Shown piece after piece: positions 1 through 48,768 of a stretch of DNA of 48,768 nt (positions are counted from its first letter, which is position 1; every line of letters starts with the position of its first letter). Below the pieces are notes generated by a model. It did no database searches, had not been told where the DNA came from, and saw only the letters and a list, made by a program, of their open reading frames with translations. Origin of the DNA: Planctomycetaceae bacterium (lineage in GTDB: Bacteria; Planctomycetota; Planctomycetia; Planctomycetales; Planctomycetaceae). Location of the stretch: NCBI GenBank assembly GCA_028291565.1, contig JAQGHT010000082.1, positions 1 to 48,768 of the forward strand, in the 5' to 3' direction. A program made the position numbers and the translations under genes.

Positions 1-253
1 TGACCGTTTTAGACATTTCTTCTCTCCAAAAACTGTGTAACGGCCCGACGAGACGCAGTCTGGCAGGCACCTATCCGCTCCGCAATATCAGAAGGTGTGG
101 ATTCAGTGGCGACCGACACCAGTTGGCACAGAATCGACACGGCCCAAGCAACAGATGGCCGGATAGGTATGGACCGAAGAGTGTTCAGGCAAGACGGGCG
201 GCGAGCTGAATTGCTAACCTTGAACGACTACCGAAGCGTGCTGAAGTACCACA

Positions 254-1690
254 TCAGAATTTGTAATCGATCCAGGTTGTAAAAAAATCGATGGGCTGGC
301 TCGGTAGGGTGTTGTCCTTCAAGAACTGGCCTGGGAAAAAATGGACGTAACTTGCAACAAACGACAGATGCCTTGTTGCACTCCAGATGAGAGTCACCGA
401 CGGAGAATTTCCAACAAACCGGGCGTCGCTTCCTCCGGCTGGACGTAGCAGCGAGCCCGAAAGTCGATAAGCCCCATCGTTCAGGCTCTCTCTCCAGAAG
501 AAATCCCAGTCAGTCGTGACGGTTACCTGCTCCCCGAAATGCAGGTCAAGGACCGGATGCAAGTCAATCATATTTGACGGGCCGACTGGATTGGCGAGGT
601 TGAAATACACCCCAGACGGAAAGAGTGGATTGAATGTCTGTAGGTTTCGGGAATTCGGGTTATTGTCGCCGCTAGCGATGTCGGCCCGAATTCCGAATCG
701 AGGCTTGAGCGGAGTGTCATAGAAGTTGTAGCGCACCGCGTGGGCGGCGCTCCAGGCGTTGATGTTCCCCGCACCGAAGGTACCGAATTGCCAGATATAT
801 TCCAGGTTGTATTCCCATGGCACAGGGTTACCCCACAGACGTGTCCCCAGGGAATGCCGAAGTTCATATCCGGAACCCTGATTGTAGACAGCGTCGCGAT
901 TCTCAAAGCCGAGGTAATACAGATCGACGTTGCCTTCAGGGAGAATCGGGGCCGGCCGGGTCGCATAGATTCCCCAGAACGATTTGTCTGGATTCGGATC
1001 GTCGTCAAAAACTCCAACGCGATTGCGGACGGGCTTTGACCACCATCCATCGACGGAGGTCTCACCGGAACGGATGAGAATCTTGGCACCGTCGAATGAG
1101 CGCCGGAGATTGGGCCCTTCGCGAACATCAATGAGCCGGCCAGACCCGTACGTCATTTCCTGCCGACCCACTCGAACCGTAATAGAATCGTTTTCGCCTT
1201 CAAGAGGAGCGATGAAATCTGCGAAGGTCTGGTGCAAATCAAACGCATCGCGGTCAACATCCGGGTGCGGACCGCCAATTCGCCCGTCTTCGAGGCCCGT
1301 CATCAACTGGCCAAAGTATCGAAAGTGGGGTCCGATGTGCAAATCGCCGTGCAAGAGATAACGCTGCAGTAGATATCCATTGTTGCCCTTCGAACTGGCG
1401 GGTGCGTCACCGAAGTCTTCGTCGTGATAGAACTCGTAGCGTTCGCGTGCTTCACCACCGATCGAAAGGTAAGTATTGTCGCAATTTCCTATCGGAATAT
1501 ATTTGATCGCATCCCATTGGTCGGTTTGTTGGAAAACGTCATTCAGGTAGCTGTAGTCTTCGTCGTAACGCAGGACTTTATAATGTGGCGGGTTCTCCGC
1601 CGGCCCTTGAGCGAGAAGTGATAACTGTCCAGCGAAACTGGTGAGGCCTAGCGCCAGCAAGCCAATGATTCTGTTGGTCAAACTGATCAT
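254..1690 (-). CDS. Outer-membrane beta-barrel protein, alginate-export (AlgE-like) porin family
   Basis: ORF 254..1720. The internal ATG at 1690 gives a signal peptide, MISLTNRIIGLLALGLTSFAGQLSLLAQG. LSIGGEARERYEFY-type motif, alternating hydrophobic strands throughout, and a C-terminal aromatic end (WIDYKF) typical of OM barrels. Confidence 0.6.
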   Translation of the reverse strand: MISLTNRIIGLLALGLTSFAGQLSLLAQGPAENPPHYKVLRYDEDYSYLNDVFQQTDQWDAIKYIPIGNCDNTYLSIGGEARERYEFYHDEDFGDAPASSKGNNGYLLQRYLLHGDLHIGPHFRYFGQLMTGLEDGRIGGPHPDVDRDAFDLHQTFADFIAPLEGENDSITVRVGRQEMTYGSGRLIDVREGPNLRRSFDGAKILIRSGETSVDGWWSKPVRNRVGVFDDDPNPDKSFWGIYATRPAPILPEGNVDLYYLGFENRDAVYNQGSGYELRHSLGTRLWGNPVPWEYNLEYIWQFGTFGAGNINAWSAAHAVRYNFYDTPLKPRFGIRADIASGDNNPNSRNLQTFNPLFPSGVYFNLANPVGPSNMIDLHPVLDLHFGEQVTVTTDWDFFWRESLNDGAYRLSGSLLRPAGGSDARFVGNSPSVTLIWSATRHLSFVASYVHFFPGQFLKDNTLPSQPIDFFTTWIDYKF

Positions 1691-1863
1691 TTGTGGGAGT
1701 GACTTAAGACTTGCACACAAACCAGGACGGAAGTGGACACTCGCCGCTCGAGCACACGTATTTCCGTCTTATCGGCACATAAGAAAGGATTCTTCCCTCA
1801 GATATAGTCGATGACGTCTCGATGGCTATCCAAACCACCTGGTTTACACAATCGGAGCAGTTC

Positions 1864-2412
1864 CTATTTTCCCGAAACGTAAGTTGCTGAGGAAATCAAC
1901 TCTTCGGCTGGGAGTTCTCGGTCTGGCTGGCGTCCCTGAGCACGTAGACGAACCACTTGTAGAGAGACTCCTACCAGGAATGCGACGAACAAAAAGCCGG
2001 TTGCAGCCTGCAGAAGCGGTGCGTCGGGACTGGCGGCCAGCGGCGAGCCCACCGGCAACCGTGTTGCCGTCTCGGTGAGGGCCGGAATCAGATGGAAGAA
2101 AAACGTTGTGGAGTAGCTGACAACTTCGACAAACCGTGACGCGCTGCCGAAGATCTTGGTTTTTCCTGCACATCCCGCGATTGCGAGTACAACGAGCGTG
2201 ATGATGCCCAACACATGGGCTATTCCGAACGCACCGTGGCGAAAGATCCCGAAGCCCGTCACGCATGTGATGACGGTTGTGGTGATATAGATTCTTCCGA
2301 CCCAGTTCCCAGGAGAAATTACTCCGTCTCGAACGAGTGCAATGAAACCGGCAACTACGGCGATCAAACTGATAGCCGTGTGAAATATGCCGAGTGGCGT
2401 CAACCCGAGCAT
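1864..2412 (-). CDS. Integral membrane protein of unknown function (about 5 predicted TM helices)
   Basis: 182-aa ORF. ATG at 2410-2412 is preceded by AGGAGG (reverse complement of cctcct at 2419-2424). Hydrophobic helices run throughout. No family recognised. Confidence 0.55.
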   Translation of the reverse strand: MLGLTPLGIFHTAISLIAVVAGFIALVRDGVISPGNWVGRIYITTTVITCVTGFGIFRHGAFGIAHVLGIITLVVLAIAGCAGKTKIFGSASRFVEVVSYSTTFFFHLIPALTETATRLPVGSPLAASPDAPLLQAATGFLFVAFLVGVSLQVVRLRAQGRQPDRELPAEELISSATYVSGK

Positions 2413-2575
2413 TAGAACCTCCTGATTGAGTTGCTAATCCTGACTGATGACGATGATCGAGCCAATTCTCTCTCTACTAAGCGTGCCGGGTGGACATGGG
2501 AGGCCAATTTGTCTTCCGCCCTTCCAACGAGCCCGAGATTGGCGGAAACTTGAGTGAGATATAGAATGTCGGGCT

Positions 2576-3202
2576 ATGAACGAAGGCCACACCACCTCTG
2601 TTGTCCAAAAATATCTCGATGAGTTGGCAGGTTTGCATGGAGAGATGGCTGCCGAACCCATCGTGCAGTCATTACTGGGCAAGTCGGTAAACCGCCTGCA
2701 TTTACTTTGCAGCACACTGTTGTATCGCAACTATCCCCGCCTGTTGCGGCCCCCGTTGAACTTGGAGCCTGAGGAATTGCTCGGCGCGGTGGTGGAACGC
2801 CTGATTAAAGCCCTGCGTGAAGTTCGTCCGACAACGGTACGCCGGTTCTTTGCGCTGGCCAATCAGCACATCCGTTGGGAGCTCAATGACCTGGTCCGCC
2901 GCTTAGATGAGCAGGCCTCTCAGGTACAATTGCTGGAATCATTGCTCAAAGCTCCACCTGAGAGCAGCGGATCGCCATTGAGCGCGAACGTGCGTCGGAT
3001 CATTGAAACGATCGAAAACCTGCCTGACGAGGAGTGTGAAGCGTTCAATCTAGTTCGCATTCAGGGAATGACGCAAACTGAAGCCGCGACGTTACTTGGC
3101 GTGTCCGCAAAGACAATTCAGCGACGTCTGAACCGGAGCCTGGTCTTGTTGACAAGTCAGTTGGGCGACCTTCATCCGCAACGGGCAATCACCGACCCGT
3201 GA
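2576..3202 (+). CDS. ECF-type RNA polymerase sigma factor (kinase-associated planctomycete type)
   Basis: Region-4 HTH CEAFNLVRIQGMTQTEAATLLGVSAKTIQRRLNRSL, a region-2-like segment ERLIKALREV..HIRWELNDLVRR, and a stop that overlaps the GTG of the downstream kinase ORF (GTGA at 3199-3202). Confidence 0.75.
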   Translation: MNEGHTTSVVQKYLDELAGLHGEMAAEPIVQSLLGKSVNRLHLLCSTLLYRNYPRLLRPPLNLEPEELLGAVVERLIKALREVRPTTVRRFFALANQHIRWELNDLVRRLDEQASQVQLLESLLKAPPESSGSPLSANVRRIIETIENLPDEECEAFNLVRIQGMTQTEAATLLGVSAKTIQRRLNRSLVLLTSQLGDLHPQRAITDP

Positions 3203-6200
3203 GATTGGAACGTCTGATCCTGGAGCTGCTCAGAGCCGTAGCCAGGTCAAGCGGAGGAGACTCTTTGATGTCGGACGAACAGCGCATCCAAAAATTGGTT
3301 GAAGAGATCTTAAATTCGAATCGCACTGAGGAGGAAGTGTGCGCTGACGATCCCGAGCTGTTGCGGGATGTCCGGGAACGATTTCAGCAATGTCGGAGCC
3401 TCCAGGCGGAAATTGACGCCATATTTCCGACTTCCGGCGCGCTGCCGCCTGGCGCTGTCGGCGGATCTCGACAACCGGCCGCCGAGCTGCCACAAATCCC
3501 GGGTTACGAAGTCGAAGCGGAGGTGGGCCACGGCGGGATGGGGGTGGTTTATAAAGCGAGGCATCTGAAGCTGGATCGTCTCGTCGCAATCAAAATGCTA
3601 TTGGCCGGTGCCTACGCGAGCCCATCGGAAATTGAACAGTTCCTGCGTGAAGCCCGGGCGATCGCCAATCTTTGTCACACTAATATTGTGCAAGTGTTTG
3701 ACGTGGGCGAATTCGAAGGTCGTCCCTACTTCACCATGGAGCTACTGGAAAGCGGCAACCTGGCGCAAAAGTCGGCAGGTGCGCCACAACCGGCCCCCGC
3801 CGCCGCAACACTCGTGGCGGTCTTGGCCCAAGCTGTCCAGTTCGCGCACCAACATGGCATTGTTCATCGCGATCTGAAACCGGCAAACATTTTGCTCAGT
3901 GAAGACGGTACGCCCAAGATCTCCGATTTCGGACTGGCACGGCAAGTTGCGGCGGATGCCGACCTGACGTTGACGGGGATGCTGATCGGGACACCCAGTT
4001 ACATGGCTCCCGAGCAATCCCGCGGCAGTTCTGATGCGGTCGCACCTGCGGTCGATATCTATGCGCTGGGCGCATTGCTGTATGAGATGCTGACCGGCCG
4101 ACCGCCATTTCGCGCAGACTCGGCCGCAGAAACAGCGCGGCAAGTCATTGAGGAGGAGCCTGCACCGCCGTCGCGCCTGAATGCCAAGGTGCCGCTCGAC
4201 CTCGAAACGATTTGCCTGAAATGTCTGCAGAAGGATCCGCAACGACGTTACACCACAGCAGTGGCGTTGGCAGAGGATCTACAGCGATTCTTGGATGGCC
4301 AGCCCATTCTGGCCAGACCCGTTGGGCGAGTGGAACGTATCGTCCGCTGGATGCGTCGAAAGCCGACGGCAACTGCTTTGATCATCACGGCACTATTGCT
4401 GATGGGTGTCGCACTGGGCGCCAGCGTGCGCGAGTGGCGATTTCGGACATTGCAGCAGACGGAACTGGAGAGGTGGTCAGATCGATTGGCCTTCGCTCTG
4501 CGGCTGCAACAAGAGGGCCGTTTCAGCGAAGCCCGCGCAATTCTGCACAAGGCCGATGTTGCTTCCGACATTTTACGGCTTCAAGTGGAGCGCGCTCGCG
4601 TCCACCTGGATTTGGTCGAAAGACTGGATGCCATCCGCCTAAGTCGTGGAAATTTCGTGCCAGGAGGCGGAATCGACTATGCACAGTCGAGCCGAGAGTA
4701 CGAGGCAATATTTCGCCAAGCTGGCCTGGGTGCGTTTCCCGAGGATCCCGAAGGCGTCGCCGAACGTCTTTCGGCCTCACCGATTCGCAAGGCACTTATT
4801 GCCGCACTCGATGACTGGTCGACCTGCGCTGTCAAACAGGAGCGAGATTGGGTGCTCAGCGTGACGCGGCGAATGGATCCCGATCCGTGGCGCGACAAAG
4901 TCCGCGCCACGGACGCCTGGACCAAAATGGAACTCTTGCCTGATCTCGCCGCTACGGTAAACGTCGACGAGCAGCCGGTCAATCTCATGGCTTCGCTGGG
5001 AACCCGCTGGCGTCGTCTCGGTGGAGATCCTACAGCGTTCCTGCAGCGAGTGCAGCGGCGGCATCCCAGCGATTTCTGGGTCAATTTCGAGTTAGGCTAT
5101 GCATTGGACCCCCGCGATCGAAAGGCCGCAATCGGATTTTTCCGGGCAGCCCTGGCAATTCGACCGAATGCAGCAGTCGTGCATTACAACCTCGGCGTCT
5201 ACCTCGACCACGAGGGAGACCTCGACGATGCCATCCATCATTTTGAACAAGCCTTGGAAATTGACCCGAACCATGCTTGGGCCCACTACAAGCTTGGCAG
5301 TGTCTTGGTCAAAAAGGGTCAATTGAGCGGAGTCGTCGAACATCTCCAAAAGGCTCTTGCGCTAGATCCGCAAGATATTGACACGAGCAACCTGCTGCGG
5401 TCGACTCTGGTTTCTCAGGGGCATTTGGAAGAAGCACGCGTATTTTGGCGCCTATTACTCGACGCCAACCCGACGAAGCATGATGATTGGGACGGATACG
5501 CCGAGCTGTGCCTGTTCCTCGATCAGGAAGCAGAGTATCACTGGACGTGCCGCGAGTTGTTGAAACGATTCGGTGCGACGACCGACCCTTATATTTGCGA
5601 TCGGACCGGACGTGCCTGTCTGCTCTCGCCCGCTTCGGAGCACAATTTGCGCGATGCCGCCGCGCTGATCGATCGGGCATTGACCACCGACAAATCGCAA
5701 TATGAGGCGTGGGCGTATCGCTATTTTCAGTTCGCCAAAGCCCTCGCGGAATACCGCGAACACCGGTTCGACAGTGCAATTACTATACTGCAAAGTGACG
5801 TCTCGATCATCCTTGGGCCTTCACCCAAATTGGTAATGGCCATGGCTCAGTATCGCCTCGGAAAACACGATGAGGCCCGGCGAACTTTCGCCCGCGCCGT
5901 TTGCAATTTCGATTGGCGAGCTGTGAAATGCAATAATCGCGAAGTCTGGCTGTATCACTTGCTGAGGCGAGAGGCTGAACGCCTGATGCTGCCGAGTCTG
6001 CAGGCATTCCTGAATGGGACGCATCAACCAGTGGATAATGACGAGCGTCTCGCTCTGCTCGGAGCCTGTGCTTTCAAGAACCTGACCCGCGCGCAAGCTG
6101 GCCTCTATGTCGATGCGTTGACTGCCGATCCGGGCATGGCAAACGATGTTGACAGCCAGCAGAGGTACAAAGCGGCATGCATCGCGGCTCTGGTCGGATG

Positions 6201-6522
6201 CGGCCGGGGCAAGGATGCGGCAAGTCTTTCACAAAACGAACGCTCGCGGTGGCGCCACCAGTCGCGCGAATGGCTGCGGGATGACCTTTCCTCATGGCGC
6301 AATAAGTTAGAAAGCAATCCCGGAATTAAAGCCCAGGTACAGACGACTCTTACCGGGTGGCAGGGCGACGCAGACTTGGCCGGCTTGCGAGAGACAGGGG
6401 AGTTAGTCGCCCTCCCAGAGGTTGAACGCCAGGAATGTCGCAGGCTCTGGAGTGACGTGACCGAACTGCTCAAGAAAGCGCAGCAAGTCGAAACGACTCC
6501 TAGCACGGACCGTCAGAAATAG
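3199..6522 (+). CDS. Ser/Thr protein kinase with one TM helix and a large C-terminal TPR-repeat domain
   Basis: Hanks motifs GHGGMGVVYKA, AIK, HRDLKPANILL, DFGLAR and GTPSYMAPEQ. TM segment TATALIITALLLMGVALGASV. TPR-like repeats (AIHHFEQALEIDPNHAWAHYKLG etc.). The start is either GTG 3199 or ATG 3268. Confidence 0.85.
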   Translation: MRLERLILELLRAVARSSGGDSLMSDEQRIQKLVEEILNSNRTEEEVCADDPELLRDVRERFQQCRSLQAEIDAIFPTSGALPPGAVGGSRQPAAELPQIPGYEVEAEVGHGGMGVVYKARHLKLDRLVAIKMLLAGAYASPSEIEQFLREARAIANLCHTNIVQVFDVGEFEGRPYFTMELLESGNLAQKSAGAPQPAPAAATLVAVLAQAVQFAHQHGIVHRDLKPANILLSEDGTPKISDFGLARQVAADADLTLTGMLIGTPSYMAPEQSRGSSDAVAPAVDIYALGALLYEMLTGRPPFRADSAAETARQVIEEEPAPPSRLNAKVPLDLETICLKCLQKDPQRRYTTAVALAEDLQRFLDGQPILARPVGRVERIVRWMRRKPTATALIITALLLMGVALGASVREWRFRTLQQTELERWSDRLAFALRLQQEGRFSEARAILHKADVASDILRLQVERARVHLDLVERLDAIRLSRGNFVPGGGIDYAQSSREYEAIFRQAGLGAFPEDPEGVAERLSASPIRKALIAALDDWSTCAVKQERDWVLSVTRRMDPDPWRDKVRATDAWTKMELLPDLAATVNVDEQPVNLMASLGTRWRRLGGDPTAFLQRVQRRHPSDFWVNFELGYALDPRDRKAAIGFFRAALAIRPNAAVVHYNLGVYLDHEGDLDDAIHHFEQALEIDPNHAWAHYKLGSVLVKKGQLSGVVEHLQKALALDPQDIDTSNLLRSTLVSQGHLEEARVFWRLLLDANPTKHDDWDGYAELCLFLDQEAEYHWTCRELLKRFGATTDPYICDRTGRACLLSPASEHNLRDAAALIDRALTTDKSQYEAWAYRYFQFAKALAEYREHRFDSAITILQSDVSIILGPSPKLVMAMAQYRLGKHDEARRTFARAVCNFDWRAVKCNNREVWLYHLLRREAERLMLPSLQAFLNGTHQPVDNDERLALLGACAFKNLTRAQAGLYVDALTADPGMANDVDSQQRYKAACIAALVGCGRGKDAASLSQNERSRWRHQSREWLRDDLSSWRNKLESNPGIKAQVQTTLTGWQGDADLAGLRETGELVALPEVERQECRRLWSDVTELLKKAQQVETTPSTDRQK

Positions 6523-6596
6523 GTGCAAATTAACAGAAGCGTTTGGTAACGAAAGTTTAAAAACTTTGCGCCGAGCAATTTTCAGGACAAAAAGTC

Positions 6597-6675
6597 ATGG
6601 GATCGATCACAAAGAAAGATGGAACAGAAATCTACTTCAAGGATTGGGGCAGCGGCCAGCCAATCGTTTTCTCAC
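6597..6675 (+). pseudogene. N-terminal remnant (about 26 codons) of an alpha/beta-hydrolase (arylesterase / non-haem haloperoxidase-like)
   Basis: [26 protein letters not shown] matches the very conserved N-terminus of this family. The expected HGWP..SxxW continuation is absent in all three frames. The reading frame runs into the 3' end of the convergent gene at 6699. Confidence 0.55.
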
Positions 6676-6698
6676 GAAGTGAATGCGGCATTACCGCT

Positions 6699-7976
6699 TT
6701 ACATTGTCTCCCGCAGGTAGCGATGCGTGAAGGTCACGCACATCGCACCGTCACCGACGGCCGAGGCCAGTCGCTTGACTGAACCATGTCGAACGTCGCC
6801 GGCGGCAAACGATCCAGGTACACTTGTTTCCAGGAAATAAGGCATACGGGAGAGTGGCCAGCATTCCGGAGCTTTGCCATCATTGAGCAGATCAGGCCCC
6901 GTGATCAGGTATCCTTGATCGTCTCGGATGATCGGTGTGTCCTTCGCCCATTCGGTGTTCGGCTTCCCGCCAATGCACACGAATAGCTTACGGGTATCGA
7001 CTGTCTGCTGGCTTTCATCTCGGTTGTCCTGCAACGTGATCTGCCGGAGGCAATCCTCGCCGATCAGTGACTGCACCGAGGCGTTGACCTGAATTTCCAC
7101 GTTAGAAAGACTCGCCAGACGTTCCGAAAGATACTTCGACATCGATGCCTTCGGGCCATGACCGCGCACGAGCATGGTGACGCGTTTCGCATATTTCGCA
7201 AAATGAACAACTGCCTGACCGGCGGAATTGCCTCCTCCGACTACGAACACATGCTCGCCTTTGCACATTTGCGCTTCGCTCGCACCCGCTCCGTAGTACA
7301 GGCCTTTTCTCAAGAAGCGATCCTCCTCGGCAAGATCAAGCTTCGCGTACTCCACGCCTGTTGCACAAATGTTGGCTCTCGCCACCATCTGAGTACCGTC
7401 CGCCATCACTGCTCGAATACGGTTGTTGACAAACTCTGCCTTGATGCCCTCGCGCAGGAGCAGGATATCGACGCCAAACTTGACGGCTTGCTGCCTGGCT
7501 CGTTCAGCAAGCTCGGCTCCGCTGATCCCTTCTGGATAGCCCATGTAGTTTTCGATCAATGAACTAGTGCCTGCTTGCCCCCCTATCGCAGAGCGTTCAA
7601 TGAGTACGGTCTGGATTCCTTCAGATGCCGCATACACGGCTGCACTCAATCCGGCAGGCCCGGCTCCGTAGATCGATAGTTCATATTCCTTCAGTCGAGG
7701 CTGTGTAATCCATCCGAGTTTATGGGCCAATTCGCGGACCGACGGCTCGAAGAGCCGTTCACCGTCCGGAAGCACCACGACCGGCATTCGAATCTCGTCG
7801 AGTACTGGTAATCCAAGCTCACGCTGGCAGTCGGCATTGGATTGAAGTTCGATCCAATCGAAATCGACAACGCTTCGCCTCAGAAAATCACGGATTTCAT
7901 AGGCGAGCGCAGAGTTTTCGCGTCCGAACAACCGCACATGGCGATCTGCATGACTTGTTGATGCCTCATTTTTCAT
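6699..7976 (-). CDS. Thioredoxin-reductase-like FAD/NAD(P)H flavoprotein with an N-terminal thioredoxin-fold extension; redox CxxC is degenerate
   Basis: Two Rossmann motifs ([14 protein letters not shown] and [12 protein letters not shown]) and a C-terminal GDV..AVGDGA. The TrxR CATC position reads CATG (7356-7367). ATG 7976 was chosen because the upstream part of ORF 6699..8111 overlaps the neighbouring gene. Confidence 0.75.
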
Positions 7977-8061
7977 TGCCAGCCCTCTCTTGTTCGATGT
8001 TCGCCCGTTCAATCGCAGCGTGAACTCATCCAGCGGGGCGACATTCCTTCCTGATGATGTG

Positions 8062-8508
8062 TCATTTCGCAGATCCCAACACAGCCACGCCAGCGATAAC
8101 CAGTCCGACACCGAGTAGCTTCCATCCAGTTATCGGGTCGACCGGAACGTCGAGTAGCCCGAAGTGATCGATCACCTTTGCCGTGACGATCTGCCCAGCG
8201 ACAATCAACCCGAAAGTCGGAGCTATGCCGAGCCGTGGTGCCACGACAACCGCCGCCCACAGGTAGATGACACCGAGCAACCCGCCGCACCATGCCCACC
8301 AGGGCGTGACAGCCAGGCTCGCCCTGTCCGGCCAGGAGTATCGGCCGATCAGGCAGATGGCGAGGGCGGCAACCGTCCCCACTGCCAGCGAAATCAGCGT
8401 CGCCTGCATGGGCTTGCCGAGGTGGTACTTCAGCTTGCCGTTGAGAGCCACCTGGGTGGCCAGCGCCGCACCGGCGGCGAGGGCGAGGACGGGATAGATC
8501 GCGTTCAT
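8062..8508 (-). CDS. Small DMT-superfamily membrane protein (YdcZ/DUF606-like)
   Basis: About 148 aa from ATG 8508 (MNAIYPVLALAAGAALATQVALNGKL...). 4-5 TM helices with the typical DUF606 N-terminus. The longer ORF start is Arg-rich, non-membrane junk. Confidence 0.6.
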   Translation of the reverse strand: MNAIYPVLALAAGAALATQVALNGKLKYHLGKPMQATLISLAVGTVAALAICLIGRYSWPDRASLAVTPWWAWCGGLLGVIYLWAAVVVAPRLGIAPTFGLIVAGQIVTAKVIDHFGLLDVPVDPITGWKLLGVGLVIAGVAVLGSAK

Positions 8509-8525
8509 GGCGGTTGAGATTAACC

Positions 8526-9275
8526 TCATTGGGCGCACACGCCGCCATCGACCGGCAGCGTGTGGCCGGTGACGTAGCGGGCCTCGTCCGAGAGGAGCCA
8601 CACCACCACGTCGGCGATGTCGTCCGGTTGGCCGATCCGTCCCATCGGCACGAATGCCGCATAACTGTGCGGGTCGCCTCCCGTTCCCTTGTGCAAAAGT
8701 GGCGTCTCGACCGGGCCGGGGCCGACCGCGTTGATCCGGACGTTCAGCTTCGCGTAATCGAGAGCCGCCGCCTTTGTCATACCCGTAACGGCGTGCTTGG
8801 TGGCGACGTAGAGCGACCAGTCGGCATAGCCGTTCAGCCCGAAGATCGACGATGTGTTGACGATGGCCCCGCCGCCCGTCTTGAGCATCTGCTCAATCTC
8901 GTACTTCATGCAGTAGAACACGCCCTTGATGTTCACGTCGAACAGGGCCGACGCCTTCTCGATGTCCTGCTCGTGAAGTGGGACTTGCTCGCCGTCCATG
9001 CCCGCGTTGTTGAACGCCAGGTCCAGCCGCCCGAACTCGCTGACCGCCCGTGCAACCAAAGCCTGCGCGTCGGCCGGCTTACTCACGTCAGTCTTTTGGA
9101 AGACGGCCTTACCGCCAGTCTTTCGGATCATTTCGGCAACTTCCTCACCCTTGTGGGCGTCCCGATTGCCAATGACCACAATGGCCCCGGCTTTCGCCAT
9201 CGCCAGGGCCGTTGCCCTGCCAATGCCTGTTCCGCCTCCAGTCACCACAGTGACCTTGCCTGTCAGTTTCGCCAT
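8526..9275 (-). CDS. Short-chain dehydrogenase/reductase (SDR)
   Basis: TGGGTGIGRATA cofactor motif, NNAG, catalytic YVATKHAV (YxxxK), and the C-terminal GHTLPVDGG signature. Confidence 0.85.
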   Translation of the reverse strand: MAKLTGKVTVVTGGGTGIGRATALAMAKAGAIVVIGNRDAHKGEEVAEMIRKTGGKAVFQKTDVSKPADAQALVARAVSEFGRLDLAFNNAGMDGEQVPLHEQDIEKASALFDVNIKGVFYCMKYEIEQMLKTGGGAIVNTSSIFGLNGYADWSLYVATKHAVTGMTKAAALDYAKLNVRINAVGPGPVETPLLHKGTGGDPHSYAAFVPMGRIGQPDDIADVVVWLLSDEARYVTGHTLPVDGGVCAQ

Positions 9276-9301
9276 TTTGTTTCTCCATTGATGGATGTCG
9301 G

Positions 9302-10426
9302 TCACCGTCCGAATTGGGAGCGGTTACCCAGTCTCTGGCCGTGAATGCGGAGCCGCCGTCCCATTTCGAGTTGGTCCGGCTCCCACGCCTGAAGTGCTTC
9401 AATAACGTCGCCCTTGGCCATAGTCAAATGGTTTCTCAGAGCTGTGGCGTTCGCGGCCGCCTTGGCGGTACTCGCCGCCGTATGGGGCCGTGGAACGAAT
9501 GCCGCGTCCCCGGTCAGGCAGACTCGCCCGAACGCCATCTTCGGCACGGCAAGATCGTGGATCGTCTGCACGAACGGCTCGCGTGTCCCTTCGACGAGCC
9601 TCCGAAAGGTGGGGGGCAGGATGCGACGGGCCTCTTCATACAGCCAATCCGTCATGGTGGTACTAACGAAGCCCTGCGGTACGGAAAACTCAAGCCTCCT
9701 GCCGTCCTTATCGGTCAGTACGCGGTCGAGCTCGGGCCCGGGGGCGGCATTGATGTACCACACCCAGTTAATTCGCCGCTGACCGGGGGTTACAACTCCG
9801 CCTAGTCCAGGAATCAAGTAGCATAGGATGTGCGTGTGCGATGCCTGGAAGAAGGTGAATCGTCCTGCGAACTCCCTGGCGAGTTCCGGGTGTTCAGCCT
9901 CTGGCACCACGCCCCGCCATGCGACGTACCCAGCGTACTCGGCGACGACCTGGGGCAGAAGTTGCTGCCTGACCAGTGAGCCGGGGCCGTCTGCCCCGAT
10001 CAGTAAGTCGCATTCTTCGGTACGACCGCCATCGAAATGCGCGACGATTCGCTGACTGTCATCGAATCGTTGGAAATGCGTTTCGGTATGGTACTTGTCG
10101 TCCGGGAACTTTTCCCGCAGCTTGCGGTAGAGCATGTCCCACGACGTCATGTCCTGGGCCATCCGCCCATCCTCAGCCACAGTGCCGTCGTGATTCAAAT
10201 AGCGGCGGTCCCGTACCGGCACGCTAATCTCGTTCGTCGTGCCAATACTATACCGGCGGAACAATTCCGTAACTTCGCTCTGGAGGACGATCCCGGCGCC
10301 CCGGTCGCGCATCAGGCCGGACGACTTCTCGAACACACTCACGCCGTAGCCGAGGTCACGCAAGGCAATGGCGCTAAACAGCCCGCCCAGCGAGCCGCCG
10401 ATCACGACGACCTTGGGAGTCAACAT
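9302..10426 (-). CDS. FAD-dependent aromatic-ring monooxygenase (dihydroxypyridine/salicylate hydroxylase-like)
   Basis: N-terminal VVVIGGSLGGLFSAIALRDLGYGVSVFEKS (GxGxxG), DLLIGADGPGS, and a C-terminal GDAA motif. AGGAGGAAAA Shine-Dalgarno lies before ATG 10426. Confidence 0.8.
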   Translation of the reverse strand: MLTPKVVVIGGSLGGLFSAIALRDLGYGVSVFEKSSGLMRDRGAGIVLQSEVTELFRRYSIGTTNEISVPVRDRRYLNHDGTVAEDGRMAQDMTSWDMLYRKLREKFPDDKYHTETHFQRFDDSQRIVAHFDGGRTEECDLLIGADGPGSLVRQQLLPQVVAEYAGYVAWRGVVPEAEHPELAREFAGRFTFFQASHTHILCYLIPGLGGVVTPGQRRINWVWYINAAPGPELDRVLTDKDGRRLEFSVPQGFVSTTMTDWLYEEARRILPPTFRRLVEGTREPFVQTIHDLAVPKMAFGRVCLTGDAAFVPRPHTAASTAKAAANATALRNHLTMAKGDVIEALQAWEPDQLEMGRRLRIHGQRLGNRSQFGR

Positions 10427-11118
10427 GTCGGTTTTCCTCCTGCCGGGTCCAGGCGACAGGTGCCGCCTTCGGCGGTATCAAGCGGCTCAGATGCCTGCTC
10501 GAACGCGGCCAGAAAATCAGTCACGTTCCGCGCGCCGGACATCGCGACCTTGCCGTTGATGACGAAGAATGGCACGCCCGACACGCCGAGCCGACGGGCG
10601 TCAAGCTCTTCTTCGTGGATGTCTCCCTTGCTGTTCAGCAACGACTCTGCTCGGATGCGGTCTAGTCCAGCTTTCGCGACAATGTCAAGTAGGATGGCTC
10701 GGTTGCTGATGTCCTGGCCTTCAGAAAAATAGCCCTTGAACAAGGCTTCCACCACTGCATCCTGAATACCTTCTTTTGCTGCCAGCGCAATCAGCCGATG
10801 GGCGTCGAACGTGTTCGGCGTGCGTTCCATCAGGTCATGTGCGAAGGTGATGCCCTCAGTGGCTCCGACCTTCGCCACCTGGGCATCCAGTTCTTGCGAT
10901 TTCTGCCAGCTACCGAACTTGGCCGAGCGGTACTCCCGCCGATTCATGCCTCCTGGAGGCATCTGCGGGTTGAGTTGGAACGGCAGCCACCGCACCTGAA
11001 CGGTCTTGCCGCCGGGGAGGGCTTTAATCGCCCGCTCCAATCGCCGTTTACCCACGAAGCACCACGGGCAGATCACGTCCGATACGATATCCACAGTCAG
11101 TATGTTACTGTCGCTCAT
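10420..11118 (-). CDS. DsbA-family thiol oxidoreductase (FrnE / 2-hydroxychromene-2-carboxylate isomerase-like)
   Basis: DIVSDVICPWCFVGKRRLE carries a CPWC active site, followed by the GVSGVPFFVINGK motif. The 4-nt ATGA overlap with the upstream gene suggests translational coupling. Confidence 0.8.
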   Translation of the reverse strand: MSDSNILTVDIVSDVICPWCFVGKRRLERAIKALPGGKTVQVRWLPFQLNPQMPPGGMNRREYRSAKFGSWQKSQELDAQVAKVGATEGITFAHDLMERTPNTFDAHRLIALAAKEGIQDAVVEALFKGYFSEGQDISNRAILLDIVAKAGLDRIRAESLLNSKGDIHEEELDARRLGVSGVPFFVINGKVAMSGARNVTDFLAAFEQASEPLDTAEGGTCRLDPAGGKPTC

Positions 11119-12296
11119 CCCTTGCCTCCTTCGAGTTTCATTTTGGACCGCCGCCGCACGGCGTAGCCGTAGGGCAACGGCCACGTCGCTTCGGCTTCCA
11201 TTTCGGTCTGGGCGCGGATCGCCCAGTATGGTTCGCGGAGTAACTGCCGGCCGATGAATATCACGTCTGCATCACCCCGGCAAATAATATCGTTGGCCTC
11301 GCCCGGCTCGGTGATAAGACCCACCGCCCCGGTGGCGATCCCGGCCTCGCGGCGGATGTCAGCGGCAAACGGCACCTGATACCCCTTGGACACCGGGATT
11401 GACGCGACTGGCACAGTCCCGCCGGTAGACACGTCGATCAGGTCAACGCCTGCGGCCTTGAGCTTCCGGGCTAAAGTCACCGACTGAGGGCCGTCCCAGC
11501 CCTCCTCGACCCAATCGGTTGCCGAAATGCGGACGAACAGCGGCATGGACTCAGGGATCGCGGCCCGCACCCGCCCGGCAACCTCCAGGAGCAGCCGCAT
11601 TCGGTTGTCGAGCGAGCCGCCGTACCCGTCCTTCCGCCGGTTGCTGATCGGGGACAAGAACGAATGGAACAGATAGCCGTGTGCTGCATGGATTTCGATG
11701 AGGTCAAACCCGGCCTGGATGGCGCGGTGGGCGCTAGCGATGAACGCCTCGGCCACGCGCTCCAGACCCGCTACGTCCAGTTCTGTTGGCAGTGGGCTTC
11801 CCATCCCGAAGGGAACAGGGCTAGGGCCGACAACCGGCCAGCCCCCCTCGTCCTCCATAAGCGGTTCGCCGCCTTTCCACGGCACGTCACAACTCGATTT
11901 GCGCCCCGCGTGGGCAATCTGGATGCCGATCTTCTTGCCCTGGCCATGAACGAACTTAACGATGCGAGCCAGTGGTTCGATTTGATCGTCTTTCCATAGC
12001 CCAAGGCAGCCCGGTGTAATGCGGGCTTCGGGCAGGACGCCCGTGGCCTCGACGACGATCAAACCGACGCCGCCACAGGCGCGGCTGCCGAGGTGTACGA
12101 GGTGCCAGTCGTCCGCGAAGCCGTCCTTGGCGACGTACTGGCACATGGGAGCCATCGCCACGCGGTTCGGCAGCGTCAGCCCCCGAATCACCATCGGCGT
12201 CAACAAGTCCGTCTCGGGTCGCATCCGATCGTGTTCATCCGCGGTCGGACAGCGGCCATGCCTGTCCGCTAGCATACGGGCAGTCGTTTCTAACAT
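11115..12296 (-). CDS. NADH:flavin oxidoreductase, Old Yellow Enzyme family (YqjM/NamA-like)
   Basis: LTLPNRVAMAPMCQY, HAAHGYLFHSFLSPISNRRKDGYGGSLDNR and a C-terminal FIGRQLLREPYW. ATG 12296 has a GAAGGAGA Shine-Dalgarno 5 nt upstream. Confidence 0.85.
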   Translation of the reverse strand: MLETTARMLADRHGRCPTADEHDRMRPETDLLTPMVIRGLTLPNRVAMAPMCQYVAKDGFADDWHLVHLGSRACGGVGLIVVEATGVLPEARITPGCLGLWKDDQIEPLARIVKFVHGQGKKIGIQIAHAGRKSSCDVPWKGGEPLMEDEGGWPVVGPSPVPFGMGSPLPTELDVAGLERVAEAFIASAHRAIQAGFDLIEIHAAHGYLFHSFLSPISNRRKDGYGGSLDNRMRLLLEVAGRVRAAIPESMPLFVRISATDWVEEGWDGPQSVTLARKLKAAGVDLIDVSTGGTVPVASIPVSKGYQVPFAADIRREAGIATGAVGLITEPGEANDIICRGDADVIFIGRQLLREPYWAIRAQTEMEAEATWPLPYGYAVRRRSKMKLEGGKG

Positions 12297-12392
12297 TTTA
12301 TCTCCTTCAAAAGCCCGCCCCGCCCCCCAATTGAGCGAGGCCACCAAGGTAGTAGTGGGAACGACAACAGGGGCCGTCCTCCTAAACCGGCT

Positions 12393-13472
12393 TCAGCGCT
12401 TCGTCACCCGCTCCGGGTACATGCGGTTGATGATGTTGTAATTCAGGGCCGTCCAGTATTCGGACTGGCCGTGATCGATGAACGTGGCCTCGTCCGCTTC
12501 GATGGCCGCATTGCACTGCGTCATCAGGAAGTCCTCAGCGTCGGTCATGCCGTCGAACGACAGGACGCTGATCCCGTCCCATGTGGAGCCGACCGGGTGC
12601 CAGAACAATTCGTCCTGCTTGGCCGGACCGATGTTGTGAAGCTGGACGTATCGCCGGAGATACTGGTGAGATGACGGCATCGACAGCACAAGGGCGGCGT
12701 GTTCGTGCAGCCAGCGTTTCTGGAACTCCTCGCGGCTTCGCACCGGATTTCGACGGTGAACCTTGATGACGCTGACCGCCTCGCGGTGGCGGGGGCTGGC
12801 AATCAATATGTGTTCACGGGCGATCATGTGCGGCACGGAGCGGAACATGACTTGCTCTTCCGGCACGATCTTGGCCGGGAACTTGCCGCTACCGAATGAG
12901 AGCGTTAGGTCTTCGAGCGACTTGAAGGCCATGTAGGCAAACCCGTCGTATGTCGGCCGCTTATACGCCGGAATCCCCCCGATGATTTTGGAGTGCAGCC
13001 GCCCGTTCCCGTCCAGGGGGGCGGCATACGGTGGCGGGAAGTGCGATGTGGGACCGCCGGGGACGCGGTGAACCTGATCGTACCGGAGCATGACGGCCAT
13101 GCTCTTATCCTCGGGGCCATCCTCATAGGTGAACCGCATCCCGTGGATTTTCCGCCAGTATTCGTCCCACTTTTCATAAGCGAGGTTCGGGTTCGGCTCG
13201 AACGCCAGGGCCGAAGGGTCGGCGTCTGGGTTCGCAATCGGCAGTCCGTCGCGGCCAACGACGTTTTTCGGGTCGCGGGGCCGGTCCGCCTGCGGTGTCG
13301 AATCGGCTCGCGAGAGAAAGGCGGGCAGGACGATCAACGGCTCATCCGTGGCCTGGAACGTGGCCAGATACGGGGGCCGTAGCCCCGTTTCGGAGCCGTC
13401 CTTGAGGGCGCCGTTCGTGCGTCCCTTCGCTTCGGCGATCCGGGCTTCGGGTTCCTTTCGTAACGTGGTCAT
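12393..13472 (-). CDS. Protein of unknown function with two EthD-like (dimeric alpha/beta-barrel) halves
   Basis: The C-terminal half (VIKVHRRNPVRSREEFQKRWLHEHAALV...RRYVQLH...DGISVLSFDGMTDAEDF...EADEATFID) fits the EthD pattern. The N-terminal half (YDGFAYMAFKSLEDL...PEEQVMF) is a weaker second copy. First gene of the operon, with a good ATG and a purine-rich RBS. Confidence 0.5.
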   Translation of the reverse strand: MTTLRKEPEARIAEAKGRTNGALKDGSETGLRPPYLATFQATDEPLIVLPAFLSRADSTPQADRPRDPKNVVGRDGLPIANPDADPSALAFEPNPNLAYEKWDEYWRKIHGMRFTYEDGPEDKSMAVMLRYDQVHRVPGGPTSHFPPPYAAPLDGNGRLHSKIIGGIPAYKRPTYDGFAYMAFKSLEDLTLSFGSGKFPAKIVPEEQVMFRSVPHMIAREHILIASPRHREAVSVIKVHRRNPVRSREEFQKRWLHEHAALVLSMPSSHQYLRRYVQLHNIGPAKQDELFWHPVGSTWDGISVLSFDGMTDAEDFLMTQCNAAIEADEATFIDHGQSEYWTALNYNIINRMYPERVTKR

Positions 13473-13502
13473 GGCTTTCCCTTCCTGAGTTGTTTATTGT
13501 CT

Positions 13503-13526
13503 CTTGGAGCATGCTATAATCCCAAG
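13503..13526 (+). promoter_or_regulatory. Candidate promoter/operator of the divergent hxlR-like / redox-operon intergenic region
   Basis: CTTGG-AGCATGCT-ATAATC-CCAAG. A 5-bp inverted repeat flanks an 8-bp palindrome, and a perfect TATAAT (13515-13520) sits 59 nt before ATG 13579. Confidence 0.35.
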
Positions 13527-13578
13527 GTGCGGAATATCAAGTAGGCACCTTTCGGTTCCCTGGCAACCTGTGGAAACC

Positions 13579-13958
13579 ATGACTGACAAAACGATCCTCT
13601 ATTACGAGAACTATCCTTCTCGCCGCCTGCTGGACTTGATTGGCGACAAATGGAAGCCCATCGTCCTTTACATCCTGAGGCAGGGTACGCGCCGACACGG
13701 AGAGCTTCAGCGGCAACTGCCAGACGTGTCGAAAAAATGCTGACCCAGACACTTAGGCGTCTGGAGAATGACGGCCTGCTGACCCGTACGGTTTACGCAG
13801 AAGTGCCGCCGAAGGTCGAATACAGCTTGACAGAATTGGGCCGGGTGTTCCTTGGCCCAATCCAGGACCTATGCGCTTGGGCGATCGATCACACTAAGGA
13901 CCTGGACCTTGTGGATGCCAACCGCAAGAAGGCGGACGAACTAGAAACGGGATCATAA
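13579..13958 (+). pseudogene. HxlR-family (DUF24) transcriptional regulator, interrupted by a 1-nt frameshift in an A6 run
   Basis: Frame 1 gives [37 protein letters not shown] then a stop. The next frame continues [35 protein letters not shown]. An A7 instead of A6 at 13732-13737 restores the canonical ..ISxKMLTQxLRxLE.. helix. Confidence 0.8.
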
Positions 13959-14191
13959 GACGCTGATCGTCCTCAATGGAATTGCGTTGCGTCGGTCCCA
14001 TTAACCCTGACAGCGGAACAACCGCCAGCGCTGATCTCAGAGATACCAGGATGGGGTGGGCCCCAAACCAGTCAAGGCCGACTTCGATCGGGATAAACAC
14101 CAACAGCCAGTCCAAGTGCATCACACGGATCCTACTGAGAGTATGTCGGCAAAAGGATGGGAGCAGTGGCCCGGCATCGCCCCACGGAGGA

Positions 14192-14794
14192 TCATTCGAT
14201 CGTTTGCTCGTCGGCATGCACGAGCGGGCCGTCGACAACATGTTCAGCGACAAACCAGACCTGCGTCTCGTTCATGCGGATGACGCTGCTAACCAGGAGG
14301 TCATTGGTACCGTCGTCCCCTTGTTGAGCTGCCAACCGAGCCATCGCGCGGGTTTCCCTCAGCACAATCTCGTGTGCGTGCAGCAACCGCGAGATCTGCA
14401 CGGGGACCTCCTCACGGCCCTTTGGGGGGCGCGGAACCAGTGTCATTTCGGCGACATCCGCGGACATTGCTACGCTGACGCCTCCTAGTATCATGATCCG
14501 CTCGCCGATGAGGTCGACCAACTCGTTTTGCTCGTTGAAGTGTCTGTCGAACAAGAGGTGCAACTGATAAAACGTCGGACCGGACACCTGCCAGTGGTGT
14601 TTCTTGTACAAGTCGCGCAGCGTAATCGTATCCGCTAAGAGCTGGTTAAGGTTGGTCTGACTCTCCCGGCGGGTCTTCTCATCGAGAACGATTGGCATCG
14701 ATACGACTGACCCAAAAGCCTGGATTTCGTGCGCGCGTTGCCCAGACAGCGGTCTGGCAGAACGAGCGAATTCGGTATCTGCAGAAATGCTCAT
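14192..14794 (-). CDS. dps: Dps-family ferritin-like DNA-protection protein
   Basis: LNQLLADTITLRDLYKKHHWQVSGPTFYQLHLLFDRHFNEQNELVDLIGERI is the Dps ferroxidase-site signature. AGGAGAAAA Shine-Dalgarno lies before the ATG. Confidence 0.85.
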   Translation of the reverse strand: MSISADTEFARSARPLSGQRAHEIQAFGSVVSMPIVLDEKTRRESQTNLNQLLADTITLRDLYKKHHWQVSGPTFYQLHLLFDRHFNEQNELVDLIGERIMILGGVSVAMSADVAEMTLVPRPPKGREEVPVQISRLLHAHEIVLRETRAMARLAAQQGDDGTNDLLVSSVIRMNETQVWFVAEHVVDGPLVHADEQTIE

Positions 14795-15228
14795 GTTTTT
14801 CTCCTAGGGTTCCTGAATGGATTAGAAAAAGTATGGCGGCTTTCGAGCCAATCGAGGCGAGTCATGCCGCGTTCGGTACTGCATCGCTTGGAAATCATGG
14901 CACGCACCTTTTCATTGAAACAGGTTGTTTTTGGCCAGGCAGATCACAGTCACGCTCTTCGGTCCTTGTAATAGAGGTCAATCGGTTCTGCGGTTTTCTG
15001 TCCGACGGTCAGGTACGGCATTCGATCTCTCCACTTCTGTGAAATGTGTCCTGACCCGGACCGTGAGGGACCTGAAAATCGTTGCAGTCGATCCTGGGAC
15101 CGTCGGTCAATTGCGCACGAAGTGTTGGCACGTTATATCTAAGCGCACGGGGTGGACAGCGCCACGTTGTTAATGATCGGTATTCGGTCGAGGTTGGAGA
15201 CTTCAAACATCATTTGCCGGTCCGATAC

Positions 15229-16863
15229 TCAGCGCACGTTACTTTGGCTGATCAAGTGCGTGACCCGCGGAAGATCTGGGCCAACAATTAACTGTTTCGC
15301 TCGCTCCTGGACCGCCTGGTCGGCAACCGTCACCCTTTCGTGCTGTCGTAAATGCTCGATCCAAGATTCGACAAGAAAAACCTCGACAAAGCATTCCGGA
15401 CGTTCTGCATTGGAAAAGAGGTCCCAACGGAGCGCGCCATCCCGAAGTCGAATCTCACGCAGGTCGCCCAGTACTCGGCGGAATTCTGCTTCATGGCTTG
15501 AATCAATTCGGTATTCGACTATGACGAGGACGGGGCCATTGTCATATTGCAAAACGGAAACTGGCGGAGCGTCCGGCCAGTGTCCCGACGGTTCGAAATT
15601 CTCCAAGCCCGTCGGTAAACGGAATCTGGCGGTGACAATTGATCCAACAATTGTCGAGACCGAAGCTAGGGCCAATGCGTTTGAAATCCCTATGCGATCG
15701 GCGATCGCACCCCAGAAAGCACTTCCGGCAGCCATGCCTCCGTAAAGCGCCAGGATGTATACGGCCAGCGCTCGCGCGCGGACCCAGCGCGGTAACAACG
15801 CCTGCGATGCCGAGCTTAGAATGGTGAGAAGGATGAGCCATGCCGCACCGACAAAAATCATAGCGGCGCACCACGCAGGAAATGAGGCGACATACGCAAC
15901 GACGATTGTCCCACCAGCGTAGATCGCCGATCCTATCGCAATGAGGGCGCCGGCACTTATTCGTTTCTGAAACGAGGGAAGCAAGAGCGTACCTCCCACA
16001 GCGCCAACCCCCATGCAGCCAAGCAGCAAACCGTAAGCAGTAGCTTCGTCTCCGAACTTCAGCCGAGACGCAGCCGGCAACAACGCAAGAAGGGCGCTGG
16101 CGGAAGTTACAAAGGCCGTTACTCGCCAGAGAACCAGCCGGAAGTCAGGGGCATGTCTGACATAGCGAACGCCAGCCCACATCGCGCCCCAAAGGCGTTC
16201 GGCTGGCAACGGAGTATTATGCACCGGGTTTCGCCAGAGGGCCAACACCACGACAACTCCGATGAACGATAGAGCATTCAATAGGAAAGCGGCCTCGGCG
16301 CCGAATGCAGCTACTAATGCACCGCCGATTGCCGGCCCCACAGCGCGAGAGATGTTGACGGATACGCCGTTGAGCGCCACAGCAGCCGATACCTCAGCCC
16401 GTGGTACAAGATCAGGAATCACTGCCTGCCAGGCCGGTGCGTTCAACGCGAAACCCGCCCCCAGCGCCATGGTTAAGAGCAGCAAGAAGGACGGCGTGAC
16501 CATTCCATTATGGGTTAAGACGGCGAGGGCCCCTGCGGCAACGAGCATCCACAGTTGGGCAGCCAGCAAGAGACGCCGTCGATCGACAATATCGGCGAGC
16601 GCGCCCGCAGGCAGCGCGAGCAGGAAGACTGGTAATGTGGTTACCGCCTGCACCATCGCGACCAGGAAGGGCGATGGATTCAAACTGGTCATCAACCAGG
16701 CCGCCGCCACGTTTTGCAGCCAAGTTCCAATATTCGATGTGAGGGCAGCAGCCCAGAGCCAAAAAAACATCCTGCGACGTAGCGGCGCATAGGGGGAGAC
16801 GATCGCATGTTCCTGCTCCCCGTGACCTTTCTGATTGGTATGCATATCCAAGGGTTCATTCAC
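15229..16863 (-). CDS. MFS transporter (EntS/MFS_3-like) fused to a C-terminal soluble alpha/beta-barrel-like domain
   Basis: About 12 TM helices (FFWLWAAALTSNIGTW...), then a roughly 110-aa soluble tail VLVIVEYRIDSSHEAEFRRVLGDLREIRLRDGALRWDLF..FVEVFLVESWIEHLRQHERVT. GTG 16863 overlaps the upstream stop (GTGA). The alternative start is ATG 16845. Confidence 0.8.
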   Translation of the reverse strand: MNEPLDMHTNQKGHGEQEHAIVSPYAPLRRRMFFWLWAAALTSNIGTWLQNVAAAWLMTSLNPSPFLVAMVQAVTTLPVFLLALPAGALADIVDRRRLLLAAQLWMLVAAGALAVLTHNGMVTPSFLLLLTMALGAGFALNAPAWQAVIPDLVPRAEVSAAVALNGVSVNISRAVGPAIGGALVAAFGAEAAFLLNALSFIGVVVVLALWRNPVHNTPLPAERLWGAMWAGVRYVRHAPDFRLVLWRVTAFVTSASALLALLPAASRLKFGDEATAYGLLLGCMGVGAVGGTLLLPSFQKRISAGALIAIGSAIYAGGTIVVAYVASFPAWCAAMIFVGAAWLILLTILSSASQALLPRWVRARALAVYILALYGGMAAGSAFWGAIADRIGISNALALASVSTIVGSIVTARFRLPTGLENFEPSGHWPDAPPVSVLQYDNGPVLVIVEYRIDSSHEAEFRRVLGDLREIRLRDGALRWDLFSNAERPECFVEVFLVESWIEHLRQHERVTVADQAVQERAKQLIVGPDLPRVTHLISQSNVR

Positions 16864-17603
16864 TTAGTCGTCGAGGAATAGGGTTTCGGATCTCGCGTTT
16901 TCACAGTCTTCGCCGCATCCTCGATCGCTCGATCAACCCCCGCGACGGTTTCGTCGTAATACTTGGGGCCTGCTTCGACAATCCATCGTTTCAGCGTGAA
17001 AGCTTTGCTTAAGCCCTGCTTTTGCATTCTCATTTCTGTGTCATAAGCCAAGAGGACGCCGCGAATGACGGCTCTCTCCACTTCGCCCGCCGGAATGCTG
17101 TCGTTTCCCTGGTCCTTGATCAGTGGCGCGAACGCCACGACTTCGGACCCAAGTCGGGCGGATTCTCGCAACGCAGTCCGCCCAACGCGCTCCATCAGAT
17201 CACGCGAGAGTGACTGCTCATCTCCTAATCCAATCAGCAGGAGACGTTTTGCCTTAATCGTGGTTGCGGGGACCTCGATCAGGAGAGTTTCCAGAGCTTC
17301 ACCGGAGAAATCTCCGCGACTGCGGAATGCGCCGATGACGCCCCCCAGTCGCTTATCGAGTTCGACCGGCGCGCCGGCCATGCGCTCGTCTGAACTGTCC
17401 GTTCGCTTAAAATAACAAACGATCTGCAGCGGCACGTCGGCGTCGTAAGGCCCTTGCATTCGAACGATGACCGGCAGACCATCTGGACCCGAGAGCTTTG
17501 TTTCGGTTGGCGCTCGCCCGAGCTCCTCGGCGAATGCCGTTGCTGGTATCGTGCCCCCTAATACGAACAAAAGAACGAGAGTCGTCGCGAATGTCTTCGT
17601 CAT
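16860..17603 (-). CDS. Secreted protein resembling the N-terminal (non-catalytic) domain of M17 leucyl aminopeptidases
   Basis: Signal peptide MTKTFATTLVLLFVLGGTIPATAFA. LLLIGLGDEQSLSRDLMERVGRTALRESARLG resembles the Peptidase_M17_N pattern. No catalytic domain follows. Confidence 0.45.
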   Translation of the reverse strand: MTKTFATTLVLLFVLGGTIPATAFAEELGRAPTETKLSGPDGLPVIVRMQGPYDADVPLQIVCYFKRTDSSDERMAGAPVELDKRLGGVIGAFRSRGDFSGEALETLLIEVPATTIKAKRLLLIGLGDEQSLSRDLMERVGRTALRESARLGSEVVAFAPLIKDQGNDSIPAGEVERAVIRGVLLAYDTEMRMQKQGLSKAFTLKRWIVEAGPKYYDETVAGVDRAIEDAAKTVKTRDPKPYSSTTK

Positions 17604-17661
17604 GATGTTCCCTTAGCGATTGAGATTCAACGAATAGTCTGCCTGTGCAGATTGGAAAGGA

Positions 17662-18231
17662 TTAGGCCGGTTCAACTGTTCCCGCTGAGGCTGGCCGTTT
17701 CGTTTGTAGCCACGACCGCGAAGTCCATGTGAGCAACGGCATCACAACCCAGGTTAGCACGGCCACGACTGCGGTATTCATTGCCAGGAGGTTGGCAAAC
17801 CAGGGCCAATCCGACATCGCTGGTCCCAGGAGTACACCGAGCACTCCTACCGTCAGGCAAACACCAACCCACGTTACAATCGCCATCTTCCAAATTGGGG
17901 GCGGCAACGTTTCGCTAGACCAGCGGAACCATGCCTCCATTCCTGTCACGGCGGCGACCCGTGGAGACTCCTCGAGATACGGTCGGATCCGATCGAGAAA
18001 AGCTTGATATTCCGGGGACTCTTCGAACTCGCGCCAAAGCCGCTGAGAACTAAACCTGAGAACCGCTCCATACTCACGTCCCCCGGTAGGCGGTTTCAGC
18101 ATGAGCGCGCCTTGATGGCCGGAAAACTCGACCGATTTCGGAATCCAATCCCTGACAGTTCGTTCGAATGCCTCTTCACATCCGTGGCGCACGATTCGAG
18201 TGATGACAATAGTGACCGAATCGCCGCTCAT
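17662..18231 (-). CDS. ABM (antibiotic-biosynthesis-monooxygenase-like) domain protein with a C-terminal two- to three-helix membrane anchor
   Basis: VTIVITRIVRHGCEEAFERTVRDWIPKSVEFSGHQGALMLKP...AVLRFSSQRLWREFEESPEYQAFL is followed by TM helices (WKMAIVTWVGVCLTVGVLGVLLG and AVVAVLTWVVMPLL). Confidence 0.6.
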   Translation of the reverse strand: MSGDSVTIVITRIVRHGCEEAFERTVRDWIPKSVEFSGHQGALMLKPPTGGREYGAVLRFSSQRLWREFEESPEYQAFLDRIRPYLEESPRVAAVTGMEAWFRWSSETLPPPIWKMAIVTWVGVCLTVGVLGVLLGPAMSDWPWFANLLAMNTAVVAVLTWVVMPLLTWTSRSWLQTKRPASAGTVEPA

Positions 18232-18266
18232 TGTTACTTAGAACCCGGGATGACTTCGTATTGCAA

Positions 18267-18464
18267 TCAAGACAGCGATAGCGCTGCAGCGAGACTTTCA
18301 TTGGCAACGTGTGCGATCTGTTCTTCCTCCGCAGCCAACCAAAACTCCAAGTCACGGCCTTCTGGTTGCCCTGCGGCAATCCACCTAAGATAAGCGAGGC
18401 GCGCGACATCTTCGTGCTGGCAAGATTGATTCACGACGTTTGGACCGTAGCTCATGAATTGCAT
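18267..18464 (-). CDS. Small DUF2934-like protein
   Basis: ARLAYLRWIAAGQPEGRDLEFWLAAEEE matches the DUF2934 core (R.AYe.W...G.P.G.d.edWl.AE). ATG with a GAGAGGAA RBS. Confidence 0.55.
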   Translation of the reverse strand: MQFMSYGPNVVNQSCQHEDVARLAYLRWIAAGQPEGRDLEFWLAAEEEQIAHVANESLAAALSLS

Positions 18465-18599
18465 ATCGAATTCCTCTCTGTTGTATGGGGCATTTGCATG
18501 TTGCGTCCGATTGCCAACGAGCGCTCTCGGGATTCAGCCGCGAACAGAAGTCGAGTAGTGAATACCAGATCGAAAAAAAGATTGGCAACGACTACCACC

Positions 18600-20438
18600 T
18601 CAAAATGCAAAGCAATCACAACCCAATCCCCACAATGGTCGCGGTTGTTCCTGCGGAATGCGATTCAAGAGGCCTTGAAGTAGCCCGCCCGAACAATGAC
18701 TAACGACTTTCGACTGGACGCTGCTCAGTTCGGCGGCGCTTTGAGCGCCCGGATAATAACCGCCGCGCGCTTTGACCGGTGACCAGTCGGGCATCACGGG
18801 GAGCGACTCCGGCGCGTGTGTCGAAAACTCTTTGGTCGCATGGACAATCTTGCCATCGACGACCGTGAGCACAGACTCGATGCCCTTTATCTCTTCCTCG
18901 GGAACGGAAAAATAATCAGCAGAGAGGACCGCTAAATCGGCGAATTGTCCAGCAGTGAGCGCGCCTTTCATCTGCTCCTCCCCCGAAAACCAGGCGCTCC
19001 CCAGTGTGTAGCGGCGAAGGGCTTCTGAGCGGTCCAGTCGATTATTCTCGGGGTAGAGCGCGGTTCCCCCCACGGTCTTGCCAGCGACCAGCCAGTACAG
19101 CGAAACCCAGGGGTTATAGCTTGCTACCCGCGTGGCGTCGGTCCCGGCGCCTACCGGGATTCCCAAATTGAGCATCTTGGTGACGGGGGGCGTGCGGCTG
19201 GCTGCTGCCAATCCATAGCGTTCGATAAAGTACTCGCCCTGGTAGGCCATGCGGTGCTGAATTGCGATTCCCCCTTGTAGCGCACGGACGCGTTCCAGAT
19301 TTCGGTCGCTGATGGTTTCGGCGTGGTCGAAGAACCAACGTAGTCCACCAAAAGGAACATCCCGATTGACACGCTCGAAAACATCAAGAAACCGTCCGAT
19401 CGATTCGTCGTAGGTCGCGTGCAGACGGAACGGCCAGCGATGCTCCACGAGCAGCCGCACAACGTGCTCCAATTCCTGTTCCATCGCGGGCGCAAGATCG
19501 GGACGCGGTTCTAGAAAGTCCTCGAAGTCGGCGGCCGAGAACGTCAGCATTTCTCCCGCGCCGTTCATTCGGTAAAAGTCGGTCCCCGCACCGGGGCTGG
19601 TCATCTTGATCCATCGAGAGAAATCGTCGAACTCCTGTTTGGGGCGTTGAGTAAAAAGGTTGTAGGCCAGCCGCACCGTCATCTCGCCGCGACGGTGCAG
19701 GTCTTCGATGATTGTGTAATCGTCCGGATAGTTTTGAAAACCGCCGCCGGCGTCAATCGCGCTCGTAAGTCCCAACCGATTCAGTTCGCGCATGAAATGG
19801 CGGGTGGAGTTCATCTGGTATTCGGGAGAAAGCCGGGGACCTTTGGCCAGAGTGGAATAAAGCAGCATGGCGTTCGGCCGCGCAATCAGGGCTCCCGTGG
19901 GGTTACCCTGCTTGTCACGCTCGATTTGGCCGCCCGGCGGATCAGGAGTGTCTCTGGTGTAGCCAACGGCCCGCAGCGCGGCGCCGTTCAGCAGTGCTCG
20001 ATCATAAAGATGCAAAATGAAAACCGGGGTCTCGGGCGCGGCGTCATTGATCTCGCGGAGCGTGGGCATGCGTCGCTCGGCGAATTGAAACTCTGTCCAG
20101 CCGCCCACGACGCGCACCCACTGTGGCGGAGGCGTGTGCTGCGCCTGCTCGCGAAGCAGGCGCAGCGCGTCGGCTAGCGACGGCACGCCATCCCAGCGCA
20201 ATTCCAGGTTGTAGTTAAGACCACCTCGGATCAGGTGCAGGTGCGAATCGTTCAGTCCAGGAATGACTGTCCGCCCGTGTGCATCAATCCGTTTCGTCGC
20301 CGGCCCGCACTGGCCCAGGACTTGGTCTGCAGTGCCGGCGATCAGAATCTTCCCGTCCGCGATCGCAACCGCGTCGACGAACGCCGGGAGACTATTCGTT
20401 GCGATTTTAGCGTTGTAAAGAACGATATCGGCGGGCAT
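18600..20438 (-). CDS. Metal-dependent amidohydrolase (Amidohydro_3 family)
   Basis: VIPGLNDSHLHLIRGG (HxH metal site), a C-terminal AGTDA motif, and the length and organisation typical of this family. Confidence 0.8.
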   Translation of the reverse strand: MPADIVLYNAKIATNSLPAFVDAVAIADGKILIAGTADQVLGQCGPATKRIDAHGRTVIPGLNDSHLHLIRGGLNYNLELRWDGVPSLADALRLLREQAQHTPPPQWVRVVGGWTEFQFAERRMPTLREINDAAPETPVFILHLYDRALLNGAALRAVGYTRDTPDPPGGQIERDKQGNPTGALIARPNAMLLYSTLAKGPRLSPEYQMNSTRHFMRELNRLGLTSAIDAGGGFQNYPDDYTIIEDLHRRGEMTVRLAYNLFTQRPKQEFDDFSRWIKMTSPGAGTDFYRMNGAGEMLTFSAADFEDFLEPRPDLAPAMEQELEHVVRLLVEHRWPFRLHATYDESIGRFLDVFERVNRDVPFGGLRWFFDHAETISDRNLERVRALQGGIAIQHRMAYQGEYFIERYGLAAASRTPPVTKMLNLGIPVGAGTDATRVASYNPWVSLYWLVAGKTVGGTALYPENNRLDRSEALRRYTLGSAWFSGEEQMKGALTAGQFADLAVLSADYFSVPEEEIKGIESVLTVVDGKIVHATKEFSTHAPESLPVMPDWSPVKARGGYYPGAQSAAELSSVQSKVVSHCSGGLLQGLLNRIPQEQPRPLWGLGCDCFAF

Positions 20439-20501
20439 GACAGCCTCTCTTATGGGGGAACGATCTCCAACTCGACTCGGTGATTTCTGAGTCTGAGGAC
20501 G

Positions 20502-21209
20502 TTACCTGCGTGCATCCTCGGCAACCGGAACAACGTACGCAGGTAATCGGGTTGCCGGAGCGCCATGCACCATCGTGTTTGCGTACTCGACCCCGACGCC
20601 ATATGCCCCATAGTGCTCTTTCACGATATCCATGACGGCGGCGTACGTGTCGACCTGCGCCCAGTCGCGCTGCAATTCGAGCATGACCGATAGCGACGTG
20701 ACCGGTTTGGCCCCCGCCTGGATCACGCGCTTCATCGCATTGTCGTGAGCAAGCTGGCTGACGTCTCCGCAGCAGTCTTCGACCACATAGACCTCATACC
20801 CATCGTGAATGGCCTGGATAGTGGGGAGCGCGACACAAGTTTCGGTCCACAGCCCGGCGAGGACGATCTTTTTGCGGCCGCTCTTCTGGATCGCAGCGAC
20901 GAAATTCTCGTCGTCCCAAGCGTTCATGGAACTTCGTTCGATCGGTTCCACTCCCGGAAACACCGCTTGGATCTGCGGCCAGACATTCCCGCTGAAACTT
21001 TTGGATTCCACCGTACTAAGGACCACGGGGACGTCGAAAACCCGCGCGGCCTTCGAGAGCGCCACGTTATTGTTGATAATCGACTGGCGGTCAAAGTTGG
21101 CAACGCCAAACAGCATCTGGGGTTGTAAATCGATGATGGTGAAGACGCAGTTATCCGGTGTCAGTAGCCCTTTTTCACTGCGTTTGGCGCGACCATTTAC
21201 CGTTGACAT
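20502..21209 (-). CDS. Isochorismatase-family cysteine hydrolase (YcaC-like)
   Basis: FTIIDLQPQM (catalytic Asp region), a conserved Lys region, and GLWTETCVALP (nucleophilic Cys). Confidence 0.85.
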   Translation of the reverse strand: MSTVNGRAKRSEKGLLTPDNCVFTIIDLQPQMLFGVANFDRQSIINNNVALSKAARVFDVPVVLSTVESKSFSGNVWPQIQAVFPGVEPIERSSMNAWDDENFVAAIQKSGRKKIVLAGLWTETCVALPTIQAIHDGYEVYVVEDCCGDVSQLAHDNAMKRVIQAGAKPVTSLSVMLELQRDWAQVDTYAAVMDIVKEHYGAYGVGVEYANTMVHGAPATRLPAYVVPVAEDARR

Positions 21210-21750
21210 AATGTTTCCCTTTTTCTAAGGCGGTTTGATCTTGTCCAGAGACCTCGTCTTGGTTTTCTTTGTTTGAGTGGCATAGCCTGGATTTTTTTCC
21301 AACCGCTACTGCCGAACCGTCTCTTGCCGGCTTTACTAAGCGTTTGGGGTGGACATCTCAAAACGAATGCTTGAGGTATTCGCCTCATTTCTAGGTGTCG
21401 AATGAACTGGCACCGGTCGTCCGAGGAATCATCCGAAAAGTTCTGCATTTGGAGCGTCTATTTCGGCAATCGATTTCAAGTCAACTTCCACCGCTGTGCT
21501 CGTCATGGCGGATAACAGGCACTCAGACATCAAGGTGACGATGAAGTAAAACTACATTGGCATGAGCGATCAGGCCAAAGATGTGGCGAATCTCTCGGCC
21601 TTACGCTGCACGGACGCAGCATTTCGGGCGTCTTTGGGGGCATACGGTGGCACAGGGTGTCACGAAGTCCATTTCGAAAAAATGCGAAACCCCTGGAAAA
21701 CTCCAAGGGTTAGGCACTGCTTGTCAGTCTTTGTCAGAGACTGGCAATCT

Positions 21751-21775
21751 TGGATGCGGCGGGAATTGAACCCGC
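21751..21775 (-). other. Orphan tRNA 3' fragment (T-arm plus 3' acceptor strand); possible att-site relic
   Basis: The minus strand reads GCGGG-TTCAATT-CCCGC-CGCATCC-A, a perfect T stem-loop plus 7-nt acceptor strand and discriminator. No complementary 5' acceptor strand (GGATGCG) or D/anticodon arms occur in the preceding 50 nt. Confidence 0.45.
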
Positions 21776-21841
21776 GATCGAAACTAACGGAACTATTGTT
21801 GGCATAAGCGATTGTGGCCTGATGACCCCTGTGCCTGCTTC

Positions 21842-21988
21842 ATGCCGCTCAACTTGCACGAACTGCGGCTTGTCGTCGGCGAGGCACTCGACGTAGCCCA
21901 TCGCATGAGCAAGCCGGTAGTAGTCGCGGAGTCGGTGCCGGATTCCGACATGGAGGGGCAATTGTCGGGAGCAGTCAGGCGGGCTTGA
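21842..21988 (+). pseudogene. Internal fragment of a second NtrC-family response-regulator gene (receiver/linker part only)
   Basis: 21844-21933 is 81/90 nt identical to 32389-32478 of the intact activator gene. It translates to PLNLHELRLVVGEALDVAHRMSKPVVVAESVPDSDMEG versus PLNLHELRRVVGEALDVADRMRKPAVVAESTVDTDVEG. There is no receiver N-terminus upstream and no AAA+ domain downstream. Confidence 0.65.
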
Positions 21989-22098
21989 ACAGCCCGGCAC
22001 TTTCCGATACCTCGCGGGCGAAGCCCGCCCAATCGGCGTCCTCGCGGCCCTTCGCCACCGTCGCCGTCAGCCGCTCGTGGCACTTTCCTTTCAATTGG

Positions 22099-24315
22099 TC
22101 ACCGTGACGGGAGTTGCTTAATCCACTGGCGAATGACGGTCGCCGCTTCCTCGTCCACGCAATTGGTGGCGAGGGGGGGCATCTGCGCGTTGTCGTGGCG
22201 CATTGTCATGCGTTTTAGGAGGACCGAACGTGTCGGGTCGCCTGGCGTGAGCCAGTTCGACTTCCCGGGAAACGCCTCCCGAAGCGGCTCGTGGAAGCGC
22301 AGGTCCATGGCCGCGCCCCCGGCGTGCCCGCGGCCGCCGGGGCTATGGCACATGGCACAGTTGGCGTCGAGGTAGGCGCGGGCCAGCGTGGCGACCGGTG
22401 CCGTCTTCGTCTGCCAGTCCGGGAATGCCTCCAGATCCCCGGCTGTCTTGAGCAGCGGTTCGCTGAAGATTCCGAGACGCTCGAAGACCCTGATCTGGTT
22501 CTCCCTGACCTTGCCGTACTCGAGCTCGCGGTTGAGTTGCCGGGTGTTCAAGCCCATGACGAAACCTGCGTTCTGCGTGTGGCAGGCGATGCAGTCCGAC
22601 CGGCTCGGGAAATACCACTCCCGCTTCACCGGCCCTGTCGCCGTCTTCACGTCGTACTGCTTAGTCAGCGGCCAGTCCGCCAGGAGGTTGGCCTCGTTCT
22701 GTTCCTCGTTCCAGAGGTACGTATACCCCTCCCAGCCGCGCGGGTTGTGGACCAGGAGTCGCGTTTCGAGCCGGCGCATCTCCTTGGGCTTTTCCAGGTC
22801 GGTGTTCATTAGAAACGTCTTGACCAGGACCGTGCCGACGGGGAACTGCCACTGGTCCCGGTCCTTGTAGACCACCTTGGCCTGGGCCGGGAGGACGAGG
22901 AAGCGGTCCTTCGCCGCGCCGTCGGACCAGAGAGGCACGCTCACCGTGTAGGGGATCAGGCCGGCCGCCGGCGTGTGGTCTTTCACCGAGGCGAAAAGTC
23001 CGGTGTCGGTCAACGTCCGGGGGAAGGCGGGGCCGCGTTCGGCCGGCACTCGGAGTCGGTAGACGTACCCGTCGAACGCGGTGAGGTAAGCCTCACCGGC
23101 CTCGTCCTCACCGAAGGCGCTGATGAGCAGGCTCGTGCGGGCGATCTTGTCGTTGGCCGTCAACTTCTTCCCGTCTCGCCGCAGGGCCCACACGTTGCCC
23201 GAGATGAAGTCTGCGTAGAGGTAAGCTCCGGCCAAAGTCGGGCAGGCGCCGACCCCGGTAGACCAGGCCTCCCGTGACGGACTTCCCCTCCACGCGGGGG
23301 TAGTCCAGGACCGGTTCGATGAATTCGCCGACGGGGCTGCGCTCGGCGTTGGGGTCGAGCGGATGCTTGCCCTCGCGGATGTTCCAGCCGTAGTTGCCCC
23401 CGCGGTCGATGATATCCACCTCCTCGTGGCGGTCCTGGCCGACGTCGGCCGCCCAGAGAGTACCCGTCGGTCGGTCGAAGGAAAATCGCCAGACGTTGCG
23501 GAGCCCGTAGGCCCAGATCTCCCCGCGTACGCCGCCGCGGCCCGCGAAGGGGTTGTCCTTGGGGACAGCGTAGTTCTTCCCGTCGTCCTTGTGGTTCACG
23601 TCGATGCGTAGAATCTTGCCATTCAGCATCTCCAAGCTCTGCGCGTTGGCGTGAGGGTCGCCCGCCAGGCCGCCGTCGCCTACACTGATGTAGAGACAGC
23701 CGTCCGGTCCGAACCTCAGGCAGCCGCCGTTGTGGTTGCCGTAGGGTTTGGGGAACTGGAGTAGTATCTCCTCCGAGTCGCGTTGGGCGCGGTCGGGATC
23801 ATCTTTGGACACGCGAAACCGGGACACCACCGACCCGCGCGGGGTGACGGAGTAGAAGACGAAGAACTGGCCGTTCGTGCGGTAGTCGGGGTGGAACGCG
23901 AGCCCCAATAGCCCCTCCTCGTTGTGCTCGCGCCGGACCACGCCCCGGAGGTCGAGAAAGACGTTCGTTTCCTTGGCGTCCGATTGGTTTGGGAAGACGC
24001 GAACGCGGCCGTCCTGCTCGACGACGAACAAGCGGTCCGAGCCGTCGCCGGCGTGGGTGAACTCAACTGGGCGCGTGAACTGAACGTGGGGAATGCCTTC
24101 TCGACTCCCAGAGTCGGCTGCGCGTCTGGGGAACCCATGAGGCGCGACGTGTCCACGGGGACGAACTTGTCCACAGACGTGATCGATGCTGCGGGCTCTT
24201 TATTTGCATCCCCGTCTACCGGGGGTTTTGAAGTCGAGTTCGCCAGCGCGACCCCCAGATACAGGATGGCGGCGGTTCCCGCCATCAGAACAACTCTCGT
24301 TGAAATACCCCTCAT
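22099..24315 (-). pseudogene. PQQ-type (sorbosone/glucose) dehydrogenase fused to a planctomycete-type haem-binding/cytochrome c domain; two frameshifts
   Basis: Three overlapping ORFs (23716..24390, 23108..24031, 22099..23235) join into one protein: signal peptide, FP/HVQFTRPVEFTHAGDGSDRLFVVEQDG, GNHNGGCLRFGPDGCLYISVGDGG, GGLVYRGRRLPD/LAGAYLYADFISGNVWAL, CIACH, CAMCH. The frame changes sit at the run at 24088-24091 and the run at 23234-23236. Confidence 0.8.
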
Positions 24316-24416
24316 AGCTTCTCTCCTTCTCCGAACTCCGTGTGGTGAACATAACAGCGAGACCAGCAACAACGCGCACGGCGCGCCCACCTTTCCGTCA
24401 ACGGCTCCCCCGACTT

Positions 24417-25409
24417 TCAGGGCTTCACTCCTTGGAGTAATGAGCCCAATTCAGGCAGCTTGCGGGCGAAGAACGCCCCGATTTCCGCCTTTTCCGCGTA
24501 ATTCAGGATAAATTCGGCGGCTCCGACCAGTTCTCGGACCTGGCCGGACTTTCGGGCCCCAACGATTGCGCCAGTGACGGCCGGGTTCTGCAACACCCAA
24601 GCGATCGCCACCTCGCCGGGCGAGCGCCCGTGGCGCTTGCCTATCGTCCGCAGCAGGCTCACCAGTTTCAGGTTGTACGAGAGCTGCGGCTCCCGATAGT
24701 CGGCGTGTTTCTTCCGCCAATCATCCGCTGGCAAAGCTGCGATTCGATCGCGGGTCATCGTGCCGGTCAACAGTCCAGACGCCATCGGTGAATAGGCGAG
24801 CACACCGATGTTCTCTCGGGCGACGAACGGCAAGATGCCGTTTTCGATGTCCCGGTGGAGCAGTGAGTACCGTGGCTGCAATGACGTGATTGGCGCGATC
24901 GACTGAGCTCGTTTCATTTGAGCAACGCTGAAGTTGGACACACCGATGTGGCGGACTTTGCCCTCGCTCTGGAGCGAGTCCATGACGGCCCAACCTTCTT
25001 CGATCTGCTCGTCCGGGTCAGGCCAGTGGATCTGATAGAGATCGATCGCATCCACTCGAAGCCGGCGGAGGCTGGCTTCGCACTCGCGCCGAATGGAGTC
25101 GGCCCGGAGACTGTGGCCAATCTCGCGACGCTCGTCCCAGACCATGCTGCATTTGGTAAAAATATACGGCCGGCGACTCACACCGGAGAGCGCCCGGGCG
25201 ACGACTTCCTCCGAATGGCCCAGCCCATAAACGGCTGCGGTGTCAATCCAGTTAACGCCATTGTCCAATGCTTCGTGAATGGCCGCAATCGACTCATTGT
25301 CGTTTTGGCTTCCCCACCCGAATTCCCAACCTCCACCACCGATTGCCCACGACCCGAAGCCGATCGGCGTGATGTGCAGGTCCGAATTTCCTAGTTGTTT
25401 GGTTTCCAT
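24417..25409 (-). CDS. Aldo/keto reductase
   Basis: LGNSDLHITPIGFGSWAIGG, NWIDTAAVYGLGHSEEVV, LRVDAIDLYQIHWPD and PRYSLLHR are classic AKR motifs. Confidence 0.9.
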   Translation of the reverse strand: METKQLGNSDLHITPIGFGSWAIGGGGWEFGWGSQNDNESIAAIHEALDNGVNWIDTAAVYGLGHSEEVVARALSGVSRRPYIFTKCSMVWDERREIGHSLRADSIRRECEASLRRLRVDAIDLYQIHWPDPDEQIEEGWAVMDSLQSEGKVRHIGVSNFSVAQMKRAQSIAPITSLQPRYSLLHRDIENGILPFVARENIGVLAYSPMASGLLTGTMTRDRIAALPADDWRKKHADYREPQLSYNLKLVSLLRTIGKRHGRSPGEVAIAWVLQNPAVTGAIVGARKSGQVRELVGAAEFILNYAEKAEIGAFFARKLPELGSLLQGVKP

Positions 25410-25478
25410 GAATACTCACTCCAATTCTGTTGGAATTCCCTTGAAGAACGCTGTCCGAACGATGATGTCAGCGCAGCG

Positions 25479-26192
25479 CTAGCCCTCCCACTGTGAACCG
25501 CGGAAAACACTGCAGAAGTTCGTGTGCTGGAACTTTGGATCTTTGTCCGCGAGTACATCTGCCTTGACATTGCCGAATGTCGTCTCTGGCTTGTGTTTGA
25601 TGCCGTCGTAAAAGGTCTGGATGATGTCTTCTTTGAAGTGTTCAGTACGCGGATACGCGGCAACGATCGCTTGGCGATCAGCGTCGGAGAATTTCGAGTA
25701 GGCGATTCCAAGAACATCCATTTCGACACCGTTGGTCAATAGCGCAACCACGGGATGCATGTACTGCGGGATACCGGGTGTGGTGTGAAGGGCAATCGAA
25801 GTCCACACTGTGTCGATGTCTTGTTGGGGAATCTTGTGTTGACGAAGAAACTCACGAGCAGCGTTGGCACCGTCTACCTCAAATCGATCGGCTGCGCTGC
25901 TGTGTTTCGGAGTGAGTCCCATATCATGGAACATGGCACTCACATACAGCAGCTCCGGATCGAAGGTGAGTCTTTTCCGTTTGCCGGTTGCAGCGGCAAA
26001 GTAGTAGACGCGGCTTGAATGGTTGAACAGCAACGAGTTCTCTGTATTGCGAACTAACTGGGTGACTTCGCGAGCCATTTTGCTGTCGGGGATGGTCACA
26101 CCAGACCCAAGGGTGAGTGATGCTGCCTGGAGCTTGCCGCTCATTTGGAAGCACAGCGCCACGGGGACGTCGGACAGGGTTTGCTCGATCAT
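25479..26192 (-). CDS. HD-domain metal-dependent phosphohydrolase (cyanamide-hydratase-like subgroup)
   Basis: LLFNHSSRVYYFAA...AMFHDMGL (HD dyad)...ALHTTPGI. ATG 26192 has a GAGAAGG RBS. An alternative internal start is at 26144. Confidence 0.7.
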   Translation of the reverse strand: MIEQTLSDVPVALCFQMSGKLQAASLTLGSGVTIPDSKMAREVTQLVRNTENSLLFNHSSRVYYFAAATGKRKRLTFDPELLYVSAMFHDMGLTPKHSSAADRFEVDGANAAREFLRQHKIPQQDIDTVWTSIALHTTPGIPQYMHPVVALLTNGVEMDVLGIAYSKFSDADRQAIVAAYPRTEHFKEDIIQTFYDGIKHKPETTFGNVKADVLADKDPKFQHTNFCSVFRGSQWEG

Positions 26193-26382
26193 GGTTGAAC
26201 CTTCTCTGGATCAGGTTTTTGTCGTCTGCAAAGATAATCGCATCGCCGAACCGTTCGAGGATCGACTCAGCCAACATAGGCATGTTTTCCAAAACTTCAT
26301 CCTCCTTTCCCGATCAATTCATTCGCCGGCGCTCCGATCCTACCGGACTGTCAGACGGGGACAGGCGTCCTCTCCTTGTCGA

Positions 26383-27681
26383 TCACTTCGACTGCGCGAT
26401 ACTGCATTGCGGGTCGAGATTGCGAATGTGGCCATTCTCCGTCGCCGCATTTGGATCGATTGCACAATCGATCAGGGACGATTTCCCCGAAGCCAGCGCT
26501 TCAGTGAGAGCCGTCGTGAGCCCCTGCGGATCGAAGGCTTGGTAGCCGTCACCGCCAAAGGCTTCGATAAACTTGTCGTACCGCGATTGATTCATGAGAA
26601 CGGGCGGCGCAGGGGCAACTCCTTCGCTGCGCTTGACATCGTTGCCGCGCTCGATTCCGCCGTTGTTGAAGACGACGGTGACGATCGGCAGGTGATAGCG
26701 GCAAATCGTCTCAATCTCCATGCCGCTGAAGCCAAAGGTGCTGTCCCCTTCGATGGCCACAACCGGCTTGCCACTGACGACCGCCGCGCCGATCGCGTAA
26801 CCCCTACCGATGCCCATCACTCCCCAAGTCCCGCTATCAAGGCGTTTGAGTGGCGTGCGCATGTCGATCACGTTGCGGGCGATGTCCAGCGTGTTTGCCC
26901 GCTCGTTGACGAGATAAACATCCGGCCTGTCGGCGAGCACGACTTTGATGGCGGCAAGAGCACTGTAGAAATTCATCGGATTGTGATTGGCGACGAGGTG
27001 GGCCGGCACGCGCTCGATGTCTGTTTGTTTACTCTGAACGAGTTCATTGACCCAGGCGGTGCGAGGCTGGATCTCGCCAGGGGCAGGAAGTTGCCGCGGT
27101 GCCGCGTCGATTACGCAGACCAGCGTTCGCGCAGCGGACTCGGTGTCGACGGTTGCACTGAGAACACTTGCCGGGAGGTCGAGGTACACGCCACCGGGAC
27201 GGCCCGAGACGGCGGCGCGGATTGCACGCGCCAGACCGATGCCGATGTCCTCAGCCCGATTGACCCGGTACGCCGCCTTCGCGTACGGTTTGCCAGCATT
27301 CATCTGGTCGAGTTCCTCATCGTCACCTTGCTGAAGGTCGACAATCGCACGATCTCTCGATCCGCTGATCTGGATCATGGGGAACGCGTTTGTGGTGGCG
27401 TTAGCCAGGGCTACCATGCCGTTGAGAAAGCCGGGCGCGGAGACAGTGAGACAGATACCCGGTTTCTGGGTCAGATAGCCGGCGATCGCCGCCGCGTTGC
27501 CAGCGGATGCCTCATTGTGGAAGCCGATGTAGCGAATCCCTTTGGCTTGAGCCAGCCGCGCCAGGTCTGTGACCGGAATGCCGGCCACACCGAACATTGT
27601 ATCGAGGCCGTTAAGCTTCAAGGAATCGACTAGCAAGTGAAACCCGTTCGTCAGTCTGGACGAATTAGTATTGATTTCCAT
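26383..27681 (-). CDS. Oxalyl-CoA decarboxylase-like ThDP enzyme lacking the central (ADP-binding) domain
   Basis: The PYR domain (GIPVTDLARLAQAKGIRYIGFHNEASAG, CLTVSAPGFLNG, GRPGGVYLDLP) is joined directly to the PP domain (GTWGVMGIG, IEGDSTFGFSGMEIETICRY..FNNGG). The protein is 432 aa against roughly 565 aa for the remembered E. coli and O. formigenes Oxc. Confidence 0.8.
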   Translation of the reverse strand: MEINTNSSRLTNGFHLLVDSLKLNGLDTMFGVAGIPVTDLARLAQAKGIRYIGFHNEASAGNAAAIAGYLTQKPGICLTVSAPGFLNGMVALANATTNAFPMIQISGSRDRAIVDLQQGDDEELDQMNAGKPYAKAAYRVNRAEDIGIGLARAIRAAVSGRPGGVYLDLPASVLSATVDTESAARTLVCVIDAAPRQLPAPGEIQPRTAWVNELVQSKQTDIERVPAHLVANHNPMNFYSALAAIKVVLADRPDVYLVNERANTLDIARNVIDMRTPLKRLDSGTWGVMGIGRGYAIGAAVVSGKPVVAIEGDSTFGFSGMEIETICRYHLPIVTVVFNNGGIERGNDVKRSEGVAPAPPVLMNQSRYDKFIEAFGGDGYQAFDPQGLTTALTEALASGKSSLIDCAIDPNAATENGHIRNLDPQCSIAQSK

Positions 27682-27994
27682 TGGAGGGCCTTTTTATCAA
27701 GATTGCGGAATCTCTCAGACCGACGGTGCAGGCCCAAGCTGTCAACCGTCAAACTAGCGCGGACGAACGAGGTTCCGAGCCAGGCAATGGCGTGATGGCA
27801 AGGTTTGGGTGCGCCGATCAAAAACAGAAGTAGTACTGCTACAGATCGCAGGCGGCCGTGATCATCAGGTCGGTCTGAGAGCCCGCATCTGATTCCCCCC
27901 ACAATGCAAAGGGCGTGCCGTCGGGCGACTGTAACCGGGCAGCGGGCCGATCGAGTCAGCCGGCAATTTGATGCTCGGCACGGCCGTTAAAGCA

Positions 27995-28071
27995 ACGTTT
28001 CCCACGTGTCTTTGCAAGTTGCAAACTGTGTTCGGCCGTATCAAAGCGGCAGGACCGGAAGTGGGAAACGT
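27995..28071. repeat. Nested inverted repeats in the 600-bp gap between the hybrid kinase and the Oxc-like gene
   Basis: The outer 11-bp arms are ACGTTTCCCAC (27995-28005) and GTGGGAAACGT (28061-28071). Inside lies the 15-bp palindrome TTTGCAA-G-TTGCAAA (28011-28025). Confidence 0.4.
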
Positions 28072-28279
28072 GCTGATCGGGGAACCAGGGATCGAAGGTG
28101 CCGGCGCGAAGGTTGCCCGGTTGGCAAGAGATGTGCCCACATTTAACGTGGACGGTCAGGTCGCGTCCGATTGTGAACTGGCGAATTCCATGAGCCTACG
28201 TTTGTGGGCACATTTCGATCCACAGTGGCAACTTAGCTGTCACAACTTCCCGTTGCTGTCACCAATTCAGACCTGGCGG

Positions 28280-31200
28280 CTAGGGGGATGCGGCAGTCAT
28301 TGCTTGAGATCGCAGGGTGTCGATTGACAGACCATCGACCTGCTGGATGAGTTCGCTGGCGATTACGTCGAGTTGCTCCATCAAGGGTTGGCACGCTTCG
28401 TGACAGCCTCCAGCCGCGCTGTCTTCAAGGTCAGACGCAATCGCGCCAGCAACCGATGAGAATGCCGCAAGCATGCCACATAATTTATGAGCGGCCTCGC
28501 GCAACAGCGGCATGTTGCGGCTCCGCAAAGAGTCCTTGGCCGCCTGAAGATGACCTGGAAGTCGGTCTCGAAATACTGTGCAAATGTTACGGAGAATGGC
28601 GTCGTCGCCGCCGCAGGCCGCGAGTAATACTTGCACATCGAGCAGGCCGGATTTCTGTTCCGCGAATGGAGACGTCGATGCCACCGGAACCGCCGCGTTG
28701 GCATTCATGACCCGGTCGATGGCCGCCCACAAAGCGGCGGCTTGAATCGGCTTGGACAGGAAATCGTCCATACCGGCTGCGAGACACTTGTCACGATCTT
28801 CTTTTCGGGAGCGTGCTGTCAAGGCAATAACAGGTAGATGTTCATTAACCGCTCGTTCTCGCTCGCGAATTCGCTGAATGACCTGGAAGCCGTCCAGTTC
28901 CGGCATGTGGATATCAAGGAATAACAGGTCGAATCTCTCCTCTTGGGCCAGATGGAGCGCCTCACGACCGTTGAATGCAACACCGACGCGGTGGCCTCGC
29001 CGAGAGAGCAATTGTTCCAGAAGTTGCGCATTGAATTCGTTATCTTCGGCCACCAGAATGCGCAGTGACGTGCTGATCTGATCAGGGGCCTGCATCGGTG
29101 GCCGAAACGGCACAGGTCCGCCAACAGCCGGAGCATCGGCATGAGTTTGACTCATCACTTGGTAGATCGTTTCCAGCAACTCATCCTGCCGGACGGGCTT
29201 GAGGAGACGAGCATCGATCCCTAATTGGTGCGAGCGAGCTGCGTCATCATTCCGGTCTCCGGATGTTAATAGAACGATGCGCGTGGCGGAACGCGACGTC
29301 CGCTCTCGGATCCTGGCTGCGAGTGCCAGCCCGTCTGTGTCCGGCATGCGCGCGTCGAGAAGAATGAGTGCGAACTGCCGTTCAGTCGTGGCGGATTGCC
29401 AGAGAGCGTCCATTGCCGCCACCCCGTCACCAACGGCCGTCGGCTTCATCTTCCATCCGTGCAGCCATTCTTCCAGGATATACCGATTTGTCTCGTTATC
29501 ATCAACAATAAGTACGGGCAGGTCTTGAAGCAGGACAGGTGGTTGGGCAGAAATCGTTTCCGAGGATTGCGTCTGTCGTCTGCAGGAGGCCGTGAATGTG
29601 AAGGTACTCCCCCGACCGGGCTGACTGACCACGGAGATTTTTCCCCCCATCAGCGCGACCAGGCGCGAGGCGATCGTCAAGCCGAGACCAGTTCCGCCGT
29701 ATTTTCGCGTGGTGGAAGTGTCTTCTTGTTCAAAGGCCCGGAAGATCGCTTCGTGTTTATCGGGTGGGATCCCGATTCCCGTATCGGTCACGGAAAAGAG
29801 CAACCTGACCTCATCGTCCAGCGTCGGTTCGTCGGTACATTCAACCCGAACAACGACATCACCCTGTTCGGTAAACTTGAGGGCATTGCCGATCAGGTTG
29901 AGCAGGATCTGGCGCAACCGGCCGGAGTCCCCGACCAGTGCGTCGGGCACGCCCGGATGGACGTCGCTGATCAACTCCAGCCCCTTTCTGTGGGCTCGCA
30001 TGGCCAGGGTCCGCAGCGTTTCGCCCAGCACCGACCGCAACGAGAAGTCGGCCAGGTCCAGCTCCAGTTTGCCGGACTCGATCTTGGAGAAGTCGAGCAG
30101 GTCGTTAATGATGTTGAGCAGATTATCGGCGGCGGCTTTAACGGTTTTCAGGGATTGCCGCTGATCCTCTGCAAGCGAAGTGTCAAGGACCAGTTCGGTC
30201 ATGCCCAGGATGGCGTTCATGGGAGTGCGAATCTCGTGGCTGACGTTGGCGAGAAACTCATCCTTGGCTCGGTTGGCCGATTCGGCGGCCTCTTTGGCGA
30301 CGCGCAACTCCTCTGCGGTAGTCTTTCCGTCCGTGATATCCGTGCATGTGCCGAACCATTTAAAGATGTTGCCTGCACCATCTCGGATCGGTACCCCGCG
30401 CGTCTTGAACCAGCGGTACTCGCCGTCCGTGTGGCGGACGCGGTATTCTACGTCGTACGTATCTGGCCCTTCGACGGCGGCTGTCCATGCCTGCCGGGTG
30501 CGTTCGCGGTCCTCGGCGTGCAGCGTTTCCAGCCAGCGCCAACCGAGCAACTCGTTTTCGGCTACGCCTGTGTGGTGCGTCCACTGCGTGCTGAAGTAGT
30601 CACACGCGCCGTCCGGCGTCGCGGTCCAAACCAATTGCGGCAACGCCTCCGTCAGACTCCTCCAGCGATGTTCGCTCGCTCGGAGCGCTTCGTCGCTGCG
30701 CTTTCGCTCGGTAATGTCCCGCACCAAAGCCACCGTGAAACGTCGACCGCCCTCCCAGAACGACTGGCCCCTGACCTCCACGGGGAATACAGTCCCGTCT
30801 TTGCGGCGGTGCCGGGACTCGAATGCCATGATCTCACCGTCATCAAGCTGGCGACTGATCTCCTCGATATTGAATGGAGTGACGTCGGGGTCAAAGTCCG
30901 TCGGAACCATTCCGAGCAGCTCTTCACGCGTGTACCCCAGGCTTTCGCAGGCTTGACGGTTCACGTCCAGGACCATGTATCGTTCGTCCTGCAGGAAGAA
31001 CGCATCCGTCGCATGGTTCACAAATGTCTGAAACCGTTGCTCGCTTTCGCGAAGTGCCGTTTCAGCCCACTTTCGCTCGGTAATGTCTTCAGCCAGTCCG
31101 GCAAAACGGCGAATGTTTCCAATTTGATTGTCGTTTCCAACTTGCTTGTCAACTGGGAAAGCGCGACTACGTATCCAGCGAATCGAACCGTCCGGTCGGA

Positions 31201-31834
31201 CGATGCGGAATTCCAATTCTGAGAAGACACCGTGCCGATACTGCTCGATGCATTCGATTGCCCTGTCGCGATCATCAGAATAGACACTTTCGTTCAAGGA
31301 GCGAGGTTGCTCGTAAAGGCTCTGACACGTCCGACCCCAAACCGCTTCGTAGCCTGGGCTAACGTAAGTGATTCGATCTTCCTGTGTATCAAACAACCAG
31401 AAAATCTCATGGATATTCTCCGCCATTTGACGGAAGCGTTCCTCGGCTTCTTGTAAAGTCTTCTCGGCTCGCTGGCGCTCGTGGGTCAACAGGCGACGCT
31501 GGGTCCGATGCAGGGACTCGCTTAAGATGCTGAGCATTGCGCCGACCAATACGAACAAGCAAAATCCGACGGCGACGTGGGTGTACGACAGGGGAAGCGA
31601 GGACTGTGTCGTCAATAGAAAATAGCCGGCCGCAAGCGAACTGAGGACCGTTGCCAATAATCCGGAGCGAAGGCCTCCATAGTACGCGGCGAGGGCGACG
31701 GCCGGAAAAAATGTCATGTGTGGAAGCCGATCTTCCAGCACTGTCCAGAGAGGCCAACGGATCAGGAGCGAGACCGCCGGCCCCAGCACGGCGATACTAT
31801 AAGCAACCAGTGGGGTACGTCGAGTTTCGTTCAT
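28280..31834 (-). CDS. Hybrid sensor histidine kinase: membrane N-terminus, multiple PAS/PAC, HisKA, HATPase_c, two receiver domains, HPt
   Basis: H-box SHEIRTPMNAILGMTEL, G2 GGTGLGLTIASRLV, REC1 VLIVDDNETN..LILLDARMPDTDG, REC2 ILVAEDNEFN..LLFLDIHMPELDG, and HPt AAHKLCGMLAAFS. Four N-terminal TM helices. Confidence 0.9.
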   Translation of the reverse strand: MNETRRTPLVAYSIAVLGPAVSLLIRWPLWTVLEDRLPHMTFFPAVALAAYYGGLRSGLLATVLSSLAAGYFLLTTQSSLPLSYTHVAVGFCLFVLVGAMLSILSESLHRTQRRLLTHERQRAEKTLQEAEERFRQMAENIHEIFWLFDTQEDRITYVSPGYEAVWGRTCQSLYEQPRSLNESVYSDDRDRAIECIEQYRHGVFSELEFRIVRPDGSIRWIRSRAFPVDKQVGNDNQIGNIRRFAGLAEDITERKWAETALRESEQRFQTFVNHATDAFFLQDERYMVLDVNRQACESLGYTREELLGMVPTDFDPDVTPFNIEEISRQLDDGEIMAFESRHRRKDGTVFPVEVRGQSFWEGGRRFTVALVRDITERKRSDEALRASEHRWRSLTEALPQLVWTATPDGACDYFSTQWTHHTGVAENELLGWRWLETLHAEDRERTRQAWTAAVEGPDTYDVEYRVRHTDGEYRWFKTRGVPIRDGAGNIFKWFGTCTDITDGKTTAEELRVAKEAAESANRAKDEFLANVSHEIRTPMNAILGMTELVLDTSLAEDQRQSLKTVKAAADNLLNIINDLLDFSKIESGKLELDLADFSLRSVLGETLRTLAMRAHRKGLELISDVHPGVPDALVGDSGRLRQILLNLIGNALKFTEQGDVVVRVECTDEPTLDDEVRLLFSVTDTGIGIPPDKHEAIFRAFEQEDTSTTRKYGGTGLGLTIASRLVALMGGKISVVSQPGRGSTFTFTASCRRQTQSSETISAQPPVLLQDLPVLIVDDNETNRYILEEWLHGWKMKPTAVGDGVAAMDALWQSATTERQFALILLDARMPDTDGLALAARIRERTSRSATRIVLLTSGDRNDDAARSHQLGIDARLLKPVRQDELLETIYQVMSQTHADAPAVGGPVPFRPPMQAPDQISTSLRILVAEDNEFNAQLLEQLLSRRGHRVGVAFNGREALHLAQEERFDLLFLDIHMPELDGFQVIQRIRERERAVNEHLPVIALTARSRKEDRDKCLAAGMDDFLSKPIQAAALWAAIDRVMNANAAVPVASTSPFAEQKSGLLDVQVLLAACGGDDAILRNICTVFRDRLPGHLQAAKDSLRSRNMPLLREAAHKLCGMLAAFSSVAGAIASDLEDSAAGGCHEACQPLMEQLDVIASELIQQVDGLSIDTLRSQAMTAASP

Positions 31835-32080
31835 GCCAGCCTCGCCGGGAACTGGAAATGCTTATGACGGACTTCAAAACAGGTCGACAGACGTCGAATT
31901 CTCACGAATGCTCCTCCCTTAACCGGATTGGCTGAAAGATGCGAATCAAATGCCAATCGGCACAATATCAAGTTCCGTGACTCTCCGATCAAACTCTGAT
32001 TTGCTGGACAGATCGCGTGTTCTGAGCAACAATGACCACGCCCCGCTTCAGCCCTCAATGATATTGGTTGCGATCCCAAA

Positions 32081-33526
32081 ATGGCACACTTATTGCTAAT
32101 TGATGATGACCCGGAGTTGGTTGCCGAACAAGTACGATCGGCATTCCCAACTCCAGTCCACCGGTTTAACGTGGCACTCACTGGTGCGGAAGGATTGAAA
32201 AAAGTTGTCGCTGATCCACCTGCTGTGGTACTTCTCGACCTGCGGCTTCCGGATCAGTCGGGCTTGGATGTCTATCAACGGATTCGCGACCTAGATGCCC
32301 GGATCCCCGTCATTTTCATTACCACGGCCAAGGGCGCGGACGCGGCCATCGAAGCAATGAAGCTGGGCGCCTATGATTACATGTTTAAGCCGCTCAACTT
32401 GCACGAACTGCGGCGCGTCGTCGGTGAGGCACTCGACGTAGCCGATCGCATGCGCAAGCCGGCCGTCGTCGCCGAGTCCACTGTCGACACCGACGTAGAA
32501 GGCGCAATCATCGGGAGCTGCGCGGCCATGCGTGAGGTCTACAAGGCCATTGGCAGGGTCGCCGGCCAGGACGTCGCTGTGTTAATCACTGGTGAAACGG
32601 GCACTGGTAAAGAATTGATCGCCCGTGCCATCTACCAGCATAGTCTACGTGGTAAAGGGCTGTTTCTGGCTCTGAACTGCGCTGCCATTCCAGAAAACCT
32701 GCTGGAAAGTGAATTATTCGGACATGAAAAGGGCGCTTTCACCGGGGCCGACCGTCGTCGCATCGGCAAGTTTGAACAATGCAACGGAGGAACCATTTTT
32801 CTGGACGAAATCGGCGATATGCCACTCACCCTGCAGGCAAAAATGCTCCGCTTGCTGCAGGAACAAACTTTCGAGCGCGTCGGAGGCAATGAAACTGTTC
32901 GCACAGACGTGCGGTTGATCGCCGCCACTCATCATGACCTGAAGAATGACTCCGTAGCGGGGAAATTCCGGTCGGATTTGTATTATCGCTTGAGCGTTTT
33001 TACCATCCACCTGCCTCCATTGCGCGAGCGTGGCGACGACTTATCCATGTTGGTACAGCATTATTTGCGTCGCTTCAGTCGAGAACTGGGCCGCGAGGTC
33101 CAGGAAATTGCGCCTGAAGCGTTGGAGCGCTTACACAATTGCTCATGGCCCGGAAACATCCGCGAATTGCAGAGCATCTTGAAACAGGCACTCTTACAAG
33201 CTCGCGGCACTATACTACTCTCTGCCTTCCTGCCAAAGCTCCCGGGAGAGACCTGTGATCCGGCTAGCGAATCAACTTCCGTAGCGGACGATTCCAGCCT
33301 CGAAGCAATCCTCGCTCTTTGCCTTTCGGCCGAACAAGGCGACCTCTACGCAGAAGCGCACCGTCAATTGGATCGACATTTGCTGCCACGTGTTCTGGAT
33401 GAAACGGATGGAAATCAACTTCAGGCCGCTCTCCGGTTGGGAATTGGGAGGGAGACACTACGCCGCAGACTCCGCGAACTGGGACTCCACGTCTCTCGTC
33501 AGGTTTCCGCTGATGACGACAAGTGA
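32081..33526 (+). CDS. Sigma-54-dependent transcriptional activator, NtrC family (REC - AAA+ - Fis HTH)
   Basis: REC LLLIDDDPE..VVLLDLRLPDQSG, Walker A GETGTGKE, the sigma-54 contact loop GAFTGA (ESELFGHEKGAFTGA), and a C-terminal HTH GNQLQAALRLGIGRETLRRRLRELG. Confidence 0.9.
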   Translation: MAHLLLIDDDPELVAEQVRSAFPTPVHRFNVALTGAEGLKKVVADPPAVVLLDLRLPDQSGLDVYQRIRDLDARIPVIFITTAKGADAAIEAMKLGAYDYMFKPLNLHELRRVVGEALDVADRMRKPAVVAESTVDTDVEGAIIGSCAAMREVYKAIGRVAGQDVAVLITGETGTGKELIARAIYQHSLRGKGLFLALNCAAIPENLLESELFGHEKGAFTGADRRRIGKFEQCNGGTIFLDEIGDMPLTLQAKMLRLLQEQTFERVGGNETVRTDVRLIAATHHDLKNDSVAGKFRSDLYYRLSVFTIHLPPLRERGDDLSMLVQHYLRRFSRELGREVQEIAPEALERLHNCSWPGNIRELQSILKQALLQARGTILLSAFLPKLPGETCDPASESTSVADDSSLEAILALCLSAEQGDLYAEAHRQLDRHLLPRVLDETDGNQLQAALRLGIGRETLRRRLRELGLHVSRQVSADDDK

Positions 33527-33652
33527 TAATTCGCCGCTCCGGCTCGAATCAGGGCTCGAATTTTCCGCTGCGCCATGACTGTCGCCGCTCCGGTTACGCC
33601 TTCAACGGTTTTAAATGCCGTCAAATTGGGTTACGCAAATCCTAAGAGCAAG

Positions 33653-33679
33653 TTCCTGGGCGACTGCCTCAAATCTTGC
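33653..33679 (+). promoter_or_regulatory. Copy 1 of a 27-nt conserved motif (TTCCTrGGCGACTGCCTCAAATCyTGC)
   Basis: 25/27 identical to 42588-42614. It lies 127 nt after the activator stop codon and 70 nt before the mbfA-like ATG. Confidence 0.4.
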
Positions 33680-33748
33680 CACTCGATGATTGCCGCAGTT
33701 TATCCGCTACTCCGCCCTGCAACGTGGAATTTCGAGAAGTCCAAAATC

Positions 33749-34705
33749 ATGCGATCTTTTCAGAGCCTCAGCGAGCAGGAAATTCTGGCCTTGGCCATCT
33801 CCCTCGAAGAAGAAGATGCTCGCATATACGGCGACTTCGCCGAAGGGATTAAGACCGACTATCCTGCCACCGCGTTGATCCTCAACAATATGCGAGCCGA
33901 AGAGAACGGCCACCGGCACCGACTCATCGAGCTGCACCGCCAGAAGTTCGGCGAACACATTCCGCTGATTCGGAGGCACGACGTCCAGGGATTCGTCAAT
34001 CGCAAGCCGATTTGGCTCGTGCGTCCTCTCGGGCTGTCTGCTATTCGCAAAGAAACCGAATTGATGGAGCTGGAAACGAGGCGATTTTATGAGACAGCCG
34101 CCCGGAAGGCCACCGACGCCGGAATCCGACAGCTCCTCGGAGACTTGACCGAAGAGGAACGCAAGCACTCGTTGCTCGTTGAAGAATTGGACAGCGCGCA
34201 CCGTTACTCCGGGGCGGCCGAAAATGAGGCTGATACGGAGAAGCGATTGTTCATTCTCCAGGTGATCCAGCCTGGTTTGGCCGGGCTGATGGACGGATCT
34301 GTATCAACGCTTGCTCCCATTTTCGCCGCCGCATTCGCCACCCGTGACAGTTGGCAAACCTTTCTGGTGGGCCTTGCGGCCAGCCTGGGAGCCGGCATCA
34401 GCATGGGGTTCGCCGAGGCACTCTCCGACGATGGCAGCCTCACGGGTCGCGGCCGGCCGTGGACGCGTGGCGTCGTCTGTGGATTGATGACTACGTTGGG
34501 AGGGCTGGGACACACCTTGCCATACCTGATTCCACGGTACCAAACCGCCACGGCCGCTGCGGTCGGAGTGGTTCTGGTTGAGTTGGCCGTGATTTCCTGG
34601 GTCCGCCATCGATTCATGGACACGCCGCTGGCGTCGGCGGTCTTCCAAGTCATGATCGGCGGACTCCTCGTCTTTCTGACCGGCATTCTCATCGGCAGTT
34701 CCTGA
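33749..34705 (+). CDS. mbfA: Membrane-bound ferritin-like iron exporter (erythrin domain fused to a VIT1/CCC1 transporter), MbfA-like
   Basis: The N-terminal four-helix di-iron motifs are EEEDARIY, EENGHRHRL, ELETRRFY and EEERKHSL. The C-terminal VIT1 region is GLMDGSVSTLAPIFAAA...GISMGFAEALSDDG plus TM helices. ATG 33749 was chosen because the upstream part of ORF 33575.. has no domain. Confidence 0.75.
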   Translation: MRSFQSLSEQEILALAISLEEEDARIYGDFAEGIKTDYPATALILNNMRAEENGHRHRLIELHRQKFGEHIPLIRRHDVQGFVNRKPIWLVRPLGLSAIRKETELMELETRRFYETAARKATDAGIRQLLGDLTEEERKHSLLVEELDSAHRYSGAAENEADTEKRLFILQVIQPGLAGLMDGSVSTLAPIFAAAFATRDSWQTFLVGLAASLGAGISMGFAEALSDDGSLTGRGRPWTRGVVCGLMTTLGGLGHTLPYLIPRYQTATAAAVGVVLVELAVISWVRHRFMDTPLASAVFQVMIGGLLVFLTGILIGSS

Positions 34706-34721
34706 AGTGATGGAGGCAGGC

Positions 34722-34892
34722 ATGAATTGGTTAACGTGGGCCCTCTTATCGGCCGGGTTTGCCGGAGTGACGGCAATTCTCGCCAAAATCGGCGTCAAGG
34801 ACGTGGACTCGAATCTGGCGACGGCAGTCCGTACCTCTGTGATCCTGTTCGTGAGTTCAATTCGCGATTGCTCACGCCAGGCGGCCCCCTAA
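34722..34892 (+). pseudogene. Truncated EamA/DMT small transporter gene (first ~45 codons only)
   Basis: A GGAGG RBS is followed by MNWLTWALLSAGFAGVTAILAKIGVKDVDSNLATAVRTSVILFV, the conserved N-terminus of ~140-aa EamA-like proteins. The sequence then becomes the unrelated SSIRDCSRQAAP and stops, overlapping the stop of the convergent kinase gene. Confidence 0.55.
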
Positions 34893-37192
34893 TTGCTGTC
34901 AAGTACCTTCCGTACCTTCGATGCCAGAGACGCCGGACCAAAGGGCTTTTGGAGAAACGCGACTTCGGCACGCAGGATTCCATGCCGCACTACCGCGTCG
35001 TCTGTGTAACCAGACAGGAACAAGACCTTCAACTCTGGATACAATCCCGTCAGATGCTCGGCCACTTGGCGACCGTCCATTCCGGGCATGACGACATCGG
35101 TCAGTAACAATTGGATTCGTCCCTGATGCTGCTCGGCGACCTTCACAGCCTCAGAACCGTCACGAGCCTCGAGTACGGTGTACCCGGACCGTACGAGGAT
35201 GTGACGGCTGATCGCGCGCACGGCGTCTTCATCCTCCACAAGCAACACCGTCTCGCTTCCCCGCGGCATCACCGCTGGACTAAGACCGGAGTTGCTTAAT
35301 GATTCCTCTTGTTCCACGCGCGGCAGGTAGACCTTGAAAGTCGTCCCATGTCCTACCTCAGTGTAGACGTTCACGTGGCCCCCGCTCTGTTTCACAATGC
35401 CATGTACTGTGGCCAGCCCAATTCCTGTCCCGCTCTCCCCTTTGGTACTAAAAAAAGGCTCAAAGATTCGGCTCGACGTGGCTTGGTCCATTCCACAACC
35501 GGTGTCGCTGACCGCCAAAAGCACATGTGGGCCAGGCCGGGAGTCCAAATGTTCCCGCGAGTATGTCTCGTCCAAGTCGGCGTTGCGCAATTCGAGGGTG
35601 AGCTGCCCCCCCTGAGGCATCGCGTCGCGAGCGTTAACGATCAAGTTAAACACCACCTGCTCGATCTGGCTCGCGTCGGCCTTCACCGCCCCCACGTCCG
35701 GCTCATTGATCACAGTCAGTTGGATGTCTTCACCGAGGATTCGGTGGAGCATTATGTCCAGGTTCGCCACGAGCGTTCCGAGGTCCAGTACTCGAGGTTC
35801 GACGATCGCCTTGCGGCTGAAGGTCAGCAATTGATGAGTGAGGCTGGCGGCCCGATCCCCGGCCGCCGCGACCTCCAGAATCAGCGCACGCAGCGGATCG
35901 GTCGCAGATAATTGATCGAGTACGATCTCGCTGCATCCGTTAATAATTGTTAATAAGTTATTGAAGTCGTGAGCGACGCCGCCAGCCAGACGGCCAACGG
36001 CCTCGATCTTCTGGGACTGGTGGAGCTGGTCTTCGAGATGCTTGCGTTCGGTAATGTCCGTCCACGAGCCGACGGCTTCGACCGGCTGGCCTGCTTCGTC
36101 GCGGATCACACGCAGCTCGCACCGTGTCCAGCGATAACCCGCGTCGCTGTGCCGGAACCGGTATTCGTAAGTAGATCGTTCCAGTTTGAGCAGATTTGTC
36201 TGGAATTGCACGATGATATGGTCCCGATCGTCCGGGTGTACGTTGGCCATCCACCACTCCTGCCCCAAGGCTTCAGAAGTTAAATACCCGAACACGTTCG
36301 GCAAGTTGTCACTGGCCCATGTAATACACAGGTCATGGTTACCAGCGACGGACAAACTGAAGAGAACGGACGGACTGGCAACGACGTGACGCAATCGTTG
36401 CTGAAGTCTGCGCAATTCATTTTCAAGGTATTTGCGGTTGGTGATGTCGCGCAAATACGCAGTGAACATCGCTTCGCCCACGAACGAAATCCGCTTTAGC
36501 GACAACTCCACCGGAAATTCGCTCCCATTCGCTCGCAGGGCAACCAGTTGCAACCGGTTCGCAAAACACGAACTGAGCTCGGTCGTCAGATGATGGGGCA
36601 CGAACTCGGGCAATAGCATCGTAACCGGCTTGCAAGACAATTCTTCTCGCGAATAGCAGAAGAGCTTTTCTGTTTGGGAGTTGACGAGCATGATTTGTTC
36701 GTCGCGATTCATAATGATGATGGCATCCGGAACTGATTCCAGCAGTCCCCGGAATTTCTCCTCGCCCTGCGGCGAAGGGGCCTCATTCGCGACGTTCTTT
36801 GAGATTATCAGGTAGCCAATGTGTTCGCCGGAAGCGTCATGATAGGGCGTCATGGTGGAGCGGACCATGACCTGCTCTTGATTCTTTCGGACGTGAGTCA
36901 GTATCCCTTCCCATTTGCCATGAATTAGTACTTCCTGCTTGATCGTCCGGGGTAGATCGGCGGCCACGTCTTCAGGGGTATTGAGTATTTCCGAATTGGC
37001 TCGACCGAGCATCTCCTCGTCCGTGTAGCCGTACATTCGCCGAGCGCCTTCATTCCACAAGATGATCACCCCATCAAGCGTTTGCGCGACAATTGAATGG
37101 TCAGTGGACGACTGGATGATATTGGAGATGAACTCCAATGCCTCCAGCGGGCGGCTTCCCACGATGGCGGAGTGGAAGAGCGAGGGCTTCAT
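34889..37192 (-). CDS. Cytoplasmic PAS-rich hybrid histidine kinase (3-4 PAS, HisKA, HATPase_c, C-terminal receiver)
   Basis: H-box AHDFNNLLTIINGCSE, G-boxes DTGCGMD and GTGIGLATVHGIV, and receiver VLLVEDEDAVRA..LLLTDVVMPGMDG..FLQKPF. No TM segments. Confidence 0.9.
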   Translation of the reverse strand: MKPSLFHSAIVGSRPLEALEFISNIIQSSTDHSIVAQTLDGVIILWNEGARRMYGYTDEEMLGRANSEILNTPEDVAADLPRTIKQEVLIHGKWEGILTHVRKNQEQVMVRSTMTPYHDASGEHIGYLIISKNVANEAPSPQGEEKFRGLLESVPDAIIIMNRDEQIMLVNSQTEKLFCYSREELSCKPVTMLLPEFVPHHLTTELSSCFANRLQLVALRANGSEFPVELSLKRISFVGEAMFTAYLRDITNRKYLENELRRLQQRLRHVVASPSVLFSLSVAGNHDLCITWASDNLPNVFGYLTSEALGQEWWMANVHPDDRDHIIVQFQTNLLKLERSTYEYRFRHSDAGYRWTRCELRVIRDEAGQPVEAVGSWTDITERKHLEDQLHQSQKIEAVGRLAGGVAHDFNNLLTIINGCSEIVLDQLSATDPLRALILEVAAAGDRAASLTHQLLTFSRKAIVEPRVLDLGTLVANLDIMLHRILGEDIQLTVINEPDVGAVKADASQIEQVVFNLIVNARDAMPQGGQLTLELRNADLDETYSREHLDSRPGPHVLLAVSDTGCGMDQATSSRIFEPFFSTKGESGTGIGLATVHGIVKQSGGHVNVYTEVGHGTTFKVYLPRVEQEESLSNSGLSPAVMPRGSETVLLVEDEDAVRAISRHILVRSGYTVLEARDGSEAVKVAEQHQGRIQLLLTDVVMPGMDGRQVAEHLTGLYPELKVLFLSGYTDDAVVRHGILRAEVAFLQKPFGPASLASKVRKVLDSN

Positions 37193-37454
37193 CTGCGATT
37201 CTTTCGTTGTGCCACGAATCTGCCACCCTCTTCTGGTCCAAGTCCGTGGATAGGACAGAACTTGATACCTGACGGCAAAGCCCTCACGGAATTCTCAGGG
37301 TATTTTTCGGAACTGTGGTAACCGAACTGCGGCGTTGATTGTTGCGTGGCTCGACTTTCGATCAACAAGTGCAGGCTCACTCAAGATTTGTGAGAGTCCG
37401 TCCGGCAACTTGAACCAATCGAATTCGATGAAAACAAGGATCGACATTAATGAG

Positions 37455-37517
37455 TATTATCGCTCACGATTCCCGTTGATATTCACAGGGAAACTCCAGG
37501 GGGCAAGGCGGAAAAAA
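37455..37517. repeat. Copy A of a conserved intergenic module: TATTATCGC-N22-CAGGGAAA-N2-CCAGGGG-N8-GAAAAAA
   Basis: Identical block order and identical spacing to 39842-39904 (constant offset of 2387 nt). 41 of 63 positions are identical, and the identities are concentrated in four blocks. Confidence 0.4.
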
Positions 37518-37580
37518 CCAAGTGCATGCCGTGTCTGTGTGCCCATCCGTTTACCTGCGCCTTGGATGTCCGCAATTGTT

Positions 37581-37631
37581 AGAAAAAGCGAGGTTGAATG
37601 AGCCGAGCACGGAGCCGACGGCGATTCAACC
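37581..37631 (-). terminator. Rho-independent terminator candidate after the NarL-type regulator gene
   Basis: On the minus strand: GGTTGAAT-C-GCCG...CGGC-TC-ATTCAACC (arms at 37592-37599 and 37624-37631), followed by TCGCTTTTTCT. Confidence 0.5.
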
Positions 37632-37655
37632 CCCTGGTTAAACGAAAAAATCTGG

Positions 37656-38309
37656 TCAAGTGTCGGGAGCCACAATCCCCTTACGGATCGCATAACGTGT
37701 CAGGCTGGCGATGTCGTGGATGTCAAGCACTTTCATCAACTCCCCGCGGTAGGTCTCAGCGGTTTTGACACCGATGCTGAGTTCTTTGGCGATCTCCTTG
37801 GTCGATCGACCTTCCGCAATCAGTTGCAGCACCTCGCGCTGACGGGGCGATAGTCGCTCCAGTGACGTCTGCTCTTTATCCATCCGCCCGATGCAAGCGG
37901 TAACGACATGTTGCGAAATCGCCGAACTGAGAAATATCTCGCCTCTGCCGACAGCCCGAATCGCCTGTTCCAATTCGGCCGGATCGGCGGTCTTTACAAG
38001 GTATCCCGCCGCACCAGCGCGCAGCGTCTGCAACACACTGTCCTCGTCCGCGTTCATCGATAGCATGATCACCCGAGTGGTGCGGCTGATTCGAGCAACC
38101 CGCGCGGCTGCATCCAATCCATTGAGGCCCGGCATCATGATATCCATCAACACGACGTCCGGCATGTGTGCCTCGATCAGCCTCAGTCCATCGCGGCCAT
38201 CGCACGCTTCGGCGACGACTTCGACACCGATGACAGCCTGCAGCAGCGAACGAATGCCAGCCCGAAAGAGGTTATGGTCGTCTACAAGTACGACTCGAAT
38301 TGCAGGCAT
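37656..38309 (-). CDS. NarL/FixJ (LuxR-type HTH) response regulator
   Basis: IRVVLVDDHNLFRAGI, DVVLMDIMMPGLNG, a conserved Lys (GYLVK), and the C-terminal LSPRQREVLQLIAEGRSTKEIAKELSIGVKTAETYR. ATG 38309 sits 5 nt after the upstream stop. Confidence 0.9.
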   Translation of the reverse strand: MPAIRVVLVDDHNLFRAGIRSLLQAVIGVEVVAEACDGRDGLRLIEAHMPDVVLMDIMMPGLNGLDAAARVARISRTTRVIMLSMNADEDSVLQTLRAGAAGYLVKTADPAELEQAIRAVGRGEIFLSSAISQHVVTACIGRMDKEQTSLERLSPRQREVLQLIAEGRSTKEIAKELSIGVKTAETYRGELMKVLDIHDIASLTRYAIRKGIVAPDT

Positions 38310-38314
38310 GACAA

Positions 38315-39373
38315 TTAATCCTCCATTTTCTCCGACAGTTCGATGGCTCCGCTCAACGGGAAAGACGTACGAACCTGGGTACCAACCCCCAGTACTGATT
38401 CTACGTACAGTACTCCTCCGAGCAGTTGAACACGCTCCGCCATTCCCAACAAGCCAAGGCACCCGCGCCTGACTGCCTGCTCCTGTACGAGAGCCATATC
38501 AAAGCCTCTTCCGTCATCGCGGACAATCAGCTCCAGGGCTTCATCGCTTTGGCGCAATTCGATCCAGACTTGCCGCGCAGCGGCGTGCCGGACCACGTTG
38601 GTTAACGCCTCTTGCGCCACACGAAAGCAAGCGATCTCCACATTGGGAGAGCGCATTTCCGAGGAAATGTGGCCCGAGACCTGGACCACCCACCCATTCC
38701 GATACCGATGCTTCTCGGCGAGCCAGTTCAGAGTTGCTTCCAGACCGTGCGTGTCAAGCATCGTCGGTCGCAACTCAAGCGACAGGTTACGCACCTGTTC
38801 CCCTGCATCCCTCAAGAGTTTGGCGCATTCGTCTAAACCCGAGTGAGCGGACTCCCCGGCCAGACCACGCGCGGCGTGGAGGTGCAACGTGATGGTGGCC
38901 AGAATCTGACCAAACTCGTCGTGCAATTCGCGGGCCAAATGCCGCCGCTCTTCTTCTTGAACTTCGACTAATCGCCTTGAAAGTGCTTGCATTCTGGCAG
39001 CATATTGCTCCAAAGCGTGCTCTGCTGGTGGACGCTGTTGCGCTTCCCGTTCCACCTCACACAGCTTGGTGAGAACATGTAAAAAGCCACTGGATTGGGA
39101 CAGAACTTGTTGTTCCCACGGTTGTTTGGCGGTGTCGAAGACGACGGGAATGGATTCAATGGCTGGCTCGGCTCGCAATCGGCGAACAAACTCTCCCCCA
39201 TCCATGGTTGACATCTCGAAGTCAGCGATGATCAGATCGGGTAGCTCGGCTACGGCGACAGCAATCCCCTCGACTCCGTCAGTTGCATTGAGCAGGCGAT
39301 GGCCCCAGTTTTCAAGAAGAGTTACCAGATACTGTTGGTTGGCAGGTTGAGCATTGATGATCAATATCGTCAT
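38315..39373 (-). CDS. Receiver-domain-fused HisKA_3 histidine kinase (REC - DHp - HATPase_c), with an atypical receiver
   Basis: REC-like MTILIINAQP...DLIIADFEM...VVFDTA...LTK, then DHp EEERRHLARELHDEFGQILATITLHLH and HATPase motifs EALTNVVRHA, DDGRGFD, GLLGMAERV. Start is ATG 39373 or TTG 39406. Confidence 0.85.
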   Translation of the reverse strand: MTILIINAQPANQQYLVTLLENWGHRLLNATDGVEGIAVAVAELPDLIIADFEMSTMDGGEFVRRLRAEPAIESIPVVFDTAKQPWEQQVLSQSSGFLHVLTKLCEVEREAQQRPPAEHALEQYAARMQALSRRLVEVQEEERRHLARELHDEFGQILATITLHLHAARGLAGESAHSGLDECAKLLRDAGEQVRNLSLELRPTMLDTHGLEATLNWLAEKHRYRNGWVVQVSGHISSEMRSPNVEIACFRVAQEALTNVVRHAAARQVWIELRQSDEALELIVRDDGRGFDMALVQEQAVRRGCLGLLGMAERVQLLGGVLYVESVLGVGTQVRTSFPLSGAIELSEKMED

Positions 39374-39630
39374 CCTAACCCGTTCGTTTTCCACTTTCAC
39401 AGTCAAGTCTTGTCCTCGGTCAGAACGACCTCTTATTCAATGCGACGTAGGATGAATCGAAGCAGTTGGCGTTGTCCCAGCGAGAGGTTCCGCTGAGTTC
39501 GCCGAACCGACCATTGGATCTGGGTATCAAACCAGCCATACGGCTCTCACGCTGCGGAGCGAGAAATTCGCCACTACGCCTTTAAATTGGTGGGGTATTG
39601 CTAACTTGGCGGGATATGAATCGGTGGGGT

Positions 39631-39647
39631 TTGCGATCGGATCGCAA
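39631..39647. promoter_or_regulatory. 17-bp perfect palindrome TTGCGATC-G-GATCGCAA upstream of the REC-kinase/regulator operon
   Basis: The palindrome was read directly. It lies about 260 nt upstream of ATG 39373, and GGTGGGGT(A)TTGC occurs as a direct repeat at 39589-39602 and 39623-39635. Confidence 0.3.
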
Positions 39648-39841
39648 TGTCAAGCAAGACTTCTCGAAATCCGAACTATGTGATTGATAATTAACGAATC
39701 ATTATACCGCGCTAACCTTGGCTATGCCGGTCGAACCATTGTCCTGATCAGGGAATTTGAGCTTCTGATCGGCAGGTCCAAGGTTACACCGCTCTAGCCA
39801 AAAGTGCAGAGACGGCTAAGTGCAGCGGCGTCCTATGAACT

Positions 39842-39904
39842 TATTATCGCACTGAATCGTAGTCTCTGCATACAGGGAAATACCAGGGGTGAGAGCAGAA
39901 AAAA
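39842..39904. repeat. Copy B of the conserved intergenic module (see 37455-37517)
   Basis: TATTATCGC-N22-CAGGGAAA-TA-CCAGGGG-N8-GAAAAAA, located immediately 3' of the MEDS kinase stop (39929). A third CAGGGGG follows at 39906-39912. Confidence 0.4.
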
Positions 39905-39928
39905 ACAGGGGGTCCGCGAAAAACCGTG

Positions 39929-42082
39929 TCACTCCTCGGCGTCTGCAGATTCCTGCCTGGCGTTGTTTATGGGGAAAGACGCACATATGTGGGTGTGACT
40001 TCCCGGTTCGGATTCAACGACCAGGCTACCACCTAGAATCTGGACACGCTCTGCCATCCCCAGCAGACCGAGACCTCCGCGTCTAGTGGACTGCCCCTGC
40101 GTGCGAATCACATCAAATCCCACGCCATCATCGCGAACGACCAACTTCAGAATGCTCTCGCTCTGACTCAATTCGATCCATACATTACTTGCTGCGGCGT
40201 GGCGCATTACGTTGGTCAGCGCTTCCTGCACCACACGGAAGCAAGCAATCGCCAATTTGGGAGCAAGTGGTTCCAGTGGCAGGTGGCCCACGATATGTAC
40301 AGCACAGCCCCCCCTCTGCTGGTGCTGCTCAGCGAGCCAGCGCAGCGAGGTTTCCAGCCCGAAGCTGTCGAGCATAGTTGGACGCAGTTCGAGCGCCAGG
40401 CTGCGCACCTGCTTCCCAGCTTCCCGCAGGAGCGAGGAGCATTCGTTCAAGTGGGGAACCGCGTCCGGCCCGGCTAGGCCCCGTGCCGCATGGAGGTGCA
40501 AAGTTATGGTCGCCAGAATCTGGCCGAACTCGTCATGTAATTCGCGGGCCAAGTGGCGACGCTCTTCCTCCTGGACTTCGAGCAGCCGGTGCGAAAGGGT
40601 TTGTAAGCGATCCGCAGATTCACGCAGGGCTTCCTCGGCCCGCTTGCGTTCGGTGATATCCCGGTGAGCGCAGAGATGAAGGCCAGGCAGAATGTTGGCG
40701 ACCGAGCGGAATTCAACCTCCCGGGTCGTGCCACTTTTACACAATACCGTGATCTCGCCGCTCAGCGATCCGTCAGAGAGTAAAAGCTCCAACAATTGAT
40801 GGATACGCTGGCGCGTCTCGACTGGAGTGACATCCCAAATCGTCAACTGGACGAGTTCGTCCCGACTGTAACCCAGTAGCTTGCAGGCCGCCGGATTTCC
40901 CTCCACGTACCGGCCGCTTTGATCAAAAAGAAATATTGGGTCAAGGGCATTTTCAAAGATGGCGTGGGAGCGCCGTCGGTTTTCCTCAAGCATCTCTTCT
41001 ACGCGCCTGAGTCCCGTGACGTCCTGAGCCGTTCCAACCAGGCGAATCGGCTCGCCTTGCTCGTTCAGAATGACTCCACCGCGGTCGTGCAATACACGAG
41101 TGCTGCCGTCTGCAAGGGTGATTCGGTAGTCACAACTGAAATTGCGGCGATCGCGAATTGCCTCCTCTACCGTTGCGCGAATCCGCTCGACATCGTCCGG
41201 CACGAGGAATTTCAGGAACTGCCGGTAGGAGAGGTCAACCTCGTCCGCTTTGGCGCCAAAAATGCGGTAGAGTTCGTCGGACCATGTGACCTCATTGGTA
41301 CGTAAATCCCGTTCCCAACTGCCGATGTGCGCGACTTGCTGTGCCTCGGCGAATCGACGTTCGCTTTGCTTGAGCTTTTCGAGGGCATGTTCCCGCTCCT
41401 GCTCGGCTGTGCTCGCCCGTTTCAACTGTGAAATCCACCAGTCTACTCGCCGCTTCTTGAATTCGGGGGTCGTTCCGGCGTGGTCTTGCATCAATAATAT
41501 TTCTGGACTTTCGTAATAGGGGTTGAGAAAAACCTGGTCATCTAGGATCACGAGAGGGTGGGTTCGAATGACGTCATGAATGCACGGCGAGTCAAAGCGA
41601 GATTTATTGTACTGGCATAAGACCACCGACTTGCTGCTTTTGAGCAAGTGATTAAAGAGCGCCTCGTATTCGATCAACCGATCGCAAATGGAATCCGCTT
41701 GTAATGCCCAAGTCATTTCGCCCACCAAGCGCAATCCGGAAAAACCGGCGGCGAGTGCCTCGACCTCCGCCTCATGGACAAAGTCCGTCATCACTTGGGG
41801 AACAAAGTTCCCAGTCCGGAGGTAAGTGTCCTGGCTGGTTTGTAAACGCAAGGCGCCACGAAGGAGTTCTTGATCCACATTCACACCAGCCGCTGAAAGG
41901 GTCTCAGCAACTTCTTTGATTGTATGTTCGTCCGCAATATAGAGACAGCGCGCTTTTTGATTGATCCCTTCTTTGATGAACTGTACCGCCGCGTCTAATT
42001 GCTCGTCCGCATTTTCGTAGATCGAGCAGATATGATCGCCGTATTTCAGTTTGGAGAGTTCTTGCTCCAGATTGGTTGACAT
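39929..42082 (-). CDS. MEDS-domain / PAS / PAS / HisKA_3 sensor histidine kinase (cytoplasmic)
   Basis: The N-terminus YGDHICSIYENADEQLDAAVQFIKEGINQKARCLYIADEH..MTWAL is the MEDS pattern. Two PAS domains follow, then DHp EEERRHLARELHDEFGQILATITLHLH and HATPase EALTNVMRHA, DDGVGFD, GLLGMAERV. Confidence 0.85.
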   Translation of the reverse strand: MSTNLEQELSKLKYGDHICSIYENADEQLDAAVQFIKEGINQKARCLYIADEHTIKEVAETLSAAGVNVDQELLRGALRLQTSQDTYLRTGNFVPQVMTDFVHEAEVEALAAGFSGLRLVGEMTWALQADSICDRLIEYEALFNHLLKSSKSVVLCQYNKSRFDSPCIHDVIRTHPLVILDDQVFLNPYYESPEILLMQDHAGTTPEFKKRRVDWWISQLKRASTAEQEREHALEKLKQSERRFAEAQQVAHIGSWERDLRTNEVTWSDELYRIFGAKADEVDLSYRQFLKFLVPDDVERIRATVEEAIRDRRNFSCDYRITLADGSTRVLHDRGGVILNEQGEPIRLVGTAQDVTGLRRVEEMLEENRRRSHAIFENALDPIFLFDQSGRYVEGNPAACKLLGYSRDELVQLTIWDVTPVETRQRIHQLLELLLSDGSLSGEITVLCKSGTTREVEFRSVANILPGLHLCAHRDITERKRAEEALRESADRLQTLSHRLLEVQEEERRHLARELHDEFGQILATITLHLHAARGLAGPDAVPHLNECSSLLREAGKQVRSLALELRPTMLDSFGLETSLRWLAEQHQQRGGCAVHIVGHLPLEPLAPKLAIACFRVVQEALTNVMRHAAASNVWIELSQSESILKLVVRDDGVGFDVIRTQGQSTRRGGLGLLGMAERVQILGGSLVVESEPGSHTHICASFPINNARQESADAEE

Positions 42083-42587
42083 GATCGTGCTTTCGGCAAT
42101 TCGGAGACACGCCGTCAGTGCTGGCAGGAGCTCATTCGAGGGAGTTCACCAGGGCGACAAGGCAATAGCAAACCTGCCTGAACAACGGCATCGGATGCAA
42201 ATGTTGTGCCGATCGCCCCCGTAGCAGAATTTGAACTCTCCCATTCGGTTCCGTTGCGAACGAACCGATCGATCGCGTGAGGGGAATAGTCTGCCTCTCC
42301 GCCTCAAAATCTGTATGAACATTATTCAGCTCCGTATTCACGAATCATATCGGGATGTGTTTCCTGGATTCGACTTTCGCCAGTATGGAAATTGAGGGAT
42401 TTAACTGCAACCGCTGGCTAGGGCGGCAAGAGTTACGATGATCGAACAACCACACAGTACGGTAACATGCGTCGGTCCGGCACACCGAAGTGAATCGGCA
42501 GTTAAATCATAGGTGCGCGTGCCGATTCCAATCGTGCCATCACCCTCTTGCTTCTCAACTCGTAGGACCTGTGCACCACCAGGCCGA

Positions 42588-42614
42588 TTCCTAGGCGACT
42601 GCCTCAAATCCTGC
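42588..42614 (+). promoter_or_regulatory. Copy 2 of the 27-nt conserved motif, about 160 nt upstream of the sigma-54 promoter (UAS-like position)
   Basis: 25/27 identical to 33653-33679 and contains the short palindrome AGGC-GACT-GCCT. A degenerate relative, CTGCCTCtccGCCTCAAAATCTG, lies at 42290-42313. Confidence 0.4.
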
Positions 42615-42773
42615 TAATTGGCCTTCCGCGATGTCCAGTCCGCGGATTGATGTTTTTGAAATTCTTTCCCGTCTCTTGAGGTTTTCTTTTCGTGACGGAA
42701 CCGCTGAGTCCGAAACAGATTGCGACAGCCGGTTCGTCCGTCGATTCCGCCGCAAATTCTTTCCTCTTTTTTT

Positions 42774-42789
42774 TGGCACATGTCTTGCC
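42774..42789 (+). promoter_or_regulatory. Sigma-54 (-24/-12) promoter
   Basis: TGGCAC-ATGTC-TTGCC is a perfect match to TGGCAC-N5-TTGCW, is preceded by a T-rich tract, and has its -12 GC 73 nt upstream of ATG 42861. Confidence 0.7.
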
Positions 42790-42860
42790 TTGACGCTAAT
42801 AGAGAGAGTCCCCGAGTAGGCGTTCCCGAATCGTTCACGAATTCGTCGAGGAGAAATTCC

Positions 42861-44039
42861 ATGTCCGACAGTAACCGCCGAGACTTCCTCGCTGGGGCGG
42901 CTCTGTTCGCAGCCGCCACTACAGCGATGTTGGCAAACCGAACGACTGAAGCCGGTGACCCGAGCTTTATGAACAATGTTCCTGATCCTGCGCTTGCCGG
43001 CAAAGAGTTACCCACTTTCAAGTTCGCCCTGGAAAAGTCGGAAGGCAAGGTGATTGGTAAGAGCTTTGGCAAAGAGGCCACCGTCGAGCAATTACCGATT
43101 TCAAAGGGCATCGCGGGGGTTTCGATGAAGCTGGAACCAGGTGCCATGCGCGAATTGCATTGGCATGCGACTGCAGCCGAATGGGCATTCGTGGTCGAAG
43201 GGCGAGTCCGAACGACCGTCATCGACCCTGACGGGAACGCAGAAACGAATGATTTCGGACCAGGGGATGTGTGGTTGTTTCCACGCGGCCACGGCCACAT
43301 GCTCGAATGCCTGAGACACGAGCCGGCGCATTTCATTCTGATCTTCGATAACGGCTACTTCTCGGAATTCGGCACATTCAGCATCAGCGATTGGATCGGC
43401 CACACGCCGAAGCCGCTGTTGGCGAAGAACTTTGGCATTCCCGAATCGGCCTTTGATGGATTTCCCAAGGACGAAGTGTACTTCGCTCGCGGCGCCGTAC
43501 CACCTGAGAAGCAAAGTACTCCGCTCCAGGGCCGGAAGTTGCCGGCGCAGACACACAAGTTCGAACTCCTTGAACAACCGCCCCATAAGGTCTTCAAAGG
43601 AGGCCGTGAGTGGCGGGTCGATTCCAGGCGGTTCCCGATTTCGAAGACGATCACAGGCGTGATTTTGGACCTTGAGCCAGGCGGGCTGCGCGAACTGCAT
43701 TGGCATCCGAATGCCGACGAGTGGCAATACGTGATCGAGGGGAACGTCAGTGTGACAATGTTTGGCTCACACGGCCGGTACCGAACTGAAACGATGGAAA
43801 AGGGAGACGTCGGTTACATCCCGCAAGGCTATGGGCACTCGATCGAGAATATTGGGAACAAACAGTGCCGGATTCTCATCGGATTCAACTCAGGTGTGTA
43901 CGAGGCGATCGATCTGTCGCAATGGTTCGCCGGAAATCCGGTCGATGTGCTGGCCACCAACTTCAGCAAGCCTGCGTCGTTGTTTGAGAGGTTTCCCAAG
44001 CAAGATGTGTTCATTTCACCCCAAGGAGAACCGCAATAG
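42861..44039 (+). CDS. Tat-exported bicupin oxalate decarboxylase (OxdC/OxdD-like)
   Basis: Twin-arginine leader MSDSNRRDFLAGAALFAAA. Cupin 1 is ELHWHATAAEWAFVVEG...FPRGHGH and cupin 2 is ELHWHPNADEWQYVIEG...IPQGYGHSIEN. The lid FSEFGTF retains the Glu of the OxdC SENS lid. GAGGAG RBS. Confidence 0.85.
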   Translation: MSDSNRRDFLAGAALFAAATTAMLANRTTEAGDPSFMNNVPDPALAGKELPTFKFALEKSEGKVIGKSFGKEATVEQLPISKGIAGVSMKLEPGAMRELHWHATAAEWAFVVEGRVRTTVIDPDGNAETNDFGPGDVWLFPRGHGHMLECLRHEPAHFILIFDNGYFSEFGTFSISDWIGHTPKPLLAKNFGIPESAFDGFPKDEVYFARGAVPPEKQSTPLQGRKLPAQTHKFELLEQPPHKVFKGGREWRVDSRRFPISKTITGVILDLEPGGLRELHWHPNADEWQYVIEGNVSVTMFGSHGRYRTETMEKGDVGYIPQGYGHSIENIGNKQCRILIGFNSGVYEAIDLSQWFAGNPVDVLATNFSKPASLFERFPKQDVFISPQGEPQ

Positions 44040-44144
44040 CAAGTCTTCTCGCGATGACTTTGTGCGTCTGGTGCGGTCGGGCGGGGCAATTCGCCCCAAA
44101 TTCCCGATTGATCCGATCTCTGCTCGTAGTTTACGGAGCAAAAC

Positions 44145-45323
44145 ATGCAGCCTGAAAATCACGAATCCAGTTTCATTAGACGACTTTTGCTGATCGTCTT
44201 CGTTAGTCTAAACGTACTGGATTTGCTCTTCACATCTCACTTTGCGCCGAATGTGAGTCGAGCCGAAGAATCGCCACGTTCGAAGTCGGTCGCGGAAACT
44301 TCTAATGAACGCTCCGCGTCAAAAGTCGATGATTTGCTCAAAGAAGCGCAACGTCACTTCAAGCCACTCCCTAAGGATCTGGCGACTCAGGAATTCCCAA
44401 TTAATCCGGACCTAGTAACTCTGGGCCGCAAGTTATTCTTCGACCCGCGAATTTCCGCGGATGGAACAGTCAGTTGTTCGCGGTGTCATCAAGCTGCTCT
44501 GTACGGCACCGATGGGCTCGCAAAGTCACACGGAGCGCACGACAAGGTGCTTCCCCGCAATGCCCCAACCGTATTCAATGCCAGTTTGCATTTCAAGCAA
44601 CACTGGCGGGGCGAATTGCAGTCTGTCGAGGAGCAGGCGAAACGGTCGCTGGTGGGACCAGGATTTGCCAATCCAGACTACGTCACGGCAATGACCAAAT
44701 TGAAGGCGATCCCCGGATACTCCGAGATGTTCCTGAAGTGCTTCCCAGGCTCGGCCAATTCAGTAACCGAAGACAACTGGGGCAAGGCGATCGGTGCGTA
44801 TGAGCGAACGCTGGTCACGCCATCTCGATTCGACGAGTTCCTCAATGGAACTACCAATGCCCTCACAAGTGCGGAACAACAGGGACTACGTACTTTTATT
44901 GGCACGGGTTGTGCCCTGTGCCACAACGGAGCTGGAATCGGGGGTGATAAATTCAGGAAGTTCGGCGTGCTGGAAGACTACTGGCCTGCGACTCACAGTA
45001 AGGACGTCGACAAAGGCCGATTCGATCTGACGAAAAATCTGGACGATCTCTACCTGTTTAAAGTCCCGGGCCTCCGCAATGTCGAGACGACGCCACCGTA
45101 TTTCCATGACGGCTCGGTTACCAGGTTACCGGATGACGTCCGAATAATGGCTCGGGTGCAACTCGACGTGACCCTGTCCGAGCGCGACACGACAGCGATC
45201 GTGACATTCCTGAAGAGCCTGACAGGTAAGCGTCCGCAGGACTTCACCGACGCACCGATTCTCCCGGCCGCCGGATTCGACTCATCGGTCACTAGTACTG
45301 AGGACCAACATGCTACTCGCTGA
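44145..45323 (+). CDS. Di-haem cytochrome c peroxidase (CCP/MauG family)
   Basis: N-terminal signal/anchor, haem motifs CSRCH and CALCH, and the conserved PPYFHDGS region. Confidence 0.85.
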   Translation: MQPENHESSFIRRLLLIVFVSLNVLDLLFTSHFAPNVSRAEESPRSKSVAETSNERSASKVDDLLKEAQRHFKPLPKDLATQEFPINPDLVTLGRKLFFDPRISADGTVSCSRCHQAALYGTDGLAKSHGAHDKVLPRNAPTVFNASLHFKQHWRGELQSVEEQAKRSLVGPGFANPDYVTAMTKLKAIPGYSEMFLKCFPGSANSVTEDNWGKAIGAYERTLVTPSRFDEFLNGTTNALTSAEQQGLRTFIGTGCALCHNGAGIGGDKFRKFGVLEDYWPATHSKDVDKGRFDLTKNLDDLYLFKVPGLRNVETTPPYFHDGSVTRLPDDVRIMARVQLDVTLSERDTTAIVTFLKSLTGKRPQDFTDAPILPAAGFDSSVTSTEDQHATR

Positions 45324-46221
45324 GAAAAACAATTATCCCATCGATCGGGCACTGGCAAACGTGCAAATGTCGCGTATTTCAGGAAGTAGTTTGGTCAATG
45401 ATGCGGATGAGTTGGCTGTCGAAGAACCGCTGGAAATCCGGCTCGGCTGCGACGTGGAAGGCAAACGCATTCACCGCGCCGTCTCAATTACGATGCGTAC
45501 GCCCGGTCACGATCTGGAATTGGCGGTCGGATTTCTGTTTACCGAGGGAATTATCTTCGCACGGGATGAAGTGGCGGGGCTAGTCGCCTGCGGGGCCGGC
45601 AATGTTGCCCGAGTCAATTTGCGGCGCGGCAGCGAGGTGGACTTGTCGCGACTGGAGCGGCACTTCTACGCGACTTCAAGCTGCGGCGTGTGTGGCAAAG
45701 CGTCGCTGGATGCAGTGCGGGTTTGCCCCCGGAGTCGCCCTGTGGACGGCCTTCCCGTCGTCGACGCGGCTGTCATCCACCGGCTGCCGGCGACTTTACG
45801 GGCGGCCCAAGCCGTGTTCGACCGCACCGGCGGCCTACACGCATCGGCACTCTTCAATTCCCAGGGTGAAATGGTGTGCCTTCGCGAAGATGTCGGCCGG
45901 CACAACGCTTTGGATAAGTTGATCGGTGCTCAATTCCTGGCTGAGCGTACGCCCCTCACGCAAAGTGTGTTGCTGGTCAGCGGCCGGGTCAGCTTCGAAT
46001 TGGTTCAGAAGGCGGCGGTGGCGGGTATCCCCATTCTGGCGGCAGTCGGCGCTCCGTCGAGTCTGGCGGTCAGCCTGGCCCGCGAGCACGGCCTGACGGT
46101 CCTCGGCTTTGTGCGCGAAGATCGCTTCAACATCTACACTGGTAGCGAACGCATTCGTCATGCCGGAGCAATGAATCCGCTGCTGGATTATGAATCGCTG
46201 GAGCCGCCGCCACTCATCTAA
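45310..46221 (+). CDS. fdhD: FdhD formate-dehydrogenase accessory sulfurtransferase
   Basis: TSSCGVCGKASLD, GGLHASALF and EDVGRHNALDKLIG. The ORF overlaps the peroxidase stop. An alternative start is ATG 45367. Confidence 0.85.
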   Translation: MLLAEKNNYPIDRALANVQMSRISGSSLVNDADELAVEEPLEIRLGCDVEGKRIHRAVSITMRTPGHDLELAVGFLFTEGIIFARDEVAGLVACGAGNVARVNLRRGSEVDLSRLERHFYATSSCGVCGKASLDAVRVCPRSRPVDGLPVVDAAVIHRLPATLRAAQAVFDRTGGLHASALFNSQGEMVCLREDVGRHNALDKLIGAQFLAERTPLTQSVLLVSGRVSFELVQKAAVAGIPILAAVGAPSSLAVSLAREHGLTVLGFVREDRFNIYTGSERIRHAGAMNPLLDYESLEPPPLI

Positions 46222-46236
46222 TCGGGAGATTTTGTA

Positions 46237-48708
46237 ATGGATGAATTGAATCAAACGCCAGCGGAAAGTAGCACTTCCAGTGGACAATCCTCGGCCGATT
46301 ATCAGCCACAGCACGAAGTACCTCACACCTCAACGGCGCAAAACGAGGCGAAGGCGCCAGAGGCTCAATTGGTTGGCGGGCACGGTGATGTGAATCCGCA
46401 GATGTCTGAGCAATTGATGGGACTCCGTCAGCGAGAGCCGGAACGCAAAGCGACCGGAATCAAGGCCGTAATCTCCAGTTTTCACTATGCCTGGGGTGAG
46501 GCAGGGTTGATGCGCGGCACGTTGCCGCTCTTGCAGCTCAATCAGAAGGACGGCTTCGACTGTCCGGGTTGTGCCTGGCCTGACTCGGATGGCAAGCGTT
46601 CGAGATTCGACTTCTGCGAGAACGGGGCCAAGGCCGTTGCACATGAGTCGGATCGCCGCCGCATGACGGCGGAATTCTTCGCCTCCCACTCGGTAGCCGA
46701 ACTGTCGCAACAATCAGACTATTGGCTGGAACAACAGGGTCGATTAACCGAGCCAATGGTCCTCCGAGCGGGAGCGACGCACTACCAACCCATTTCCTGG
46801 GACGACGCATTCACCTTGATCGCAAGCGAGTTGAACGATTTGGCTTCGCCTGATGAGGCGATATTCTATACGTCCGGAAAGGCGCCGAATGAAGTCGCTT
46901 TTGCCTACCAACTTTTCGCGCGGCAGTTCGGCACGAACAACCTGCCCGATTGTTCCAATATGTGCCATGAAGCCAGCGGCACAGCGCTGAATCGCGTGTT
47001 GGGTTTCGGCAAGGGAACCGTCAAGCTGGACGACTTCGCCAAGTCACAACTCATTTTTGTCGTCGGCCACAATCCTGGGACAAATCACCCGCGAATGTTG
47101 ACTGAGCTCCAGGCCGCCAAACGGAATGGCGCCAAAATCATCGCCGTCAATCCTCTACCAGAGACTGGCCTGATCGCATTCATGAACCCACAAGAGCCTT
47201 TGGGATTGCTCGGCGCCGCCACGCCGATCGCTGACTTGTTTTTGCAAGTGCGGATCAATGGCGACGTGCCACTATTCAAGGGGATTCTCAAGGCGCTCAT
47301 CGAAGCCGAGGATCGTCAATCAGGTTCGGCCGTGGCGTGGGACTTCGTACGAGACCATACTGCGGGCGTGGAGACGCTGCTCAATGACGTTCGCTCCGCC
47401 TCTTGGGACGATATTGTACGGGTTTCGGGAATCGAGCGATCCCAGATTGAAACTGCCGCTGAATGGGCTCGGGCGACCGATCGCATCATTGTCAGTTGGT
47501 GCTTGGGGGTCACTCAGCATCACAATGGCCCAGGCAACATTCAGGAAATGCTCAACCTCTTGTTGCTGCGCGGAGCAATGGCGAAGCCCGGGGCTGGTGC
47601 GAGCTGCGTCCGTGGGCATTCGAACGTGCAGGGCGATCGCACCATGGGAGTGTGGGAACGTCCGAAGCCAGAGTTCCTGGATGCACTGTCCGAAGCGTTC
47701 CACTTCCAACCGCCGCGCGAGCACGGCTTCGACTCACAGAAGTCGGTCAAGGCGATGCACGACGGCCGCGGAAAGGTATTTGTCTCACTGGGCGGCAATT
47801 TTCTGCTCGCCCTTTCGGACACGGCCTATACCGCGGAGGCCCTCTCTCGCACGAACCTGACCGTGCGGATTGGCACAAAGCTCAATCGCTCCGACCTCGT
47901 CACCGGTCGGCAAGGACTGATTCTGCCCTGTCTCGGACGCACCGAGGCTGATATGTCTGCACCGACCAGCTCACGGCCCGCGACCCAACAATTTGTGAGT
48001 TGTGAGAACTCAATGGGAGTGGTCCAGTGGTCGCGGGGCACGTTCACCCCTGCTTCGCTACAGCTCATGGGCGAGACCGCTATCGTCTGCCGCATGGCTC
48101 ACGCCGTGCTCGGTAGTCGGACCACTGTCGATTGGCCCGCCTGGGCCGATGACTATGACCTGATTCGCGACGGGATCGCGAAGGTCATCCCAGGCTTCAA
48201 GGACTACAACGACCGGGTCCGGCAACTTGGAGGGTTCTATTTGCCGAATCCGCCGCGCGAAAATATCTATCAAACTGACACAGGCAAAGCGAACTTCTCC
48301 GTCAATCCCATCCCCGAGCATCATTTGGAGCCGGGCCAATTTGTCATGACGACTGTTCGCAGCCACGACCAATTCAACACCACAATCTACGGGCTGCACG
48401 ACCGCTATCGTGGACTGCACTACGAACGACGGATCGTGATGCTGAATCGTGAGGACATGGCCGAACTGGGGATTCCGCCTCGCGAATTGGTCGATGTGAC
48501 GAGCCACTGGAAAGGACAGACACGGACGGCCAACAACTTTCTCGCCGTTGAGTATCCAATCCCGCGACGTTGCGCAGCGATGTACTACCCCGAGGCCAAT
48601 GTGCTGATCCCAATTGAGAGCACGGAGCCCTTAAGCAACTGCCCCACCTTTAAACACACGATCATCAGCTTGCGACCGGCCAGAGGAAATCAGAACTCTT
48701 CCACTTAG
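46237..48708 (+). CDS. Molybdopterin oxidoreductase alpha subunit, YdeP / FdhF-like (Cys-type) family
   Basis: N-terminal Fe-S motif FDCPGCAWPD...FCENG, Mo-ligand region LPDCSNMCHEASG, and MGD-binding segments (FVVGHNPGTNHPR, SWCLGVTQHHNG). About 820 aa with no signal peptide. Confidence 0.85.
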   Translation: MDELNQTPAESSTSSGQSSADYQPQHEVPHTSTAQNEAKAPEAQLVGGHGDVNPQMSEQLMGLRQREPERKATGIKAVISSFHYAWGEAGLMRGTLPLLQLNQKDGFDCPGCAWPDSDGKRSRFDFCENGAKAVAHESDRRRMTAEFFASHSVAELSQQSDYWLEQQGRLTEPMVLRAGATHYQPISWDDAFTLIASELNDLASPDEAIFYTSGKAPNEVAFAYQLFARQFGTNNLPDCSNMCHEASGTALNRVLGFGKGTVKLDDFAKSQLIFVVGHNPGTNHPRMLTELQAAKRNGAKIIAVNPLPETGLIAFMNPQEPLGLLGAATPIADLFLQVRINGDVPLFKGILKALIEAEDRQSGSAVAWDFVRDHTAGVETLLNDVRSASWDDIVRVSGIERSQIETAAEWARATDRIIVSWCLGVTQHHNGPGNIQEMLNLLLLRGAMAKPGAGASCVRGHSNVQGDRTMGVWERPKPEFLDALSEAFHFQPPREHGFDSQKSVKAMHDGRGKVFVSLGGNFLLALSDTAYTAEALSRTNLTVRIGTKLNRSDLVTGRQGLILPCLGRTEADMSAPTSSRPATQQFVSCENSMGVVQWSRGTFTPASLQLMGETAIVCRMAHAVLGSRTTVDWPAWADDYDLIRDGIAKVIPGFKDYNDRVRQLGGFYLPNPPRENIYQTDTGKANFSVNPIPEHHLEPGQFVMTTVRSHDQFNTTIYGLHDRYRGLHYERRIVMLNREDMAELGIPPRELVDVTSHWKGQTRTANNFLAVEYPIPRRCAAMYYPEANVLIPIESTEPLSNCPTFKHTIISLRPARGNQNSST

Positions 48709-48734
48709 AGGCAAACAAACAACCTGACTACTCT

Positions 48735-48764
48735 CCCCTCGCCCCGGTAATCCGGGGAGAGGGG
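48735..48764 (+). terminator. GC-rich hairpin after the molybdoenzyme gene (terminator candidate; window ends before any T-tract)
   Basis: CCCCTC-G-CCCCGG-TAAT-CCGGGG-A-GAGGGG, located 27 nt after the stop at 48708. Confidence 0.4.
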
Positions 48765-48768
48765 TCGG

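Follow-up and report, generated by a model that had tools for sequence, protein, structure and literature searches.

Oxalyl-CoA decarboxylase (OXC) is built of three domains, PYR-TH3(R)-PP, of which the middle one binds ADP (PMC8760513). On the reverse strand of a 48.8-kb planctomycete contig (the window, i.e., the whole stretch of DNA analysed here), an open reading frame (ORF) encodes a protein that resembles OXC at both ends and lacks the middle. Is this short gene an artefact of assembly, a working OXC, a two-domain enzyme with a new role, or a relic in decay?

The two-domain reading frame and its junction

The ORF and its parts are as follows.

26383 to 27681, reverse strand: oxc-deltaR, the ORF of an OXC-derived PYR-PP protein without TH3/R (432 aa plus stop)
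27079 to 27681, reverse strand: PYR half and PYR-to-R linker, residues 1–201, aligned to E. coli OXC 5–202
27076 to 27081, reverse strand: deletion junction, codons Pro201/Gly202; 414 bp (138 codons) gone, in-frame
26383 to 27078, reverse strand: R-to-PP linker, PP domain and C-terminal lid, residues 202–432, aligned to E. coli OXC 343–559

The frame runs through all 432 codons free of stops and frameshifts. Pfam finds TPP_enzyme_N at residues 12–128 of the product and TPP_enzyme_C at 269–406, with no match to TPP_enzyme_M (PF00205), a domain that lies at 204–333 in the sister protein P0037. Exactly 138 residues are absent relative to the nearest relatives (sister residues 202–339), that is, the entire TH3/R middle domain. 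Both halves also match M. extorquens OXC, at 22–217 and 362–580. The sequence-only reading had claimed the match to OXC at both ends and the loss of an ADP-binding central domain of ~135 aa, and both claims hold. With PYR and PP and no TH3, the product departs from the three-domain OXC architecture and has that of the sulfopyruvate and phosphonopyruvate decarboxylases (SPDC and PPDC). At the level of family models, it scores 649.5 bits against NF006721 (an NCBIfam equivalog, cutoff 557) and 635.3 against TIGR03254 (cutoff 739.4); both are matched in two stretches, and profile positions ~209–340 are uncovered. The NCBIfam matches listed (25 of 50) are to OXC, ALS and HACL-type models, and descent from SPDC/PPDC was not found among them.

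The junction P201|G202 lies at 27079|27078 and reads ..RQLPAP|GEIQPRTAW... In the sisters, the corresponding places read ..CCT GCT CCA|GAA.. and ..AAG CCC|GGC.., which gives a CC(N)G microhomology at the breakpoints. The clean in-frame loss proposed earlier is thus borne out as a 414-bp deletion between these microhomologies; its place had been correctly put within 27040–27090, though drawn 4 residues off the true position. The excision follows the domain boundaries, with residues 202–339 deleted and TH3 at ~197–336 in standard numbering. The chance that a random internal deletion would bracket the Pfam domain so closely is ~0.002, a figure to be read with the many relics that are implicitly screened.

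The coverage is low (6–11x), conserved k-mers are common to many other oxc genes of the same soil, and the databases hold chimeric-looking oxc fragments (e.g., P0238 and P0144), all of which would suit the view that the short gene was created in assembly or joined from metagenomic reads of different origin. However, one independently assembled Logan contig of run X1 (3,057 bp, depth 8) crosses the junction gap-free and extends into the host kinase gene, and among the Logan contigs of this run there is neither an alternative contig nor a loose end at the junction. The breakpoints share just 3–4 nt, which is insufficient for a de Bruijn graph collapse. In addition, both halves carry derived substitutions, have the same relatives and show similar dS. 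We regard an artefact as scarcely credible, and the junction is not the assembly collapse that the sequence-only reading had set against its own proposal.

AF2 models of the query with 120 aligned relatives reached pLDDT 55 and pTM 0.49, and those of the full-length sister with the same aligned sequences pLDDT 57 and pTM 0.57. As the confidence is equally low for the full-length sister, the shallow alignment is its cause, and the models are uninformative on the deletion. Both ThDP-binding domains of the product probably still fold.

The nearest relatives are canonical frc-linked OXCs with 79–80% identity, and the identity to three solved OXCs is 57–62%. We have found the same junction or the derived motifs nowhere among 5.8 billion proteins, 1.84 billion representatives, 185,579 species genomes and 241 million metagenome records. 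The query is a singleton in these four very large collections, which yielded neither an orthologous group of conserved two-domain architecture nor the conserved short orthologues for which a search had been proposed. Apparent short forms (P0125, P0154, P0238, P0247 and others) proved to be full length, contig-truncated, chimeric or with different junctions. Three metagenome loci with the C-terminal half only (L112, L143 and L155) are other 5'-truncated oxc remnants of different architecture. Further oxc genes that are broken turn up repeatedly in assemblies from soil.

Neighbourhood and probable origin of the locus

The features around the ORF are the following.

27682 to 27708, reverse strand: short leader, homologous to the frc-oxc spacer of sister loci; homology stops there, and frc is gone
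26375 to 26491, reverse strand: polymorphic 3' end, with a second allele (contig depth 4.2 vs 6)
26182 to 26307, reverse strand: 5' stump of a PAS-domain gene, ~42 codons (tblastn 55% over 42 aa, E = 2e-10)
25479 to 26192, reverse strand: HD-domain gene assigned to the imported oxalate cluster, intact and conserved, with 92% nucleotide identity to the HD gene of L083
42720 to 44039: bicupin (oxalate-decarboxylase-like) gene, adjoining cytochrome c peroxidase, FdhD and FdhF/YdeP

The ORF, the PAS stump and the HD gene form an island of ~2.2 kb. Nucleotide identity to the sister loci L001, L002 and L083 is 78–86% (84–86% in the PYR-half region) and is limited to 27708–26222, plus the HD gene at 92%. 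The host FdhF, in turn, is 79% identical to Lacipirellula. GC3 is 0.70 in the query oxc, 0.78–0.80 in the sisters and 0.59–0.67 in most host-type genes of the contig, and the synonymous changes in the query oxc run GC to AT versus AT to GC at 54:13. By sequence comparison, the island was acquired horizontally by a Lacipirellula-like soil planctomycete from a Rokubacteria-type frc-oxc cluster.

The cluster is truncated. In the sister loci, the formyl-CoA transferase gene frc lies directly upstream of oxc; on the query contig this genomic pairing is missing, and no frc (CoA_transf_3 homologue) was found anywhere in the window, as the sequence-only reading had claimed. A search for an frc remnant upstream of oxc gave only noise-level alignments (scores 24–27). 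Downstream, a PAS gene follows oxc in L001 and L002, and the query homology ends after the stump; the L083 spacer has no PAS gene. The HD gene could have been taken for host or unrelated DNA, which is ruled out by its membership in the imported oxalate cluster: L162 and L163 carry frc-oxc-apbA-HD-PAS clusters, and L083 has HD after oxc. Its true start is possibly the Met at 26144, its ω is 0.13 with no marked acceleration, and it carries 8 unique changes versus 4–5 in its relatives, compared with 47 versus 9–13 for oxc. An oxalate decarboxylase operon had been noted 15 kb away, and the bicupin gene beside FdhD and FdhF/YdeP is indeed there. What that reading overlooked is the horizontal origin, the truncated operon and the imported cluster shared by the HD gene, besides two active-site losses (Tyr483 and Ser553) described below.

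The second allele, from the same sample, differs by 5 substitutions and by 3 nt inserted in-frame, and diverges 8 nt past the stop codon. It encodes the ancestral Gly413 and Asn423, yet the derived Asn416. No contigs on the locus were found in three small metatranscriptomes of the same study, which are too small to be informative, and scans of promoters, terminators and Rfam gave no match. Two frameshifts are found in a GSDH-cytochrome c pseudogene 2 kb from the locus, which, together with the PAS stump and the second allele with Gly413 and Asn423, belongs to the signs of near or ongoing decay in this region.

Active site, constraint and the likely fate of the gene

The residues of interest in the product are listed below.

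27508 to 27516, reverse strand: Asn56-Glu57-Ala58; ThDP-activating Glu retained, flanking (near-)invariant His and Gln replaced
27319 to 27321, reverse strand: Asp121 (GAT codon) for O. formigenes Tyr120 / M. extorquens Tyr134; Tyr in 147 of 147 relatives
26899 to 26901, reverse strand: Arg261 for Gly (M. extorquens Gly414), adjoining the active-site M. extorquens Ala415 (alignment, PMC8411744)
26662 to 26748, reverse strand: ThDP/Mg motif G312-D-S-(T)...N339-N340; kept, GDSA changed to GDST
26650 to 26652, reverse strand: Glu344 for O. formigenes Tyr483 / M. extorquens Tyr497; Tyr in 161 of 161 relatives
26434 to 26436, reverse strand: Asn416 for O. formigenes Ser553 / M. extorquens Ser568, in the C-terminal lid; Ser in 158 of 160 relatives

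The elements that bind ThDP, i.e., the activating Glu of PYR and GDX(25-30)N of PP, are present, with changed neighbours. Position 56 is His in all 145 relatives and Asn in the query, position 58 is Gln in 138 of the 145 and Ala in the query, and the Ala replaced in A315T is found in 161 of 161. The motifs FHNEASAG and GDS..NNGG had been called intact; the catalytic Glu57 and the ThDP/Mg motif are there, but H56, Q58 and the Ala of GDSA are not. The change of QQGDYEE to QQGDDEE was read correctly, with its Asp aligned with O. formigenes Tyr120. PMC8411744 describes the OXC proton-relay water network and gives this Tyr (M. extorquens Tyr134) as a ligand of the relay water W1. The relay set of O. 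formigenes (Tyr120, Glu121, Tyr483 and Ser553) corresponds to Asp121, Glu122, Glu344 and Asn416 in the query, so three of the four are replaced; Tyr483 to Glu requires two nucleotide substitutions (TAT to GAG). Another of the substitutions in the query is Arg278 to Leu, which may cost a CoA-phosphate contact. Among residues lining the ThDP site, 3 of 8 are changed, compared with 15 of 148 other invariant columns (Fisher p = 0.05).

Could the product nevertheless be a working OXC, ADP-independent and slower, with the formyl-CoA transferase encoded elsewhere in the genome? Its identity to canonical OXCs, the NF006721 score above the cutoff, the retained ThDP motifs and the host oxalate/formate genes (bicupin, FdhD and FdhF at 42720–48708) would fit such a protein. 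On the other hand, TIGR03254 falls short of its cutoff, the contig has no frc, and Tyr120, Tyr483 and Ser553 are all gone. In M. extorquens OXC, single Ala mutants at Tyr497 and Ser568 lower formyl-CoA formation 20–50-fold, Y497A lowers kcat from 98 to 1.3 s-1, and Y497A/S568A alone lowers it from 98 to 0.32 s-1, ~300-fold (PMC7154664). The domain with the ADP site and several CoA contacts is entirely missing; in the actinobacterial 2-hydroxyacyl-CoA lyase AcHACL, the residues Q255, R273, S274 and R362 touch the CoA moiety (PMC8760513). Because the middle domain binds ADP and supplies CoA contacts, the product would neither bind oxalyl-CoA nor convert it fast enough to be of use. A slower working OXC is thus very unlikely, and we are highly confident that the ORF product does not work as an OXC.

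The substitution pattern tells how the gene has evolved since. At the columns invariant in 119 relatives, the query has 18 changes, while the others have a mean of 0.34 and a maximum of 2. Its replacement rates are 0.115 at invariant columns, 0.121 at those with at least 95% conservation, 0.174 at those with at least 80% and 0.25 below 80%, and the sisters show a rate of about 0–0.02 at invariant columns (shift of the query toward conserved columns, Fisher p = 0.004). Tajima relative-rate tests count 54–58 unique changes in the query vs 16–21 (p = 1e-4 to 1e-6). After polarisation, N/S is 58/52 on the query branch vs 52/76 in the sisters, a 1.6-fold increase in both halves. Without outgroups, PYR looked constrained and PP relaxed, a difference that disappeared with outgroup polarisation (both ~1.6-fold up); in the sisters, too, PP is the faster-evolving of the two. 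The ω of the query branch is ~0.39 vs 0.23 in the sisters, a marginal rise (p = 0.07). Replacements from hydrophobic to polar number 14 vs 9 in reverse (p = 0.4), so there is no polar shift. Overall, these comparisons show relaxed constraint on the query lineage, which is not proven neutrality. A neutral pattern had been named beforehand as the sign of a pseudogene, and the relaxation is seen but full neutrality is not.

The intact frame can be set against chance. A strictly neutral phase of 36–53 substitutions would leave no stop with a probability of ~0.3–0.4. In pseudogenes, the indel:substitution ratio is 0.05–0.15; if this ratio is assumed, the frame would escape both stops and frameshifts with a joint probability of 0.0004–0.10. 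The lengths of both indels seen in the ORF, 414 bp and 3 bp, are divisible by three.

Taken together, the essentials of an OXC gene have been lost (the TH3 domain, three relay residues, frc and the PAS gene), the lineage evolves under relaxed constraint, and the reading frame is not disrupted. On balance we favour, with moderate confidence, that the ORF is an ex-OXC, an oxc that came by horizontal transfer, no longer serves its former function and has begun to decay. A fragment of a Rokubacteria-type frc-oxc-...-HD/PAS cluster sits in a Lacipirellula-like planctomycete, with frc gone and PAS left as a stump. A microhomology-mediated 414-bp in-frame deletion has taken the whole TH3/R out of oxc, and Tyr120, Tyr483 and Ser553, i.e., three of the four holders of the proton-relay waters, are replaced. 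After the loss of function, ~25–40 extra replacements may have accumulated without regard to the ancestral conservation pattern, a process that would continue in the population. The frame would still be open because the decay is young; speculatively, frame-breaking mutations could also be polar on the intact downstream HD gene. What speaks against a relic is the open frame, the in-frame indels, the domain-exact deletion, an ω of ~0.39 rather than 1 and, mildly, a number of ThDP-shell changes somewhat above the prediction of a flat model.

The same features leave room for repurposing, since the frame is unbroken, neither indel shifts it and the domain has been cut out cleanly. The ORF may encode a minimal PYR-PP ThDP enzyme or protein, with a small non-CoA substrate or a non-catalytic role and with its frame under selection; we consider this possible but rather doubtful. 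In its catalytic form, with the same low confidence, a natural conversion might have excised TH3 exactly and acidified the active site (Asp121, Glu344, Asn416 and Arg261) toward a new CoA-independent activity. The frame has stayed intact despite ~0.03 neutral-equivalent substitutions per site, the excised 202–339 agrees with PF00205 (204–333) and TH3, Glu57 and the GDS..NN motif are kept, and the changes are enriched in the ThDP shell. The two-nucleotide change to Glu resembles the position of the catalytic Glu493 of AcHACL (PMC8760513), the two alleles have different downstream flanks with an apparently common gene interior, and natural ThDP families without TH3 exist, namely SPDC and PPDC (PMC2831816). 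However, no orthologue or family appears in any collection searched, fold-type invariant residues are replaced as often as variable ones, and the newly exposed surfaces are no more polar. Moreover, replacements at invariant lid positions still segregate, flanking cluster genes are lost or truncated, and transcripts were not detected in the small metatranscriptome runs. Of the two readings offered from the sequence, a crippled gene and a natural two-domain enzyme, the singleton status and the conservation-blind substitutions favour the first and make the second the less likely; what had been set down as speaking against the enzyme is largely what we see, with no short orthologue and a pattern relaxed rather than neutral.

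If the ORF is a relic, as favoured here, it is of interest chiefly for annotation and as an illustration: a piece of an imported operon is seen part-way through its decay, and relatives that resemble the donor can be compared with it. As one NCBI equivalog model passes the query as 'oxalyl-CoA decarboxylase', pipelines would assign an oxalate-CoA pathway that is almost certainly lacking. If repurposing were true, a single event could remove the middle domain of a decarboxylase-superfamily ThDP enzyme and still yield a protein on which selection can act, and the locus would record how, recently and traceably, a three-domain ThDP architecture gave rise to one of two domains. This would bear on the relations of two- and three-domain ThDP families and on smaller OXC/HACL-type carboligases for one-carbon metabolism.

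Comparison with known systems

The query descends directly from OXC (EC 4.1.1.8; O. formigenes 2C31, E. coli YfdU 2Q27, M. extorquens 7AYG) and shares with it PYR, PP, the catalytic Glu, the GDS..NN motif and the C-terminal lid. It differs by the missing TH3/R, the replacement of Tyr120/Tyr483/Ser553 by Asp/Glu/Asn, ~15 other family-invariant changes, the lack of an adjacent frc and the planctomycete host. SPDC (ComDE) and PPDC are likewise PYR-PP without TH3, but these are old conserved 2-oxo-acid families, while the query arose by one recent deletion from an enzyme that acts on CoA esters, and orthologues of it were not found. The comparison with them made earlier therefore stands for architecture and fails for descent.

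Engineered M. extorquens OXCs (Y497A; MeOXC4 = E135G/A415C/Y497F/S568G, 7B2E) are changed at the same proton-relay positions, and in them decarboxylase turnover is abolished (<0.2% efficiency) while ThDP chemistry persists. Yet they keep the middle domain and CoA binding and use neutral residues, whereas the query has acidic and amide residues and no CoA-binding domain. AcHACL (7PT1) has its catalytic Glu493 near the position of O. formigenes Tyr483, where the query has Glu344. It differs in having Gln in place of a Glu that is common to OXC and the query, and in retaining a middle domain that binds CoA, and it scores ~100 bits to the query; with Glu122 instead of Gln and no middle domain, the query does not qualify as HACL/HACS in spite of Glu344. 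Lastly, bacterial pseudogenes in early decay resemble the query in the truncated operon, microhomology deletions, catalytic losses, conservation-blind substitutions, a frameshifted neighbour gene and the singleton status, and differ from it in that its frame is fully intact and its deletion domain-exact.

Loss of the middle domain and its junction

26383-27681, minus strand: oxc-deltaR, an ORF derived from an oxalyl-CoA decarboxylase (OXC) gene, encoding 432 aa
27079/27078, minus strand: deletion junction, from DNA comparison with the sister loci
26375-26491: minor allele segment with five substitutions and an in-frame 3-nt insertion, from Logan contigs
25479-26192: HD-domain gene, the next gene after oxc, with 92% nucleotide identity to the HD gene following oxc in the sister locus L083

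Pfam gives the query protein an N-terminal (PYR) and a C-terminal (PP) ThDP-binding domain and no PF00205, so the middle domain is indeed missing, as the sequence-only reading had claimed. In alignments to solved structures, the two halves correspond to residues 5-202 and 343-559 of E. coli OXC and to 22-217 and 362-580 of the M. extorquens enzyme, and O. formigenes OXC aligns likewise. Compared with its closest relatives, the query lacks exactly 138 residues, i.e., sister positions 202-339; PF00205 occupies 204-333 in the full-length sister protein P0037, and this domain (TH3) spans ~197-336 in the standard numbering of the decarboxylase superfamily (PMC3534367). At the DNA level, the deletion is 414 bp long and bounded by CC(N)G microhomologies. 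The left breakpoint is ..CCT GCT CCA/GAA.., the right one is ..AAG CCC/GGC CAG.., and the window reads ..CCT GCC CCT GGC GAG.. across the junction.

Two NCBIfam OXC models each match the query in two stretches, NF006721 with 649.5 bits (cutoff 557) and TIGR03254 with 635 bits (cutoff 739). That is, the equivalog NF006721 (PRK09259) passes a domain-deleted, active-site-mutated protein as 'oxalyl-CoA decarboxylase' while TIGR03254 rejects it, and the former outcome is an annotation hazard for pathway inference.

The sequence has been found in one soil metagenome run, X1. A 3,057-bp Logan contig of this run (depth 8) spans the junction and runs on into the upstream kinase gene, and the X1 Logan contigs contain no alternative contig or loose end at the junction, even at 88% likeness. 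As these contigs were built independently but from the same reads, the junction is confirmed at the contig level, where an independent gap-free contig crosses it. In addition, the breakpoints share just 3-4 nt and could therefore not collapse the k-mer graph. An assembly artefact, which the sequence-only reading had considered, is thus extremely improbable as the source of the short gene.

The 3' end of oxc is covered by Logan contigs with depths of 6 and 4.2, which merge into a single contig of depth 11. In the minor allele, ancestral codons for Gly413 and Asn423 stand alongside the derived Asn416, and the sequence diverges 8 nt past the stop codon. Since it keeps the two ancestral residues, the replacements at these family-invariant lid positions either arose recently and still segregate, or distinguish two closely similar copies. 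The depths suggest that the gene interior is common to both alleles, and the deletion junction is likely shared as well.

Active site and evolutionary constraint

The Tyr to Asp change at 27319-27321, equivalent to O. formigenes Tyr120, is confirmed, and the damage is wider than the first reading had it. We have found Tyr483->Glu (E344 in the query, TAT to GAG, two nucleotide changes), Ser553->Asn (N416), a Gly to Arg change adjoining the position of M. extorquens Ala415, His56->Asn and Gln58->Ala on either side of the catalytic Glu, a GDSA motif turned into GDST, and further Arg278->Leu, Met293->Arg, Pro401->Ser, Gly413->Ala and Asn423->Asp. The replaced positions are essentially invariant across 145-161 independent oxc genes.

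In M. extorquens OXC, protonation of the carbanion/enamine intermediate relies on waters held by Tyr134/Glu135 and Tyr497/Ser568 (PMC8411744), and kcat drops from 98 to 1.3 s-1 in Y497A and to 0.32 s-1 in Y497A/S568A, with KM unchanged (PMC7154664). The middle domain binds ADP in OXC, and in the related actinobacterial 2-hydroxyacyl-CoA lyase AcHACL it supplies Q255, R273, S274 and R362, four of the seven listed CoA contacts (PMC8760513). Since relay-residue mutants cripple kcat and the middle domain binds ADP in OXC and contacts CoA in AcHACL, we strongly infer that OXC activity would be lost. The protein is very probably not a functioning OXC, and we consider it quite improbable that it persists as a residual one.

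The dS between query and sisters is ~0.5, hence unsaturated. In Tajima relative-rate tests, the query shows 54-58 unique replacements against 16-21 in a sister (p = 1e-4 to 1e-6). When changes are polarised with three outgroups, 58 nonsynonymous and 52 synonymous ones fall on its own branch, versus 52 and 76 in the three sister tips pooled (Fisher p = 0.07), a 1.6-fold rise in N/S that is equal in the PYR and PP halves. More striking is how the replacements are distributed over conservation classes.

Replacements per site on the query branch by conservation class
Invariant columns: 0.115
Conservation >=95%: 0.121
Conservation >=80%: 0.174
Conservation <80%: 0.25

At invariant columns the sisters' rate is ~0-0.02, and the shift in the query is significant (p = 0.004). 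This fits a two-phase history, i.e., normal purifying selection followed by a neutral-like phase in which roughly 0.03 substitutions accumulated per site, corresponding to ~25-40 replacements. As an internal control, the HD gene shows 8 unique changes versus 4-5 in relatives (omega 0.13), while oxc shows 47 versus 9-13 in the same comparison.

Origin of the island and its surroundings

The nearest relatives (79-80% protein identity) are at the loci L001, L002 (a Rokubacteria MAG) and L083, where oxc directly follows the formyl-CoA transferase gene frc. Nucleotide homology to them (78-86%) is confined to 27708-26222, which holds a ~25 nt leader, oxc, the spacer and ~42 codons from the start of a PAS gene, the gene that comes after oxc in L001 and L002. 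Of frc itself, no remnant can be detected. The HD gene belongs to frc-oxc-apbA-HD-PAS-acyl-CoA-synthetase clusters in the loci L162 and L163. The rest of the contig is planctomycete-type: its FdhF/YdeP protein is 79% identical to that of Lacipirellula, and it also encodes a PSCyt1 domain as well as an ECF sigma factor together with a Ser/Thr kinase that contains TPRs. GC3 is 0.70 in the query oxc, 0.78-0.80 in the sisters and 0.59-0.67 in most host-type genes of the contig, and synonymous changes on the query branch are biased from GC to AT (54:13). From the bounded homology, the planctomycete surroundings, the intermediate GC3 and this bias, it follows that the island is a piece of an oxalate cluster that was acquired horizontally, has been rearranged and is ameliorating in the recipient. 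As the OXC/HD dS ratio is ~2.3 both for window-L083 and for L083-L162, oxc and the HD gene plausibly arrived together.

The HD protein (223 aa; window 25479-26192, L083 4914-5582, L162 6001-6672, L163 3958-4629) is extremely conserved, with 85-92% identity over hundreds of soil contigs and omega ~0.09. Its gene sits within frc-oxc(-apbA)-HD-PAS-acyl-CoA synthetase-CMD-MFS clusters, and a role in oxalate or formyl-CoA metabolism appears undescribed so far. At the end of apbA lies a ~80-nt copy of the oxc 3' end (~79% identical; L162 5873-5956 and L163 3833-3909, versus window 26392-26475), which suggests that insertion of apbA between oxc and HD duplicated the oxc terminus, and that the spacer is a rearrangement hotspot. 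An Alginate_exp-type outer-membrane gene lies at the left end of the window (254-1720); upstream of frc-oxc, donor-type clusters carry Alginate_exp (L162) and Phenol_MetA_deg (L162, L001) genes (L162 1-1189, L001 1166-2098). The parallel may be accidental, or it may be one more vestige of cluster content in common.

Elsewhere in the window, a glucose/sorbosone dehydrogenase fused to a planctomycete-type cytochrome c (22099-24390, minus strand) is broken into three overlapping ORFs by frameshifts at ~24085 and ~23232. Since both sit in gap-free independent contigs, it is a real pseudogene; its GC of 65% (GC3 0.81-0.87), versus 57% for the contig, indicates that it may also be foreign. Two HisKA_3-type sensor kinases (38315-39406 and 39929-42082, minus strand) carry C-terminal modules that are almost the same (..LEVQEEERRHLARELHDEFGQILATITLHLHAARGLAG..) and are a recent duplication, with a LuxR-type response regulator (37656-38462) coming after them. 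On the plus strand, 42720-48708 encodes in a row an oxalate-decarboxylase-like bicupin (439 aa), a di-haem cytochrome c peroxidase, FdhD and the FdhF/YdeP molybdoenzyme. This row is plausibly a CoA-independent host route from oxalate through formate to CO2, which, if true, would make an imported OXC redundant.

Decay or repurposing

The best 119 matches among 5.8 billion proteins, where the query forms a singleton cluster, are all 563-596 aa long with PF00205. A HMMER pass over 1.84 billion representatives yielded no two-domain group; the few internally shortened representatives are not of this form, as their junctions differ or they are chimeric. Every one of the best 80 loci from 185,579 species genomes is full length, and so are the best 80 from 241 million metagenome records apart from unrelated truncations. 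The peptide patterns scanned included the query's derived motifs YIGFHNEA and DDEELDQM, and every locus listed lacks these motifs and stays at or below 86% identity to the query. A family of short orthologues, for which the sequence-only reading had left room, is thus absent from the four collections searched.

Broken oxc copies are a common background in soil metagenome data: ~5% of the loci fetched are truncated or carry an internal deletion, and the position differs from case to case (L112, L143, L155, L154, L161, L137; proteins P0122, P0125, P0144, P0238). L143, for example, is a PP-domain-only ORF starting near residue 342-360.

The best explanation, which we favour with moderate confidence, is that oxc was acquired horizontally and, under relaxed constraint, has entered the first stages of decay. 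The open frame would then be explained by the youth of the decay, a cheaper account than repurposing. More speculatively, the intact HD gene lies downstream, its native 5' end having been replaced at the rearrangement, and selection may also have acted against polar (Rho-dependent) effects on it.

The main rival, a neofunctionalised two-domain ThDP protein, seems to us less likely, yet several observations speak for it. The frame is intact, with a simulated probability of no stop of ~0.32-0.42 for 30-40 neutral replacements, and a joint probability of ~0.0004-0.10 that the frame stays open under an assumed indel:substitution ratio of 0.05-0.15 for pseudogenes. Both observed oxc indels are multiples of three, and the excision is domain-exact, with a random-deletion chance of ~0.002 that is to be discounted because many relics were implicitly screened. 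Of the eight residues that line the ThDP site, three are changed, versus 15 of 148 other invariant columns (p = 0.05), and Tyr483->Glu introduces a carboxylate about where AcHACL has its catalytic Glu493. On the other hand, adaptation to a newly exposed surface would predict a shift toward polar residues, and the query's replacements show no such trend.

Of the two readings offered from sequence alone, the crippled gene is therefore the one we prefer, while membership of a natural two-domain family does not hold. A singleton derived from OXC by deletion, the query has only its architecture in common with the natural two-domain ThDP families SPDC and PPDC, and is not a member of them.

Follow-up and report, generated by a model that had tools for sequence, protein, structure and literature searches.

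The window analyzed here is the whole 48,768-nucleotide stretch from a Planctomycetaceae bacterium (GenBank assembly GCA_028291565.1, contig JAQGHT010000082.1). Four genes lie on one strand at its 3' end, and a regulatory gene pair and several candidate control elements lie upstream of them. The features are as follows:

26383-27681, - strand: oxalyl-CoA decarboxylase homolog with its middle domain lost (NF006721, 650 bits), adjoining the kinase gene
28280-31834, - strand: hybrid sensor kinase (DUF4118, three PAS, HisKA, HATPase, two REC, Hpt)
31941-31955, - strand: second sigma-54-type box, TGGCATTTGATTCGC, 107 nt 5' of the kinase gene
32081-33526, + strand: NtrC-type sigma-54 activator (REC-AAA+-HTH by Pfam domains)
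33575-34705, + strand: MbfA iron exporter (NF045676, 505 bits), directly 3' of the activator gene
42584-42607, no strand assigned: block CCGATTCCTAGGCGACTGCCTCAA, conserved with locus L001 in an alignment, ~170-190 nt 5' of the -24 element
42738-42753, no strand assigned: candidate cis element CCGTCGATTCCGCCGC, just 5' of the -24 element
42774-42788, + strand: very probable sigma-54 promoter (-24 TGGCAC, -12 TTGC)
42861-44039, + strand: predicted Tat-exported Mn bicupin of the oxalate decarboxylase family, MncA-like (TIGR03404, 346 bits, cutoff 254)
44145-45323, + strand: di-heme cytochrome c peroxidase with an N-terminal hydrophobic export segment (PF03150)
45310-46221, + strand: FdhD sulfurtransferase (NF001943, 296 bits, cutoff 269)
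46237-48708, + strand: Cys-type FdhF/YdeP-family molybdoenzyme (TIGR01701, 874 bits, cutoff 582)
48731-48768, + strand: GC-rich hairpin 3' of the YdeP-type gene, cut by the window end (-27.7 kcal/mol, z-score -3.4)

Profile matches and motif search showed that the four gene calls of the original prediction, and the motifs quoted for them, were all correct. The bicupin gene has a ribosome-binding site (GGAGAA) before its ATG, and the best solved relative of its product is Sll1358/MncA (2vqa, 1.3e-95), followed by OxdC (1j58, 1.8e-80). The leader contains NRRDFL (RRDFL at residue 6), and both metal sites are of the His3Glu type (HWH...E at residues 100 and 280, GHGH at 143, and GYGH at 323). The lid, FSEFGTF at residue 167, has its glutamate; the segments compared were SEFGT here, SEGAT in MncA, and SENST in OxdC. 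MncA has been described as an oxalate decarboxylase that uses Mn(II) and leaves the cytoplasm through the Tat pathway (PMC11742986). The Tat leader, both Mn sites, and the lid glutamate that had been predicted are all present, and the comparison supports Tat export and an MncA/OxdC-type enzyme. It is improbable that the bicupin is instead an oxalate oxidase giving H2O2 and two CO2, with the peroxidase as main consumer and the formate dehydrogenase unrelated. The lid glutamate required for decarboxylation is kept, MncA is reported as a decarboxylase, and an oxidase would make no formate, leaving the repeated FdhD and formate dehydrogenase neighbors unexplained. Overall similarity, however, cannot separate oxidase from decarboxylase bicupins, and genes for a peroxidase, catalase, or Dps often adjoin the bicupin gene, as an oxidase would favor.

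The closest solved chains to the peroxidase are the cytochrome c551 peroxidases 4aao/4aal (~3e-77), with MauG far behind (1e-15), and its heme motifs are CSRCH at residue 111 and CALCH at 256. FdhD carries SCGVCG at residue 124 and GRHNALDK at 196. The molybdoenzyme has CPGC at residue 109 and CSNMCHEASG at 239. It retains the catalytic Cys-His pair and Arg known from formate dehydrogenases: its Cys243-His244 aligns with Sec140-His141 of Escherichia coli FdhH, and the Arg of its VRGHSNVQG motif aligns with the FdhH Arg. On the E. coli YdeP equivalog model it scores 676 bits, below the cutoff of 1473. We take it to be cytoplasmic because it has no export signal. To our knowledge, no YdeP-family protein has had its substrate proven biochemically. 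All four proteins are ordinary representatives of known families (MncA/OxdC, bacterial cytochrome c peroxidase, FdhD, and Fdh4A/YdeP).

The box ahead of the bicupin gene, TGGCAC-ATGTC-TTGC, matches the sigma-54 consensus exactly and is intergenic and correctly oriented. Its last base lies 73 nt 5' of the ATG at 42861, and a transcript start is predicted near 42800. Two exact matches occur in the window versus 0.22 expected, and 11 matches with at most one mismatch versus 4.06 expected, a count reached in 0 of 100 shuffles. In other loci (L numbers), GGCAY-N5-TTGC is found 61-154 nt 5' of the bicupin ATG in L001, L002, L012, L100, L161, L162, and L171. The motif was present within 300 nt 5' of the bicupin in four of the six loci with kinase/activator orthologs and in two of the 140 without them (Fisher p = 1.2e-5). 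L161, L162, and L171 were obtained later than this test and are outside its counts; all three have an exact 10/10 box. No box was found upstream of the bicupin in L170 or L172, both of which are without the regulators.

A chance match with no promoter function is very unlikely for this site. The other exact match in the window (32082-32096) is coding because it overlaps codons 1-5 of the activator gene, so exact matches can occur without function, and weaker boxes over all bicupin loci were nearly as frequent in the wrong orientation (11) as in the right one (13). Chance is already disfavored, however, by the seven other loci in which the box keeps a comparable spacing to the bicupin start while their flanks have diverged, by its occurrence following that of the kinase/activator pair, and by a GGCAY-N5-TTGC expectation of ~0.0015 per 200 nt (simple arithmetic). 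The promoter is very probably real on this comparative evidence; the original prediction had placed it correctly.

The activator has a Walker A motif at residue 171 and GAFTGA at residue 218, and its gene is divergent from the kinase gene. Activator orthologs (63%-79% identical) adjoin the bicupin in L001, L002, L012, L082, L100, and L161. In L171, an ortholog lies on the bicupin's contig with a kinase of like domain type beside it. Orthologs of the kinase (49%-62% identical) accompany the activator gene, the bicupin gene, or both in L001, L002, L012, L082, L086, L161, and L162. The kinase/activator pair abuts the bicupin in several relatives, whereas a 9-kb block of other genes intervenes in the window. 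The 32081-33526 gene, guessed as the activator at the outset, is the best candidate for the 42774-42788 promoter, given that its orthologs and their kinase adjoin the bicupin in six loci. The promoter is most likely opened by this response regulator, phosphorylated by the 28280-31834 kinase. The 9 kb that separate the activator gene from the promoter in the window are a point against this assignment.

The kinase gene has a box of its own. A TGGCAY-N2-GATTCGC sequence 5' of this gene is kept in the window, L001, L002 (there CCATTCGC), L012, L161, and L162, and a TGTCCAG motif lies 45-70 nt farther 5' in five of the six loci. This conserved sigma-54-type promoter suggests a positive feedback loop. 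Ahead of the bicupin promoter, the 42584-42607 block is a candidate activator-binding region, and two copies of it are visible in the L001 upstream sequence. The CCGTCGATTCCGCCGC element has a near-identical counterpart, CCGTCGATTCGCCGC, 5' of the L171 box, and CGATTCGCC lies 5' of the L162 box. No activator-binding site with statistical support was identified, and rpoN is absent from the window.

The four genes follow one another with a 105-nt gap (bicupin/peroxidase), a 14-nt overlap (peroxidase/FdhD), and a 15-nt gap (FdhD/YdeP-type). Scanning of the intergenic gaps turned up no terminator-like site, and the 48731-48768 hairpin is the probable operon end. The 105-nt gap folds fairly well (-37.9 kcal/mol, z-score -2.4), and an attenuator, a processing site, or a second promoter may lie there. 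We infer co-transcription across it. Alternatively, the sigma-54 promoter may serve the bicupin only, with peroxidase-fdhD-ydeP transcribed from an unrecognized promoter in or after the gap, so that the four genes would be neighbors and not an operon; we regard this as unlikely. The gap is long and structured, the bicupin is alone in most relatives, and the FdhD-YdeP pair occurs by itself in L163, L164, and L169. The scan, however, detected no sigma-70-like promoter on the + strand of the region covered. A 9/10 sigma-54-like site inside the peroxidase gene (44900-44914) might serve as a second start, but this site is constrained by coding because it encodes the heme-binding motif GTGCALCH. The absence of terminator-like sites, the overlap of the peroxidase and fdhD genes, and the L161 FdhD, which begins 30 nt past the bicupin stop, also argue for the single operon.

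The four genes occur together in no other locus among the ~170 examined, and the predicted module recurs just as sets of two or three genes. In some loci the bicupin is accompanied by a peroxidase, Dps, or catalase, and in others by FdhD plus a formate dehydrogenase, for which three different classes were seen. Bicupin, FdhD, and YdeP-type genes follow in that order in L161 and L162 (YdeP identity, 82%-83%), and the window FdhD is 80%-84% identical to those of L161, L162, and L164. The L162 bicupin is a paralog, only 36% identical, with Tat leader and lid glutamate still present. Bicupin and FdhD are followed by a TIGR01591 formate dehydrogenase in Schlesneria, L003, and by a selenocysteine formate dehydrogenase in L120; in L007 and L010, the YdeP-type gene adjoins the bicupin. 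L165 has a row of YdeP ortholog (83% identical over the called gene and 80% over 815 aa), CoA:oxalate CoA-transferase, oxalyl-CoA decarboxylase, and Pta. These repeated, independent neighborhoods back the proposed link from oxalate to formate to formate dehydrogenase and support oxalate-to-formate-to-CO2 conversion with peroxide protection.

Peroxide-defense partners also recur. A peroxidase gene comes after the bicupin gene in L001, L012, L081, and L100; Dps is encoded nearby in L002, L012, and L100, and L161 has a catalase. L161 also has an MbfA gene near the module, and the window MbfA may possibly belong to the same response as the bicupin cluster. In the original rationale the peroxidase would remove H2O2, but Dps, catalase, and MbfA allow a broader peroxide and iron stress reading. 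The kinase/activator regulon might in that case mainly serve peroxide, iron, or metal stress, the bicupin being an exported Mn protein or an enzyme that handles oxidants, and its tie to formate oxidation in the window a secondary acquisition rather than a pathway. Partners under the same regulators are consistent with this: peroxidase (L001, L012, L100), Dps (L002, L012, L100), catalase with cytochrome b (L161), and MbfA (window, L161); FdhD and YdeP are missing from L001, L002, L012, and L100. We consider it doubtful, however, in view of the three unrelated formate dehydrogenase classes that follow the bicupin in different lineages, each with FdhD, the paralogous oxalate-decarboxylase-family bicupin occupying the L162 slot, and the L165 YdeP ortholog beside a CoA-dependent oxalate route. 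The stress and oxalate readings are also compatible, as peroxide defense may just go with an O2-dependent radical enzyme. Dps, catalase, and MbfA suit a peroxide/iron stress response equally well as oxalate catabolism.

The favored reading, with a probability of roughly 0.62, is a sigma-54-driven four-gene operon for exported oxalate decarboxylation, peroxide removal, and formate oxidation under kinase/activator control. The kinase would phosphorylate the NtrC-type regulator, which would open the 42774-42788 promoter, and the transcript from ~42800 most likely spans bicupin, peroxidase, FdhD, and the YdeP/Fdh4A-family Cys-type formate dehydrogenase. Outside the cytoplasm, the bicupin would convert oxalate and a proton to CO2 and formate, and the periplasmic peroxidase would clear H2O2 made by, or accompanying, the O2-dependent radical reaction. 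Formic acid entering the cell would be oxidized to CO2 by the FdhD-matured molybdoenzyme, the net effect being removal of an organic acid and a gain of reducing power. The operon has no gene for a carrier of formate or oxalate, though decarboxylation would take place outside the cytoplasm and formate oxidation inside it. The observations themselves are the sequence features, family memberships, promoter conservation, and gene neighborhoods; we infer dependence on sigma-54 and the activator, co-transcription, what the enzymes act on, and the inducer (oxalate, low pH, or peroxide).

Parts of this arrangement resemble known systems. MncA (Synechocystis PCC 6803) and OxdC (Bacillus subtilis) are, like the window bicupin, Mn bicupins with two His3Glu sites and a lid glutamate. 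OxdC has no Tat leader and is acid-induced through the sigma factor YvrI, not sigma-54. MncA shares Tat export with the window bicupin and is loaded with Mn in the cytoplasm prior to export (PMC11742986). Neither sigma-54 control nor linkage to peroxidase or formate dehydrogenase genes is described for MncA. The cytochrome c551 peroxidases 4aal and 3hq6, which we take to be Geobacter MacA and CcpA, and E. coli Ccp/YhjA have the fold and heme motifs of the window peroxidase and reduce H2O2 in the periplasm; we know of none whose gene shares an operon with one for an oxalate decarboxylase or formate dehydrogenase. In the anaerobic FhlA/sigma-54 formate regulon of E. coli (fdhF, hyc), a sigma-54 promoter and dedicated activator likewise drive an FdhF-lineage Mo formate dehydrogenase, but FhlA carries GAF domains and senses formate by direct binding instead of acting as a phosphorylated response regulator, and neither an oxalate decarboxylase nor a peroxidase belongs to its regulon.

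Fdh4A (Methylobacterium extorquens) and PP_0256 (Pseudomonas putida) belong to the FdhF/YdeP family like the window enzyme, and PP_0256 and fdhD (PP_0257) have adjacent locus tags. Genetic or expression evidence gives both enzymes a role in formate oxidation, Fdh4A supporting it and PP_0256 with its fdhD neighbor being formate-induced (PMC3720670, PMC10308882). These systems are tied to methylotrophy or C1 exposure, not oxalate, and are without bicupin, peroxidase, or sigma-54 promoter. Among the acid-resistance genes under EvgA in E. coli (ydeP and yfdXWUVE), a YdeP-family enzyme shares its regulation with formate-releasing oxalate decarboxylation enzymes (oxalyl-CoA decarboxylase YfdU and transferases YfdW and YfdE), a set that L165 has as immediate neighbors. 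The E. coli genes are scattered, encode a CoA-dependent route in the cytoplasm, and are controlled by EvgA/YdeO, whereas the window has an exported bicupin, a single gene cluster, a sigma-54-type promoter, and an enzyme short of the YdeP equivalog cutoff. Oxidation of oxalate-derived formate by YdeP was proposed earlier for E. coli (PMC3720670), so this idea is not new. The parts are ordinary, but their wiring is undescribed and points to a role that could be tested for the YdeP family, whose function is poorly understood.

The oxalyl-CoA decarboxylase homolog beside the kinase gene aligns to E. coli Oxc (2q27) in two pieces (residues 5-202 and 343-559). Two sigma-54-like boxes lie 5' of its gene on the - strand, at 27906-27920 and 28124-28138.

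Four genes on the forward strand of the window, which comes from a planctomycete, most likely form an operon behind a sigma-54-type promoter, and a hybrid kinase and an NtrC-type activator encoded upstream are candidate regulators of that promoter. Loci of relatives that were compared with the window carry handles beginning with L.

Probable operon, promoter, and candidate regulators in the window
28280-31834, reverse strand: hybrid kinase
31941-31955, reverse strand: sigma-54-type box TGGCAY-N2-GATTCGC upstream of the hybrid kinase, conserved in six loci
32081-33526, forward strand: NtrC-type activator
42774-42788, forward strand: sigma-54-type promoter TGGCAC-ATGTC-TTGC, 10 of 10 consensus positions
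42861-44039, forward strand: bicupin (two-cupin Mn protein, oxalate decarboxylase family)
44145-45323, forward strand: di-heme peroxidase
45310-46221, forward strand: FdhD (sulfurtransferase)
46237-48708, forward strand: YdeP-type molybdoenzyme (FdhF/YdeP family)

The original prediction had called these four genes and quoted motifs for them; all calls are correct, the motifs lie where they were placed, and the bicupin, FdhD, and YdeP-type proteins score above curated cutoffs. All of the components are regular members of families already known. The bicupin (345.9 bits against a cutoff of 254.2, TIGR03404) has two Mn sites, HWHATAAE with GHGH and HWHPNADE with GYGH, that align with the corresponding motifs of MncA and OxdC. 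Its lid, FSEFGTF, aligns with FSENSTF in OxdC and FSEGATF in MncA and retains the Glu (Glu162 of OxdC), a residue that favors decarboxylase over oxidase activity. The top solved relative is Synechocystis Sll1358/MncA (1.3e-95), with OxdC at 1.8e-80. A twin-arginine leader, MSDSNRRDFLAGAALFAAATTAMLA (NRRDFL; pattern S/T-R-R-x-F-L-K with a hydrophobic region), was judged by motif only. These features point to an exported oxalate decarboxylase of the MncA/OxdC kind. MncA itself is described as an oxalate decarboxylase that depends on Mn(II) and is exported by the Tat route (PMC11742986). The closest locus, L001, comes from a Planctomycetaceae MAG and has a bicupin 90% identical to that in the window; identity is 80-90% across many soil and peat-bog planctomycetes, and exact look-up in the contig index returned no identical copy.

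The peroxidase belongs to PF03150, has the heme motifs CSRCH and CALCH, and among solved chains matches cytochrome c551 peroxidases (~3e-77) and MauG (1e-15). A MauG or MbnH identity was rejected, with both models far under cutoff, and the protein groups with canonical bacterial peroxidases. FdhD scores 295.9 bits against a cutoff of 269 (NF001943 equivalog) and has its Cys pair, SCGVCG, at residue 124. The YdeP-type enzyme scores 873.6 bits against a cutoff of 582 (TIGR01701) and 675.6 bits against the 1473 required by the E. coli YdeP equivalog (NF007406), which makes it a family member and not an ortholog by the NCBI criterion. In alignment with E. coli FdhH, its Cys243-His244 pair falls on Sec140-His141, and its VRGHSNVQG, with the conserved Arg, falls on VRGQNNVQG. 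It has no close relative among solved structures and no export signal, and the operon encodes no partner subunit for it.

The first two genes are 105 nt apart, the second and third overlap by 14 nt, and 15 nt lie between the third and fourth. A scan found no terminator-like sites in the gaps between them and no sigma-70-like promoter on the forward strand of the scanned region. There is a strong GC hairpin 3' of the YdeP-type gene at the window edge (-27.7 kcal/mol, z-score -3.4). The gap between bicupin and peroxidase (44040-44144) contains several hairpins with no U-tract (-37.9 kcal/mol, z-score -2.4) and could be a processing/stability element or an attenuator. The sole candidate internal promoter ahead of fdhD is a 9/10 sigma-54-like site, TGGCACGGGTTGTGC, at 44900-44914 (forward strand) inside the peroxidase gene; it encodes the second heme motif, GTGCALCH, and is most likely a by-product of coding.

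The promoter named in the original prediction was recovered at the same place, and its box is kept upstream of the bicupin in seven relatives (L001, L002, L012, L100, L161, L162, and L171), with the surrounding sequence otherwise diverged. It sits in a 778-nt intergenic region, oriented toward the bicupin, with its GG and GC dinucleotides exactly 10 nt apart and its last base 73 nt from the ATG, which is preceded by a ribosome binding site, GGAGAA. Exact sigma-54 consensus sites number two in the window against 0.22 expected; with up to one mismatch there are 11 against 4.06 expected, a count reached in none of 100 shuffles. Within 300 nt 5' of the bicupin ATG, GGCAY-N5-TTGC was found in four of six loci with the regulators vs. 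two of 140 without (Fisher p = 1.2e-5). Among loci added after this test, L161, L162, and L171 each have an exact 10/10 box 75-109 nt 5' of the ATG, and the box was not found in L170 and L172, from which the regulators are absent. The promoter is thus very probably genuine and part of a conserved regulatory module, as judged from these sequence comparisons. Sigma-54 control as a general trait of bicupin genes was rejected: across 146 loci, weak boxes were equally frequent on the wrong and right strands.

The 48,768-nt window does not contain rpoN; the GAFTGA of the encoded activator suggests that the genome has sigma-54. Neither a riboswitch nor a leader RNA is likely, since Rfam gave no match in the window at the gathering threshold and the predicted 5' leader of the bicupin transcript is unstructured. 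A second exact TGGCAC-N5-TTGC, at 32082-32096 (forward strand), corresponds to activator codons 1-5 (MAHLL); the same is seen in L001 (6111-6125), is not present at these codons in L002 and L012, and is probably a coding coincidence.

The activator has a Walker A motif along with GAFTGA. Orthologs of the kinase and activator directly adjoin the bicupin in several relatives (L001, L002, L012, L082, L086, L100, L161, and L162), and in L001 and L002 the activator and bicupin genes abut. In L171, the bicupin contig also carries an activator and a kinase that match these in domain type, with an unrelated 7-kb insert between them and the bicupin. In the window, the activator gene and the promoter that it presumably targets lie on opposite sides of a 9.2-kb block (33575-42082), which encodes an MbfA iron exporter, three kinases (PAS hybrid, REC-HisKA_3, and MEDS), and a LuxR-type response regulator. 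Two of these open reading frames, the LuxR-type regulator (37656-38462, reverse strand) and the REC-HisKA_3 kinase (38315-39406, reverse strand), overlap by ~150 nt, and the GTG start of the former is probably called too far upstream. The MEDS-PAS-HisKA_3 kinase gene (39929-42082) is divergent from the bicupin and has CGGCACAACATTTGC 115 nt upstream, at 42197-42211 (reverse strand), so the long intergenic region may hold two divergent sigma-54 promoters.

The box upstream of the hybrid kinase recurs in five relatives.

Kinase-upstream box in relatives
L001, 5882-5896, reverse strand
L002, 5889-5903, reverse strand
L012, 1507-1521, forward strand
L161, 4391-4405, forward strand
L162, 151-165, forward strand

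In five of the six loci, TGTCCAG occurs another 45-70 nt upstream of this box. The conserved box suggests that the kinase gene is itself sigma-54-controlled and hence autoregulated; positive feedback would follow. Activator sites were sought as 8-mers with one mismatch across 11 promoter regions, and this search for a common site was swamped by background. The motifs carried forward, CGATTC(G)CC, TGTCCAG, and a 24-nt block, are candidates with no statistical support, as are the following sites, which the window has in common with L001, L171, or L162.

Candidate activator sites upstream of the bicupin promoter
42584-42607: 24-nt block shared with L001, from alignment; no statistical support
42632-42638: TGTCCAG motif; no statistical support
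42738-42753: candidate element; no statistical support

Gene neighborhoods in relatives were compared with the window. Among about 170 loci, the full set of four genes was found only in the window, but sub-blocks recur in other combinations.

Neighborhoods of bicupin genes in relatives
Peroxidase after bicupin: L001, L012, L081, L100
Dps adjoining bicupin: L002, L012, L100
Catalase with cytochrome b near bicupin: L161
Bicupin, FdhD, YdeP-type enzyme (82-83% identical): L161, L162
Bicupin, FdhD, TIGR01591 formate dehydrogenase with NuoG-like Fe-S domains: L003 (Schlesneria)
Bicupin, DsrE, unknown ORF, FdhD, selenocysteine formate dehydrogenase: L120
Bicupin, FdhD: L089
Bicupin adjoining YdeP-type gene: L007, L010

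The formate dehydrogenase gene of L120 (4474-7788) is split by one in-frame TGA (...NQARI-TGA-HSASV); as this single TGA is at the usual selenocysteine position, the gene probably encodes an intact selenoprotein. The L162 bicupin is a paralog (36% identical) that reaches 531 bits with the oxalate decarboxylase model; it keeps the Tat leader and lid Glu. Bicupin-adjoining molybdoenzymes of L006 and L014 were discarded as support, being under every formate dehydrogenase cutoff; their next-best models are assimilatory nitrate reductase and the DMSO-reductase family. A different oxalate route is encoded in L165, where 5190-12190 contains a single gene row. It begins with a CoA:oxalate CoA-transferase (YfdE type, 629 bits) and an oxalyl-CoA decarboxylase that is intact (979 bits); PAS and Pta-like proteins, an ORF of 84 aa, and a YdeP ortholog (80-83% identical) come next, and two aldo-keto reductases follow the row. 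Aldo-keto reductase genes near YdeP-type genes are also found in L161, L167, and the window (24417-25409).

Dps, catalase, and MbfA as neighbors fit a broader peroxide/iron stress response, which would explain the arrangement equally well. Because three classes of formate dehydrogenase lie beside bicupins and YdeP relatives adjoin two systems for oxalate decarboxylation that are unrelated to each other (one of exported bicupins, one of oxalyl-CoA decarboxylase and a CoA transferase), the simplest common factor of the neighborhoods would be formate made from oxalate. The same two observations yield a testable assignment, in which YdeP oxidizes oxalate-derived formate.

The proposed mechanism draws on sequence features, family memberships, conserved promoter boxes, and gene neighborhoods, and the order of events is one we infer. 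The kinase would sense a signal, with oxalate, low pH, or peroxide as options, and phosphorylate the activator, which would open the sigma-54 promoters of the bicupin operon and the kinase gene. The exported bicupin would then convert oxalate and a proton to CO2 and formate, the peroxidase would remove H2O2 linked to the O2-dependent radical chemistry of the bicupin, and formic acid entering the cell would be oxidized by the FdhD-matured YdeP-type enzyme. The operon encodes no carrier for oxalate or formate. The pathway envisaged in the original prediction is probably right in large part, and the complete four-gene composition was found in the window alone. We consider it unlikely that the kinase/activator pair controls a defense dedicated to acid and iron-oxalate (Fenton-type) stress in oxalate-rich, acidic habitats, in which one signal would co-induce oxalate removal outside the cytoplasm, H2O2 removal (peroxidase/catalase), iron sequestration/export (Dps, MbfA), YdeP-type formate oxidation, and possibly electron flow from formate to peroxidase. 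If true, this would settle what the YdeP family does physiologically and would also account for its contribution to acid resistance in enterobacteria, so far unexplained.

Sigma-54 control of formate dehydrogenase is classical (FhlA, fdhF), and we know of no substrate shown for YdeP. YdeP has been linked to enterobacterial acid resistance (PMC3720670, PMC10308882), and its oxidation of formate from oxalate breakdown was already proposed for E. coli (PMC3720670). Formate oxidation in the family is represented by Fdh4A of M. extorquens and by formate-induced PP_0256, with fdhD PP_0257, of P. putida (PMC3720670, PMC10308882). Oxalate and cupins go unmentioned in a 2025 survey of sigma-54 regulons whose coverage includes Planctomycetia (PMC12316311). 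The literature on oxalate decarboxylase with sigma-54, Planctomycetes, or formate dehydrogenase clusters was searched and no such operon was found described. As far as we found, two aspects have not been described: a sigma-54/NtrC-type circuit over an oxalate decarboxylase, and an exported bicupin coupled to a peroxidase and a YdeP-type formate dehydrogenase. With this locus, the sigma-54 regulons of Planctomycetes, which have been little studied, gain a defined sensor-activator-promoter circuit that may help explain the strong conservation of the bicupin in soil and peat-bog bacteria. The main value of the locus lies in a testable function for the YdeP family and in how clean the circuit is.

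The window also contains a shortened gene of the oxalyl-CoA route.

Truncated oxc in the window
26383-27681, reverse strand: oxalyl-CoA decarboxylase homolog, 432 aa, adjoining the kinase gene

The protein has a clean in-frame loss of a ~135-aa middle domain, aligns with residues 5-202 and 343-559 of E. coli Oxc, and on either side of the gap shares 70-76% identity with the intact enzyme of L165. Within the protein collection it forms a singleton, and relatives have no oxc at this position; gene decay, a shortened variant, or an assembly collapse could account for it. Between the kinase gene and the truncated oxc, a region of 600 nt has two 9/10 sigma-54-like boxes oriented toward oxc, CGGCACGCCCTTTGC at 27906-27920 (reverse strand) and GGGCACATCTCTTGC at 28124-28138 (reverse strand).
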